DNA of 64,000 nt, taken from positions 62,001 to 126,000 of the forward strand of contig CBFHFQ010000029.1 of the NCBI GenBank assembly GCA_965655095.1, in the 5' to 3' direction. How positions within the stretch are numbered: the first letter of the stretch is position 1; every line of letters starts with the position of its first letter. Under the pieces are notes generated by a model, which saw only the letters and a list, made by a program, of their open reading frames with translations, did no database searches and had not been told where the DNA came from. A program made the position numbers and the translations under genes. Source of the DNA: Haplodiscus bocki. Lineage: Eukaryota. Below are positions 1 through 64,000 of the stretch, piece after piece.

Positions 1-194
1 TTTAAGCTGGAGATGAAAATTTGCATGTGGAAACCGGTTTAAGTCTAAAATGTGCTTATAAATGTACAATTTTTCTAATTTTTTCATTTTTTATGTTTAG
101 AGATCCAATCAGTCCAATCTTTTCACTTCTTAGTCAGTTTAAATTTTGCTTTGATTCATTTTTGTTTTTCGGTACTTCTTAGTCAAATACAAAA

Positions 195-3100
195 ACGCCT
201 TTTCTTGATCAAAACAAAAAGACAACGTGTACGAACTGCGGATTGATTAGGCAGAAGTTAAATTTATCGCGAAATAAGAAATGCTTAACCAAAGGGACAA
301 CATCTTGTCCGAATTGTACCAATTTTTTCTGCGAATTTCAAAACGAAATGAATCATCGCCTTAAAACAGAGAATGCAGTGTCGGTGTTAGAACCAGTAAC
401 CAAATGTCTCAGCTGTGATATGATTTTCCCAGATTTTACTCTCTGCAGAAGCACAAAACTATTGATCTTGGTAAATTTTCACGAATTCAAGATCTTACTG
501 TAGACTTGGAGCCATTTTTGGGTGTTTATCATGATCAAGAACTCAGCAAAGAGCTCCAATTTTGTCAACACTTTTTAATTGACTCTGAATTCGTCAGATC
601 TAAACAGCATGTTTTCAACTTTGCATCAAATAATTTCATTCCCAGTTTCCTGAAAAATATATTACAACAAGTCTTTGAAGATTCATATTGTGCAGCAAAA
701 GTTAATTTCGCTCTTGGATTTGTTCTTCGCAACGCAGAGGATGTAAAATATCGTTTTGTTTACGCGCATAAGAATAGCCTAATCCTCGAAAGATCTCAAT
801 TGCTAGCCAACAAAGAGGACATGCTAGAATTGCAGAATATTCTCGATGATTTAATTAGTGTGGAACTGAGTACTCGAGAGAGATGTTCTACCAAAAAGAA
901 TCTATTTTCGCCGCAAATGAGACCGTTTTTGTAGCATTGCTTAAAAGTGGTCCTGTTGGGTGTAAAGATATTTTGTTACCTCCAAGACCCTTTAAGCGTA
1001 CTGATGTTAATTGTGTTAAATACAAGGCAAACGAGGAACGCTACAACAAAAATCCTTGCTTGCTAAGAGCTATTTGCCTGCACAAAACAGAAACAGAGAG
1101 GTTGGATGAAGAGGCATGCAAAAATCTCAGTCAATACCTCGACATCAACCCTAGTTTAAAAACTGAGGATTTCGGAGGTGTTGATCTTGAAGATGTGCAT
1201 ATGGTTGAGCGATTGGCAGAAGGAAATATGTTGGTGTATTATAGTGGTGGTTTCGTTGTTCCACTTGTGATAAGTTTTTAACACGAAGTTCGAATTTACA
1301 ACGACATTTAGCTGAAATGTGAGGAGTTGGTTAGAAACGTCCGCCCAAGATCTGTTGATCAACTTAGAGAATTTCTTTTCGATAAATTGAAAGCTTTCGA
1401 TCTTGAAGTAACAGAAGACAAATTACTTCTGAAAAACTGCGCTGTTTTTAATTTTCAATTGATTTGTGTAAAAAGCAGTACAATCGCTGATACAGAAAGT
1501 ACTACGTGGGTTGGTAAATGTGAACCAACTTCAGTCTCTATAACATCAAGTTTGCTGGATTGACCAATTTTTGTTTGGGACACTGAACCTCAATCACTGG
1601 TGTCCAGTTTCGTAACTTCTTTGGAAAACCTTGAAGAGATAAATAACTTGGAAATTGGTCTGAAAATCCTCAATATTGATACAACAATTAAGAAAACACT
1701 CGAGCCTGTAACGTCAACACTGAACAAGATAACGAATGTTTACAGCTACTTTTGATATTGATCAAGACTCTGCAGTTGACACTGAAGACGAAAAGAATGA
1801 AGAAAGAGAGACGCTTCCACGCAGTTTTATTTATCTCAAAAGATCAAATTATTTGAACTACAACAGCGTTTTGAGCGTTATGTCATCAATCTTCCAGTAT
1901 TTGGTTTCAACAGTGCCAAGTACGATTTGAACTTAATCAGACCCTACCTTATTTCTGTACTCGTAAATTAAAAAAAATGAACCAACAGTTATCAAAAAAC
2001 CCAAGCACTCTGTATCTTTCAGGTTTGGAATTGTACTGTTCCTAGATATCATGAAATTCCCTGGAGGTGCAACTAGCCTTGGTTTTTTCCTGAAGGCGTA
2101 TAGGACCAGTAAGACGAAAAATTTTTTCCAAATGATTGGTTTGATTCACCTGATAAATTCATGGATGAAACGCTTCCATCGTATGATAACTTTTTTAGTC
2201 CACAGTCCACTACGTAACTGCAATCCAGTTGAAAAAAACCATTCCAATTATCAAGAAAAACTTATCGATAGTGGATGTATCAGTGAAACAGCTTTAAAAA
2301 AACTCAAGCTTACAGAAATTTCTCCCACTGGGCAAGACTATCATGCTTATTTACAGCAAGTATGGAACTCTGAAAATGTGCAATCAATCAGGGACTTCCT
2401 TCGCTGGTACAACAACAGAGATAGAGTAACCACTGTAGAAATGATGAAAAAATGATCCAGTTTTATCACGATAACAGGATTGACATGTTAAATCTGGGTT
2501 TTACGCTTCTCAACCTAGCAAACATTTTTCTTCATAGCTCTACAAGTGCCAATTTTTACCCAGTCCTGTAGGGAGATAAGGACTTGTTGAGAAAATGAAA
2601 GAAAAATTGGTAGGTGGACCTTCAATTGTTTTCATGCGTAAAGCTGAGGTTGGTGAAACAGAAATTCGATCAGCGTCGAATAATTGCAAATCTATAGTGG
2701 GTATTGATGCGAATCAACTCTCCGTATGCTATGTGTCAATCAATCCCTAATGGACTCTACACTCATTGGGCATTCAATAATGATTTACATCGTTTCAAAC
2801 CGAGATCCAACAAAGCGTGATTTTTCGAAAATATAGTGATGGCTTTTTTCTACAGCTCGTATCCAGAAAGTAAGATTGAAAGTTCTTACACATTAGGAAC
2901 ACAGCGGAAAAATGACTGCTTTGGTGTTCATGGAATTTGCGGTCACTGTAGCAGAGGTTTTGAAGCTTTTGGATGATTCTATCATTTCTGCGAACGTTAG
3001 GAAGTTCAACCTGGACTGACTGAGGAAGATAATGCTAATGGACATAGAAAGAGGGAAATCGACGACCCACGCCGATGTTATTTGAGGGAAAAAAGCTTTC

Positions 3101-4430
3101 TATCAATGAGATGTGGAAGCGTCAATGTAAACATCATCTAAGAGAGAATGATGAAATCAAGCTTTTTGTAAGAGCAACTTTTCCCTTCAAGCGAGCATTG
3201 GCTTTCCAAATTTCACTGTCAAAAAATTGCAGTGGTGAAATGTTTGGTTACGTTCAATGTAATATTTGAGTTCCAGACAACTTGAAAGAAAAATTTGAAG
3301 CGTTTCCACCAATTTTCAAAAACACTTTGGTTTCTCGCTCGGATTTTGGTGAATTCATGCAAAAGTATGCAGAAGAAAACAAACTCTTGACTCAACCTCG
3401 GAGAATGCCATTATATAGCTTCCGGAGAATATCAATGGAACAATCATCACACCACCTTTAAATTTTAATCCTGATCTGAGACTCAAGTGCACTCAATCAC
3501 ACCGATTCGTTCAATACACTCCCTCGAAAGGCTTTAACAGCTTTGTTCAGTCTGAAAAGAATGCACGGAGAGAAAGAGATGAAAATCCATATTCAAGTGT
3601 CGCAACGGACCCCATGAAGCTACCAGCAAAGAGTTCATACGGACATCAAATATTGGACAGGAATCAGAACACATTGTCAAGTGCCTGAATGATGAAAAAC
3701 AGCATACAGCCTTAAATAACAAGTTTTTCGAAAGACTAAACTATCTGAACAATAATTTGCACAAAGTTGAGTCAGTAAAGTCCGAAGTAGAGCACAAGGA
3801 GCCTGTAATTGTTGGTTTTTCCATCTTGCAGAGTGCCCAACTGCGCATGCTTGACTTGTATCACAATTTTTCTAACAAATGTTGTGACTTGATTTGGTTC
3901 GAGGAAATGGCAAGGAACACAGGTTCTCTTCACTTAGCGCTAGCTCATATGTCTCTTGATGATTGTATACAATGAGAATTGAAGGAAACTTGGAACACTA
4001 TCCGAAAAAGTGACTGCAGCATTGAATTGTCGACTAATTCAACCAGTAGTTATTTCCTTCGAACCTAATGCGAGAGACACATCAAACACAATAAAGGAAA
4101 ACCTGGTTTCCTTAAGGAAGAGTTTCGCTGCACTGAAATGTTTTGTCTGTGCAGTAAACCTTTTCGATTCTTCGGTAAGAGCACAGATCAAACAAAGTCG
4201 AGTGGTAAAGGTTTGAACAAACGGACGTTAGAAGAAACGGGTGAAGGACCTTTGGAAAAATACAGACGCGTACTCGAGAAAATGAATGTTCAATCAACAA
4301 AGCGGGGTTTCCCATTATTTAAACTTTCTGTTTGCACATACGAGGAAAGAAAGAAAGGCCTTTCATATTTTTCTATCCAGAACGAATTGTTCTCGACGAC
4401 GGAATTCACACAAAGTCAATCCTTTTGTAA
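195..4430 (+). pseudogene. polB: Decayed protein-primed family B DNA polymerase (Polinton-type) with N-terminal Zn fingers and a VSR-like nuclease insertion
   Basis: Motifs occur in the correct order across frameshifts: CTNC/CPNC Zn-finger remnants (230-360); NPCLLRAICLH; PVFGFNSAKYDLNLI (ExoII, ~1895-1940); FLDIMKFPGGATSL; FLRWYNNRD (ExoIII); VGGPSIVF; SIVGIDANQL (motif A, ~2692-2720); GICGHC..FEAFG*FYHFC..EMWK (VSR-like, 2914-3130); KLPAKSSYGHQI (motif B); MARNTGSLHLAL (decayed DTDS); KKGLSYF. Many stops and frameshifts. Confidence 0.85.
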
Positions 4431-4544
4431 CTTACTTACAATCATTGTTCATGGAATGTAGTTGTTCGATATTATACTTTCCAAATGCAACTTTTTGATA
4501 TTTTCCACAGTCTTTTTTATACATCTCCCTTAATTAGGTTTTTA

Positions 4545-5190
4545 ATGCATCCCAATTGAATAGTTTTAAAGGAAAAAGAGCTAGCGGGGAAAAAGTGATC
4601 AAACCGAAAACCGAACACGTTTCACGTAATACTGGACTGACTCTGCTTCCAATCACAGAATCTCGAGTCAAGGAGAACGTATGAAGTTGAAAGTTTGCAT
4701 GTAGTTAGACAATCATCTCTACTATGTGTGTGCCAACTTTCATCCAAAATGGATAACTTTCAGGGTAAAAGGGCTAGCGAGGAAAAAAGTGGTCCAACCA
4801 AAAAGCACAAAATTCACGAGATGCTCGACCTACTCGGCTTCCAATCACAAAATCTCGAATCAAGGAGAGCGTATGAAGTTGAAAGTTTTGCAAGTACTTT
4901 GTCAATCACCTCTACAATGTGTGTGGCAACTTTCATCCAAATCGGACATTTTCAGGGTGAAAAAGTGGGCGAACCAAAACACACAAATTTCTTGAGATTT
5001 TCGAGCTACTCTGCTTCCAATCTCAAAATCTCGACTCAAGGGGAGAGTAGGGAGTTGAAAGTTTGCATGTACTTATTCAACCACTTCTACTATGAGTTTG
5101 TCAACTTTTATCTAAATCGGTCAAATTTCAGGGTAAAAGGGCTAGCGAGGAAAGGAGTGGTCAGGCTAAAAAATCATGAAATGTTCTTAT
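4545..5190. repeat. Diverged ~180-190-bp tandem repeat (about 3.3 copies) downstream of the pPolB
   Basis: The blocks GGGCTAGCGAGGAAA, CTGCTTCCAATCACA, GAAGTTGAAAGTTTGCATGTA and CAACTTTCATCCAAA recur with ~190-bp period. Confidence 0.8.
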
Positions 5191-8100
5191 ATAGCTCAGT
5201 CAATTAAGTTATTAATAAAATATCCGCCTGCGCAATTATTATAGGGCGGTGGAATCCGCTCTCCCGTTCTGCTTCGCTTCCTTTCAGCAGTCAGGCGGAC
5301 AGGCGAGTGGGCGGGTGGGCTAAAATGCCCAAAAGAACTCTCTTAAAAAATTTGAACTTGAAACGGTCCAAGTTTTTTCGAAATCTCACAGTGCCGAAAA
5401 CCGACTCACAGCACCCAACTCTATATTAATACATTACCAAAAACAAACCCTACCTTAGGACAGAAGGATGAAGACCCTTCTTGGCTCTCGGACGCCAGAG
5501 CCTATCTTAATATATGATGGTTTTCACCCCTCAGGCTATCAAGCTCACCTATATACTACTTACACTTGATGATGATGCGGCCGATTATTCTTCGTAGGCA
5601 TTAATCTGTACCTATCGGACAAAAAGCTGGAACTTTGTCCAATGGCACCAACCTGAACGCATCATATGTCTGTATTTTTTTGATGCGATCGCTTCAGTAG
5701 CAACCCGGCTACCATTTTTCTGATGGATTGCAAAACTCATTTTTGAAAAGAGTTTTTCTTCTTCTCCAAACATTTGCGTCGATTCAAGATGGCCAATGGC
5801 TCCCGTCGTCTTCTTTGCAACGTTTTCGATATAAATGACTGTGCTTTGTTCGAAAGTCAATGGATGGTTAGCTGACGGTTACCTTCAACGGTTTTGAGAC
5901 AGTTTGGGTTTCAAGGAGGGTGAAATGTGTGTCTTGTCTTTGGGATGCACTCCGCAGTTCTGCCGTCTACTGTGATGCTCAGAGAAACAACAACTTTGAA
6001 AACATTTCAATTAAGAAAAAATCGCACTCGAGATCTTGCCCCTTCCTATTGTCCTGTTCAACTGTTTCGATTTGTTTTCATAATTTTTGTTCCAGTTTTT
6101 TGTCGAGCTTGACTGAAGAAATTAGACTTCGTTGAACAAATTTTCATCTTCTGCTCTTTTCCCTCGGTTGTTCTCCGCGTGATCGTCTTTCCTATCGGGC
6201 CGTTTTGAGAGTCTTTTCTCTACGGAAAAACTAAATTTGGTAGCAGCACTGTGGCTATCAAGCTGAGAATACTACGAACTGTTCTAACCGGTAACAATTG
6301 CAGGAGTTTGGAGAGTTGTTTGACGAAATGGTATTCTTCCTTAATTTTGCCGAGAAGGATAATTACGGGCTTCCATTGTACATCTTTGATGTATATTTCG
6401 ATCAACTTCCTTGTTTTGTCCTCTGTTAGAGATGTACGTAAGCAAGAGTCCTGAGAGGCCGATTTGCACTATGGTTTGATTGTGCTAGGCTTAAATTTCA
6501 TCAAAAATATTCCTTATACGAAAGCCTTGCCAGTAGTTTTTACCGCTCATTGGATTGCTCCATGAAAGTTAGAGATAGGCAGGTCTTTTAGTGCAACAGT
6601 TTCCGGCGCCATGCAGATGTCTAATACAGATGATGCAATGATTCTGAGTGGTTATATCAATAGGGAATGCTGATCATTCAATTAATTCAGAAAGGAAAAG
6701 AGAGAGCACAATGGATTTCCGAAAACTCGATTTCAAGCAGATGAGAATTGAATACCGTCGCTGCAAATTGGACAAAATTTCACGTTAAAATCGTGTGAAT
6801 AGATTGGAAAATACGATTTCCGAAGGGTTTCTAGACAGCGATTAACCGAGTAAAAGTTTTCAAAGAAATGCAGACGCCAGAGTATTTGGGAGTATTAGAA
6901 AAACAGGACTGAACTTTTCAAAAGTAGGTTTTTTCAAGTACTTCCATGCCTTTATAACCACATTGGTCATTTAAACCAATTTCGATTACGTCACAGACTT
7001 TTTTTGGATTGTATTTCTGACCAATTTTGCAAGTGTCAATCAACAATGCTCATCTGTTGGATTGTATTGTTGAAATGACTTGGCATGGTTGAATAATTTT
7101 GTTGTTGACGTAGCCGGAATTAACTTTTGTGGAAACCACGAGACTTCCTTTGTTTTGAAACTGCTGTCTGTGGTCTGCAGGTGCGACAAAATGGTGACAG
7201 GTGCAATTGAGATAGACTATTTAGCATATTGATGAAATTACTAAAGTTCACTTGATAATTAGTTTTGCGGTAAAAGTAGCTTTACTGTTGGGATAGTGAA
7301 AAACTAAGGAGCAGATAACATGTCAAATTGTGAAAACTGGCAAAGGAAGATCGTTTCCAGGTCCAAATGTGCTCTCTTTTTGTTGATTGTCCCCTCTCTG
7401 CCGGTCTGTAAAAGCCCTGGTGGGATACCCAACAGAATCTTTGAATATAGGCACAATACTTCATGTTCACCTGTTTATTTGGTTTAGCCAAACAATGAAT
7501 TCAAAACTATATTGATGACTTCCTTGTCAGAAACAAGTCAAAAAATAAACGCAAATTCCATCCGTTTCAATTAAAACAGCATGTTCTAATTAATCTTATT
7601 GTCTTTGTTCATTGGAACATCATTCGCACAAAGATTTTCAATGGAAATCTAATTAATCGGAACTACACTCCCCAGAAGTTAGTTGCTGCTTCAATATCGA
7701 AAAAATTTCATTGAGTTTTCCTTTTCTATCTTCTATGCACGGACGTCGTTCTCATTTTTCTTTCCGCCCTGAAAGGTTGTTTACTGGAACGTCTTAGACG
7801 TGTAAAAATTAATACAAAAGCCGTATACTGGGCTTTGTACGGCGAGTTTCTCTGTTTCAAAAAGGCTTCCAGGGTGCTTCTTTCAGTTGAATTTTTAGTC
7901 CGAATAGAATCTGGGCAATGAAAACGTTCCAAAAGTTTGAGTGTTGGAATCTGAACGATTCATTAATGGAAACAACCCAATAAACTTTGCGATTCTGGGT
8001 TTCCTGACGCAAATGCGTTCTGCTCGGCATCCAAAGAGTTGTCCGATTTTGAGTCCTTATTCATGGAGGAAGAAAACCTACAGAGGCAATCCTTGGACGA

Positions 8101-9299
8101 ACGTGCTTCGAATTAGTGTCGGTACCGGAAGGTTTTTAAGACACACCATCAGATTTTTTTCGGAAAAACTTGCGTTAATTCAAATCAACACCCTCAAAGC
8201 TTTTTTTCCGTATTTCACATTCGACCGCTCACTTGATTCCACTTTCGCAATTAGACAATGAGATATCGGGGTTTTCTGATAACTTTGAGAGTTGTTTCAA
8301 ACCTCTGTAGAGTCTTCCGTAATCATCGATTGTTTTGCACTCCGTAAGGGCAAAAGCGACGAAATGCTACAGCGCGTTTTAATGTTTATCATAGTAAAAA
8401 GCTGGTAAAAAAGTCTGGGGCGCATTTGAAGATTCCATCTCACGAAGTGTTTTTTTTTCACAAAAAAACGTGACTTCTTTTTGTTGAGTCTTTTTTGGGT
8501 GGATAATTTTATTCCCACAGACTCTTTGGGTGGGTCAGCAACTCTTCAGCTTCAACCCTGTAGCGGATACTTTTTATTCGAGAAATGAAAGAAACAGGCA
8601 TAACCAACAGATCTTTCAGTGTTTTTTGATAAGTATATATCATAGTTTGGGTTGGATCACTTTGATGATTTTTGTTTCAAAAAGCTGGTTAAAAATGAAA
8701 TTTCTCCTCTAACCTCATCATCGTCTTGTCTCAAACAAAAACTCTGAAATTTCAATCCTTCTTTAATGGTTATCTATGTCAGTTTTGACGGAAAAATTGT
8801 GGGCTTAGCATAAATCTGCCTAATTTTTGCACTTTTCACCAACTTTCTAACAATATTTCCGATGACAAACCTAATTCCTCCACTCGAGGCAGGTAAGAAC
8901 TCCGAATTGATTTTTCCAGCAGCACTCTCCATTGTTTGAAGATCGGAAAAATGAGTAAAGAATATGACAAGAAAGAACAAGTTAAACTGATCTGTGATGA
9001 CTTTATCGTTTTCCGGATATGCATCTATAGTTTCACCTCGGTATTTATTCAAACTGTATCTGATGAAGGGTCTATGCCCAAAAAACTTTCACTTTCTAGT
9101 TAGTTGAACCAAATGAAATCTGTTTTGCATATGTTAAGTAACAAATTACATTCAACGGCCTACTCGGTATGTGATTTCAGGGCCTAAAGGAAATGTGTCT
9201 CTTTAGAAATATCATAGGAAAGGAAACATTGGTCTCATTGGCAAAAAAATGACATCAAAAACGTTAGAGTTTTTGTGCAGATATTTCTGGCATGCCTTT

Positions 9300-11270
9300 G
9301 AATTTTAGACCACCAATGATGTGTCATTAACACGCGTGACTCTTACTTTTGAGATATTGCGCGTAAAGTCTTTTAACATATTTTCTGTAGACAGCTAGAA
9401 GAGTTAGTTTGATACCGTCATGACAACGCTTCAAATGCCATAACGCTCCAAAATTGCAACTTTGATTTAGGATTTACTATGTAAGACGCTTTGCTATAGA
9501 CCGGGAAAATGCATCGCCGGGATTCTGTCAATTTTTAGCGTATTTTTTCCTCTTTTCCGGGAACTGTTAAAGCAGCTCTAGTTTTCCTTTCGAACCCAGA
9601 ATTATAAACATAAGCTGCAAGGCATATTTTTGTGGTGCAATTTTTTTAGGCTCAATAGGTCAGTTGAGATGGTTCAAAGTTAGCCGTTCTTTCAGGTTCT
9701 CTCACCAAAATATCTCTCATAAAAGACAACTAAAAATTTTTGCACACAGGAGTGAGAATCATTTGAAACCTGTTGTTTCTGGAAAGAAAGTCAAATCTGC
9801 GTGGGGCAGTCTTAAGTAAGTACTATTTACGAGTCATCTCAGGACCTCAAATCGATTGATCTTGCTTTTGTCGCTGCTGGCCGACCAAAAACCTGGTCAC
9901 TAACGTTGGGAAGGCCACCAACCATTAGGTCCCCTTACCTTTAAAAAAAGTAGCAAGCAGACAAATTGATCACAAAGCAAAGAAAACGTTCATAATTGTT
10001 TTTTGTGTGATACGATGCTTCCCTTCTGAAACACGCAACATGAAAGTCTCAATTAAACTTTTTTGAAGAGTTTCTAATCAATGGCACTACAGGCATAAAT
10101 AGAAAATTTAAATTGTTTTTTTTTGTTCTTTTTATCTAAGTTTTGCGTTTACTGTGAATCTTGATTGTTGTTTTTCGCATTTATCCAGTGGAAAAACCAG
10201 AGTTCCCCTCTTACAACACGCAGCGGGAGGTAGAAAACAAACTGCGGCCTACCATCGGGAAGCGTCCGCAATTTTCACAATAAAAATACCTGGTTTCGCA
10301 GGTGTATTTACCTTGGAAAATTGTTTACATGCAGTTTGCGGAGGTAAATTTACAGGCTTCTACAGAATGCCCTGTACCGCAGAGTAACTCTAATGACCTT
10401 TCTCCACCATAGCAAGGCTAGAATAGCAGAAAAGTTGAGCAGCCAAAGATTACAAAATATTATCTGACTAATCAACGGTGATTCATTGTTCTTTGATTGA
10501 TGATTTTTTGATGAATCATTGATTTTCACTCAACGGAACATAGTTGACTTCCTTTGGGAAAAATATTGAAAACATGGATGAAAGATTTATGCGGCCGCAA
10601 AGATTCATGAATGTTTACTACCTTCCATTTTTCTTGGATGCATATTCAATGCTATTGACGACAACACTTTTGAATCAATAATGTCATGAATGACTTCTTG
10701 ATTGGGGTTTTTCCAAGAAACGGTTAGAAAATGTACAAAAATGTATGAAAAATTGACAGACAAGCAACCACATTGAAAGCATTCGGGATCTGCAAGTGCA
10801 GACAAAAAGACAATCGAGGCACTTCACATAACATTTTACAGGAAATACTACAAATTACAGGAACTCGGTGGGCCTCAGTGGTACTCAATGAATTCAAAAT
10901 TTTTGCCCAAAGTAGATAATCGTCCTCAGTTAATACTGAGATCACGAGGTTACACGAAATGCTAATCAATCACGAAACGCGCAAGTGCGAGCATCATTTT
11001 TCAATTTGAAAAAAGAAGACCTCTTGAAAAGCCAGCCCGTTTGTTTGCTGAAATTATCGGCTGACAAAATCCCAAAATTCCCAACCGCCATTTTGAATGA
11101 TGTTCCACCGGCGGTTTCCCACCAGTCCGAAAACATTTCTGGGTTGCACACGTCCGAAAACAATACGGAAGTTAGAACAGCCAATACGGAACTTTGAGGA
11201 ATCAGTATTGAGACTGGTCCCATGGGCAGTGCCACACAGTCCGTTTTATTCTCTTCGGGGGGGGGGGGGG
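9300..11270 (+). mobile_element. Highly decayed Ty3/gypsy-like pol remnant ending at a polypurine tract
   Basis: YRPGKCIAGILS (~9495-9530) resembles the RNase H C-terminal YRPGKxNxxADxLS. HTGVR..CFW (~9743-9785) resembles the integrase Zn-binding region. A G14 tract (11257-11270) is followed directly by TGTTAT, like a PPT/3' LTR junction. Confidence 0.35.
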
Positions 11271-13428
11271 TGTTATGTGTGCTCTTGCTATGTTCAAAAA
11301 TTGAAATTTTGTGACGTTGAAAATTGGTTTTGAATTTTTTGTGTGAAAATTAATAAAAAAGGGTTTTAAACAGTTCCTGCATGTGTGTTGCTTATTTTTT
11401 TTCTGGTTGGTTTTAATTCAACGGAAAAATTATTTCATTCATCCGGGCTTGTGAAATATTCTTCTTCTACCAGTGGTGAAACAGACGGTTGTCATGAGGA
11501 GAAACTGGCTGATCACTTGGAAGAAAGGTCTCTAGGGGCAGTATAGAAAAGATTCGTGAGGAAGGACAAGAAAGCAATGCACACCATTATCGCACGTTGT
11601 TGAACCCCAAAACCATCCTTTTGTCACTAGAGGTATGCATCTCAAGCAATTAGACAATACAGTAGTGATTTTAATTAATGCGACAACTTTAATGCATAAG
11701 TCAACTTTGAGCACGAATAACTCCGGAAATAATCATTTTGGACAAAAGTACCAGAAACAAATTATTCGTAGAATTTTCAGGAAATTATAATGGTGTTTGT
11801 TTCAAAAATTTCCAACTAATAGAGCAAAAACTAGAAAATGCGTTTTTGGCCAAATTTTCCGTTCTTTTGAGAATTTCGTAACGTTAAAAAAAATATTATT
11901 GAATTTTATTTCATCAATAGATGCATCTGATGTTTCTGCAACAGCTGGTATCATCTGTCGGTGGAAAAGTTTTCAAAAACTACTTGAAAACTTCTCTTGA
12001 ATCTATTAAATTTGAAAATCAATGTATTAAAATAGAATGTTAATATTATAATTTTTTTTGCAATTTCTTCTGGAAGTTCAACGTTGTGAAGAAAGTGTTA
12101 AAGATAAAAATTCTGGGGAATAACCAAAACTATCAAATTAAGTAATTTGTTTCTCGCTATCTTGTGTCATTGTCAAGATTTCTTACGAAAACTGCCAAAA
12201 TTAGTCAATATTCGCAATGCTTGCATGGTTTATTTACTCACTTTTGGGACACGATTTTCTACCTCTTCGAAGTATTTGTTTTGGCAAATGAAAAAGCCAT
12301 CTGGTGGCCCTTTCAATGAACATTTTCAAAGTACCTTTGTTTACTCTGATCCCCTATTATTTATTTCTCCACTTAGGATTTTGTAAAGCCTATCAAAATT
12401 GCTGAGTCGCAATAATTAAAATCACTACTGTACTTTCCGGTTAATGATTGGCTCATAACATTATCTCCAGTGTTTGTGTGTTAATTTGATTCTCTCTTCA
12501 GACTTACCTCAAGTATTTGTAAGATTGTACGCAATCTCAATAGACTCTGCTGGAGTGCATAATTCCTTTTATACAGTTTGAAGTATTTATTATTTTTCGC
12601 TATCTTCATAACATCATGGGAAAATCATAATTTTCGGTGAATCGTTTCTTCTGACCAGTTTTGCTAATTGTGGTCTTGTTTGCTCACGGCTGTCAGTAAG
12701 TTGTAGGACAATTGCTGTAGAATACTCAAGTGGTAAGTTTTGAAAAAATGTTCAAAATTCAGTGTCTTCGGAACACTATAAGGGCTTTTTCGAAAATTTT
12801 TAGAAGTTTTCAAAGTTTAATGTTGAGTTTGTATCAAATGTTTCCGTCTCCTAAAAAAGATTCTTCTGCTCTTATTACGAGGCTTTTTACTGGCAAAAAA
12901 CAGTTTTTTAAAGTTGAAAAATAGATAATCAGAAACACTGTACTTGCTCCAATCAGGACGCCTCCAGTTTTTGCTTCCTCAAAAACTATTCGGAAAGAAG
13001 TAAACAACAATATAAATGATAAAAGGAAGAGAATAAAGCTTAGAAGTTTTATTGACAACCTACTAAGAACAAATGATACTAAAGATTGATCTGACTGGAA
13101 AAGATTCCACCGAATTCAGTTAGAAATTTGAATATAAAAATAAATTACATTTGATTCTATCACTAACTGCACAATCTCACAAAAAACTGAATCAATGCAA
13201 GAAATAAAATGTGGAGCAATAATAAAACAGCAATTCGATATCCCGCCGACAGAACAGAAAAAAATTCATGAGAAAATTGCGTCTCTTTGTTTTTTTTTCA
13301 AAAAAAGTATTTTGAAAGAAATGGTGTTATCAACCATCCCAATGAACGCTTCGAGTCATCATTGCATTGATCGTTGTTTAATTTAGAGAAACGTTTCTGC
13401 ACTTTTTGCAGAACAAAAAGGCATCTTC

Positions 13429-13941
13429 CTAATACAGCATAAAAAGGTAAAATAAGTTTATTTCAGAGTTCTTCTGAGAGTTTCGGTTTTGAAGTATGTT
13501 TACGTTCAGAATAATGTTTAGGCTAGTGTGAGAGTAGTTTTCTGTCACCATGTCTGCCTCAGGGCTGTCGGGCTGCCCTGAGCGATGAAGAAAACACCCC
13601 CCTTCGGGATAAGGATCATTTGAGGATTGATCCCCATGAATTTCCCGGTTTTCTGAGTTGACGTTTCTAGACGTTCCTTGAATCACGGAACAAGTCCGCA
13701 CTTGTGGGTTAAGAAGAAACTCGTCAAGTTTCGACAACGCTCCCAAAATACGTGATTCCGTTTTGTTAAATTCTTTAGAAAGCTTCTTGGTTACCCTCCC
13801 TTCAATCTCCTCTGCGACTTGGGAGATGTAATCCTGGGTTAACTCAGGGTCAAGTACATTTCGTCCTCTACTTCCTCTGTTGCCTTCAGGTGTTTCTCTT
13901 GAAACTGCTGCTAATTTCCTCTTGTTTCTCAAAGTTGCCAT
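13429..13941 (-). CDS. LTR-encoded ORF (MATLRNKRKLAA...), probable Gag N-terminus; runs out of the LTR into flanking DNA
   Basis: Open from ATG 13941 through the LTR end at 13527 (138 codons) without a stop. Basic N-terminus and a helical segment. The last ~32 codons are low-information flank. Confidence 0.6.
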   Translation of the reverse strand: MATLRNKRKLAAVSRETPEGNRGSRGRNVLDPELTQDYISQVAEEIEGRVTKKLSKEFNKTESRILGALSKLDEFLLNPQVRTCSVIQGTSRNVNSENREIHGDQSSNDPYPEGGCFLHRSGQPDSPEADMVTENYSHTSLNIILNVNILQNRNSQKNSEINLFYLFMLY

Positions 13942-15291
13942 GGTTTTCAAAAGGGAAAATCTTGTCAGTGTTCAAGACTGAATTTATCTTTATTGTAATT
14001 AGTCAGTATCTTTTCAGCTTGAAGAATCAAGTTTCAATCGTATAAAGTCAAAAGATGATTTCAAAGAATGTGAAACAGTTGCAATGCTAAATAAATGGTA
14101 CAATACCGAAAGGCTACAATTTATATAATCCTAAGTGTACTTTCATTTCTCCTATTTATACCTTTCCTTGGCGGGAAACATAATTGTTTACACGCCAGAT
14201 CAAGGTACAAATAGGGAAAAGTACTTTAATCATATTATTTATAAAAGGAAAAGATGCCGACTCTGGCGGGAAATAAACACCCTTCCATCCATTTCTTCCC
14301 TCACGGACCGCGTCTTTTCCATCTTTCGACAGAAAAGAGTACGGTCCGATCCATCGGAAATGGACATCAAAGTGGTTATTCCCGCGCCGACACAATAAAA
14401 AACAACATAAACACAAGATCAAAGTCATTTCCATACAGGGAATAAATACAAAAATACAGTCGGAAATTAATCTAAAGTATGGAAAATTAAAGTTTACAGT
14501 CTAGGAAGATTCATGTTTTCATGTTTCATCGATTAAAACCACTGTTTGGAACAAGCTAGGCGTAAATCCTAGCCCGTTCCACATTTCTACTAGCCCACGG
14601 CGCACTTTGGCCGTGGCGGCACGTGGCGACTACGTAGCCGCTTGTAGCACTGCCTTCCGCAGTGCTACTGAGGAGAATGATTCTGGTGGCCACGTAGACG
14701 GCACGTATCCGACCAAAGTGGCGCAGCCTAATAGCACAGCGGATTGGCTGAGAATTCTAGTGACGTCACCAGATTAGTTACGAAGGAACACATACGGAAC
14801 AAACATTCACTTTTAAAGTCAAGCTCTGTTCTAATAGTTAAGCTATTGAAAACTTGTTGAAACTGTCAGTCTAAATAAATTACTGCACAATCAAAGGTGG
14901 CTTTATATAATAATTATCTAAATTAATGATACAAATAGCACTTATGATTAAAGTAAAATAGGGTGAATACTCGTTTGTTCCGCATCTATTCCGTCCCAAT
15001 AAGGATCAGTTCACCAGAATTACACGTATCGGATACGTGCTTTTATATGAAATAAATATTATGGGACGATACGTAACTACTACGTATCGTCTACATAAGT
15101 TACATGTATGCATACTAGGCGGATACGTATCTACTACGTATCCTTACATATAAATTGAGTTCATAGTTTAAATAAATGTTTGAGTATGTAAGTTCGGGCG
15201 TTTCTACAGTTTTAATCCCTGTTTGATGGACCTGGGATGTCCTTTGTTGAGGGGATCGTCTGACCGCAGGCTTCGCAGACATGCTGCGACA
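13527..15291 (-). mobile_element. Long solo LTR (1765 bp), element A
   Basis: Minus strand reads TGTCGCAGC...CTCTCACA, flanked by the 5-bp direct repeat GCTAG (13522-13526 and 15292-15296). No pol inside. Confidence 0.8.
14743..14768 (-). promoter_or_regulatory. CRE (TGACGTCA) plus CCAAT module in LTR A
   Basis: ATTGG at 14743-14747 and TGACGTCA at 14761-14768; the same arrangement occurs in LTR B. Confidence 0.5.
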
Positions 15292-15999
15292 GCTAGCGTA
15301 AATTAACATAGACCAGATGAAAGAACTGGTAACAAAAAATAATAGTCAAGAAATGAAAAGTATTGAGTTTTTTCTAGACAAAGAAAACATATTTTTTAAG
15401 AGGTTTTTGGGGCAACGATATCTGCCGAAGGAACTCCTTTTAGAACTCCAGTAAACAAGAAAATGACATTTTGAAGAAAACGGAATCCACTTCAAGGTTG
15501 GATGGAAAAATGATTTTTCAAGAGAATCACACAAACTGAAAGAATTATCTGTCAAAGTACTTTCATGATTAGAAGATCGATAAGGGAAAGTTTTTTTTTC
15601 TTCTACAAGTTTTTTTCCTCAAGGCGCGAATCAGAAAATGAACTGCGGATTTTATATAGGAGAAATCATCAGTGTGTTTTATAGAAGCTTCATATATTCT
15701 GAGGAAATGTTGTTATGCAACAAAAAAGTAGACAATGGTAGTCTTGCTTTTCTGGTAATATCACCTTAAAAAACCACAAAAGTCCACTTTTTGAACAGAA
15801 ATCATGTAATGTAATCGAAAGATTCCAACTCCTGTTGGAATTTATGTTACTGATGAGTTTGGTTGAACTTGATACCGCAAAAAGTTGGGTATGCAGAAAA
15901 ATACACCAGAACAAGGTGCTCTTCCTGCGGATGTTTCGATTTCTCAGTCGTATCTATTGGATATGAAAATCAATCATATATCGAAGGTGCTGTCAGAAT

Positions 16000-18200
16000 T
16001 CTTTATCGTTCATTTTTTGTATGTTATGCTGAGTATTGATGTGTTTTCGGGATAAAAAGTTTGAGGAATGAACTGTATCACATTTTCAAAAGTATAGAAG
16101 AAGAAGTTTTTGAGAAAAACTATGAAAAGTTTTTGAACTCTAAGACTTTTTGGTCGTGTAATAAGAGACCAAAAAAGTGACTTTTGTCAACTAGCAAAAA
16201 ACTTTACTTCGCTGAAACAACTTATCTGGAAAGACTTTAAAAATGTGAGAGATCACTGACATTTAGGAGCACATTCTTGAGGAATTGATCATTGATCGTG
16301 TAATCTGAAAAATGAAAATTAACAATCCATAATTGTTTCGATCTTCCATCACAACGTTAATGAGTATGGTTCCCCCTGATTTTTTTAGTTTTCTAAGACA
16401 ACAAACAGAATTTAAACTTCAGTTGAAAAATATTCCAAAAGCAAGCGAAAGTTAGTTACGTTTTACTGATACTTTTAGATTGACCAAAAAATCCCGATAA
16501 CTTCGCGAAACCTCTACAATGTAAACAGAATAAAATAACTTCATTTGAATTGTTTACTTACTCGCAAATTGTTGAAACCACTGTTGCGGTATCATATGCA
16601 GTACCAAGTCTGTTTTTCGACAAGTCAGCATTTTTTACGACTAGTTTGAAAAGTTAGAACATCATAGCAGGTGTCTGCTTCATTTTGCTTTTCAAAACCT
16701 ATACTCGCTTCTACAAATTGAATCATCAGAAGAGAAGTAGTTGCCAAAACACTTGAATCTTTAAAGAAGCTAAACATTGAAAGAAGGTTCGAATAAACAG
16801 CCTTGAACGAATACTCAGACGATATGTTTTCAGGCAGATAACTTTGAAACTTTTTTTAAACACATGTGCTGAAGAAGATGGAAAAATTCCATCACATTTT
16901 GATTCATTACCACAGTTTCATTAGACTGCAGGTTTAGAATACCTTGAAGTTAATTTTAAAATATAATAAGCTCGTGACTTTTTTGAAGGGGGAATTGGAG
17001 ACGCAATAGTGGAGTAATGAGCGATCGATATCTAAAATGCACTCTTTGGGATACACCGCAAAGGGGCACGGGGTGTCTTCTGCAAGGAAAAGCAGTAATG
17101 TTTAGAGATCCAATTTATCAGTAAGAACTTACTATTTCTGAGTGCTTACCAAAAATAGCTGAAGAACAACAACCCTGTTAGTCTAGAAAAACTGCTTTCA
17201 ACTCCAGAACATGCTGAAACGGGATTTTTTGTTGACGTCGAGCTAGAATATGCATTAGAAGTACGTCTCGAGATTCGCACTTTTTCATTCTGTCCGGCGA
17301 ACAAACAAAGAAACAAAACAAAGTTACACAGAGTTCATTTTTCTCCAAAAAGCTTCAAAAACAATCATTCACATAATGAACTAATACATAAGACACCAAA
17401 TATTTTTGTACTTTTTATCTATCAAACGTTTTCAATAAAAGAAGGTTTTCCATGTAAACGAGGAACGAAAGTACAGTAGTAACAGTTGAATCGAAAACTT
17501 TGACTTGAAACGATATTTGAAAAAAAAACACTAAAAATGAGGAGCAACACAGAAAGTATTTTTGTACTATTTTTCAGAATTAACATCTCAATTATCAACT
17601 CTTAGGAACGACTGTGGAAAATGTAACAAACAAAATGAAAGTTAAATGTATAAGAAACTAGAGGACGGAAAAAAGATGTCTGAGTAATTTTACGTCTGCT
17701 TGAAAACATTGGTTTGAATTTTTTTGCAGCTTTCAAAAATGAAAATAGGTGAAAAAATTGTGGTCAACCAAAATACAAAAGACTTTCAAATTAACATACA
17801 TCTAAACTTCTTGTGTTTGAAATGTTATATAAGAGATCGCTAGCTTTCTTCAGACAAAAAAGTTACAGCTACAATATCTAGATTGTGGTTCTTTTAAGGT
17901 TGGTAATGAAACAAATCAAAAATTCTAAGACTTAACATTCTTGGAAGTAAAAGAACGTACATACCTTTAGCTCAACCCAACAGAAACAGCCTCACTACAG
18001 TGAGAATTTTAGAACAATTGAGGTAATTGTCAAATAGAAAGCCAAAAGCACTTCGAGAGATGACTTCTGTGCAATGAGAGGAATTGCAATTGCTGTCAAA
18101 CGTCTTTATGAAGAAGAAAGTGAAATTTAACTGAACGGATGAACTACGACAGCTAGGACACAAATCAAATTTCAAGATATTGAAAACTGTCTCACTGGAG
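16000..18200 (+). pseudogene. polB: Heavily decayed protein-primed PolB with an endonuclease VII (HNH)-type insertion
   Basis: Motifs in order: VRDH*HLGAHS*GIDH*SCNL (16244-16307; cf. VRDHCHxTGxxRGxAHxxCNL), IFHHNVNEYG (ExoII), LRFTDTFRL, ADNFE, SLPQFH, FEGGI..SGVMSDRY, PEHAETGFFVDVELEY..FCP (~17204-17295), GTTVENV, SKLL, YLDCGSF (17875-17895, decayed motif C). Boundaries approximate. Confidence 0.7.
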
Positions 18201-19339
18201 AAGGAGAATATATAGAGGTTTCAAATGGCCCAATTAGTCAGAATAATATTCATTAAATCTTTTTTGAAAAATTTTTAGAGTTGCCGTGAATGTAATGGGT
18301 TAAAAGAAGAAAAAATCTCCATTCAGTTGCTAGTGAACTTCGGAACTAGACCGCAAAAGGAAAAGTAAAGTAGAATTTTCAGAATGTGACAAAAAAGTAC
18401 CTCTAAAGAAAATTGAACCACTTTTTGAGTTTGCAATAGTCCTTTTCTTCTCTCATACAACGCAACAATGTGAACGGAAATCAGCATTACCAATAAATCG
18501 TTGACTGATGTTTGGGCCTGAAGCAAAAATTTTGTCTCATCTCTGTTTTCATATCTACATTTTTCTAAAAACAAACTTTAGAACCTAGTAATTGCTTTCA
18601 ATAGAAGGTACAATATTATACCTTGGTATATCGGAAAACACTAGGGTTTTGGGTGTTTTTACCGAAAGTAATGTCAGAGGAGTACAATGTCTTGAATTAC
18701 ATTTTGACAACATCTATCTCTTCTTAAGGTTTTCCTGTACTTTGAACGCGGGTGCAGTCTTTCTTGAAAAGTTTTCCCACCTTTTTGATGGGGAGGTAGC
18801 TCTACATTGGAATATTTATTTCACTTGCTACAGAAAGAAACGAAGAAACGAATCGTTTCAGCTTTTCTTTCCGTGTAATATTTAGTTTAACTTGTCCATC
18901 TTTTATCTGAGGCTTCCGTGAAGAATACCACAAGATTTTTTAATTGCTACCGAATTTTCAGATTGTTTCAAGTGAACCTAAATCTTTTAGAATGTGTCAC
19001 GCTTGGTCTAACTTTTCCTACAAATTGATTTAGTTTTTATTCTAAACATTGATCATCTAAACTGTTTCATAAAACTTGATTATCGAAGAAATTGGTTGAA
19101 TGTCACTAGTTGCGTTGATTGTTTCGCACAGCACAATTATCTACTTTTAAACATAACATTTTTACCATTTACAGCGAATAGGCGTGTGATTCTTTATTTT
19201 GCCCCATGTTTAATCTAAGGAAGCAATATTTTGCTCTCAAATGCGCTATTCCCGACGTTTTTTTCCCAATGTCGGCCAATTGCGTTCACGCCAAAAAGCA
19301 ACATCGGCATGTTTGATCACGCTACCGAACGTGATATTA

Positions 19340-19700
19340 TTCCACCAAAATGAAGCAAATTTGCTGTAGAATGGCGTCTGGAACAATAGGAAGTCTCATT
19401 ACGTTCAAAAATTGGTTCTTTTTATTGAAAAAGTAGATGGGTTTTTCAGGAATGAATTCTCAGACTTTTGGAAATCGCCAAGATTAACAAATTTGCATTA
19501 AAATGCGCCTGGAATGGTAAGAATTCTCAAAACGTTCAAAAAAATTGGGTCTTTCCAGAAAAAATAGTTGTGTTCTTCGAAAGAAAACTTGAATTTTTTC
19601 AAAAAACCCAAAGGTAGCAACTTTGCTGGAGAATGCGTATCGAATGGTAATATTGCGTGGAAACGTCATTTCCGCCTTTAATGTGAAACATTATTAGCAA
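19340..19700. repeat. Diverged ~130-bp internal repeats, probably part of a non-autonomous interspersed element
   Basis: An AAATTTGC..AATG.G....GAA.GGTAA...ACGTTCAAAAA block recurs at ~19357, ~19489 and ~19619. Confidence 0.45.
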
Positions 19701-21019
19701 AAGTTCAGAAAACTTTGAACGAGGGAAAGGTTAGAGGATGTGATGGAGAAAAGGTGTTTTTTTTTGAAAAAAAATTGTTTACATGTTTTTAAAAGCCTTC
19801 TCCACAAAAATGGGAAAGCGCAATACATGCTGCTGGTAGCCGGCCATCTTGCTGTCTTCCAATGTGAATTGAGAGTTCTTTGTAAGTGTGACGTAGTCTA
19901 GGCATGAATTTTTTAACGTGATGAAATACTTTGTGTTTTTCCAATAACTGTTAGATTTTCATTTTCTCGCTACTTTGATATAAAACAATATGTTAATCTG
20001 ATTATGATTCTAATTGAAAAATCAGTATTATTAACAGCATTTGTAATTAGTTCAAAAACTTTTGATATTCATTCATTGAAAATCTGATGAAAGAATATCT
20101 TGCATTTATAAACAATTTTTATTTGAGATTTTGATGAACCTGAATTTAATATAGTACTGAGATAAAATTTTTTAAAGGAAAATTGTTATCTTTGAGAAAA
20201 GACTGCCAAAACCAGTGCAAACAAAGTTCGCAAGAAAGCTGAGGTTTCAAGTGTATTTTCTACATTGGTTGTTTTTGACTCATTACGAAAACAAAAACTG
20301 ACTTTATCCTGCGTTCTATTTTTATCAACGTTTCAGTAGTTATATTCTTCTTTAGTGACTCCTCTACAGCTTCATCTTTGTCTTCTTCGTGAGTTATGAA
20401 TACTTCTTCAGCTCTATTTTTATTTCGAGCGTTTACCTAAGCAGATTGTTTTTGTTACTAAACTTTTTATTGAATCTCCTAGGAAGATCAAAACAAAATC
20501 GTTCCAAAAAGTAAACGCCTCAAAACTTATGTCCAACTATTGTGGAAAATTAAGGATTAGAAGATTTCTTGCAATCAAACATACAATCAAGTACCATTAT
20601 ACACCCTTTGTTCTCATCAAGAGGGGATTGTTCTCCTTTCACCTCGTATTCACGATTCTGTTCAATACATCTAGTAATTATATGTATTCATTGATGATTT
20701 GATAGAAAAAAAACTTTGCCATCATAAGATTGCCTTCAGTAGGATACAGGAGGCAAACTATTAGGGATCTATAAGTTCTTTGTTAGTTTTATTAGGTTTG
20801 TTACGAGATTTTTCTGAAAAAAAAACAAGATTTGTTAACTTGATTGAACTGGGCTGTTTTGACAAGACGGACAGTCAACGTTTTTTTCTTCAAATGTCTT
20901 ACTTCTAAACTTAATGGTATAGAATTCATCATCGTCTAGACAGGTAAAAGAAAACTTTGGTCAACTGACACCGTAGTTAATGAAGTGGGAGAGAAATAGG
21001 AAAACTTGAGGGCGACGTT

Positions 21020-21453
21020 CCTGGAGAAGGTGCATGAGTTTTTTTTGGGAGAACATCTCGGAGACATTCTTAGAGAACTTCTTATAGATCTTTTCAGGAA
21101 AGTTCTCGGAGAAATGTCCGACAAGTTGACGACCAAGCTGAAGGAGAAGTCCCAGAAAAGATGTCTCAAAAATTGCCATAGGTGCTTTTGGAAATGTTCT
21201 CGGAAGCATTTTTCGAGAAGTTCTCGGAGAATTTCTCGGTGAAGTTTTTGGAGAAGTTCACGGAGAATTCCTCGGTGAAGTTTTTGGAGAAGTTCACGGA
21301 GAATTCCTCGGTGAAGTTTTTGGAGAAGTTCACGGAGAATTCCTCGGAGAAGTTCTCGGAGAAGTCCTCGGAGAAGTTCTTGGAGAAGTTCTCTGAGAAA
21401 CGTTCGGAAAACTTGTCAGAGATGTATTCGGAGAAGTTCTCGGAGAAGTTGTC
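21020..21453. repeat. 12-bp minisatellite (TCTCGGAGAAGT) with a 36-bp higher-order unit, truncated by an assembly gap
   Basis: Directly visible; GAAGTTTTTGGAGAAGTTCACGGAGAATTCCTCGG occurs three times from 21241. Confidence 0.9.
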
Positions 21454-21653
21454 NNNNNNNNNNNNNNNNNNNNNNNNNNNNNNNNNNNNNNNNNNNNNNN
21501 NNNNNNNNNNNNNNNNNNNNNNNNNNNNNNNNNNNNNNNNNNNNNNNNNNNNNNNNNNNNNNNNNNNNNNNNNNNNNNNNNNNNNNNNNNNNNNNNNNNN
21601 NNNNNNNNNNNNNNNNNNNNNNNNNNNNNNNNNNNNNNNNNNNNNNNNNNNNN
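21454..21653. other. Assembly gap (200 N)
   Basis: Run of N; its length equals that of the second gap, so the size is probably nominal. Confidence 0.99.
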
Positions 21654-22199
21654 TATCATTCAAAAAAGAGAATTTTGAGATCCCTAGATTGTTTAGTCTT
21701 TTCGGAAGTAATCTAAAAAAGCGTAAAAAGAAACTGTTTGTGGGAAAAATGAATGATCTGACAACTGTAATGTGTCTATATATATATAAAAGAGGAAAAA
21801 ATTTGTAAACCTATTTTTTTTCAGTGCACAACCTTGTGCAAGGAAATCAAGGAGATGGTCTGAAACTGTTACTAGCGAGTTTGAGCGGTGATTTCTGTAT
21901 ATCAGAAGAGCAAGTTTTAGTAAAGGTGAAAGTTTACACGGGAAACGGATAAAGTGACAATCAAAAATTTTTTTTGGAAACTTTTGCGGTCTTCTTCGAG
22001 AACTAATCAATAATTCAGTCGGTTTAGTCTCCGATTTTGTGGCCGTTTCGATAATGATTGTTTTTCTGTGACATCAAAGCTTGGGAATATTTGTTTTGTT
22101 ACGGGCTGGCTGTTTATCTGTTTCAATTTTTGGTTTCTTTCATGACGTAAACAGTTAATTTGACATTGATTTTTACAATTTCTATTGATTTGTGATTAG

Positions 22200-24300
22200 T
22201 TTGTCGAAGAGCATTGCAAATAGGTAAAATACTGTTATTTTTTGTTCGTGGAAAAATTTTTTTAAAGACTGGGTTGTCTTATCTTTTTTTGAGGCGTTTT
22301 GGGGTAAGGCTCTTTCTTTTCATGATGGTAATTTTTCCTGTGAGACGAAAATCCGAGGTTCTGGATATCTCGTTGGAAAAAATAGGTAAAACTGCTCAAG
22401 TCGCTCATCCCTCCGGGTTGAACGACGTTGATATCTACCTCTCCTGTCATATTGAATGTGAAAATTATTAGACTATTAAACTTATGATTCTGAAGAACTC
22501 GATGTGTGATAGTCAAGAAAAGAAATGTATGTGTTGTGAGATGAATTCTGTCAAGCTTCGCAATTGTAAAAAAATCGAGACTTTGAGTGGCTTAATTTTT
22601 TTATATCCCTTGCGGTAGGTTTCAATAGATGAAATTGTGCAAAAAACGTGATCGCGTTGTCATAAGATAACTTGTATGCATCCAAAAAAAAGATGCATTT
22701 GAATCATAGTGATCCTGCAAAAGTTCTGAAGTTTTTTTCCAGTTGGGCTCATCCATATTGACGTCAAACGAACTTCAAAATGTCGCAAGGCTTTTAAATG
22801 TTTGGTAATCAAAAGATTTTCAGTTGTTGAACCATAATCAAATCTGCTTAACGTAGATGGTAGAGTATCAGAAATTAAAATTGTTGTTTTTCCTTCCTCT
22901 TCTATTTTATATTTGAAGATTGAGAAGAAGTATTGTGAGCAACAGAGTAAGTAGCTTGATTGCGAAGGTTTCTGGATCAAATCATCTTCTTTTGGAGGTT
23001 TAAGTAAGATTAGAGAATTAGGACTTGTAATGGTCTGAACTACTCTGAAATTGTTCATTCAGTTTGTTTTCAACAGACTTGCAATGTAATAATTTAGGAA
23101 AAGCGTGTGGGTGAGTCGAAAAAAAAGAAAATCACTTATGGATGCTTCACAATTTTTTTTACTTGTATCTCAACATGAAAAGACTCGACTGATGTAAGAA
23201 CAGAAAATTTATGCCGAAGAACATATATTAGAAGAAAAACATGATTGACCATGTCCCAAGCTATTGCCTTTTCATATATAACCAAAGTCATCACAAAAGG
23301 TTGCATTCAATCGTAAAAATTTTTCATAACTTCAGGTAGTTTTGTTAAAGGCTGTGCCCTGCTCCAATATTGCAATCAGAAGATGTCCTTAAATTAAATT
23401 TTGCAAAGCTTTTGTTTTGTCTACGTAGAGACAAACTGCAAGAAAAACTTTTTTTGGATGCTGTTTTTGTCGGAAACAAGTGAAGTTACGTTCACAAAGT
23501 TTTCCCCAAAATCTTTCGAGGAAACATTTAAGTGGTCAAACTTGAATTCAGTCGAGCGTTTGTTTCAGAACAAAATTCTTACATGACAAATTTATCAATA
23601 ATTGTGCTCTAATCATAAACAAAAAAAACGCTGCAAAGGTTCATTGTTGGCTTCTTGAATTGTCAAACCGATGATTAGAAGTATTTGAGTCTTACATTCC
23701 AAACACGTGCACAGAGCCTTTGTTCTAACCAAATCAACATCCAATGTGCGGCTGTGTGTTCAGTTATGTAAAGTTGCCCAAATCTTTTGCAATGAAGAAG
23801 AATATATGATAACATGCCTTCTCTGAAAGGCGCATCTGAATTGTCAGGGTCGAGCAGACAATGAAAAAGGAACAGTGCTTTGTCTGTCACTAGGGATGCT
23901 CTCAGTGGATTGTGTGTTTCGTACTCCTACACAGTTTTGAGCTTGCAACCAAGTTCTTCTCTCGCCTTCTAAATCATGAGGGATTGCATTTCCCCGCCTC
24001 GGACTGAAATGAAACTGGCGGCTGATTTGTTTTTTGCTCCTGCTCCGGGATAATTTTTAGGATTTGAGACAGTCATTAGTTTTACATGCGCATTGTTTGT
24101 TGTCGATGGAGCTTGAACAATAGTCGGCTTCAAAAAAATTTCCGCATCGGTTGGTACAATCAGGTAGAAAGAACAGGGTATCATGATGATTTGACGGCAG
24201 CGTCTCGCAAATTCCTTCCAATTGCCTACGGCTGATTTCGTTTTCAAGGTGTACTCGGAGAAGATATTGAGCGTTCTGCGAGCACACAATGAAAAGCTTA
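22200..24300 (-). mobile_element. Possible decayed hAT transposase remnant
   Basis: EHTAAHWMLIWL (~23730-23765) resembles the hAT CxAHxLxL motif, and AVLPIFS...GFS (~22340-22395) resembles the dimerisation domain, in the right order. No TIR/TSD found. Confidence 0.3.
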
Positions 24301-25827
24301 CTTGGCTGGGTCACAATATTTTATCAGCTTCTGTTAACAGCTGTTCCACGTGAAGATGCCACATGTGCTAGCAAGCTGTAATGTATGAAAGTGATACTGC
24401 TGTTACCTTTTTTCCTAAGTTTTCATTTTTGGAGTGAATTCAGCACTTATAGAATGCTCGAGCAAAATTTTATATTTACGACGTGGCTGTATCATTCTTC
24501 GGAAGTTCAGTTGAGCATCGTTTAATCCTGCGTCGGAGTGTTCAGTGTTTTTTTCCACTCTCCGAATCAACTGATTCTCCAAAGTTGACATATTTCACTC
24601 TTTGTTGAACAAGTTGTCACAATTCGACTGATGAACAAATATATGTCAAAAGCAGCTAGGCGAGGTGTCATATACGCCTTTTAGTAAATTTATTCAAAAA
24701 AATTCAGTTTCAGATGATTCTGTGTTTTGACCTGTTCGAGATTGAGAATTTTTGGTTTGGGAGTCAAAAAATGCGGCAAACTTCCTTCCTTTTTACTAAT
24801 TTTGTATATCAAATCAATATCATTCTCAATTTTGTAACTCACTTGCTAAAAACTATGGTTTTTTTCTGGAAACAACCATCGATCGTTCTGACAGCATTCA
24901 TCAACCTCTTGCATATGACATTTCAAGTAGGGGTAACTTACATTACCACTGAGAATTTGATACATAAACAATACTGAAAACTATAAACCTAATATTATTT
25001 TAATGAAAACATTTGAATACTTCCACAATATTTCCATTTCACTCAAAGTTACCATGAAGTTGTATATCAGATTGAGCCTATCTGGAATGTAGATTAAAGA
25101 TATCTTATCAGATTGCTTTTTACTTTTAGAGGCCTTAGTGTTACTTAACCACACCGTAAGACCTAATATCACAATAAATGGTTCCATTGCATAGCGTTTT
25201 CGGTTTCGGTTTGCTTCTGACGTTTAGAAGCTTCCCAAAAACTTAGTGAGACTTAATCATCAGTTACTGAGTATTTAGACTACGTTCTGCCTGTCGACGT
25301 ACTTTGGTTTTAAATGAAACAAAAATCTCGACTTGGATTTTCGTTTGAAACGTTTTTTGCTGTTTTTTTTCGAAGGGTCGATGTCCGTTAAGTTTAAGCT
25401 TCTTAAGCGAGGCAGAGCAGCTCTGCCTTGTCTACAAGAAGTTTTTTATTGGCATTTAATCACCAAGAAGTTCTGAAACGGAAAAATGTTTCAACAACTT
25501 TCAAAAGCTTGCCCTCAGAGGACTCATGAAAGACCCAACTGACTTAAAAGTTAAAATTCCAGAACTTCTACTGGTTTAATCACTGGGAAAATAGAAAAAG
25601 AAAAAATAGATGAGAAATACTCAAATTTTATGACTATTGATCCTATTGTCATCAAATAAGAACGTCTGGAACAAATTAAAATTCGGAGAAAATTCTGTTT
25701 TTACTACTTTTTCTGCAAGACTTCTTAGTTTTTCAGCTGTTGGTCTTCAAGGAGGCTCATTTTTGCCCATTCGGAATGATTTGTCGTCATTTTAAAACTA
25801 TATTTGCATAGGATTATAGAATATTTT

Positions 25828-26421
25828 TCAATAACTCTGGAATGAGTCAACACCACTGTGATGAGTGTATGGTTGCCGGTCAAAATGAGCTTCTGGGACC
25901 GACAATTCACTTACCTCGTCTGTAATATTGTGTCGAGTCTCATCATTCACTTTTGATACGCCTAGCGTACCACTGTTTCCAGTTGCGTTTTCAAAAGGAG
26001 TATCAATCCCTACATGTTCCCTACGTTCTGAATTTAAAGACACGCTTGTCACATCCCGTCCCCAAGATGCATTTATTGACCTAACTGCTAATTCATTTTT
26101 AGGAGCAACAATGTTATCGACGGCGGTCAAAATTGCATTCTGTATCCTATCTTCAACTGTATCAACAATATAGTTCATTTCTCTATCGATCCTTTCATTA
26201 AAACACCTCTCTAGAGTTTTCACATTCATCGCGTTTCAATTATCAACTGAACTGTTACTAAAAGTACCAACGGTAAAATCCCGGTCATTGGAGCCTTCAT
26301 TAACCACATTATTTTCTTGTCTCTCACTAGCAGCGTTGCCAATAACTAAGTCTTGATCGAAGTCATCTAATTGGCTGAGAAGCCTTTTGTTTGACTGCCT
26401 TTTGTTGCGAGTGGAAACCGT
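25828..26421 (-). pseudogene. LTR-encoded ORF ((M)VSTRNKRQSNKR...), decayed, running out of LTR B
   Basis: ACG (presumed mutated ATG) at 26421 is in frame with ORF 26229-25828. One internal TGA near 26236; otherwise open through the LTR end at 25857. Confidence 0.55.
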
Positions 26422-27414
26422 GTTTGTGTTAATAACTGAACTGTTCTTGAGATTATAGAATTAACAGTAACATAAGAACTCAATGATAACTTTACAAAAC
26501 GATGCTTGCTAAGGATTTAAACAATCAACGATTAAATTGTAACAGTTTAGGTGATTGTTGCAGAAAACTGTTTTTTAGGATGGCAATTTTTTTTCTGTCG
26601 ATGGTTTTTGTCAGTAGTAGGTCACCCTTTCCTTTGTTTGACCTGGCATTCGTCAACCAATTGGGTGGCTCTATCTGCTGACGTCATGATCGCCATTCTA
26701 TTTTTAATCAACACATCAAAAGGCTTAACCCGAGTTTTACATTTCATCATCATGACATCACTTTAATAATAGAAAGAAAACAAACTTCAAAGAAGGAATA
26801 CCGAAAAATCATGACTATCAAAATATGGTTATGAAAACTGGATAAATGGTAAAGGTCAAGAAAATTATGTTTGCATTCGTGATTCATTGTTATGGGCGGT
26901 CATTTTTGGCTATATTATACTAAATATGACAAGAATATTGACAATAAACTTCATGCACAGGTTTTAACTTTGAGCTAAAATATAGTGGTCAAACGTGGGC
27001 ACTATGACCGTCTTTTGACCAGATAATAATTTTGACTTGGGATTCATTAATAATTAGCGCTAGGTAATTTATTATCACATAATTAAATAATTATATGCTT
27101 ATATAAGTACATAGCAACGTCTTTTAATTGAATATGGTTACTTTAGCCTTTCTGACTTCATTTGGCCGTAATTCGCCTTTTGTTTAAAAACGACCACTCG
27201 CTTTGAGCAAAGTGGTCAAAATTAGGTCCTTGTGACCAATTTTGACCACACTCCAGCAGCGCTGTTGCTTGGGCAAAATTTTGACAACAATACTTGTTTT
27301 GACCAATCAAATTTAAGTAAAAAACTGCAAGTCAATTGAGCACTATAAGCATTTATTTATGTCCGTTATAATTGGCGGAGTAGAGTAGGCTGTCACAGGC
27401 GGCAGCCTGCGACA
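25857..27414 (-). mobile_element. Long solo LTR (1558 bp), element B
   Basis: Minus strand reads TGTCGCAGG...CATCACA, flanked by the 5-bp direct repeat ACCAC (25852-25856 and 27415-27419). It has the same termini as element A. Confidence 0.8.
26660..26686 (-). promoter_or_regulatory. CRE (TGACGTCA) plus CCAAT module in LTR B
   Basis: ATTGG at 26660-26664 and TGACGTCA at 26679-26686. Confidence 0.5.
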
Positions 27415-28188
27415 ACCACTTCCTGCCAGTGAATATATTATTGAACAAGACGATTGGATACCATAGGGAAAGTGTCCGTGCTACATTTTTTGGAAACTCC
27501 TCTTAATGAAAAGAGGTGTACTTCAGGGAGCAATACCATTTTGGACGCAAGTTTGCTCTCATTTGGAGGTAGAAAATCGCGCAACTTTCCCCAAGAATCG
27601 CGCCACTGAAAAGTTAGCATACAAAAACGCACGCAATGGGGGATGGTTTTTCTCCCATAATTAAAAATGCGCAGAAATTGAGAATGCGAGTTGATCAAAA
27701 TTTAAAGGTGCAAACAACAGCTTTTTTGACATGCTGCTTTAATTGCGAACAAGAGCCTTCAAGAAGCGATTATTCTAATATACACTTATCATTCGTATTA
27801 AATGTTTCCAATGATGAAATTAAATATTTATCGGATTCTTGAAAGATAAAAATATAAACAAAGTTAAAAAAAGAGCGATTTTAAAATATTCGAAATTCGG
27901 TTTCAAAATATAATTTTTATACGATTGTTTGGACTTCGTAAATTTTGGGAAGCGGTAGAAAGTTTGAAGATAGTTCCACCCAAAACATATGTTTTTGCTG
28001 TTTTTAGGGATAACATGCAATGTTTATGTAACAGATACAAATTATGTAATGCATTATAAGTTACAGGGATGCAAAGGATCAGATTCAGGAGTTAGAAATT
28101 GAGAACCAATTGCATTTTACAATTCTACAAAAAAAACTGGCGATGGAAGTGATGGTTGAAAAATATGGAAAAAACTGATTGAACTCAC

Positions 28189-28310
28189 CTCTGACCATGA
28201 GTTGCTTTTTGGGTCATAAATTTCAACACTTGTGTTACCATCATCATTGTCACACCAACCACCAACTAAGTGTATTCTTCCATTTAATAAAGCTACTCCA
28301 CAGTTACTCC
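28189..28310 (-). CDS. Kelch exon, 3' half (split by copia)
   Basis: (RS)NCGVALLNGRIHLVGGWCDNDDGNTSVEIYDPKSNSWSE then gtgag donor. Confidence 0.85.
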
Positions 28311-28842
28311 TGTTGACGATAAGACGGAAATCGCAAAGAAAAATAAAGAAGTTTTCAAGAATTTGTTACTTTGAACTTTGTTTCTATCAAACTTTGTTTT
28401 CGAATGATTTATCACAAAAAGTCAGTTTTACAAGGAAAGAAATACCTGCAAATAATTGTACACAACTAGGTTATCCTACGGGTCTGGAAGAAAAGTTCAA
28501 GGGCGGATAGGGTTAATATTTCATATATATTAACCCTATAGTTCTACGTTTAATATTGCATAATAAGAGTAATTCAGTTTCAGTTGTGACAATTCAGTTC
28601 ATGATGAATTCTTGGCTACTGACATAATCTTCATTTCTTGGGTTCATGTTGTCTAAGTTGAAGGTTATAGATGACGGTAGTATTCGTAGGCCGGGCAGGT
28701 ACTTGGTTTCAGTTCACTTCATCTTGGTTGCTTGAATTGAGAGGTTGCTTTGTTGACTGCTGCTGTTATTGATGCTGTTTCTATCAAGGCCAACAAGCTT
28801 GCAAACATCTCGGTAAGTGAACAGTTTCATTGATCGTTAACA
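28311..28842 (-). repeat. copia 3' LTR
   Basis: TGTTGACG...CGTTAACA on the + strand; near-identical to 33027-33558. Confidence 0.97.
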
Positions 28843-28853
28843 CACCCCCTCAA
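28843..28853 (-). promoter_or_regulatory. Polypurine tract TTGAGGGGGTG
   Basis: Abuts the 3' LTR. Confidence 0.9.
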
Positions 28854-31800
28854 TGATGCTGTACTGATTGACAAAAGAGGTCACATCTGAACTGATTGAA
28901 CTTGGGGCGGCCAAGGGCTTTAGTCAAAATATCTGCAATGTTCTGATCCGTTGGTATATATCGTAACTGAATGACTTCCCGCTCCACAAGGTCCCGTACA
29001 AAGTGATGTCTGATGTCGATGTGTTTGCTTCGGCTGTGTGTGATTGGGTTTTGAGCAAGCTTGATCGCCCCGTGATTGTCACCTTGGAGGAGAATAGGGC
29101 CACCTAGATCTAAGCCTAAACTCTTTACAAGAGACAAAAGGTAGACACATTCTTGAGAAACTAAAGAAGTACTCATATATTCTGCCTCAGTCGAAGATAA
29201 TGCTACCGTTTGCTGTTTACGGGAAGACCAACAAATCACACTACTATCATCAGAAATTCTAAAACAATAGCCACTCGTGGAACGCCTATCATTGGGATCC
29301 CCTCCCCAATCAGAGTCACAGAAACCAACTAACTTGAGGCATTCACTATGCTTAAAGACAAGTCCTAAGTCAAAGGTACCTTTCAAGTAACGAAAAACTT
29401 TCTTAGCTAAAAGCCAATGATCATGAGAAGGATTCTTAAGTAATTAAGACGAAACTACAAAACTCAAATCGGGACGGGAAACAACTGAGAGGTAATTCAA
29501 TTTTCCAACTAAAGACATATACAATGAACGAATTTTAGACAAATCTTTGAAAGTATCGGATTCCAAATCAGGACAAGAACTTTTGTCGATTCTAGTATTT
29601 GCTGTCATAAGGAGATCACAAGGATTGCAATCAGACATACCAAAGCAAGACAATAAGTCTAAAATGTAAGACTTTTGTGAAAAAGATATTTTACCAGGTG
29701 ATTGATCAACTGAAACACCCAAAAACCACTTCATTGAACCTTTGTCTTCAATCTTGAACTTTTCGGAGAAACACTTCTTGAAAGATTCGGCTAAATCAGA
29801 AGAAGTTGAAAAGTATATTATATCATCAACCCACACACATATGAATAATCTGTTACCACTCAAATCGCTCTTGGAGTAACAACAACTATCAATCATTGAA
29901 CGTGTTAGACCGAATTCACTTAAAAACTTATCGAGGGTTCTGTTCCAACAACGTCCGGCTTGTTTTAAACCATAAAGTCCTTTTAACAACTTGCAGACTA
30001 ATTTCGATCCCTTTCCGGGAATTTCAAAGCCTGGAGGTTGTTCTACATAAACATCTTCCTCTAAGTCCGCATTTAGATAGGCCGAACTAACATCAAATTG
30101 AAAAACTTCACAATGAAAATGAGTAGCAAGTGCTAAAAGCATACGAATTGATGACAATTTAGCTGTAGGAGCGAATGTTTCTAAATAGTCACTGCCAAAA
30201 ATTTGATTAAAACCTTTCGCAACATAACGAGCTTTATACTTGACAATTTCACCGTTCTCATCTTTTTTTCAATGCAAAGACCCAACGCCCACCTAAGGAC
30301 TTTTTGTGTGCTGGAAGCTCACAAAGTTCCCAAGTCTTGTTATCTACTAATGAATTGAACTCTTTGGTCATCGCTTCTAACCATTCGTCTCTCGATTGTG
30401 ACCTTTTAACTTCCTCCAAAGAGTTAGGGACCGCTTCACACGAAAAACATTCAACAAATGAAACGTTCTCAGAATTATCAATAGGACAACCATACCGCTC
30501 AACAGCTTTAACATGGCGACCGCTACGTGTTCGGAATTCCGCATAAAGATCAGGATTTGAATTTGAAGTCGAAGACTCTGGCACAGGTGAAGTCTCTTGA
30601 GTGCGTGAATCATCATTTTCAGCAACCGATTTCAATGGCTTAGGAGACACTTGTTCTTCTTCAACATCTAAGGAACTCTTGGGTTCTGGAAGAAAAACAG
30701 TCTTCTGAAAAACTGCTTCCAGAGCCAAGAAATTCCTTTTCGTTAAATGACACATTTCTCGAGTGACTAATCTTACCAGTAACTGGATTATACAAATAGT
30801 AGGAATCATGAGTGCGACCATATCCAACAAAGATTTCTTTGACAGCTTTAGAGTCCAACTTTTTCACACCCACTTCGAGGAATCGGAACGCCGAGCAACC
30901 AAAAACTCTCAAGTTTGACAAATCTGGCTTACGACCATAAAATAATTCAAAGGGAGTCTTATTGGGAGGCAAGCTACAACTTAAACAACGATTCGTCAGG
31001 TAAAACGCCACATCAACGGCTCTCACCCAAAAGGAGTTAGGCAAATTAGCTTGTTTCAAAAGACACCTAGCCATGTTTCCAACAGTTTGCCAACGACGCT
31101 CAGCAACACCATTCTGATGCGGGGAATAAGGGGCAGTCATTTCCCGCTTAATGCCTTGCGAAAAACAAAACTCATCAAATGCTTTGTTATCATACTCGCC
31201 TCCACCATCAGACCTCAACGTCAAAGACGAGAATGTCTTAGGTACCCCTTCATCAATACAAAACTGGCGAAATTTTTCCAAGACTTCTGACTTATGTTTC
31301 ATGAAATAAGCACGAGCGAAGCGACTGTAGCTGTCAATGAAGCTCACAACATACCGATGTCCACCTAAAGAGGTAGTTTCCATTGGACCCCTAACATCGG
31401 AATAAACCAATTCCAACTTCGAAGACTTTCGCAAAGCCAACTTAGAACTGGGAGGTTTAGGATTCAATTTGTTTTCAGCACAAATGTCACAAAAAGACTC
31501 CGAGAAACTTGAATTGTGCAATTTCATTCCTTGAACCGACTTTGATAACTTTTGAACATCGCGTTTGTTATTGTGACCCAATCTGCAATGCCAAAGATCA
31601 AGATCAACTTTACACGTGCTAGAAAAGTTCGAAGAACAAACTGGAAAAGCTTTAGTCACATACAAGCCATTCCTTTGAACAAAAGGAAAAGAAACTTTAT
31701 CAGAACAATGAAGCTCACAAGTATCATCAAAAACAACTTTCGCACCCTTTTGACCAAGTGCACTCACACTCAACAAATTTCGCGAATGATCAGGAACATA

Positions 31801-31930
31801 AAGGCAGTCACTTAAATTCAGCACATGAGATACACCTCGTTTGTCAAGCAAAAAAATTTTGGCAACACTTTGCCCTTTCACAGGTGAAACACTGTTATTT
31901 GCATTCACACAAATTTTTGAAGAAACTTTT
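28850..31930 (-). pseudogene. pol: copia Pol (partial protease, integrase, RT, RNase H), frameshifted
   Basis: LYVPDHSRNLLSV, WHCRLGH, VYSDVRGP, RSDGGGEY, PHQNGVAER, YKARYVAKGF, LYGLKQAGR, WVDD, CDSDWGG, SSTEAEY, KHIDIRHH, ADILTKAL. Confidence 0.95.
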
Positions 31931-32014
31931 CGAACAATCAGAACCACAATAGAAAGAAAACTCACAACTCTGCGAAAAATTAGTCTTATTCTCAGACTTT
32001 TTATCCAATTTTGA

Positions 32015-32757
32015 CTTTTGAAAACACTTAGACTCATTGTGTCCAAACTTCTTGCAAAAAAGAGCACTGTTTAACTGTACAAGAACTTTTCATATGCCCG
32101 CTCTTGTTGCAGCGAAAACATTTACCGGAAAATTTCTTAGAATTATCTCGCGAAACAAACAACGCTGCGTCTGACTTAGTGTTACGAGTTACCGCAATCT
32201 TTCAATTTCTGCGAGTCCGCAAAATTTTTGAGAGCCTTTTTCAAATCAGAAAACGGAGTGGGAGTTTTTGAGAAATCGTGCACCGTCTTAAAATACTCAT
32301 AGCTATCAGGCAAACCCTTAAGAACAACGGAAACTAACAACTTTTTTGAAATCTTCTCCCCTGCTACTTCTAATGAAGACGAAAGAGTCTCGGCTCTGAT
32401 CAGGTAGTCCGTCATCTCCTCAGCTGGCTTCAACGACAGAGACGTTAGCTGCTCAAGCAAGTTCATCACACGCGGCGTCTCTGAACTGGAGAAGTGTGCT
32501 GTCAACCGCTTCCATGCTTCTGGCCCATTTCCTTTGCATTCTGACTTCAACATCATGATAGACCGTTTGTCCAAACACTGCACAAGTTCAGCCCAAATGT
32601 TGTACTTCTCGTCATCGTTGGATGCGTCAGTTCCCAACAGTTGTCCTCGCAGCTTTTTGGTGTGCATGTAGCCTTCAAACTTTTCGCTCCAGTAGGCGAA
32701 GTCATCTTCTTCCCCAGAGAACTGAACACATCGTCGTTTCTCTGCTTCTGTTGCCAT
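32015..32757 (-). pseudogene. gag: copia Gag with two CCHC zinc knuckles (frameshifted)
   Basis: ORF 32757-32182 (W..K, VLKGLPDSY), then CFRCNKSGHMKSSC and CSFCKKFGHNESKC in shifted frames. Confidence 0.9.
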
Positions 32758-33012
32758 TTCCTTGCCGCAGATGAAACAAATTTTTTGATCAGTACACTTA
32801 CTGAATCGAATATCCTTGTTCTAACAAAAAAAACACGCTAGCTAGCTGGTCAGGCCTTTACACCTCTTACCAAAAAAAACTGCTCCAAAAAAATTGGTTC
32901 CGTTGAATCTGCTTCTTCCAAAATACACTGTTGGGTTCTCACCAAAGTTGTTGAGTCAAAGTCCAGTCCAGAGGAAAAATAAATCGGCTATTCTAAACAA
33001 AAAACAGGGGGC

Positions 33013-33026
33013 CTGGGCCCATAACC
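33013..33026 (-). promoter_or_regulatory. Primer binding site GGTTATGGGCCCAG (half-tRNA-iMet type)
   Basis: Immediately follows the 5' LTR CA on the minus strand; matches the PBS type of Drosophila copia. Confidence 0.9.
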
Positions 33027-33558
33027 TGTTGACGATAAGACGGAAATCGCAAAGAAAAATAAAGAAGTTTTCAAGAATTTGTTACTTTGAACTTTGTTTC
33101 TATCAAACTTTGTTTTCGAATGATTTATCACAAAAAGTCAGTTTTACAAGGAAAGAAATACCTGCAAATAATTGTACACAACTAGGTTATCCTACGGGTC
33201 TGGAAGAAAAGTTCAAGGGCGGATAGGGTTAATATTTCATATATATTAACCCTATAGTTCTACGTTTAATATTGCATCATACGAGTAATTCAGTTTCAGT
33301 TGTGACAATTCAGTTCATGATGAATTCTTGGCTCCTGACATAATCTTCATTTCTTGGGTTCATGTTGTCAAAGTTGAAGGTTATAGATGACGGTAGTATT
33401 CGTAGGCCGGGCAGGTACTTGGTTTCAGTTCACTTCATCTTGGTTGCTTGAATTGAGAGGTTACTTTGTTGACTGCTGCTGTTATTGATGCTGTTTCTAT
33501 CAAGGCCAACAAGCTTGCAAACATCTCGGTAAGTGAACAGTTTCATTGATCGTTAACA
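33027..33558 (-). repeat. copia 5' LTR
   Basis: About five substitutions versus the other LTR by eye. Confidence 0.97.
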
Positions 33559-33616
33559 ACTCCGTGCTATTCTCATGCTCGCCACTCTTTCCCACGTCTT
33601 GTTCACAGGACAGTAT
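33559..33616 (-). CDS. Kelch exon, 5' half (split by copia)
   Basis: tttttgcag acceptor then YCPVNKTWERVASMRIARS, ending in the TSD. Confidence 0.85.
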
Positions 33617-34242
33617 CTGCAAAAATATAATGCAAAAAAATGAATATATTGAAATGTTATACGTGGTACAATTATTCGGGTGTGGTCTGTTTGAAAGAAC
33701 ACACTTTTGATATACCATTACTCTTTATTCTACGCAAGTGGTAAAGAAGACAAAATTTCATTTCTTGGTATCCATTTTTACACCTCCTTCAAATTCAAAG
33801 CTCATCACTGTGATAGTATACCATTCAAAATATTAGATAAGTTATAACAATTCATTTCTCATTTTGTTCATTTGCTAATATCGGCTTTCACAGATCAACG
33901 AATGAGAAATGAAATTAATGATCCGAACTCTCAATTAGTCTCGCAAATCAATTGAAATTCAGAGTGTTTTTTGCTTTTTTGTACATTTTCTGTCTAGAAA
34001 CTCAACTGAATCAACGTGACAAAAGCATTTGAGACATCATGAGAAAAAAACATGTTCATACTCAATTTTTGACCACTTTATAAACTGTTAAAACTAAACC
34101 TTAGTTTTGAAGAAACTTTTTTTTCCAGAAATCAAATACCCAATTTTCGCATGACCGGAACGCTCGTATAACGATACAATCACTATTTTTTGATACGCTG
34201 ATGTTCGTGTCATGTAATTGCATGATTTGATGTCCAACTCAC

Positions 34243-34440
34243 TTCTCAACAGAGGACAATTCGTTGTTGCCATTCCACCCTCCGAACACGAATATTTCAT
34301 CATTAAAGGCAATCATCGCATGTGAAGTTCGTTCGTCATTCATCGGTCTACACTCGCTCCATTGCCCTGTTGGCAAGTGCAGACATTCCATTGACCCTGT
34401 TTTTTCATTTTCTTTCATGCGGCCTCCAGACACAAACAAT
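34243..34440 (-). CDS. Kelch gene exon
   Basis: catttag acceptor; LFVSGGRMKENEKTGSMECLHLPTGQWSECRPMNDERTSHAMIAFNDEIFVFGGWNGNNELSSVE(K); gtgag donor, phase 2. Confidence 0.9.
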
Positions 34441-35948
34441 CTAAATGACAACAACAACAAATGATTGAAAAAGATTTAGATTTGATCATTCCACTCTCTG
34501 AAGTGGCCTTTCGTGGAATGCTCAATACTTTTAGATTAAAATTAATTCAACTGAATGAAAAGTGCTTAAAGTCTCGCAAGGGAAACGTTATCATAGACTT
34601 CTCAACGTCTGACTTTCTGCAAAACTTTGCAATTCCTGCCAGGAATCCTGGATTCTTGTATTGCAGAACTTCGTGGCAGGAACCTTTCATTGCTGGATAA
34701 TCTTCACTTATCTAGCAGGATCCAGGATTTCAAACGCTGGGATTGCATATTAATAGGGTGCAGAAGTTTTTGTACATACCAGTCTTCACAAAGCAATACA
34801 CTTAAAAATTTTGATCTGATTGTCAATAAATTGATGAGTGCTTTTCAAGAACACAAACCGAAATTTTCGACGAGATTGCGATTCAAAAACTTGACACGAT
34901 CCTGCAAATAATTTTAAGAAATCAAAGTTGACCTTTTGTGAATGTCTAGTCCTGAAAACCTGTTCGTAATAATAGAAACTAAAGCTCAAATTGTGAAAAG
35001 AAGTTGGCAAAAAAACCTTTTCTAACTTTTTTTGAAAACTTTTTCAGAACGTAAAGGTCATTAACACAATTCCAAACGAGAAATATATTTTTCAGCTGGT
35101 ATAAACTGATCAATTATATTTTCACCGGCCCATGACTTTTTGAAGAAAAAAATGTTTCACTAAAATTCCTTTTTAGAACGTTCTATTTATGCTATTTAGC
35201 CGTTCAAAAAGAACATTCAGTTTCAAAAGTTTAACAAGCTCAAATGCTGATTATGAAACTTTGCCATTGGGAGCAACTTTCCCCAAAAATCTTGGTTCAG
35301 TCAAAGGAGTTGGGTAATAAATTAGTTGAGCAAAATGCCTTTCTGATTTTTTGCAAAAATAGTAAGGATTTGTGGAAAAACATACTTTCTGCAAGAATCA
35401 TAACGTAGTCAACACTTAGGGACTATTAACATTGCTTTTTGTTGTGAAATCAAACGTTCAATTCCTGGTAGCTTTCTTTGACTTTCAGAATGTTCGACTC
35501 TGTAGTTTTTCGATAGTTTCCGCAAAAAACACATGACTCTATCACACAAACTGTTTTCACTGACACTCTTATGCAATACATACTTAATTTAGAGAAGATG
35601 TTGTTGAAATACTATTGCGCAAAAGTAGATTTTGTATGCATTCTCCATTTATAAACTTTGCAAATGCTTATGATATCGATATAAAATTGAATTTGAAATA
35701 CTACTGAATTAGAGACTGGCTGTCTTCCTGATGAGTTAGAATTAGAACCACCTCTGAGATCGCATTGTTTTGGGAAAATTAGCGTACGTTGGTTTTGGTC
35801 CATAGAAGGAATTTGGCCATTCATGAAGCGTGAAAGGAAAACTAAAGAAACGAATTTTGAAACGGATAAAGAGGGGCTATCATGGCTCAATACAGTTTAT
35901 TATTGCAGCTTGTAATTTTATGTTTACTGCTTAAGTTGTGCGTAAATC

Positions 35949-37044
35949 GGTTACATGTCAAAATCTCCTAAGTCAAAATCTCCTAGGTCATAATCTCCTA
36001 GGTCAAAATCTCCTAAGTCAAAATCTCCTATGCCAAAATCTCCTAGGTCAAAATCTCCTAAATTATTTTTATGTCAAGACGCACGAACCTAATTAAGTTA
36101 ATTAGTAAACTAATTGCAACTAATTAAGAAAATGGTTTAGAAATTACACCGATAATATTTCGTCAGAGCTTCTCTATATTATTGCAAGTTGCATTTCTAA
36201 AAGGTTCATCTTCGGAAGTCAAAATCTAAACAACCATAAAATTTTCAAAAAAGTTGTACAATCGAAAAGTACTCAAATTTTTTTCCGATAAAAAAAATTT
36301 TCCGATAAATTTTACAAATTGCCTACGAGTGGTCCCATGAACAGCAGGCGAAAATTGTGGTTATCAATTTTTTTTGTAATTTCAACATTTTTAGTTCGCG
36401 ATTTGACTTTCAAAATGTTTATGTGAAAACTGATTGGACCAAATTTTTATATTTTTTTGTCTCAAAAAATAAAAACTCAAAAAATAAAAATTTTCGCAAA
36501 AATTGCATATACAAAAAACGAACATCAAAAATTTTTGCGATACCCCTTTACTTATTTATGGAACAAGATGTGGAATGTTTTTTCATTTTTCTACCATAAT
36601 TTCTTAGAAATCCCCACACAACCTACTCTAATGAACAGAACCTAATTGTATTTTCGAGGGTATTCTGAAAGTATTTTTGCGGAATTCCTGATACTGAAAA
36701 TACCTCAGCCGGAGTACAGAAGTGTTTTTGAAATGAGCAAATACCAAGAAATGGGTGTCAGGACATAATATCTAAAGTCATAATACCCAATGCCAAAATA
36801 ACCAATGCCATAATACCCAATGTGACATAAAATGGTAGTCCTAATTAAATAATTAGAGGTAATTAGCCTAAATTACTTCAGCTTTAAGCTCAATTATTTA
36901 ATTAATTGAGCCAGTAACTTCATTCAATAATTTAGGAGATTTTGGCGTAGGAGATTTTGGCATAGGAGATTTTGACTTAGGAGATTTTGGCATAGGAGAT
37001 TATGACTTAGGAGATTTTGACTTAGGAGATTTTGACCTGACACC
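35949..37044. mobile_element. Non-autonomous Foldback/MULE-type DNA element in a Kelch intron
   Basis: 9-bp TSD GCGTAAATC (35940-35948, 37045-37053) and GG...CC ends. Seven 15-bp units GTCAAAATCTCCTAR at 35957-36061 and seven inverted units at ~36932-37036. Confidence 0.88.
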
Positions 37045-37069
37045 GCGTAAATCAGAAGGTTGTTCTCAC

Positions 37070-37267
37070 TTGTCATTAACCACAGCAGCTGCACATTCAT
37101 CTCTTCGTGACTTCATTGGTGGCGCCAACTGCCATCCGCCAACTGGCTGCCCCTCTGAAGTCACGTTCAGTCTCTCCACTGAGTTGAATTGTTTGCCAAG
37201 CCCATTTGATCCCCCAATGACATAGACATGGTTGTTGACAGCATGAAAACACGCTGCTGCACCATTA
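37070..37267 (-). CDS. Kelch gene exon
   Basis: tttcag acceptor; NGAAACFHAVNNHVYVIGGSNGLGKQFNSVERLNVTSEGQPVGGWQLAPPMKSRRDECAAAVVND(K); gtgag donor, phase 2. Confidence 0.85.
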
Positions 37268-40200
37268 CTGAAACAAATCCGAACAACTTATTTCTGAAAG
37301 TAGCTAATCACAACCGGAAGCAATATTTCCGTCAGAAGTCAAAAACATTCAAGCGATTTCTTGGACACCTTTCTGGTGATGGTTTATGATTTAAAAGCTT
37401 TCAGCAGAATTGTCGTTCGAAAGAGATTGAGTCAGAAAACACTGACAAAAAACGTGCTAAGTGATTTGAGAGCCACTGTTTGACGCCATCCTTTAATTGT
37501 GAACTCTAATTTGAAGCTCTTATAATTATCATGCATCAAGAGCAATCGTTAGCATATACACCAAAGGCATGTCCAAACTAACAGATCAGATCAAATGGAT
37601 TCCCAGAAGCTTCCTCTCAAAAATTCAGCAATCGCAATTGATGTTATTCTTGGAACCTTACAGGAGTGTACATCTCAACTTGTAACATATCAAGTTTGCT
37701 GACTTAGAAGAACTTTGCCCTTGAGAGGACATTAAGTCTTCTCTGAAGCTTCATCTCAAGAACAGCTCATCCTGCCTTCAAAAAATGACGCAAGTTAATT
37801 TGTCAGCTTTTCCATGTGTCACAGTAAAACCGCTTGTGGGCCGAAATACTAGTCGTTGATTGTTAACATTGGCCTCTTTTTTAAATGCAACACTACCTGC
37901 GCCGCTTCCACTTTATATAGTTATCTCAGAAATCTAACAATATGGATGTTTGCTTGGAGTTTTCAAGAAAATAAGTCTGGAGTTATTTTTTATTGAACTC
38001 AGGTGAACATTGGCACACAACAGATGCGTGATTCATTTTTGATTCAAATTCAATGAAGACCTTGTTTTATTAGAGCTGATGAAGCTTTGCAGTTGTTTAC
38101 TCCCAGTGAAACACATTTTGGTAGACTTGCCAAGAAACATGGATATGTCTACCAAGATCTTACCATGGCTATCATGATCATGCACGGTCATTGCAAGGCT
38201 GGCAAGCGTCTTGCCAAACCTTCTAAATTACTTCCATTGGTCTTGCCAAGTCTTAAATTACTATATGGAAGACAACTATTCACAATACTTGTATTTTTCT
38301 CAGAAGAATTTAAATACAGCATTTCAAAATAATGTTAGGGCTGCATCCTAAAAAATTGGTAATTTTTAAGTTGAGCCAATAGCCCCTCAGCAGTCTCTAT
38401 TTAAGTTTATGTTAACATCATAGATGTTGAAAGATTTCTAGAGACTTCTACAAAATGTATTACATCCGACGCCAACTTGAAGAAGAAGTCTGTTTATCTT
38501 TTTTCGTAGGTTTGGTTCATCAACCTAAGTTCTTAATAGGAAATTGCTGAAAGTTTCAAGTTCGTTTTTTGGAATTTGCAGTTTTTATTGTTCTTAATCC
38601 GTTCTGCAATGTTAATGGTGACACGTCGACCTTGTGTTGAAAATGGTTGAACTACTTTAAACGAGTATGAATTGAAACATTGCAAAATTTTTAATTTAAC
38701 TTTCTCCTACAACGTCATTGCTTGAATTAAGATAACGGTAGGCCTGACAGTGACAGAAAAAATGAACAAGTCGACTTGTTTGTCTTCAGAAGTTTGAATG
38801 CTGTGCTAAAGTTTGGCGGCTTCTCTTTCCGAGCAAAGATTTTCAGTGAGAAAGCAATGAGAATCGTTTCCGGAGAAATTAGTCTGACTGAGTAAAGTGG
38901 AAGCTACAATTTTTTGAGACAACATCATTTATCAGAAGCAATAACATTTGTTTTAAAACGATCTTTATTCACAAAATTTATGATATTTAGAAAACTAATT
39001 AGTAGGGAAGGTACATCTCTAAACCAAATTGAACGGTTAAAGTTTCGTGGGTTCGTGTGGTACCGGTTTTCCGCTCCGATTTATCCTTCGGACGTTTCTC
39101 CACACACGTCAAAAACCTGTAGCTTCGCCATGGCTGGCGGTTTCCAATTCAGTTCGGTCAGCCAAAGAGAACAAAATTTTTCAACTTGCCGAAGGATCGG
39201 TTCGGTCAGCTGTTTATTCTGCTCGTTCAATGATCGAGCAGTAACCTCAGAGAAAGAAAAAGCGTTCCCTACCGAGGCCATGTCCAGTTCTTGCCGTTGT
39301 CTTAGCCCGATGGTGTTGGACGAACTAGCGAGAGTTTGTGCACTGTTTTAGATTCCGCTTTAAACTAGCTAAGGGAAAAGTGGCGTTTACGTTAATATTT
39401 GAATTTTGTGTGTTGAGGCTAAGGTATATATAAGGTCAGTGTAATATTTCAAAGCTCTGGTTGAAGATGATTTAACAGAATTGGATGTCCAAGTATTGCA
39501 GTGACTGCGGCAAGATTAGAACAAATTTCTAAGTTCTGTTCGTTTTTAAAGTAAGCAGAAGGTATGATAAGGCTAGTAGCGGTAAGGTACTGTGGCCTAA
39601 CTGCAGACGCATTTAGGTCATGTGACGGTTTCTATTCTTCTCAGTGGACCTCAATTTGACACGTGTACTTCATATCATGAGCTAGCACCAATTATTCTTA
39701 TAAATAACTTATTTCTATGATAGCACGTTTTATTAAAGTTAAACTATATTATCTCATTGAAGGCGTGATTTAATTAAGGCCTTGATAATTTCAATATATT
39801 TTTTTCCTTTATTTTGTGCACTGGGTAGCACCATTGGTAATTCACTTGTGTGACTGTAGTTAGCTTGCATATTTTTTAATCTAATCGATTTCAATTATTC
39901 CGCGCCGATTGAAAAAATACACGATCTAAGGCTCTCGTTATCATTAGAGCACTGTGGAATGGTTCCAACGCATACTTGATTAAATTGCAGTAAAGTGAGC
40001 TCTTTTGGAGATCACTCTTAGAATGGAGCTGCTGCTGCGGTGCAAAACTGTCATTCGAGAGTGAGGTGTGGTTTGGCTCGCTCTCGATGATCAAGGTTAA
40101 TGGTGTTCGATCTAACTACTTTTTGGATCACATGCCCTACGGTTCTTTCTAAACAATGAACGTTATGATGGCTAGGTGAAACAGCTCCTCAAAATCAGAT

Positions 40201-43200
40201 GTATAGTGGCTCACTCTAAACAATGATTATCACGGCCGTCTCTTTTAACTGCTCTGAAGTGATGCGAGCTATGGCTCAATCTGAATTGATGGTTCAGGGT
40301 TAAGTAAGCGTACTGCGTTCAGAGTGAGGTGTAACACTGCTGACTTCACCTAATCAAAAAGATGATGCCTGGTTTAGCTGCGGGGAAGTGAGTTGTGGTG
40401 TAGCTCGTTTCGAAATGGTTTTTTAATTTGTATGAATTTTATTACTTTATTACTACATTATTTAATTTAATTTGATTATTATTAATCGTATTGATACCTT
40501 CGGGCAATGACTCAAACCCAAGATACATGGAGAGACTTTTCAGTGAAGGTATTGAAATTGAGTGTAGCGAAAAGTACCTGAAAACGTATATCCAATTGCA
40601 TGATGTTTTCTCGGGTAAAATAAGAGTTCAGTTTGTTCATGTTAGGGATTGGCTGGCTTTGTCGAGTATCAATCGGACTTTCGCATTGTAAAGCGTCTCC
40701 AATGGTGTATGCACACTTTGAGTAACTGCCGGTTTGAAAACGCACCACGAGTGAATGTGGACATCGCTGTTGGAAAAATCGGAAAAATGTTTTTCTCAGA
40801 GAGAAAACATATACGAAAGGGAACTATTCGAGTTCCAATTTCTACTTTGAAGAGTAAACGTCAGATTTTTTCGCACTTCTTGAAATTTTGAAATCTTTTT
40901 CAGTTTGAAAAAGTGAGATCAAAGGAAACTTTGGACGTACCTTTCGGAAAGTCGTCTAGGAAAGTGCAAGAATCTACAAAAAATTTTTGGTTTGGCGGCA
41001 AATCAATCAGTTTTTCCTCACAAAGAGAGTATTTTCGGAAGTAATTCAAGTAATCAGAGCAACATTATAGAATTGATAACTAGGGTATGAAGATGATTGT
41101 TTTTTTGGATTATACTCAGAGTCACATTGGCTGTGTCTTGAGAAAAATGTACCTTCTTCAGAAATAAACAACGTCGGTCAGGGGAGACTTTTAAATCAAA
41201 AAAGTAGTATTGCTGATTTTGAAACATTCATTTCGGTGGTTGGACTTGTTTCCAAAACTTATCAGTGGTTTCGTGATGGACCCGTTTTTTTATTGATAGC
41301 GTGGGAGTTTTAATTTCAGTCTACCGTATGAGGACGATACGCGAATGTGGGGAGAAAACCAAGTTGAGTAAAACTATTTGTTTATTCGAAAGCCAATGCT
41401 CAAATGGATTCATCTGACTAGATCTATTTTCACAGCTTTAGTTCCCTATTTTGAGTATCTGGTTTTGCTGGATCACCTCGTTCATTGATCTCTGCCTGAC
41501 AAAAAGAGCAAAAGTTTTCGTTATTTCTGGATGTTGAAACTCACGTTCCCACAGAACTACACATGGTGCAATTCTTTCATCAGATTCTCGTTCAACATCC
41601 TGTTACTTGAAGAGGGCTTTTTGATACAAAAACTATTTTTTTTGCCTGGCTATTCTAACAGGCCGAAAAAGCCAAATATGCTGTTTATATTTACAGGTCA
41701 TGGTTTTCAAACTCATGTTTCTTCAAAACAACCGGCCTGACTCCGTGCACCAAAGGCTCAATCGACAACCTTTCATTTAAAGAAGACCAATAACTTAAAA
41801 ATATTCATTACTGGTCTTACCTTGGATTCGTGATAGGGCAAAAACAGCAAAATTTGCCATTTTTTTGACATTCAATGATACTCAAATTCCTTTTTCCCAA
41901 TAAGTGTTGCCTTGAAATCGTCCATCAAGATCTCAATCAGCAGATTGTACTTGTGGGGCACTAAAACAAGGAAAATCATTAAGTGTATTTCCCTGAACCT
42001 TCATCTTTAGAAAATGCAAAATTTTTTCAGATACTGACATTTTTCGACTGTCTTTTTCATGTTTATTTAACACAACATGCTTCACATCTCCTATATTGGT
42101 CTCAATCACTAAGCATTTACTCGAAGGGCATTTTTCAAAATGTAATCGAATTAAAGCTAGCCTGTTGAAAACGAGTCGGAGCCCCTTCGGAAACCTATTT
42201 CGGAACCTTCATAGTCAATTTTTTTGCTTCCGTTTCAAACTCATTTTTTCAATCAAAACTCAGGACTTTACCATACATAACACGATGTTTCTTATGATTG
42301 CTGCAGAACGCAAAAATATGACCCCAAAATACCACCTAGTATTTATTGGTTGAGGCCTTATATCTTCGCAATGGTTGTCGTTGAGAAAGGAATTTCAAAA
42401 ACTGTCCGATTTTTTAGGGCACTTTGACTATATTTTTCATGTTATAGGAACTTGAAAAGTCACATTTTTCGGTTGTTTCAAAAATTTCTATTGGGTTTAG
42501 TTTTTCTTGGGACCCGGTTCCTCAATTTACTCTAAAAATGAGAAAACATTACATGAAAACTCATTTTTTCTGAATCTTAGCTTTAATTTCAGTCACGTAG
42601 TGTTTTGTTTTGATACTTTCTCCTCGAACGGAGCCTGGTTATCGAGTTTATTTCATCATTTCCCGTCATATTTTAGTCCTTTGCACTATGAGCAGGTCCC
42701 CGAAGGTCCATTCTTAGTTTATCATGGCATTAGAACAAAGACGTGAATTGTTATTGGATTACATTTTGTTGCTGATAGAGAGTTAATCTCTGGCCTTTCT
42801 TACGAAAGAATCCTAAAAAATATAGTTTTTTTACTAAACCGAGATATATTTCAATTTGAATTCTTCCATTTTAGCACCTGAGTCTTCAACTGATTTGATT
42901 TCTGTATAACCTTAATAGAAGGCCGCCATTTATGAGAGGGCAGCTTTTCGTTCCAGTGTCAATGTTTCTCAATTATCGATGTTTCGTTTATGTGAAGAAA
43001 AAATGAAAACCAAACTTTTCTGAAATTGTTTTTGTCGAAACGAAGTCCAATGAAGCGGAGGTAGTTCCAGAAAGAATCAATTATTTGCAAAGGTGTAGTG
43101 GAAAATCTCAGTTAACTGTGTCTTACAGTTGGGCTGCGGTCACAATTTAAATGCTTTTTCGATTGCTTTTTGACGAGAAAAGCTTGATAATCGAGGTAAT

Positions 43201-44251
43201 TTCAGTATTTGGGGAATCGTTTTTACAAGTATTTCTTCAAACATAAACCTGAATTTGGCCCGATTTTTCCACTGACAGAGCAAAGAATCTCCAGTCTCTT
43301 ATCAACTAACTTGTTGTTGAGGCCAGAAAATTTTATGCTAAATTCTTTGACGAGTGATTGCGATGATTTTTGTAACAATTCAAACTTGCGGTGGAGTTAC
43401 GCCTTAAAATTTTGGAAACTTTTTATTTTAGCATCAAATGTCTCCAAGTTGTAACTCGTTTCTTGGGTTGAGGTGATATCGGTTTTAATCCATTTATGTG
43501 ATAATCCATTCCATTTTTTTTCTAATATTCTTCTGCGTCATTACACCGTTCAGGAAAATTTGCCACAACTTAATCGTGTCCTAATTGTAATGAAAAACAT
43601 TACATGCTAGAAATCGACCAACAAAATTGTGATTGAATTTTTCTGAAAAAGTCTAAATTGACAACTTTCCATTTAGTCAAAAGTTTTAAAATAAATAGTA
43701 ATATGTTCGATCAATCTTTTCAACACATTTTCGATGGAAGGTATTGCTCTGTTACTGAGCCTTTTGTTTGCTTGTGGAAAGCAGTTGTCATATGAGTTTC
43801 AGGTACTTTGAACCTTCTGGTGTTTTTGATTATTGGGATTGTAAGTTAGTGCGTGGAGATTAAAGGAAAATACACCGGAAAATTTTTCTCGTCAAAAAAA
43901 CAATAATGAGGTTGGCTCAGCTCTATTGGACATTACAACTGGTTTGATTTTGTGTAAAGTGGCTGATTTTCCAGTAATATTTGATATTTTACCTAATTGC
44001 AAAAGGTTTTAGGGATTGAACGATACGAAAGGAGATTTTCCTACTCTGCGTGATTTTGTTTTAGCTTCAGATATTGCGTATTCAGGTTTGATTTTCTCAG
44101 TTTGTTGAGTAGTTCGAAATGGAACATCAGAATTCAAAAACTGAAATGAATGCAGAAAAGACAAAAAAACAAAATCATTAGATTCCTCGAGAAAAGTGTC
44201 TGCAAAATTTGAATTTTTTTCTTCCAAAGAAATGGAGATACTTGCACCGAT

Positions 44252-44253
<2 letters not shown>

Positions 44254-44288
<35 letters not shown>
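44254..44288. repeat. (AG)n microsatellite
   Basis: About 17 units, directly visible. Confidence 0.95.
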
Positions 44289-44292
<4 letters not shown>

Positions 44293-47200
44293 AGGGAGAG
44301 GAAAGGTAGAATTTTTCAGATGAAGTGTTGATTTATCTAGAGAGAAGTGATAGGGAAGTTTTCAGAGGTTTTAATTTTAGCTTATTATTATTCTAGTCTG
44401 CAGAAGTGAATTTGGGAGTATTACCATTTGACAGAAGAAGAAATTATCATCGGTGGTGAGACTTTTCTAGAGTAATGAACAGTCTTCCTCAAATTCTTAA
44501 TAGAATTTCAAAGAGTGCTCTGAGAAGACAGCCTGTTTTGATATTTTCCGATTTCAAGTTGTCAGTTTTGTACTGATTGATAGGCTCAGTAGAATAGAAC
44601 CACTTTTCTGGAATTACCAAATTATTTCGATCTGTGTCAGTCAAAAAGTCTTTAAGAGTTTCGCGATTCTCATGAACTGAAGAACATTCCAGCAGTAAAT
44701 CGGAGCTTCAGTCGTTCTTTCTGTTTCTCCAGCCACCTTAATTCGTCAGTTCAACAGGATTTTCAGGAAATGAATCAAATTTGAAAAATTTTCTTGTTTC
44801 GTTTTTTTTTGGAGTTTTCCAGGCTCAAAATCTCGCGCATCACTGTCAATGCTTGGGGGTTGTTGAGTCCATATTTCCTGCAGCTAAAGAACCACTGATT
44901 GTGATGTTTTCATGGAGTTGGTTTTGATTTTTGATCGATTTGTAAGGTTTCAGACCGAAATTTTTTATACATTTTTTTTCGAATATGACCTGAATGCCAA
45001 AATAAAGGCATAGGAAAACCAAATAACGAAGCTTTTTGCAGAAGAAGGTAATAAAGACCGACTTCTAAAACCTCACATATTTTATACCATAGTTCTTAAC
45101 TAGAGTACCAGCGACCTGATTGATTATCAGCACCGCCTAAAGAGTCCTGAAGCATAGTGGTTTCACCAGAAATTTCGCTGTAGTAATAAAGTCATTTTAT
45201 AACAAAAACGAAATTCCAGAAAATTACTAAGTCAGCATAAGTATAAATTCGGCAACTTCTGCTGTGAACACAATTCGATATATAGCACTTTGAATTTTTT
45301 TTGCTTCAAACAATTGTCAGGTGACCCACGGAACATGTTTAGGAGTAACAGTGTAGTGCTTTTTATTGAACGAAATGAGTTGATTCACGTCTATCACAAT
45401 TTTCTCCCAGGAAATGAGGGCATTATAATTGAATGCAACACTTGTGATGTCTTCAATATACCTTATCGGAAACACGATTGCCATTTTACATTTATCTGCA
45501 AAGCATTCATCAGTTTCATTCAATGGAGTGAGATAATGACGACAATAAAAGAGGCAAGCAGTAAAATTGTTGAGGAGAGGAATTGAGTTTTATGTCCGGG
45601 TTTAAAAAAGCAGCTAAATGTCGGTTCTGGATAGACCTTGCAAGTAAAATTAGACGTTGAGTTCCTTCAAATTCACAGATCTGAAAAAAGTATTAGTTCT
45701 CGAGGATACCTTGTTTTGAGATCACAATTACGAGAATAATCAACCTTTGATTTCATCTCATCATCGTTCTTTACACTGCTGAGACCGTTAAAATTTTCTC
45801 AAGTGGAATCATGATTCATGCTGATGGATCGTGAACTATAACAGAAGTCCTTCAACTTTACGATGTTACCGTTTTTTAAGTGGAGCTAAAAATTTTCTCT
45901 CCAGTGAGCGTATTACAGTATTACAATCTAACAAAGCATCAAAATTATGAGCATAACGCGAAAAAGATATTGGTTTTTCACGTAACGCTCACAAAAACGG
46001 AGCCATTGAAGTCGTGATAAGTTTGATTTGTCATTGTTGACTGAAAATTGGCGTGAGAAGTTGAATAGGAATTCTTCTTTTCATCAGTTTTCTAGAACAT
46101 AATCCTGTTTTGCTGAGCGAAAGGTCAGCTTCAAGCCAATATTGAGATTCTAGCTCTGATAGTTAACCAGAAAAAGTTGACACTAAAAACTGATTATTGC
46201 CGAAAACCAGATGAGGGTGTATGGAAAATCAACTGCAGAACTACAGTAACATCTGAGTGTAAAGTTGACAGGGTTCATTCTTCAAAAATCAGCCTTACGT
46301 GTTTATCATCTTAATTAACGAAAACTCATTCAGACGTGCAGGCCAATTATCTCCATCAATGAGACACTCATTAGTATCGTAAGGTCCGCTTATCCAACGA
46401 GGTTGAAGAGATTGAAAGTTGAAAACAGGGAGATGAACAATGTTCAATTTAATTACGGTCAAGAGGGATTGTTGTTTCTCAATAGCCATTTGAAAATTTG
46501 GGTGCACGAAGAAAACAAAGGATCCTTCACAAGAAAATTGATTCAATCCATGTCTATTAGTTCCATTTAACTTTCTGGTTATGTTTCCTATTTTCGTATT
46601 GTCAAGTTGTTTTGATTGAAACTTAGAAATGGTAAGTCATTCAAACTACCATGGTGCTTTTAATATGGTTCCTCTTCATAAGGGCAGAAATTTGGGAAAA
46701 AGTTGAACTGGTACGGAACAACGAAGAATTTTTACTGCTTTTGCCCGAGTGCAAAAAAGACAGATGAAAAACAGCAAGTGTTTTTCAAGTCGGAGGGATT
46801 TTGCGTGCCCCTCTTTTTTGGAGTCAGTAAAAATTGTTCTATATGCGTGTCTTGGACCAATTGCAGTCGGAAGATACAATTTTTGTAATTCATGGATCAT
46901 ATGGTTGATTCAGATTCCCGATGGAAATGATTTACTCTTTTTGAATATGTGGTAAAAAAATGAAAATTTTCTCAAATACTTCGAAGATTAGAGACTACAG
47001 AGTAGTTTGAGGTACAATTCAATGCATTTGAGTAGTTGCAGTGTGATAGATGCAACAGTGATGAAATAAAGGTTTTTCACTATTGAATGTAAAATGCTGG
47101 ATGAGTAGTCGGGGAATGAGGAAGTGAGCAGATCATATGGCGGAGTGAAAAACCTCCAAGTTTCCAGATGTACTATGTATAGCGTTCAAGGGCTCCAAGG

Positions 47201-47918
47201 TGCTCAAAAACTAAACTAAAGCCAAAAAAAATTGTTTTACGTCTCCCAGGTTGGTATGTGACGGCTAAGTATTAGTCTAATATTTGGACAAAAATGGGAT
47301 ACCGGCAACATACACAAAACTCGAGTTATTGTATAAAGATTTGTCTTTTTCGGCAAAACACAAATCAAGGTCTAGAAGTACAAAGAGGTTTTTAACAACG
47401 TCTCAAAAATTGCAATTGGTATCGGTGATGTTTAAAATTGAGGAGGGCAGTTTTAATAGATTTTATGGAAAGTAGCAAATTGCTACCAAAAGTTGTGTAA
47501 AAAAACGAGTCACTAAAAAGATTCGAACTTCCGTGGGTGGAAAATCCATGCAATGCGTTATATTTTATCACGTCTATGGATAACTTAATTCGCCCGCAGT
47601 TTAATTAATAGGCCTGTGGCTAATTATAGCAACTGCTTTGAATTGAATTTATGTAAAACAGTTGATTTAACTTTTGAAAAATTTGTGAGGGAGCACACAC
47701 AACAACGAATGCATAGTTTACCTTGCTGATCCACATAGAACTAATTGATTGAATTATCGGGCTCATATTCAAAAGCTTGATTGAAATAAAAGCATAAATT
47801 GTAATTGAAATTACGTTACGAAGCTTACATCTTCATTGAAGTCAACATTTTTAAAAACAAATCTGACTTCCTAGTTTTTATTAACAAGACTTTGGATATT
47901 CTTGGGTTTTGTGACGAG

Positions 47919-48515
47919 AATAATAAACATGTATGCGGTGTTGCGGTAACACGGACAGTAACGCGCAAAACATAACACACGAGATTGAAAATGAACACCA
48001 TGTCGACATAACACATACACAAGACTGAAAAAAATTACGTCGACATACACATACAAGGGACTGAGAAAAATTATGTCAACATAACAGAATATGTGTATTT
48101 ATTCTAGTCTCTCTCTTTTTATTTCGTCTCCGTATAACCTAGTGGTATTTGTGACATTGAATAAAGTTAAGGCTGTGCTTACATAGTCGTAGTGTGTTGT
48201 GGTTCACTACTATCCAACGTCCCACTGTCTATGTCGTCATCAAGCACAAAAGCTATATGGAGTAACTGTCCATGTCTTGAAGCTTGAAAAAGTAGAATTG
48301 ATCGATGGGGTATCCACCAGGAATGCTCACTCGATAGGCAGCCGAAAAGCTAGACCCAAAAGTTGACCAGTGGATATTTTTTGTCCTAAACGAAAACACG
48401 ATTTCTCAGAAATATGTACTGCTAGCTTCACTGGTATGATGAATGGTACTTAGTTTTTTAAAGATATCTCCATAATTATACTATTATTTGTATACGAATT
48501 CGTGTATTTATACTT
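47919..48515 (+). repeat. Polinton left TIR
   Basis: Reverse complement of ~62954-63623, with substitutions and indels. Confidence 0.93.
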
Positions 48516-49399
48516 ATTTGTACAAGTATTTGATTGGGTGTGCATAAACAAGAACTGAGGAATTTATGTCGACATAATAGAAAATGTATATTTCTTTTTG
48601 ATAGACTTGAAACAATTTTAAGTTGTCTTTTATATGAAATTGAACTTTTATAATAAATAAAATGGATGAAGAGTTACAAAAAGCCAATAATATTATCAAA
48701 AAAAATTTGGTTAACCAAGATATGATATAGTCAATTTTTTAGATAAAATTGAAAATAAATATTTAATGATTGAAATAAATGATGATCATTCACCATCAAT
48801 TGTTTTGTATCACAGTGATAAAAATGATGATAATGTAGAAGAAATATAAGAAACTTGTCATTTTGGCAATCAATTTGGTGTTTCACTTGATAAAAATGTT
48901 ACCTGTATCGATTTGTCTTCATATTTCATTGGTGAAGATGAATCAAATTCATCCACATTTGGATGCATGAGTAGATAAATTATAAAAAAGCGTAGAATTT
49001 TCTGACATGGGAAATGAATTTGAGATAGTATTTTAAAAAAAGTGACGATGTATTTTTGGTAATTGTAATTTGAGATAATAATGTATACATATATGAGATA
49101 GATTATTATAAATTTTTATCTGAAATTTATATACTTGATTAAACATAAAACCTCTTTGTCGAGCAAATGTTATTTGTTTATTTTATTCATGCTTTTACCG
49201 CTAATTGTCAAATTAGTTATTTCAAAATTAGTGATATTTGTAAGATTAAAATCATATACACATATATGATCAAATGTTTGAATTTTTTATTAAAACACTC
49301 TCTAATACAATTAACAAATTCATATTCGTGTTCGCATTTTTATACTTACTTTTCACGTTGGTTTCTCATATTCTCATTACGACAAGCTCTATAAAAAGT

Positions 49400-52300
49400 T
49401 TTGTTTTTAATATAGTTATCAGGGTTTTTTTCTGTTTCACATTTATTACATTTTTTGATTTCCTTTTGAACAGGTTTTTCTATAATTACATTGTCTTCTG
49501 TTTTATAATAAGGGAGCATATAAGCAAATTCGTTTTCAGGTTGCCGTTTTAATTTGTTGATTTCTACTGAATATGCTCCTAAACGAGTTATTTTACTTAA
49601 ACAATCTTGACAACTTTTGCTTATTTAACAATTGAAACAATTCATTTCTGTTTTTATTACACAATCAACACATTTTTTTGTTTTCATCACAATTTTTACA
49701 ACCAACTTTACGATGTGGTATGTTAATACCGGCAAATCCACAATTCCATTTCAGTTTTGATACATTTTTAAGTTTTTTAGTTTGTTCCAGATCAAGAAAG
49801 TCTTTAAAAGTTATATTTTTGAGGTTTTGGTTGAATCCTTTGAAAGTTGTCTTTTGATATAATATCCCGCATTCAATATTAACAATGCATCAATTTTGGA
49901 GCTAGAAACAACCCGTACACGATTCCTGCGTTTTCACCATATACGTTCTTAGATTGAAAAAGGTTTTTGCCAACTAATCTTTTATCCTTAAGCAGCATAT
50001 CATAGTCGTTTATATGTATACATACACTAACGGTGTCCGCAGAAATTTTTAAATCCGTCTAGGGCTAAAATACCATCATTCAATATTCTTCTCGCATGCG
50101 GTAAAATGAGAGATCCAAATTTAAATGGTTGACTATTGATTTTTTCACAAATACTGTTGTCGTCTACACCATCATGATCTTTAACGTTTACCGAATGATT
50201 ACCGTTTTTGAGGGTGATAATTTCTTTAACTCTATCATCATATTTTGTTTTCATCCACGCCTCTCACACAGATTTTAAAACTTCGTGAATATCTCATCTG
50301 ATACATCTACCATATACGCCGTTTGACATTTTTTTACATAAATCTTACAAGATAGCTTTAATCTGTACTTTATCTTCGTTTCCTTTTGCTGTCATATCTA
50401 GAACGAACTCTTCAAAAGGATTGTAATCGAGATGATCACAAATAAAATGTTCAAAAATCCCTGAACAATGCCACCTCTTCTAACAACTTGTTCAATATCA
50501 ACACTAGTTAGATGTTATGTAATATCTCCATTTCGAAATAGGTTAACACATTCACATTTGTTTTTGCTTTCATTGTAGACGTCTTCTTCAATAGTCATAT
50601 GTTGTAGAATCAAGTTTTCGGGATTATAGTATTTGGCTCTAAAGAATCCCGTTTTAGTTAAAAGAGTTCATTCGCCAGTGTTGAACAATTCACAAAATAC
50701 TTCACTATCTTCTGGAGTTTTTGCTTTTGCTGTTTCTATCGCGGGCCACATCGAATCAAGATGAGCTATTGCCGAAGGATATAGACTATTATAATCGTCA
50801 TTATTCAGGGGGTCTGATTTATCGATTTTGTTTAGTTATTTCGAAATTGGCAGGCTAGATAATTTGCTCGTTATAGTTTTCAAAATGATCTTTGTTTACT
50901 GTTCTATAGTCATCGAATTTTTTTTCATGTTTTTTGGTGCAAAGTTTCTTAATCTTATCGATTTCACCAAAGTATATCTCGAATAATGTTGATATTTCGT
51001 GTTTTTTACCAAAATACTTTTTTAGAATGTTAACAATTTGTTTGAATGAGGTTGACACAAATTTACGCTTTAGAGCAATAACTCTACCCCCATGCACGGT
51101 TTTATGAATGAAATCTCGAACAAATTTTTTTTTGGCGTTCAGAACTTTTTCTCAGATTTTTTAACATATATTCTTATACAAGACCACGCTAGAGTTGATT
51201 CTGTATTTGAGTTTTTAAACGAGACGCCCGTTAATTTTTGAAATTCATTTCCATGTTTCGCTACTACTGCAACCAATCCTAACACATCATCAATGAGATA
51301 TGGTTTCCATAATTTTTCTTGTTCTTTGTAATTTGATAAAATTATTAGAATATGATCGATTTCACCTTTAATTAGTTTTTGTTGAAAGTTGTATTCTTTT
51401 TGAATTTTCTATAAAGATCCTGAGATATGTACATTTGAACAAACGAATTTCATGTATTGCGGTTTTTCTTTATCATTTTCATAAACAGTTCCAAATCTAA
51501 AGCTTAATTTTCAAAATCTTCGAGACGTTTTTTTGATTTTCGTGTTTTTGTTTGTATTTTTTTTGGTGGTGAATTAAGAACAATAGCATTAGAAAAAACC
51601 ACTAGCGCTGTGACCGAATAGTTGATATCTATAAGAGGATATTTCGAAATCGCTGTTCTTATTTTTGGAAAAATTTGGCTTGCCTTTATAGTTTGTGGTT
51701 ATAAATTTAATCATATTCAGAACAGGGTTGTTGTTAACGCGATAGAAAATATGAACATGTTGTCTTTCAATTTCTATTTCTTTTTCTATCAACTCACCGT
51801 TGTAACAATCTTTTAAACGATCTAGGTGATAACAACCAGCCGCATACGCTTCACAAAATTCTTGATAAGGCACGTTAACAGTTTCAAGATCGAAAAAAAA
51901 TACCGCAAACAAACAATCTTTTCCGTTAGACTAAGGAAATTTATATTCAACAACCTGTTTTAGAAGGTTATCAGAAATATGATTGGGTTCAAAATAAAAA
52001 TTGTTTTCTTTTTCTTTGATTGCGTCTGAGAAAGTTGTTTTAACTGTTTTCCAAATCGCACCAAAATGATTTCATGGATATATAAACATGCTCTTCGTTC
52101 TTTTAGAGAAAGTGGTAGACTTCTTCTTTGTTTTGGATCATAGACATCTAGGTCAACATTGGGTTTTTTACAGAAAGGCTGTTTTTTAGCCCTCGTCATT
52201 ATGTCTTTATTTCTTTAAGATTTTTTGATAAAGTCACGATATTGTTGAGAGAAATCTTTTTTGTATTGAAAGTCTAAACATTTTCTGAAACATTTGTTTT

Positions 52301-52950
52301 CCTCAGGTATATAACACAGATTTCCTCGATATTCAACGATTTTTTCAAAACGATGACAACCGCCTCCATGATTACTTCGTTTTATTTTTGTGAATATTTT
52401 AGTATATCTGATTAAAACTCCTGTAAAAGTATTGTTCAAGGTTTCATCATATTTATCATTTATTTTCTCAATCCAGTTGTTTAGAGCCTTTACATCTCTG
52501 AAAAATGTGTTAACAGAAGTAGTGTCCTTGTCGTTTTTCCTGATTTCACATTTTAATTCTAACGTGTGTTTATCTCTAACAACATTGTTAACACCATCGG
52601 AAATTGAATCGTTTTCAAAAAGAACCACATTGTTCTCAGCGAGATCTAGAATATTGTTTAAATCAGACTCAACATCAATATCTCGAGGAATATCATGAAA
52701 ACCAAAAAGATTTATTTCACCAAAACGTCTAATATCTCGAATTTTTTGGTTATTGTTTTTTGAAATCTTTGTTTTTGTTATTGAGTCTGGTGTCTAATTC
52801 GTTTTTGGAGTCGTTCAAAACATCGAGGTTGTTATTAAGAACGGTTATCGTTGATTTCCAGAAATTTCTTTATTTGTTTGTTATCTTTGTTTTTCTCAAA
52901 AATCTTGTTAGTTCGCTGATTTCTTTTTCGGTGTTGTTTGTTTTATTGTT
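49400..52950 (-). pseudogene. polB: Polinton protein-primed DNA polymerase B
   Basis: NKCFRKC, FFDLET (ExoI), GHSASGF (ExoII), DDVLGL (ExoIII), HGGRV, DYNSLYPSAIA (motif A, ~50765-50797), KKMSNGVYG (motif B, ~50310-50335), ADTVSV (decayed motif C, ~50025-50040), KTTFKGF, KR...LPYY. Many frameshifts; ends approximate. Confidence 0.92.
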
Positions 52951-53122
52951 TACAGTCTGTATTTTATTTTCAATTACTTTGATCGATTCATTAGTTTGTT
53001 TCTTTTCTTTTTTGTTCTCTTATAAACTCAATTATAATATGTAAATTCGTTGAGTTTTTTAATCTTTTGGTAAAAAACACTATTTAAATCAATATTGAAA
53101 AAAAAACACAAAAAATTTATGC

Positions 53123-53425
53123 TTGAAAATGGATGAAGAAAACCAAGTATTTAAACTTTGTCGCGTTTGCGGTTTTGAAAGAGAATACGATGAGTATCAT
53201 AGATTATATGCTGCTTGTGAGAAATGTGCTAGTATACGCTGTACTAAACACTATCAAAAAAATAGAGAAAAATTATTGGAAAAATCTAAATTATATGGGG
53301 GAAGCAATGAAGAAAAATTTAAACAAGGCAAAAAATCATTCAACACACACGCTGAAGTCATAGAAGATCAATATATTAAAATTATTACAATAACTGAAAA
53401 ATTGAATGCTTTGTGTGTCGATTAA
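53123..53425 (+). CDS. Polinton small Zn-ribbon protein
   Basis: CRVC...CEKC followed by a basic helical tail (YQKNREK). Confidence 0.5.
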   Translation: MKMDEENQVFKLCRVCGFEREYDEYHRLYAACEKCASIRCTKHYQKNREKLLEKSKLYGGSNEEKFKQGKKSFNTHAEVIEDQYIKIITITEKLNALCVD

Positions 53426-53479
53426 TATGTATGTTGGAGAAAAAGAAAAAAAATTGAATAGATTTGTTTTAATAACTAA

Positions 53480-54077
53480 ATGGCAGTCTTTAATGATATA
53501 TAGTGCTAAATTGGTGACAGATTCATTACTAAAGAACAATGGACCAAACATATCTGTTCTAGTAAACATTTGCATAGAGAAGTCAATGGATACTGGCCAG
53601 CCTATTTTCCACAAAGAAAACTAACCAGAGATGAAGGTATGAAACTCGAGAAAGCTTTTTGGGAGATGATATTTGTAACCGATGAATGTGTAGAAGTGTA
53701 CGATTTCTTTAAAAACATTTTACAAGATGTGTACTAATATAAATAACCATGTCCCAGCACGCCCGTGCTTTGATAATCCAGATGAAGAAGAGCAATGGGG
53801 ATGTGGATATAGAGATGATATGATAGCTCAGATTAAACAAGATTTATAGAACAAAACTTTCACACTTCAAGATCAATGTAAAGATGATCCAATTGATATT
53901 CTCGAGAGCAGAATTAGATTGTGACTTAATATTAATAGAAAAGGCCAATGTCCTATACCTGATAATCTTTATGATTAAGAATATAACGATGAAGGACTGG
54001 ATATTTCTGTTAGCGGTGCAAAGATATTTCCTGAGAGTGGAGAATTAGAAAAAGTTATTAGATATACTCAGATGTAA
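53480..54077 (+). pseudogene. Polinton ORF with a decayed N-terminal C2H2-like Zn finger
   Basis: MAVFNDI*C*IGDRFITKEQWTKHICSSKHLHRE...; its TAA stop abuts the integrase ATG. Confidence 0.4.
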
Positions 54078-54926
54078 ATGAGTCAAAAATAATTAAGATT
54101 TTTCTAAACGAAATTTCTAGCAATTGACCAAAAAAGAATTATGTCGGAAACAGAACAGATGTTTATCATATTGATGACATTGGAGTTTAGATGTATTAGA
54201 CCTAAAAGATTACGGTCCTGAGAACAATAGAAGATACAGATATGTTTTAGTTATCATTGACAATTCTCAAAATTTGGTTGGAGAGTACCTCTCAAAAATA
54301 AAAGTGCTCAAACAAAAACAAACTGTTTCGGAAAACTTTTGATAAATTCAAAAAGAAAACCAAAGTTAATCGAAACAGATCGAGGTAAAAAATTTTATAA
54401 TAATATATTTCAAAATTTCCTAAAAAATAATGACATTCAACTCCATTATAGAAATACATCTTTAGAAGCTGTTTATGCAGAAAGATTTAATAGAACTATC
54501 AGAGGTCTTCTTAAAAGACCTATTTTTGAAAATGATGATGGCAATTGGATTGATATCTTAGCTACAATAACGAAACAATAAAATAATAGAATACATTAAT
54601 CGACTAAATTGACACCGATTCAAGCTAGTTTAAAAAACAATGAAGGATATGTTTACAATAATTTATTAGACAAACGAAAGAAAAGGAATCCAAAGTTTCA
54701 AGTAAACAATCTCGTTCGAGTTGCTGATTTGAGGAAAATGTTCTCAAAAGGAGATACAACTAACTGGTCTTAAAAATTGTATAAAATCAAAGAAATTATT
54801 GATGATATTGATCCGAGTTATAGTCTTGACAATTTAGCAGAACGTTTTAACGAAGCTTTACTGAAAAAGACAGAGTTATCAGTGAAAGAAAATGATAGTG
54901 TTATGAAAAAATTAAATTTAAAGTAG
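54078..54926 (+). pseudogene. Polinton retroviral-like (rve) integrase
   Basis: WSLDVLDL, YVLVIIDN, IETDRGKKF, AERFNRTIR, LTPIQAS, FSKGDTTNWS; stops and frameshifts. Confidence 0.92.
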
Positions 54927-56036
54927 ATCGAACATTCGTTGGCCATGTGAGCTTATGCTAACCAATCTATTTGTTAAAACTAAAACGTAACCATAGATCC
55001 CAGCAGGAACAACTCCATCAAGTGTAAATTCTACTTTAACCGATTGACGACTTTCAAAAATTTTCTGATATCGTAAATCGAAAGCGTGAATATTATAACC
55101 AATATTATCACCGCCATTAGGCGATCTAAAATCATCTTCACTTATAGATGGTTGGAGTATATTATCTTTGTGAGAGCTCTAAATGCTTCTTTATATGACC
55201 ATACCCTTGACTATAATCATCGTCGTTGTAATTCAATGAAATACCATTTTCGGGATATTTTGAGGTTCCAATAATGCAATGGCAAGAAGTTACAAGCACC
55301 TTGTAGAAAGTTTGGTTGTTTAAATTTTGATCGTGTTGTCTGTGGTTTTGTTGGAAGACTACATAAATCCATGTAGGCACAATAATACCTTCTTGGACGC
55401 CTAATTCAAAAGTCCAAAATTTTTCCACTTCCTTCATGAAAACTGATTTTTCTGGATAATGAAGCTGTGTTGGAGTCTTCTCCGTAATCTGGCTCGTAAA
55501 TTTAATATATTCTTCAAGACTTGGCGTATAATGCGGTACATACCACTCTATAGCAATAATTTTATTTTTAGCATTGTTAATTGCGTTATATCTTGTTTAA
55601 AACGGAGTTGTCAGTTTTTCCTGTCATTGTTAACTTAAATCCGAGACCAAAAATTCCTGTTTCCTGGTGTTCAGCGAGTCCAAACACATCTCTTAGATAA
55701 ACTCTAACATGATATATACCTTTAATTTTTCCTTTATTAGTCAACTCACGTTGTCTTCTATCACGACTATGGTCGAAACCAATAGAGACATCATCAGATT
55801 CTTTACGCGATGTTAGTAGTTTATACATTAAAGAAACTATGTGAGCATGGTTCATATCTTCCAAATGCTTTCCTGAAGTAGTTGTTAACTTATAAACACT
55901 ACATAAAGCAATTGGAGCTAGATTAACTAACCTTATATCATCACCATCAGCATATCTATGACCAGTAGCAGCGTGTAATACGTCGAAACTTAATTTAATA
56001 CAAATAATTATCAAACTAAAATTTCTATCTTCTCTA
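54918..56036 (-). pseudogene. Major capsid protein (double jelly roll); 5' end lost in the gap
   Basis: PTWIYVVFQ..Q...N...F...IG..KYP..I.LNY..DDYS..Y and the C-terminal FDLRYQ..VKVEF..YGYVLVL pattern resemble Polinton MCP; position among the morphogenesis genes. Confidence 0.72.
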
Positions 56037-56236
56037 NNNNNNNNNNNNNNNNNNNNNNNNNNNNNNNNNNNNNNNNNNNNNNNNNNNNNNNNNNNNNNNN
56101 NNNNNNNNNNNNNNNNNNNNNNNNNNNNNNNNNNNNNNNNNNNNNNNNNNNNNNNNNNNNNNNNNNNNNNNNNNNNNNNNNNNNNNNNNNNNNNNNNNNN
56201 NNNNNNNNNNNNNNNNNNNNNNNNNNNNNNNNNNNN
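56037..56236. other. Assembly gap (200 N) inside the Polinton
   Basis: Run of N. Confidence 0.99.
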
Positions 56237-56263
56237 ACTTCTAGGTTGAAATTTTAAAATTTT

Positions 56264-56813
56264 TCACCAAAACATTTTAATTTTTTTATGTTCATGTTTA
56301 TAAAAAGATTCATTTTTATTTTCATCAACATATTCAGTAAATTATTACTTAGACTTTCATATTCTTTTTCATCGGTTATATTATTTGTAAAGATTTTCTG
56401 TGTAATTTATCGAAAACATTAATGATTTGTTGACCTCGTTCATATTGTTTTTTGCATTTATTGTATTTGTTTATGATTATTTCTCTTACTACTTTGCTAC
56501 CAATTGATAATTGCAGTTGATATTGATATAGCTATCAAACCGATTCCGGTAAAAGTCAAAGTAAAAGAACTCGATGTTGTGGCAAAAACAACAAATGTAT
56601 CGAATGATTTTAATATTGTAGTTATTGTTTTGTTTTTTTTATATTCCCTTTTGATTTGTTGTTTTTATCTTTGAAGTATGTAATCATTTTTTTAATGTTG
56701 TTAAACGAATTCTTGGAGGAACTGACATCGTTCAGTTTTTTTTCTAATCGTTGTTCTAAATCAATTATTTTTAATGGTGCAGATGGGTACAATCTATCTG
56801 TCTTCTGTTCCAT
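56264..56813 (-). pseudogene. Putative membrane-active virion protein (LYPSAP, coiled coil, hydrophobic hairpin)
   Basis: MEQKTDRLYPSAPL..LEQRLEKKL.., then after a frameshift FVVFATTSSSFTLTFTGIGLIAISISTA. Confidence 0.55.
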
Positions 56814-57247
56814 TTGTATAGCATAATATAAACTAAATTGCCTAGGTAAAGACATTTTCCGGTGTTGTAAAAAGTTATCGACTCTGGTAATGTTGATAGA
56901 GCTTGTTTATAATTTTTAGAAGCAGCTGCTGTAGCTATTTTTGCTGTTAAATCTAAGCCTCGTCCTGGGTTACTTAATACGTTTTTTTGCCATCTTTTTG
57001 ATATTTTGAGTCCTTTTCTACCTAGATTCTTGAAGAAATCACCAAGACCTTCTGCTTGAATCAGGTTATCAGAAACAATCATTGATTTGCGTTTGTCAGA
57101 AACCACACATTTTCCAAAAAATAATCTTATCTCTTCATCAGTTTTTATATCAAAAGTTTTTGTTTTTTCTCCAACTTTGTTTTTTGCACCAGATCTGTGT
57201 CTACAACCAACACAAAAACTATCGTTTTTAAATTTTTGAAAGCTCAT
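56771..57247 (-). CDS. Zn-ribbon plus amphipathic/basic core-protein-like ORF
   Basis: FCVGCR...GKCVVS then AEG/LGDFFKNLGRKG and an Ala-rich helix. Confidence 0.55.
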   Translation of the reverse strand: MSFQKFKNDSFCVGCRHRSGAKNKVGEKTKTFDIKTDEEIRLFFGKCVVSDKRKSMIVSDNLIQAEGLGDFFKNLGRKGLKISKRWQKNVLSNPGRGLDLTAKIATAAASKNYKQALSTLPESITFYNTGKCLYLGNLVYIMLYKWNRRQIDCTHLHH

Positions 57248-57255
57248 TTATTAGT

Positions 57256-58379
57256 TCAAATTTTAATCATTTGTAATGTATAAGTAAACGTTTCTCCAAT
57301 AAAAGTAACTTCTTCGTTATTAATATCTTCTGGATAAAAAGTTATTGTTTTCAAAACAGATTTATCTATTTTTTATAATGAATTGTTTCAGTCTCGCAAA
57401 ACACTTTATAACCAATCGGTTTATCCAGAACAAAACTATAAAGTATTGGTTGTCGAACACCTTTCAAAACACTTCCACCAATAACATCTCATTTGAAATG
57501 AGTTTTGTCTATAACAGTTAAATTCCTATTTTTTCTTTGTAGGACTCATTACCAAAATCTTTATAATACCAATATGGAGTGAAGCCCAAGATTGTATTAA
57601 AAAACGATTTCTTACCGAACCTCCAAGCCATGATTTTCGGGCCTAGTCTCAACTTCGTTATCAAAGAAACGTTATCACTATCGATAATAATTGAACCAGG
57701 TAGGTCATGTTTATGATTTGGTCTCATCCGTCCTCTGATTTTAAGTTCAATACTAAATCCTCTTGAAAGAACTATAGACAAATCCTCTAATGTATATGCA
57801 CCTGGAGGAATTTTAGATGTGATAATTTTGAATTAGGCTGTTTCAATATTAATTGAATATCTTCTTCCTTTAAACCAGTTAAACTTCTAAGATAACTTTC
57901 AAAATCTCGATATGGTGAATAAACATAATCCATTATTAAAAAAATACCCATCAGTCTGGCTCTTTTCCATCCATAGTTTTCCATATGTTTCAATAACTTT
58001 TGGTCCAAATGTTTTGTGTTCTAATTCCTCGGATGTGATGGTTGCAAGACCGAGTACTTCTGCTACGTTATCGTTTAAATGATTGTATAAACATTGCCGT
58101 CAACATATCATGTATAAGGTGCAAAAATATTTTTTTCTTGAGCAGTAGTAAAAAGAGAAATGTAAGCCTCTAAACTTCATAATCTAATCCTATCATCCAA
58201 GATGCTTGACTTGGGATTGGTGGTTTGAAATGATATAGTTCTGTTGGTTTAGTCAATTTAAATTCTATTGTTTCTTCTGCTTTTTTGTGAGTTTGTTCAA
58301 TTAGCATTTCAGAGATTTTAGTTTTTGGAAGTAATAAATCTTCGGTCTCATTTTTAGGTTGAATCATGTTTAAGTTCAT
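57256..58379 (-). pseudogene. Penton-like minor capsid protein, copy 2
   Basis: N-terminal ETIEFKL..HFKPPI...WMIGL..EV; C-terminal DVIGGSVLKGVRQPILYSFVLDKPIGYKVF...TITFYPED...GETFTYTLQMIKI. Confidence 0.7.
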
Positions 58380-58403
58380 TCAAAATTCAAATAAGTGCGA
58401 ATA

Positions 58404-59483
58404 CTATGTTTTAATATATTGACAAGTAAAACTTATCGTTTCTCCACTAAAATCAATGGGTTTCTAATCGTCATCTTCTGGATAGAATCTAATATGAGAT
58501 AGAAAAAATTTGTTTACGTTTTTAAAAAGTATGACTCTAGGTTCTTTATATATTTTATGAACGGGTGATGATGAGAGACCGAAGCTATTTAAAATATGTT
58601 CTCGAAAACTGTTGACTATGCTTCTATTAATACAATCACATTTCAAATGAACTTTGTCATTTCCTGTAACATTATTAGGTCTGTCGCCTTTATATGTACC
58701 TGGGATCAGTTGGGAGAAACCTAGAATATCGCTTAATGCAGCTGAATGGATTGAGTGAAACCTAGAAAAACATGAAAAAAGATTTTTTTGGAAACATATT
58801 TGTTTTATTTGTGGTTAATTTTGATTTTAGTCTAACATCATCAACTTTAATTTTTACTTTTACCACTTTAGGAAACAAAGAATATAAAAAAATTAATATC
58901 AATGATTTCATACATTCCGGGTGGTAAAGTATATCCTATATTCGATGTCGGAAAACATTTTAGGTCTAATTTATCTAATCTTTCATCATATGTCAGTTGG
59001 TATCTATAAACCATATTTTCAAGATCGCTGTTTTTTAAATTTTTTAATTCTTCAAATGTCTCGTTTTTAAAAGACTAGATAAAGATTTTTACCAAAACTA
59101 GATAAAGAGTAGTCTTTCGTTAAAAAGTATACCTTTTTTCTATCTTGTTCAACATGTATTTCCATATCATTTTGAGACCTAAGCTCTAATAATTTAATTA
59201 GTTCGTCAATGGTTTTTTCAGCTGATTTGGCATTCCAATGACCTGGTGTAGTGATTGAAAACGCTTGTTTGCAAAATTAATAATAAAAGCAGAAATTGTA
59301 CACTCGAACGAACTCACTGCCAGCAACCATTTTCTTTCTTCAACTAAAGTTGTTGGTGGTGAAAAAGAAAAAGTTTTCATTTGCTTATCCGATTTAAATT
59401 CAATCGTTTCTTGGGGTTTTGTCTTTTTTGTTCGATCAACGTATCAGTATGTTTTTAAATAAAAGTACCAATTCTTTATTCAT
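58404..59483 (-). pseudogene. Penton-like minor capsid protein, copy 1
   Basis: N-terminal ETIEFK..TFSFSPP...WLLAVSSFE; C-terminal KVHLKCDCINRSIVN..EHILNSF..HKIYKEP...IRFYPEDDD*KPIDFSGETISFTCQYIK. Confidence 0.72.
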
Positions 59484-59696
59484 TTAATTATTCCAAATCC
59501 ACTTGCTGCTACGAATTTAAGGATTTTTTCATTGTTTGGTGAAATATTTTTGTTTCATTTTCTAGGAGTTCAATTACCATTTATTGTATTTTGCTGAATT
59601 TCTTTTGTTTGTTCACTTTTTGGAGTGAATCTAACACTGTTATAAATAGTTTTTTTCCTAATGTCATTTATCTTCAAAGAAACATCAACATTAATT

Positions 59697-60100
59697 TATA
59701 ATTTGATAGTTTAAACTCAAGACAGCAGATTTAAAATCAATGACTAACATTTTTGTTAAGTAAAATTTTTAAAAACAATAAATTGCACAATAAAAGTCTT
59801 TTTTATTTTTTAACCTTGAATTTTGTATTCTGAATAGAAAGAAAGACCATTTCGTTTTATAATATACCTAGAAAAATTCTTTCGACAAACAACACCATAA
59901 CTATCAAAATAAATATCATTTGTGTAACAAACCCAATGATTCCCTTTTGAAGGGTGTAGATTAAAATCCCTATATCAGATTCAGATGTCCATCTCGTAGA
60001 CATATACCGCCATTGTCTAATCCAAAAGAAGAAAGTACTTGTTGTTTTCTTATACCTAATGTTGCTTTAATATAGAAATTGTATTTTTGAACAAAATCAC
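59697..60100 (-). pseudogene. Adenain-like (Ulp1-family) maturation cysteine protease
   Basis: NLHPSKGNHWVCY...YFDSYG...KIQG...FYCAIYC (His, Asp, Gln, Cys in the expected order). Confidence 0.85.
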
Positions 60101-60543
60101 TGAACGACGTCATTTACTCGCTCTGATAAATCACCTCTACGTCTTGTTGTAAATAAAAAAACTTCTAAAACTTTTTCAGCATTAGCATTAATATCAAATA
60201 AACCTTTATCATAAAGTATTTGTATCGTCGTTTTTACAGCTTTTTGAACTAAGACCTCTTCTACAGATTGTTTGTTGTATTGTAATTTAATTTCGTTGTC
60301 AGCTTTTTCTGCTTTTGATAAGTGACCGTTCATTTTAAACAATTTTTCACCTAGATAAGCTTTGTTTACAACGTCTTCGTTTTTAATAGTTTTAAAAATT
60401 GTTGTTATTTTTTCATCTTTTCTGTGAGTGTCGTGTATTTCGAGTTTCAATGGGTTAATATTTAAATCTTGTAATTTATCTCTTTTAGAAATAAAGTTAT
60501 CAAATTCGCTTTCTCATAAATTGTTATAAGAAACATGAGCCAT
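60097..60543 (-). pseudogene. Polinton ORF of unknown function
   Basis: 117-aa open stretch with an upstream ATG at 60543 separated by one stop; DVVNKAYL resembles a fibre-associated repeat. Confidence 0.4.
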
Positions 60544-60852
60544 TATTTAACAAAAATAAATGGGGTTGTATACAAAAATTGATAAACAATTAGATAAATT
60601 TTATGATGTTGTTTCTTTGAACACGTCATTATCAAAGCGAAGCTTTTATTTAAAAGTTTTAGTTTTATCTCTTTTAATTTTTAATGTCTTTATGATTATC
60701 AAAAAAATGTTTCTATAAACAAGTCATCCTTTTTTAAACTTTTAATGTATTTGTGATTATTGAGCGTTTTATTTAACGTATTCATAATCCTTTCACATTT
60801 CTCTTTGCGGGATATTTTGTTTAAATCTAATCTATTCATCTCTTCAACAGCT

Positions 60853-61101
60853 TTAGAATCTGTTTTTTTTATCTTCTAAGAATTGTATTTTGTTATCTTT
60901 CTGTTCTAATTCAATTTCCATAATTGATATTGTTTCACCCATAATTTTTATTGCTTGTTTAAAAACTTTACTTTGAATTAAAGCGTTTTGAACCAACTGA
61001 GATCTCGTTGAAAATGATTCTTTGTTGTACTTACCAATTGTTTGTGAAATTTCGTTTTGTATATTCACATCATTTATAATGATTTCTATAAACCCAGCCA
61101 T
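60853..61101 (-). CDS. Polinton coiled-coil ORF of unknown function
   Basis: TAAATG start; MEIELEQKDNKIQFLE heptads. Confidence 0.35.
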   Translation of the reverse strand: MAGFIEIIINDVNIQNEISQTIGKYNKESFSTRSQLVQNALIQSKVFKQAIKIMGETISIMEIELEQKDNKIQFLEDKKNRF

Positions 61102-61528
61102 TTAATTAGACGAAAAAACTTGTTCAATAAGAACACTTCCTTGAGTAGCGTTATCATTATTTGGATCATCACCTTTTAATTTATGTTTTTTTATTTTAAC
61201 TGGTTCTTTTGAGGTCTTTTTGAAGTCATTTGTGGTCATTTTGAGGTCATTCGAGGTCATGGTTTGAAGTCTTCTGATTTCTTGTGTTAGTGTTTGATGA
61301 TTGAAATACTCTATAAGGTGAATTCATTTTTATTTGTCTCCTATACCTCTATAAGTTGGAGGTAGATATTGCTAGTTCTTTAGCTATTTCAGATTGTTTT
61401 AATTTTGGACTGATAGATTTCATTTCCATGAATTTTGCCATTTTGTCTACCTCATGTTGTGTCATTATCAAACCAGCATTGAGATCACCGGTTTTTGCTA
61501 TTTGTTGTACCGAAAAGGTGTTAGTCAT
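61102..61528 (-). pseudogene. Helix-turn-helix DNA-binding protein
   Basis: PKLKQSEIAKEL(A)ISTSNL*RYRR, followed by short ATGACCTC repeats. Confidence 0.55.
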
Positions 61529-61579
61529 TTAAAAACAAAAATAAGATAATGATTTTGCTTCTTTGTGATATTAACAAAG

Positions 61580-62145
61580 ATGAAAATTAATTATGACAAA
61601 ATTTCTAATTAAAAGGATTATTATTGTGAAGTATGTGATGAATTTATCAAAACCAAGGGCAATTACAAACATCTTAAATCAAGTATTCACAAAAAGTTCG
61701 ATAGATGCAAACATTAAGAATTAAATATTGAAAATCCTAACATAAACGACATAGTTGAAATATTTTATGCTTACATTATAGAACATAATAAAAAATTTGA
61801 TTTTTACCTTATTAAAAGTCACTTTAAATTAGTTTTCAATGATAATCAATATAGTACACATGTCATGTCAAACTTATTTGATAGGAAACAAAGGTTGCTT
61901 GGAAGAAATTTTTAGAAAAAGCATTTGATGATTTTAAAGACAAAGGTTATAATTTCAACCATACTGAAGAAGTGAATATTCTAACAATAGCTAATAAGAT
62001 GGATATGTCATATAATTTCTATATTAAACATAACATGCATCGTGTTGAATGGAAAATAAATTCTATGATTAACAAAAACAAAGCTTTGGTCAATAAAGTT
62101 AATCGTAATTGGAGACATCCTTTGAATAGAAAATTTAAAAGTTAG
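61580..62145 (+). pseudogene. C2H2-like Zn-finger protein, paralog 1
   Basis: YYCEVCDEFIK...KHLKSSIH; NKKFDFY; G..F...E.NI..M.Y..YI. Confidence 0.6.
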
Positions 62146-62250
62146 CGTGTTTGATTATTGTAAAACTTTTAAGTTTATGTTCACATGACTTCGTGAAGTA
62201 TTTGTACACATATTCTTATAATTGTTTGAATACCATATTATTTCATGTAA

Positions 62251-62700
62251 ATGGATGATTATTATTGTAACTTATGTGGTAAAACAATTAAATTGAAACA
62301 TAAGAAGAAACATTTAAATACTAAATCACATGTGGATTTATCCGAGTATATAAATCACAAATTTTGCGCTAAAAAAGCAGAACTCGTCAAAATAGAAGAT
62401 ATATTACAAAAATATGTCAATATTTACAATAAAAAGTTTGAATTTTACCGTATTATATGTAAGTGGAAATTAAAGTTTCTTGATACTACTATTTGTGTTA
62501 AATCTGAAGAAATACACAGTAGCGGTTCACGTTGTGGGCTGATAAGATTTTTAATGAGGAAAATTGAACATTTTAGAAGACAGGGAATGAGATTCTCTCA
62601 GATATTAGACTTGAATATCACTTTTCTAACAAGTCTAGATCTTATGACATATGAACAATATATTAATCAAACCTATGCAGATGGTAGAAAGGGTTCGTAA
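62251..62700 (+). CDS. C2H2-like Zn-finger protein, paralog 2
   Basis: YYCNLCGKTIK..KKHLNTKSH; NKKFEFY; G..FS.I..LNI..MTY..YI. Confidence 0.65.
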   Translation: MDDYYCNLCGKTIKLKHKKKHLNTKSHVDLSEYINHKFCAKKAELVKIEDILQKYVNIYNKKFEFYRIICKWKLKFLDTTICVKSEEIHSSGSRCGLIRFLMRKIEHFRRQGMRFSQILDLNITFLTSLDLMTYEQYINQTYADGRKGS

Positions 62701-62953
62701 TAGAAAACTATATGAAAGTCTGGAGCTCGTAAAAACGTTAAGAGATGTAGATCTCACCTTACATATGGGGCGTAAACAAATTACTCTCGATGAAAGATGA
62801 AATATAAATACTCACATATATGAATACTATCACGATTCGTATATTATCTCAAAATCCAGAATATGTTAAAAGTCATTGTAATGATTTAAATAATCCATTT
62901 CATTCTGCATGTCGTAAAAGATATTTATTTAATTTTCCACAATATTGATATAA

Positions 62954-63623
62954 AAGTAGTGTAATTACACGAATTCGTGTACAAATAAAACTATTTTTTT
63001 CTCGAAATAAAATTTTCAATTCAAGTAGGTTTACGTCAGTTTTTTTTGAAGTCAATCGAATAATTATTATTGGAGATATCCCTAAAAACTATGTACTATT
63101 CATCATACCAGTGAAGCTAACAGTACACATTTCTGAGAAATCGTGTTTTCGTTTAAGACAAAAAATATCCACTGGCCAACTTTCGTGTCTAGCTTTTCAG
63201 CTGTCTATCGAGTGAGCATTCCTGGTGGATACCCCATCGATCAATTCTACTTTTTCAAGCTTCAAGACATGGACAGTTGCTCCATATAGCTTTTGTGCAT
63301 GATGACGACATAGGCAGTGGGACGTTGGATAGTAGTGAACCACAACACACTACCACTATGTTAACTTTAGTCAATGTCACAAATACCATTAGGCTATACG
63401 GAGACGAAATAGTAAGAGAGAGACTAGAATAAATACACATAATCTGTTATGTCGACATAATTTTCCTCAGTCTCACATATGTGTATGTCGACATTGAATT
63501 TTTTTCAGTCTAGTGTATGTGTAATGTCGACATGGTGGTATTTTTCAATCTTGTGTTTTATGTCTTGCTCGTTACTGTCCGCGTTACTGCAACACCACAC
63601 TATCGGCACAAATGTTTATTATT
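62954..63623 (-). repeat. Polinton right TIR
   Basis: Matches the left TIR and carries roughly 70 extra bp near 62995-63060. Confidence 0.93.
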
Positions 63624-64000
63624 GACGAGAATTCTAAGTTTTTTCTCCAATTTGGTTAAAGGGTCTTGAAAATTTTCAAAAGTTTTGCGTGTTTTTCCGA
63701 GAACAAATGACCGGATCTTTGTGAGAAATCACGAAAATGCAAGATTCCAATCGCAACAAAAACTATACGATTCCAATAAACAGCTAACATTGAGCATCTA
63801 TTGTGAAAAACGTTTCATGGCTGGTAATTTGCTAAAAAATACCGGCGATAAGTGTGAGAAAACGTCATTAACAGAGAACACATTTCATTCGAGGGAATTG
63901 ATTATCGTTGAAGACCTAGAACCATTCATAGTGGTGGCAGAATTTTTGTTTCGGCTAAAAGCGATGTTGCAGAAAATCCTACTGCAACCTGAAAGCAATT

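What the first reader, a model, noticed from the sequence alone, without database searches (positions are those of the whole stretch)
13527..27414. Two long solo LTRs that each carry an ORF starting inside the LTR and running off its 3' end
Seen: two 1.6-1.8-kb elements share TGTCGCAG...TCACA ends and 5-bp TSDs, with no obvious internal similarity. Each has an ORF opening with a similar basic motif (MATLRNKRK / (M)VSTRNKRQ) 415-565 nt before the end and still open at the terminal CA. Known: gag usually starts downstream of the 5' LTR/PBS. Inference: a family in which 140-190 codons of Gag (or an accessory protein) are encoded within the LTR, so every solo LTR is a portable promoter + ATG + coding module able to fuse with host DNA.
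Basis: partly seen in the sequence, partly recalled or inferred. Interest (0 to 1): 0.75.

Follow-up and report, generated by a model that had tools for sequence, protein, structure and literature searches.

The report
Retrotransposon ends that carry gag's start
These two repeats are leftover ends (solo LTRs) of two sister retrotransposon families whose capsid gene starts 130-190 codons inside the end repeat, so each leftover carries a cut-off gene start, which most likely just decays rather than making useful new proteins.

Summary
Both elements are solo LTRs with exact 5-bp TSDs, from two high-copy sister families. The ORF is the start of gag: relatives either scatter into unrelated flanks exactly at the terminal CA (96 of 97 fit the predicted codon phase) or read on through the primer site (CA|TGG, translated H-M-V-T-G) into a capsid and two zinc knuckles. 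One DNA contig shows PPT-LTR-PBS-gag-frameshift-pol with a Gypsy-type RNase H-integrase. LTR-encoded codons 1-85 are under purifying selection between lineages (dN/dS 0.07). Not supported: function of solo copies. Copy-private changes look near-neutral, run-off tails look random, and the second copy has lost its start and holds a stop. Precedents exist in yeast copia elements (Ty1 about 14 codons, Tca5 about 100). Extras: in-frame duplications of the LTR/primer junction likely shift the LTR end, and a second ORF enters the LTR's other end. No paired-LTR copy, RT or RNA was seen. New variant of a known kind.

The parts
13527..15291 (-). E1, solo LTR of family 1 (1765 bp, TGTCGCAG...TCACA)
   Evidence: 79% identical over 1483 columns to the LTR of contig L001
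13522..13526 (.). E1 target-site duplication GCTAG, left copy
15292..15296 (.). E1 target-site duplication GCTAG, right copy
13528..13941 (-). First 138 codons of gag inside E1; base 13527 is the first base of the next codon, which in intact elements is the A of an ATG completed by the PBS
13429..13526 (-). Run-off of the E1 frame into flanking DNA, to the stop at 13429-13431
13542..13550 (-). PBS-like 9-mer inside E1, 24 bases from its end; part of a 24-base in-frame copy of the LTR-end/PBS junction (likely a former junction)
   Evidence: 20 of 24 bases match the L001 junction unit
13989..13994 (-). Only AATAAA in E1, 53 nt before the gag ATG; inferred poly(A) signal near the R/U5 border
   Evidence: L001 has one 61 nt before its ATG; E2 has none at the equivalent place
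14155..14160 (-). TATAAA in the block best conserved between E1 and L001 (86-96% identity); inferred TATA box, one of 5 TATAAA matches in E1
15212..15291 (-). Last 25 codons and stop of a second ORF that in L001 (7518-8249) reads across the polypurine tract into the LTR; holds a CxxC
   Evidence: 76% identity over 25 aa, E 9e-9
25857..27414 (-). E2, solo LTR of family 2 (1558 bp)
25852..25856 (.). E2 target-site duplication ACCAC, left copy
27415..27419 (.). E2 target-site duplication ACCAC, right copy
25858..26421 (-). Decayed first 188 codons of family-2 gag; no ATG at the family start position, stop at 26236-26238
27391..27414 (-). 10-bp stem hairpin at the very start of E2; shorter hairpins at the same place in E1 and L001
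   Evidence: shuffles folding as well: 2 of 200 for E2, 11 of 200 for L001, 27 of 200 for E1; role unknown

Best explanation
E1 and E2 are solo LTRs of two sister LTR-retrotransposon families, likely Ty3/Gypsy, in which gag starts 130-190 codons inside the LTR and reads through the LTR end and primer site into the capsid, so each solo LTR keeps a cut-off gag start that likely decays without function. Shown: ends, TSDs, read-through into capsid and zinc knuckles, PPT before and PBS after the LTR, a slippery heptamer with pol in another frame, purifying selection on codons 1-85 between lineages. Inferred: transcription starts after the TATA-like box about 190 nt before the ATG; the poly(A) site lies just before the ATG, so U5 is nearly all gag; reverse transcription primed about 600 nt from the cap copies this gag piece into both LTRs; the 3' copy lies past the poly(A) site and is not translated; LTR-LTR recombination leaves promoter, poly(A) signal, ATG and an ORF that is open only because it was cut from mid-gene. 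Also inferred: the junction unit duplicates in frame, because it lies in gag, and priming at a downstream copy moves the LTR end a few codons further into gag.
For:: 5841 of 5864 candidates related to the E1 ORF., 119 listed relatives: 97 diverge after the terminal His, all 97 tails different, 96 of 97 with a next residue whose codon can start with A (controls 39 of 96, 36 of 93); 16 continue M-V-T; 6 unparsed. E2 family, 120 listed: 46 diverge (41 of 46 fit; control 17 of 45), 66 continue, 8 unparsed; 1000 longer relatives, modal length about 550 aa, 70 of 120 start MATLRNKR, DUF1759 above cut-off in 12 of 12 tested; residues 233-395 match retrotransposon and retroviral capsids (top 35 rows; best Z 10.4, rmsd 8.2, 153 aligned; C-terminal domain Z 9.5, rmsd 2.1, 81 aligned). 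L001 has purine tract - 1792-bp LTR - TGG start - gag (ATG 388 nt inside) - TTTAAAC - protease. RT_RNaseH, Integrase_H2C2, rve in that order; dN/dS 0.071 (bootstrap 0.03-0.14) for codons 1-85; column conservation 0.94 for residues 29-85 against 0.945 for capsid in 51 long Gags; 551 of 575 MVT-like motifs follow H, D, N or Y (codons that can end AC; background 17%; copies are not independent); rare variants 1.6 per site in conserved against 2.5 in variable parts, shared variants 0.05 against 0.66 (Fisher p 7e-6); 71 solo-type copies end after one repeat and 26 after two.
Against: No locus with two LTRs around an internal region was seen; L001 holds one LTR between the end and the start of the internal region and may be a collapsed, tandem or circular assembly. 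RT is missing from L001, so the superfamily rests on RNase H, integrase and frame structure; the best Gag Pfam hit, DUF1759, is one I recall from BEL/Pao Gags. dN/dS comes from one pair, with dS above 1. 'Solo-type' proteins cannot be told from 3' LTRs of full elements. The protein sets are top-scoring hits, which biases against decayed copies. E2 shows no AATAAA or TATAAA at the places seen in E1. Start and poly(A) sites and the tRNA primer are unmeasured. The Gag model is poor overall (mean pLDDT 42).
Confidence: 0.8

Rival explanations
1. Same architecture, but solo LTRs are expressed and their truncated Gag (basic tip plus long helix, no capsid) works, as an inhibitor of particle assembly or as the start of chimeric host proteins.
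For: Thousands of copies keep an open frame; the TATA-like block is the best conserved part of the LTR; rare variants are still about a third fewer per site in the conserved part; tails are slightly longer than random (median 20 against 13 aa). LTR-donated start codons are known in mouse oocytes (PMC5538554, passages) and a truncated Ty1 Gag restricts transposition (PMC4551931, search listing only).
Against: 50 of 121 rare variants in the conserved part are radical, like those in capsids of long copies (130 of 289); E2 has lost start and frame; mean tail 24.6 against 20.9 aa random, and cluster representatives may favour long products; an AATAAA precedes the ATG in E1 and L001.
Confidence: 0.12
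2. The elements are BEL/Pao rather than Gypsy LTRs, with the same gag-in-LTR layout.
For: DUF1759 is the top Gag family in 12 of 12; 5-bp TSD fits either.
Against: Pol half hits RT_RNaseH, Integrase_H2C2, rve and weakly Integrase_p58_C, with no Pao-specific family listed; nearest solved sequences are foamy virus and Ty3 integrases; gag and pol are in separate frames; Retrotrans_gag also hits.
Confidence: 0.05
3. Gag really starts at the junction Met (A|TG) and the LTR ORF is a separate or untranslated upstream frame.
For: The junction makes an ATG in every family; LTR-encoded segments of families 1 and 2 are not detectably homologous.
Against: The frame is continuous from the LTR ATG in the long Gags; dN/dS 0.07 and capsid-level conservation need translation; junction repeats stay in frame. 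It may still describe the ancestral state, with U5 gaining coding capacity, which I could not tell from the PBS moving into gag.
Confidence: 0.03

Closest known systems
Candida albicans Tca5 (Ty5-like copia element; PMC4139406, section 11 read)
   Same: The gag-pol ORF extends from inside the left LTR: first in-frame ATG 382 bp into a 685-bp LTR, about 100 codons before its end.
   Different: Copia, single ORF, low copy with very few solo LTRs, start used in vivo unclear. Here Gypsy-type, frameshifted pol, 129-195 codons, selection shown, thousands of copies.
Saccharomyces Ty1 (PMC5454406, passages read)
   Same: GAG AUG follows a 53-nt UTR and the PBS (nt 95-104) lies inside GAG coding sequence.
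   Different: About 14 codons, not 130-190; copia; no in-frame junction repeats mentioned in the passages seen.
Plant Gypsy elements with extra 3' ORFs: Grande, RIRE2, Retand (PMC7264820, passages read)
   Same: Long stretch between pol and the 3' LTR with antisense ORFs, as in L001 (about 5.9 kb).
   Different: L001's antisense ORFs are bounded by splice-like sites, and a sense ORF crosses the PPT into the LTR; seen in one contig only.
Mouse MT/MaLR solo LTRs donating promoter, first exon and start codon (PMC5538554, passages read)
   Different: There expression and a protein are shown; here neither is, and the donated piece would be a long selected Gag segment.
Ty3/Gypsy (Metaviridae) in general
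   Same: TG...CA LTR, PBS, PPT, capsid plus CCHC Gag, frameshift, PR...RH-IN order.
   Different: Gag normally starts after the PBS (established knowledge); clade not assigned.

Membership tests
LTR retrotransposon, solo LTR | TG...CA ends with a 4-6 bp TSD around one repeat | tested here: met
LTR retrotransposon | PBS next to the LTR 3' end | tested here: met
   TGG-starting motif with no spacer in L001; conserved as MVTG in 27 of 40 representatives with enough upstream sequence
LTR retrotransposon | PBS complementary to a host tRNA 3' end | not testable with these tools
   no genome held; no tRNA in the window
LTR retrotransposon | Polypurine tract before the LTR 5' end | tested here: met
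   L001: 12 of the 13 bases before the LTR are purines; one contig only
LTR retrotransposon | Two LTRs around gag-pol at one locus | tested here: inconclusive
   L001 has one LTR with internal sequence on both sides; no other DNA locus found
Ty3/Gypsy (Metaviridae) | Gag with capsid fold and CCHC knuckle | tested here: met
   two CX2CX4HX4C motifs seen; zf-CCHC below cut-off in 9 of 12
Ty3/Gypsy (Metaviridae) | pol order PR-RT-RH-IN | tested here: inconclusive
   protease (weak, E 0.008) follows gag and RH precedes IN; RT is not in the contig
Ty3/Gypsy (Metaviridae) | RT groups with Gypsy; named clade | not tested
   no RT sequence obtained
BEL/Pao | Single gag-pol ORF (definition recalled) | tested here: not met
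   gag ends in a stop after TTTAAAC and pol is in another frame
BEL/Pao | DUF1759 in Gag (association recalled) | tested here: met
   12 of 12 above cut-off; Retrotrans_gag hits the same stretch
Ty1/copia (Ty1, Tca5) | Integrase before RT-RH | tested here: not met
   RH precedes IN
Ty1/Tca5-like layout | Gag start codon inside the LTR, PBS inside the ORF | tested here: met

The most novel reading that the evidence does not exclude
A whole animal Gypsy clade whose LTR is coding at both ends, whose 3' border ratchets into gag by in-frame primer-site duplications, and whose thousands of solo LTRs make capsid-less Gag fragments that police the element or seed chimeric host proteins.
Probability: 0.12. 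Interest if true: 0.8.

Novelty: new variant of a known kind. Interest (0 to 1): 0.5.

Why it matters
It shows that an LTR's U5 can be almost wholly protein-coding and under protein-level selection across a clade of at least six Gag lineages (inferred from the shared junction motif; DNA seen for family 1 only). The translated primer site records its own duplications in the protein, which makes primer-site choice and LTR growth testable from sequence. Practically, solo LTRs of such families yield thousands of spurious 'orphan genes' (5841 clusters for one family here), and pipelines that look for gag after the PBS would truncate it. If even a few solo copies are translated, they are a ready source of dominant-negative Gag or chimeric genes.

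Tried and rejected
No genome held; L001's record not searchable. Pfam found nothing on the LTR-encoded ORFs. ESM Atlas gave only scores under 0.9 for the E1 ORF and for an L001 antisense ORF (BED/hAT-like zinc finger as a lead only). No related loci in viral contigs or genome contigs; 11 motif matches in viral contigs were unrelated by blastn and tblastn. No RNA holder listed, which says nothing on expression. Reads were laid on E2 only; no contig joining across the whole element was among the joints shown, and 250 joints were not shown. Self-priming as in Tf1 (recalled): no complement of the PBS 6-mer inside E1, E2 or the L001 LTR. DNA transposon reading rejected: no terminal inverted repeats beyond TGT...ACA, and the ends join PBS and PPT. 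Common origin of all LTR-encoded segments not shown: family 2 matches P0433 and P0443 (85%, 70%), family 1 matches P0462 weakly (13%), the other pairs with families 1 and 2 under 2%. No host gene recognised by eye among ORFs of 70 aa or more in 5200-25800; short exons would be missed. Literature: 10 searches; (gag starting in the LTR, overlap phrases, multiple PBS, the PBS motif) returned 0 papers, searches gave listings; exact-phrase search of an open-access library is weak evidence of absence. I guessed an acoel host from recall and read passages of PMC6451197 (Gypsy 28.2% of that genome); the host was not established. Passages of PMC3601003, PMC6875170 and PMC8220671 added nothing on gag in LTRs. 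No supplements were read. Earlier findings: none.
Full report
Observation. E1 (13527-15291) and E2 (25857-27414) lie on the minus strand, start TGTCGCAG, end TCACA and are flanked by exact 5-bp duplications; they share no DNA similarity beyond the ends. E2's limits are confirmed by public runs: summed contig depth jumps about a thousandfold inside it, and 178 and 154 loose ends with many different sequences stop at base 25857 (depth is not a copy number). E1's ORF has 138 codons from ATG to the end.

What the ORF is. The E1 ORF has 5841 related protein clusters of similar length (120 listed). Of 119 listed relatives, 97 agree up to a terminal His and then go on in 97 different tails, 16 go on with a shared M-V-T sequence, and 6 could not be parsed. 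If the LTR ends CAC-A, the next codon must start with A; 96 of 97 tails fit, against 39 of 96 and 36 of 93 at the next two positions. For E2's family 41 of 46 fit (control 17 of 45) and 66 of 120 continue M-V-T. The longer relatives (1000; 992 for E2) are Gags of about 550 and 570 aa that begin at the LTR ATG, carry DUF1759/Retrotrans_gag and two CCHC motifs, and end in ...LN. The capsid part of a predicted model matches copia, MLV, PNMA2, PEG10 and Arc capsids; the LTR-encoded part is one low-confidence helix, residues 32-76. The two families are about 40% identical overall, mostly in the capsid, so they are sisters.

DNA of an intact junction. One metagenome contig, L001, reads: RNase H-integrase half of pol (1-2292), about 5.9 kb of extra sequence, a purine tract, a 1792-bp LTR 79% like E1, TGGTGACAGG with no spacer, gag (ATG 388 nt inside the LTR), TTTAAAC, then protease in another frame. 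One LTR with internal sequence on both sides is what a collapsed, tandem or circular assembly gives, so paired LTRs are implied and not seen. The pol domains and separate frames point to Ty3/Gypsy; RT is absent, so no clade is named. The host is not established; the runs that hold E1 are labelled coral or marine metagenome or are coded organisms.

Selection. Between E1 and L001, codons 1-85 have dN/dS 0.071 (bootstrap 0.03-0.14, Fisher p 1e-16); codons 86-138 have 0.70, not different from neutral (one pair, dS above 1). In 51 long Gags residues 29-85 are as conserved as the capsid. But in 97 solo-type copies rare variants fall on conserved sites at 1.6 per site against 2.5 on variable sites, whereas shared variants fall at 0.05 against 0.66. 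Selection therefore acts in the replicating lineages, and inserted copies mostly drift. Tails past the LTR end (median 20, mean 24.6 aa) are close to random flank (13, 20.9). Limits: top-hit bias, and 3' LTRs of full copies are mixed in.

How it likely works. A TATAAA in the best conserved block lies 219 nt before the ATG and the only AATAAA 53 nt before it (L001 alike; E2 shows neither at these places). I infer U3 about 1160 nt, R about 160 nt and U5 about 445 nt, nearly all gag. The LTR end is set by where the tRNA primes, so a primer site inside gag puts the gag start into both LTRs. Recombination then leaves what the window shows.

The junction. The last A of the LTR and the PBS spell M-V-T-G. 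The motif occurs 36 times in 5968 residues before the capsid and twice in 6122 after it, in 27 of 40 distant representatives, after 114-195 residues in five further Gags on four other branches of a 16-row capsid tree (2 of 18 chosen rows dropped, capsid start not matched). 551 of 575 such motifs follow H, D, N or Y, whose codons can end AC. So the layout is likely clade-wide, although DNA was seen for family 1 only and the LTR-encoded segments of families 1 and 2 are not detectably homologous. The junction unit is tandemly repeated in frame, 0-4 motif matches per long Gag in family 1 and 0-9 in family 2 by a loose pattern. E1's last 24 bases match a PBS-plus-LTR-end unit at 20 of 24, 26 of 97 solo-type copies end after two repeats and 71 after one, and P0269 ends three repeats later than most family-2 copies. 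I infer that priming at a downstream copy extends the LTR; downstream copies left unused also exist (P0122).

The other end. In L001 a 244-codon sense frame crosses the purine tract and stops 77 bases inside the LTR; E1 keeps these 25 codons (76% identity) while the DNA that follows diverges. E2's start does not show a matching peptide.

Comparison. Ty1 has a 53-nt UTR and its PBS at nt 95-104, inside GAG (PMC5454406, passages). Tca5's ORF can start 382 bp into a 685-bp LTR (PMC4139406, section 11). So gag-in-LTR is known, in yeast copia elements. I found no paper on a Gypsy or animal case of this size or on in-frame PBS repeats, which is weak evidence. Antisense 3' ORFs are known in plant Gypsy elements (PMC7264820, passages), and LTR-donated start codons in mouse (PMC5538554, passages).

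Verdict. Real; a new variant of a known kind. Architecture about 0.9 likely, Gypsy about 0.9, junction ratchet about 0.6, functional solo-LTR products about 0.12. Interest 0.5.

Noticed in passing
window 28311-33558 (-): Full-length copia element: 532-bp LTRs 99% identical, TSD ACTCC, gag, integrase, RT, RNase H in several broken frames.
   Followed up: partly
L001 2754-7124 (-): Antisense ORFs between pol and the LTR, bounded by GT...AG splice-like sites; one holds a C2H2/BED-like zinc finger. May be an intron-bearing antisense cargo gene; one contig only.
   Followed up: partly
L001 7518-8249 (+); window 15212-15291 (-): Acidic, Ser/Pro-rich 244-codon frame with terminal CxxC crossing the PPT into the LTR; no Pfam hit.
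   Followed up: partly
window 27391-27414, 15273-15289; L001 8175-8191: Hairpins at the very start of all three LTRs, strongest in E2.
   Followed up: partly
solo-type proteins P0002-P0120: 62 of 97 have Ser or Arg right after the terminal His, which suggests G is preferred as the first base of the target site.
   Followed up: no
protein P0037: Its run-off tail reads after about ten residues into the translation of another LTR's start, i.e. two LTRs about 30 bases apart in one direction.
   Followed up: no
window 400-4500 and 52200-62700: Broken ORFs that look, from recall, like Polinton/adintovirus polymerase and capsid pieces; no significant Pfam hit.
   Followed up: no
window 47919-48485 and 63054-63623: Inverted pair of about 570 bp, 88% identical, around the AT-rich 49-63 kb block; may be terminal repeats of a large DNA element.
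   Followed up: no
window 21196-21450; 4574-5163; 35948-37045: 24-bp coding-like tandem array beside an N gap; a 176-bp tandem array; inverted 15-bp arrays about 1.1 kb apart.
   Followed up: no

Follow-up and report, generated by a model that had tools for sequence, protein, structure and literature searches.

Polintons/Mavericks (class Polintoviricetes) are defined by terminal inverted repeats (TIRs) of 100-1500 bp, target-site duplications (TSDs) of 5-8 bp and a size of 13-25 kb; in vertebrates 96% of the genomic copies are degraded, and the elements end in (AGT)2, (AG)3 or (AC)3A (Jeong et al. 2023, 10.1101/2023.08.22.554363; PMC8097293). Polymerase swaps between Polinton lineages have been described (Jeong et al. 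2023; Buck et al. 2024). For adintoviruses, an integrase with a C-terminal chromodomain is given as a defining trait (Buck et al. 2024, PMC11071296), and duplicate pentons (Adinto23690, Adinto18043), zinc-finger genes (PMC11071296) and membrane-active genes (PMC8502044) have been reported.

We analyzed a window of 64,000 nucleotides from a Haplodiscus bocki contig (CBFHFQ010000029.1), in which an element of this kind occupies positions 47919-63623, or 47913..63629 with its TSDs (Table 1). The element shares with Polintons/Mavericks a protein-primed type B DNA polymerase (pPolB), an rve integrase, a double-jelly-roll capsid protein and penton-like and protease-like genes, and its 570-bp TIRs and 6-bp TSD fall within the published definition, as does its size of 15,705 bp, which includes a 200-N placeholder. 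The two TIRs (~570 bp) are 87.8% identical over 582 columns, with a divergence of 7.5% substitutions plus indels. Both start with AATAATAAACAT and both termini read AATAAT, a doubled trinucleotide as in vertebrate Polintons but in other letters, being neither (AGT)2 nor (AG)3 or (AC)3A. The left and right host-element junctions were each crossed by mismatch-free contigs; these came from two samples within a single study, and one of the samples may itself have provided the assembly. As a random pair of 6-mers of the same composition would match at P ~4e-4, the matching TSD GACGAG led us to assign both halves of the element to one insertion. Both TIRs and the TSD were thus seen as the original prediction had claimed. 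The TSD had also been said to validate the scaffold join across the internal gap, which holds for the halves as a single insertion but does not fix the size of the gap.

Table 1. Positions of the features of the element within the window.
Feature	Position	Strand	Remarks
Left target-site duplication GACGAG	47913..47918		6 bp
Left terminal inverted repeat	47919..48485		starts (AAT)2; carries repeated TGTC(G/A)ACA palindromes
Small broken ORF	48665..48975	+	from frames; no Pfam match
pPolB pseudogene	49349..53031	-	7 HSPs, 42-71% identity, to 1205-aa P0180; 20 in-frame stops
Putative Cys4 zinc-binding ORF	53099..53425	+	zf-UDP E 3e-4, below cut-off; phrog_2255 E 4e-3
Broken ORF with C2H2-like motif	53406..54045	+	from frames; no family match
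rve integrase pseudogene	54045..54926	+	rve E 4e-5; IS481 transposase E 8e-6; end overlaps MCP stop; no chromodomain
Major capsid protein (MCP) pseudogene	54918..56035	-	residues 43-416 of relatives; three frames
Assembly gap, 200 N	56037..56236		length likely a placeholder; holds MCP start, likely ATPase and 281-aa gene
Candidate membrane-active core protein, broken ORF (tentative label)	56280..56830	-	hydrophobic segment, 19-mer hydropathy 1.88
Candidate membrane-active protein (tentative label)	56774..57247	-	N-terminal CxxC pair and amphipathic helix
Penton-like gene B, broken	57255..58379	-	colinear with gene A, E 5e-16; motif order as published pentons (by eye)
Penton-like gene A, broken	58400..59450	-	paralogue of gene B; published-penton motif order (by eye)
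Small basic ORF, candidate core-like	59450..59690	-	read from frames
Candidate adenain-like cysteine protease pseudogene	59760..60110	-	His, Asp, Gln, Cys motifs in order across frames
Several broken ORFs	60100..61323	-	from frames
Short ORF, candidate HTH-like	61300..61530	-	read from frames
C2H2 zinc-finger gene, paralogue 1, broken	61580..62145	+	E 2e-9 to paralogue 2; zf-C2H2_jaz E 0.5
C2H2 zinc-finger gene, paralogue 2	62251..62700	+	149-aa frame
Right terminal inverted repeat	63054..63623		pairs with left TIR
Right target-site duplication GACGAG	63624..63629		6 bp

The pPolB gene is covered end to end by a relative of 1205 aa (P0180), which matched PF03175 at 49.7 bits, and both pPolB and the MCP were confirmed via natural relatives of full length, at 60-70% identity. 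Among the 12 long pPolB relatives checked, all have the exonuclease I/II and polymerase A motifs and 11 have motif C, supporting the polymerase label; at the motif level, an OTU-like N-terminus is suggested by the vOTU Cys pattern (10/12) and His pattern (12/12). The C-terminus of the family polymerase is Cys-rich, with 4-6 CxxC, and a scan of two pPolB relatives reported neither an HNH nor a VSR family. In the window copy, pPolB alone carries 20 stops and several frameshifts, which bears out the earlier view of a dead copy: the element is mutationally dead and represents an old single insertion.

The MCP of the element has lost its first 42 residues to the gap. Of 1120 candidates, 890 are relatives of it; the 120 that were listed include 83 with a length of 415-422 aa, and the profile PF21738 was matched at 41.6 bits. 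The natural relative P0012, modelled from a 145-sequence alignment, gave a double jelly roll at pLDDT 72 (the first capsid model had a pLDDT of 32), whose best PDB matches were the iridovirus, PBCV-1, Sputnik and mavirus capsids, with E down to 1e-14. Taken together, relatives, profile and model support the MCP label. The best 50 matches of a BFVD fold search, among them an adintovirus and a MELD entry, had at most 14% identity. The capsid dN/dS was 0.14 between the related loci L001 and L002 (96 codons) and 0.24 between the window piece and L001 (148 codons). The GFAE motif and the order of the downstream motifs match, by eye, those of six hexons in the literature, each of which comes from an AA or AB isolate. 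Since these hexons point to Alpha for the capsid, a Beta-class reading of the polymerase and virion genes, suggested by accessory-gene motifs and by the low score against PF03175, was abandoned.

The integrase gave a direct rve match that was weak, at 24.2 bits against a Pfam cut-off of 32.6 bits, and it also matched the IS481 and IS3 transposase models. The gene is conserved in L001, with an identical end at the MCP stop. No chromo family was found in it at E<=1, the frame ending at the MCP stop in both the window and L001, and the element differs in this from the adintoviruses with their C-terminal chromodomain; a literature search returned no Maverick integrase devoid of one. Polymerase, double-jelly-roll capsid protein, integrase, TIRs and TSD support the Polinton identity, and the element is a Polinton of an already known kind; the family to which it belongs is very large.

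The gene blocks had been described as convergent. Their actual order is convergent, divergent, convergent, divergent, with no single convergent pair, and these four alternating blocks contrast with the two modules of Polintons. Within the predicted gene list, pPolB and MCP held, the penton-like genes and the zinc-finger genes held as homologous pairs (the two tandem zinc-finger paralogues at E 2e-9, named from their motifs by eye), and the integrase stood as a weak match, while the penton, protease, HTH, core-like and membrane-active labels had no supporting family match. The protease motifs resemble published Adenains by eye, and the broken frames gave no Pfam match. The ORF at 56280..56830 had no supporting family match; the helix moment of 0.73 in the ORF at 56774..57247 was reached in 8/1000 shuffles, with no relevant PDB match. 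A resemblance of the stretch 56903-57055 to cupiennin found no Pfam or PDB support and was set aside, and the motif at 61300..61530 may be HTH-like.

The two predicted pentons proved to be a homologous tandem pair, named as pentons from the motif comparison by eye; Pfam, PHROG and the Atlas gave no support, and an Atlas search with a penton fragment returned scores of 0.81 or less. In blocks, genes A and B are only ~33-50% identical, and their middles differ. A duplication that is recent or an artefact of assembly is ruled out by this divergence, and the pair likely arose by an old tandem duplication. The same divergence would suit a different role for one of them, as a diverged paralogue, or a pair specific to the present copy, all the more as no intact relative locus covering both genes was obtained. 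We consider this unlikely, since the homology is colinear from the N- to the C-terminus, both genes retain, by eye, the series of motifs seen at the C-terminus of pentons in the literature and family contigs match both regions.

The element had also been called complete; however, neither the packaging ATPase nor the gene that usually adjoins it was seen in what has been sequenced of this copy, a difference from Polintons, and the gap stands as 200 N. Searches by tblastn and with an HMM of 87 family ATPases found none within the sequenced element, while a remnant of much greater divergence was detected at E 1e-11. Family ATPases gave 979 matches among 991 candidates, many of them to PF04665 (A32-type). 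L002 carries the order ATPase, 281-aa gene, MCP, and an older remnant at 18.6-20.7 kb has the same order, its ATPase clear and its middle gene, taken singly, at only E 0.56. In the published Beta maps, Hexon, Adintoc2 and FtsK lie side by side in the machine-read layout. As the ATPase sits upstream of the MCP in L002 and in the remnant, that is one short contig and one decayed copy, exactly where the gap lies here, we consider it likely to lie in the gap; the ATPase and the 281-aa gene would likely take up ~1.9 kb, and the element would then measure ~17.4 kb. The other gap in the window is also exactly 200 N, so the gap length is likely a placeholder. Alternatively, this copy or its subfamily might truly be devoid of both genes, as a deletion derivative that depended on a helper for packaging or copying in trans, with which the failure of a search able to detect so distant a remnant and the ~50 bp between the end of the upstream gene and the gap would agree. 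This appears quite improbable, as the sole unsequenced spot coincides with the place of the ATPase in L002 and the remnant, both gaps have the same 200 N, and the bases right of the gap match neither the MCP start nor the upstream spacer of L002. An origin of the halves from two different insertions of a high-copy family, which the lack of a contig joining across the gap among the 15 listed of 1978, the very repetitive nature of the family (48,840-57,573 contigs matched per run) and the TIR divergence might favour, is hardly credible given the matching 6-bp TSD, the exact junction contigs at both ends and the shared strand and module of the genes flanking the gap.

One old, dead Polinton/Maverick insertion, bounded by TIRs and a 6-bp TSD and with its ATPase likely in the unsized gap, is thus the probable explanation, and its intact relatives would replicate by protein priming, integrate by means of the rve integrase and likely form adenovirus-like particles. 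If what is established for Polintons (Krupovic et al. 2024; Jeong et al. 2023) holds in such relatives, the N-terminal domain of pPolB would serve as primer at the (AAT)2 ends, with its release by the vOTU protease, and the rve integrase would make a 6-bp staggered insertion. Capsid protein, pentons, protease and ATPase would build and fill a virion, likely adenovirus-like. The present copy itself would be incapable of replication, integration or virion formation.

The element family has in common with adintoviruses bearing an Alpha (Mayetiola-class) hexon an OTU-like region ahead of PolB and the capsid GFAE motif (PMC8502044; PMC11071296). Its pPolB motifs, compared by eye only, are like those of meldvirus polymerases from soil and trichomonad-associated contigs (PMC11071296 supplement), where the ordered motifs YIP..CF.KC, GGR, IL..SKR.MN, YYGDTDSIYI and KND recur beside Meld12701 and Meld15865; the exact family motifs were not found in the adintovirus entries examined in that supplement. 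The Cys-rich pPolB C-terminus sets the family apart from meldvirus and pPolB2-class Polintons (Jeong et al.). The gene content was less unusual than predicted: duplicate pentons, zinc-finger genes (PMC11071296) and membrane-active genes (PMC8502044) are published, and what stands out are the (AAT)2 ends, the chromodomain-less integrase and an Alpha-like capsid with a polymerase resembling, by eye, that of trichomonad/soil meldviruses.

The suggestion of a distinct, possibly undescribed lineage is plausible, given the low BFVD identities, the lack of named members found and the absence of a match for most family motifs within the examined part of the published catalogue. The family was not found in the papers searched, and the literature search returned no paper on Polintons/Mavericks in acoels, nor on Polintons in Symsagittifera; for Polintons in Xenacoelomorpha it returned one. 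Scans for related loci found none in the viral contigs and genome contigs; in metagenome contigs, 47 pattern matches came down to 2 short loci and no intact full-length locus, and the PDB sequence searches and the phage collection gave nothing useful. We tentatively envisage, as a possibility of rather low probability, a polintovirus clade of chimeric make-up that is undescribed, has been amplified on a massive scale and may still be active, and which would combine an Alpha-type capsid module and two long-diverged pentons with a protist-associated (pPolB2/meldvirus-like) polymerase, a chromodomain-less integrase and (AAT)2 ends. If so, it would deserve a family-level branch, and its hundreds of natural intact genes could be used to ask if the particles of animal Polintons carry two vertex proteins; a polymerase truly of the protist-associated type would be a further instance of the modular exchange already known in this group.

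Dead copies of Polintons occur commonly, and no new mechanism emerges from this one. It is of value because it marks a family that is large and apparently uncatalogued, and whose full-length genes for capsid, polymerase and ATPase are numerous in public assemblies. With so many intact genes in nature, such a family lends itself to a search for expression or particles, an open question for animal Polintons. Capsid and ATPase matches fell on contigs of equal size (673,718; 489,139; 280,965), a weak suggestion of co-occurrence. The summed contig depth differed ~50-fold between parts of the element, a measure that cannot rank genes. The surrounding window consists of eukaryote-type DNA rich in transposable elements and includes a copia element.

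Both flanks of the element carried the target-site duplication (TSD) GACGAG, for which a chance calculation returned a probability of about 4e-4 that two random 6-mers of such composition match. The terminal inverted repeats (TIRs) shared 87.8% identity, with 7.5% substitutions between left and right copies (40/531 aligned positions), and both started with AATAATAAACAT. Both host-element junctions were crossed by mismatch-free contigs in runs of two samples from a single study, among which may be the assembly's own source. The TIRs and matching TSD of the original prediction are confirmed. P0180, a 1205-aa natural relative of the element's polymerase (pPolB), aligned as seven pieces containing 20 stops. 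The element is a real but dead Polinton insertion, as had been proposed, belonging to a large and apparently uncatalogued family. GC content was 29% in the element interior and 36% in the remaining window. Six TGTC(G/A)ACA palindromes occurred in or adjoining the TIRs, compared with one in the preceding 47.9 kb, and are candidate sites for binding by an element-encoded protein.

Features located in the window
Feature	Position	Strand	Observation
Element	47919-63623
TIRs	47919-48485; 63054-63623
TGTC(G/A)ACA palindromes	48001-48574; 63450-63532
P0180 alignment	53031-49349
Major capsid protein (MCP) relative, alignment	56035-54921		three frames; residues 1-42 absent at gap
Internal gap	56037-56236		200 N
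Penton-like paralogues	59450-58400; 58379-57255		colinear; E 5e-16
Zinc-finger paralogues	61580-62145; 62251-62700		E 2e-9
Older Polinton remnant	18567-20720	-
ATPase of remnant	20228-20720		E 1e-11
Capsid start of remnant	18749
PolB fragments	419-4461	+
Ty1/copia LTR retrotransposon	28850-32820	-	well preserved; gag, integrase, RT, RNase H motifs
Tandem repeat	20936-21810		short period; flanks the other 200-N gap
Open frames	13429-13971; 25828-26235	-	look like repeated-element pieces

The 147-aa MCP piece left of the gap had 890 relatives among 1120 candidates; those listed showed 64-74% identity, mostly carried PF21738 and measured 415-422 aa in 83 of 120 cases. A structure model of the aligned relative (pLDDT 72) matched the double-jelly-roll capsids of iridovirus, PBCV-1, Sputnik and mavirus; its best 50 matches in BFVD were all at or below 14% identity. 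In L001, a short related locus from a metagenome contig, capsid and integrase have the tail-to-tail arrangement of the window copy, to which the DNA is 76% identical, and in both the integrase frame terminates at the capsid stop. Capsid dN/dS was 0.14 between L001 and L002, a second such locus, and 0.24 between a window piece and L001. The rve match of the integrase piece (E 4e-5) was under the cut-off, and no chromodomain was found on the integrase in the window or L001; as the chromodomain is part of the adintovirus definition, the element lacks one defining trait of that group.

The 192-aa polymerase piece had 19 relatives among 393 candidates, and P0180 matched PF03175 weakly. At motif level, pPolB relatives retained their catalytic motifs as well as the Cys and His patterns of a vOTU protease. 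The polymerase C-terminus of long relatives contained 4-6 CxxC, and a CxxC pair opened 54 of 87 long family ATPases (P0401-P0520); judging from these sequences, putative zinc-binding modules recur across both proteins.

The earlier gene list named no ATPase and left this unremarked. Searches by tblastn and an HMM from the 87 long ATPases indeed returned no ATPase domain within the sequenced part of the element, only weak zinc-finger cross-matches, and this absence bears on completeness. The same search detected a far more distant ATPase remnant elsewhere in the window, in L002-like order toward a capsid start, and its sensitivity was therefore adequate. In L002 the ATPase end is followed by a 281-aa gene and the capsid start; its ATPase piece had 979 relatives among 991 candidates, many with PF04665, and Walker A occurred in 86 of the 120 listed. 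From this order and family lengths, we infer that the gap lies exactly where an ATPase block of about 1.9 kb would be expected. Since both gaps in the window equal 200 N, the gap length is likely a placeholder. The description of the element as complete was thus not demonstrated. The older remnant, about 30% identical to the element's family, holds besides the ATPase a possible 281-aa-like gene and an MCP N-terminus (iE 5e-4), in L002 order.

The remaining genes were labelled by motif comparison, and the penton, protease, zinc-finger and membrane-active labels had no supporting match in Pfam, PHROGs or Atlas. The core-like and HTH genes of the original list are putative. The best score of the penton-like pair was reached in 0 of 100 shuffles, and by eye both share the motif order of published adintovirus pentons. 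In the putative protease, motifs for His, Asp, Gln and Cys follow one another in the order known from published Adenains (by eye). One ORF has an amphipathic helix, matched by 8 of 1000 shuffles, and its neighbour a hydrophobic segment.

Gene content had been considered unusual, but the parts of the literature covered already describe duplicate pentons and zinc-finger genes (PMC11071296) and membrane-active genes (PMC8502044) in adintoviruses, so that it is inside the described range. Size, TIR and TSD likewise fall within the Polinton ranges given in the covered parts of Jeong et al. 2023 and Barreat and Katzourakis 2021, the latter scoring 96% of vertebrate Polinton loci as degraded, whereas the (AAT)2 ends depart from the terminal motifs listed for vertebrate Polintons. 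A further departure is the pairing, by eye, of a capsid similar to Alpha hexons with a polymerase whose motifs are shared with meldvirus entries from soil and trichomonad-associated contigs, entries that were attributed from their place in a partly covered file; polymerase swaps are described as frequent in the part covered of 10.64898/2026.10.13.758929.

In each of four runs, 48,840-57,573 contigs matched the stretch at ≥85% likeness, of which only 2,040-2,364 did so at ≥99%, indicating a very large, diverged family. With a profile search, the number of representatives was 3,977 for a threshold of E 0.001 and 342 for 1e-30; among the members read from 15 clusters, a single one bore a name, 'hypothetical protein'. 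Very high Polinton copy numbers are reported for some corals (PMC11131425, in part). The suggestion of a possibly undescribed lineage held in the literature searched, where the family was not found; published adintovirus protein catalogues were covered in part, by exact motifs, and the family may be catalogued in their remainder.

By analogy with established Polinton biology, and with a pPolB-fused terminal-protein domain that primes synthesis and is freed by a vOTU protease (Krupovic et al. 2024, 10.1101/2024.03.18.585575, in the part covered), in intact relatives the fused domain would prime synthesis and the vOTU protease release it, the integrase would insert the linear genome, and particle assembly would fall to the capsid, penton, protease and ATPase proteins. 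The window copy itself is dead.

Finally, the PolB fragments near the window start look like remains of a further Polinton-type PolB, one from a class other than that of the element's polymerase; P0180 gave no tblastn match to them at E<1, and by eye they are similar to a published adintovirus PolB.
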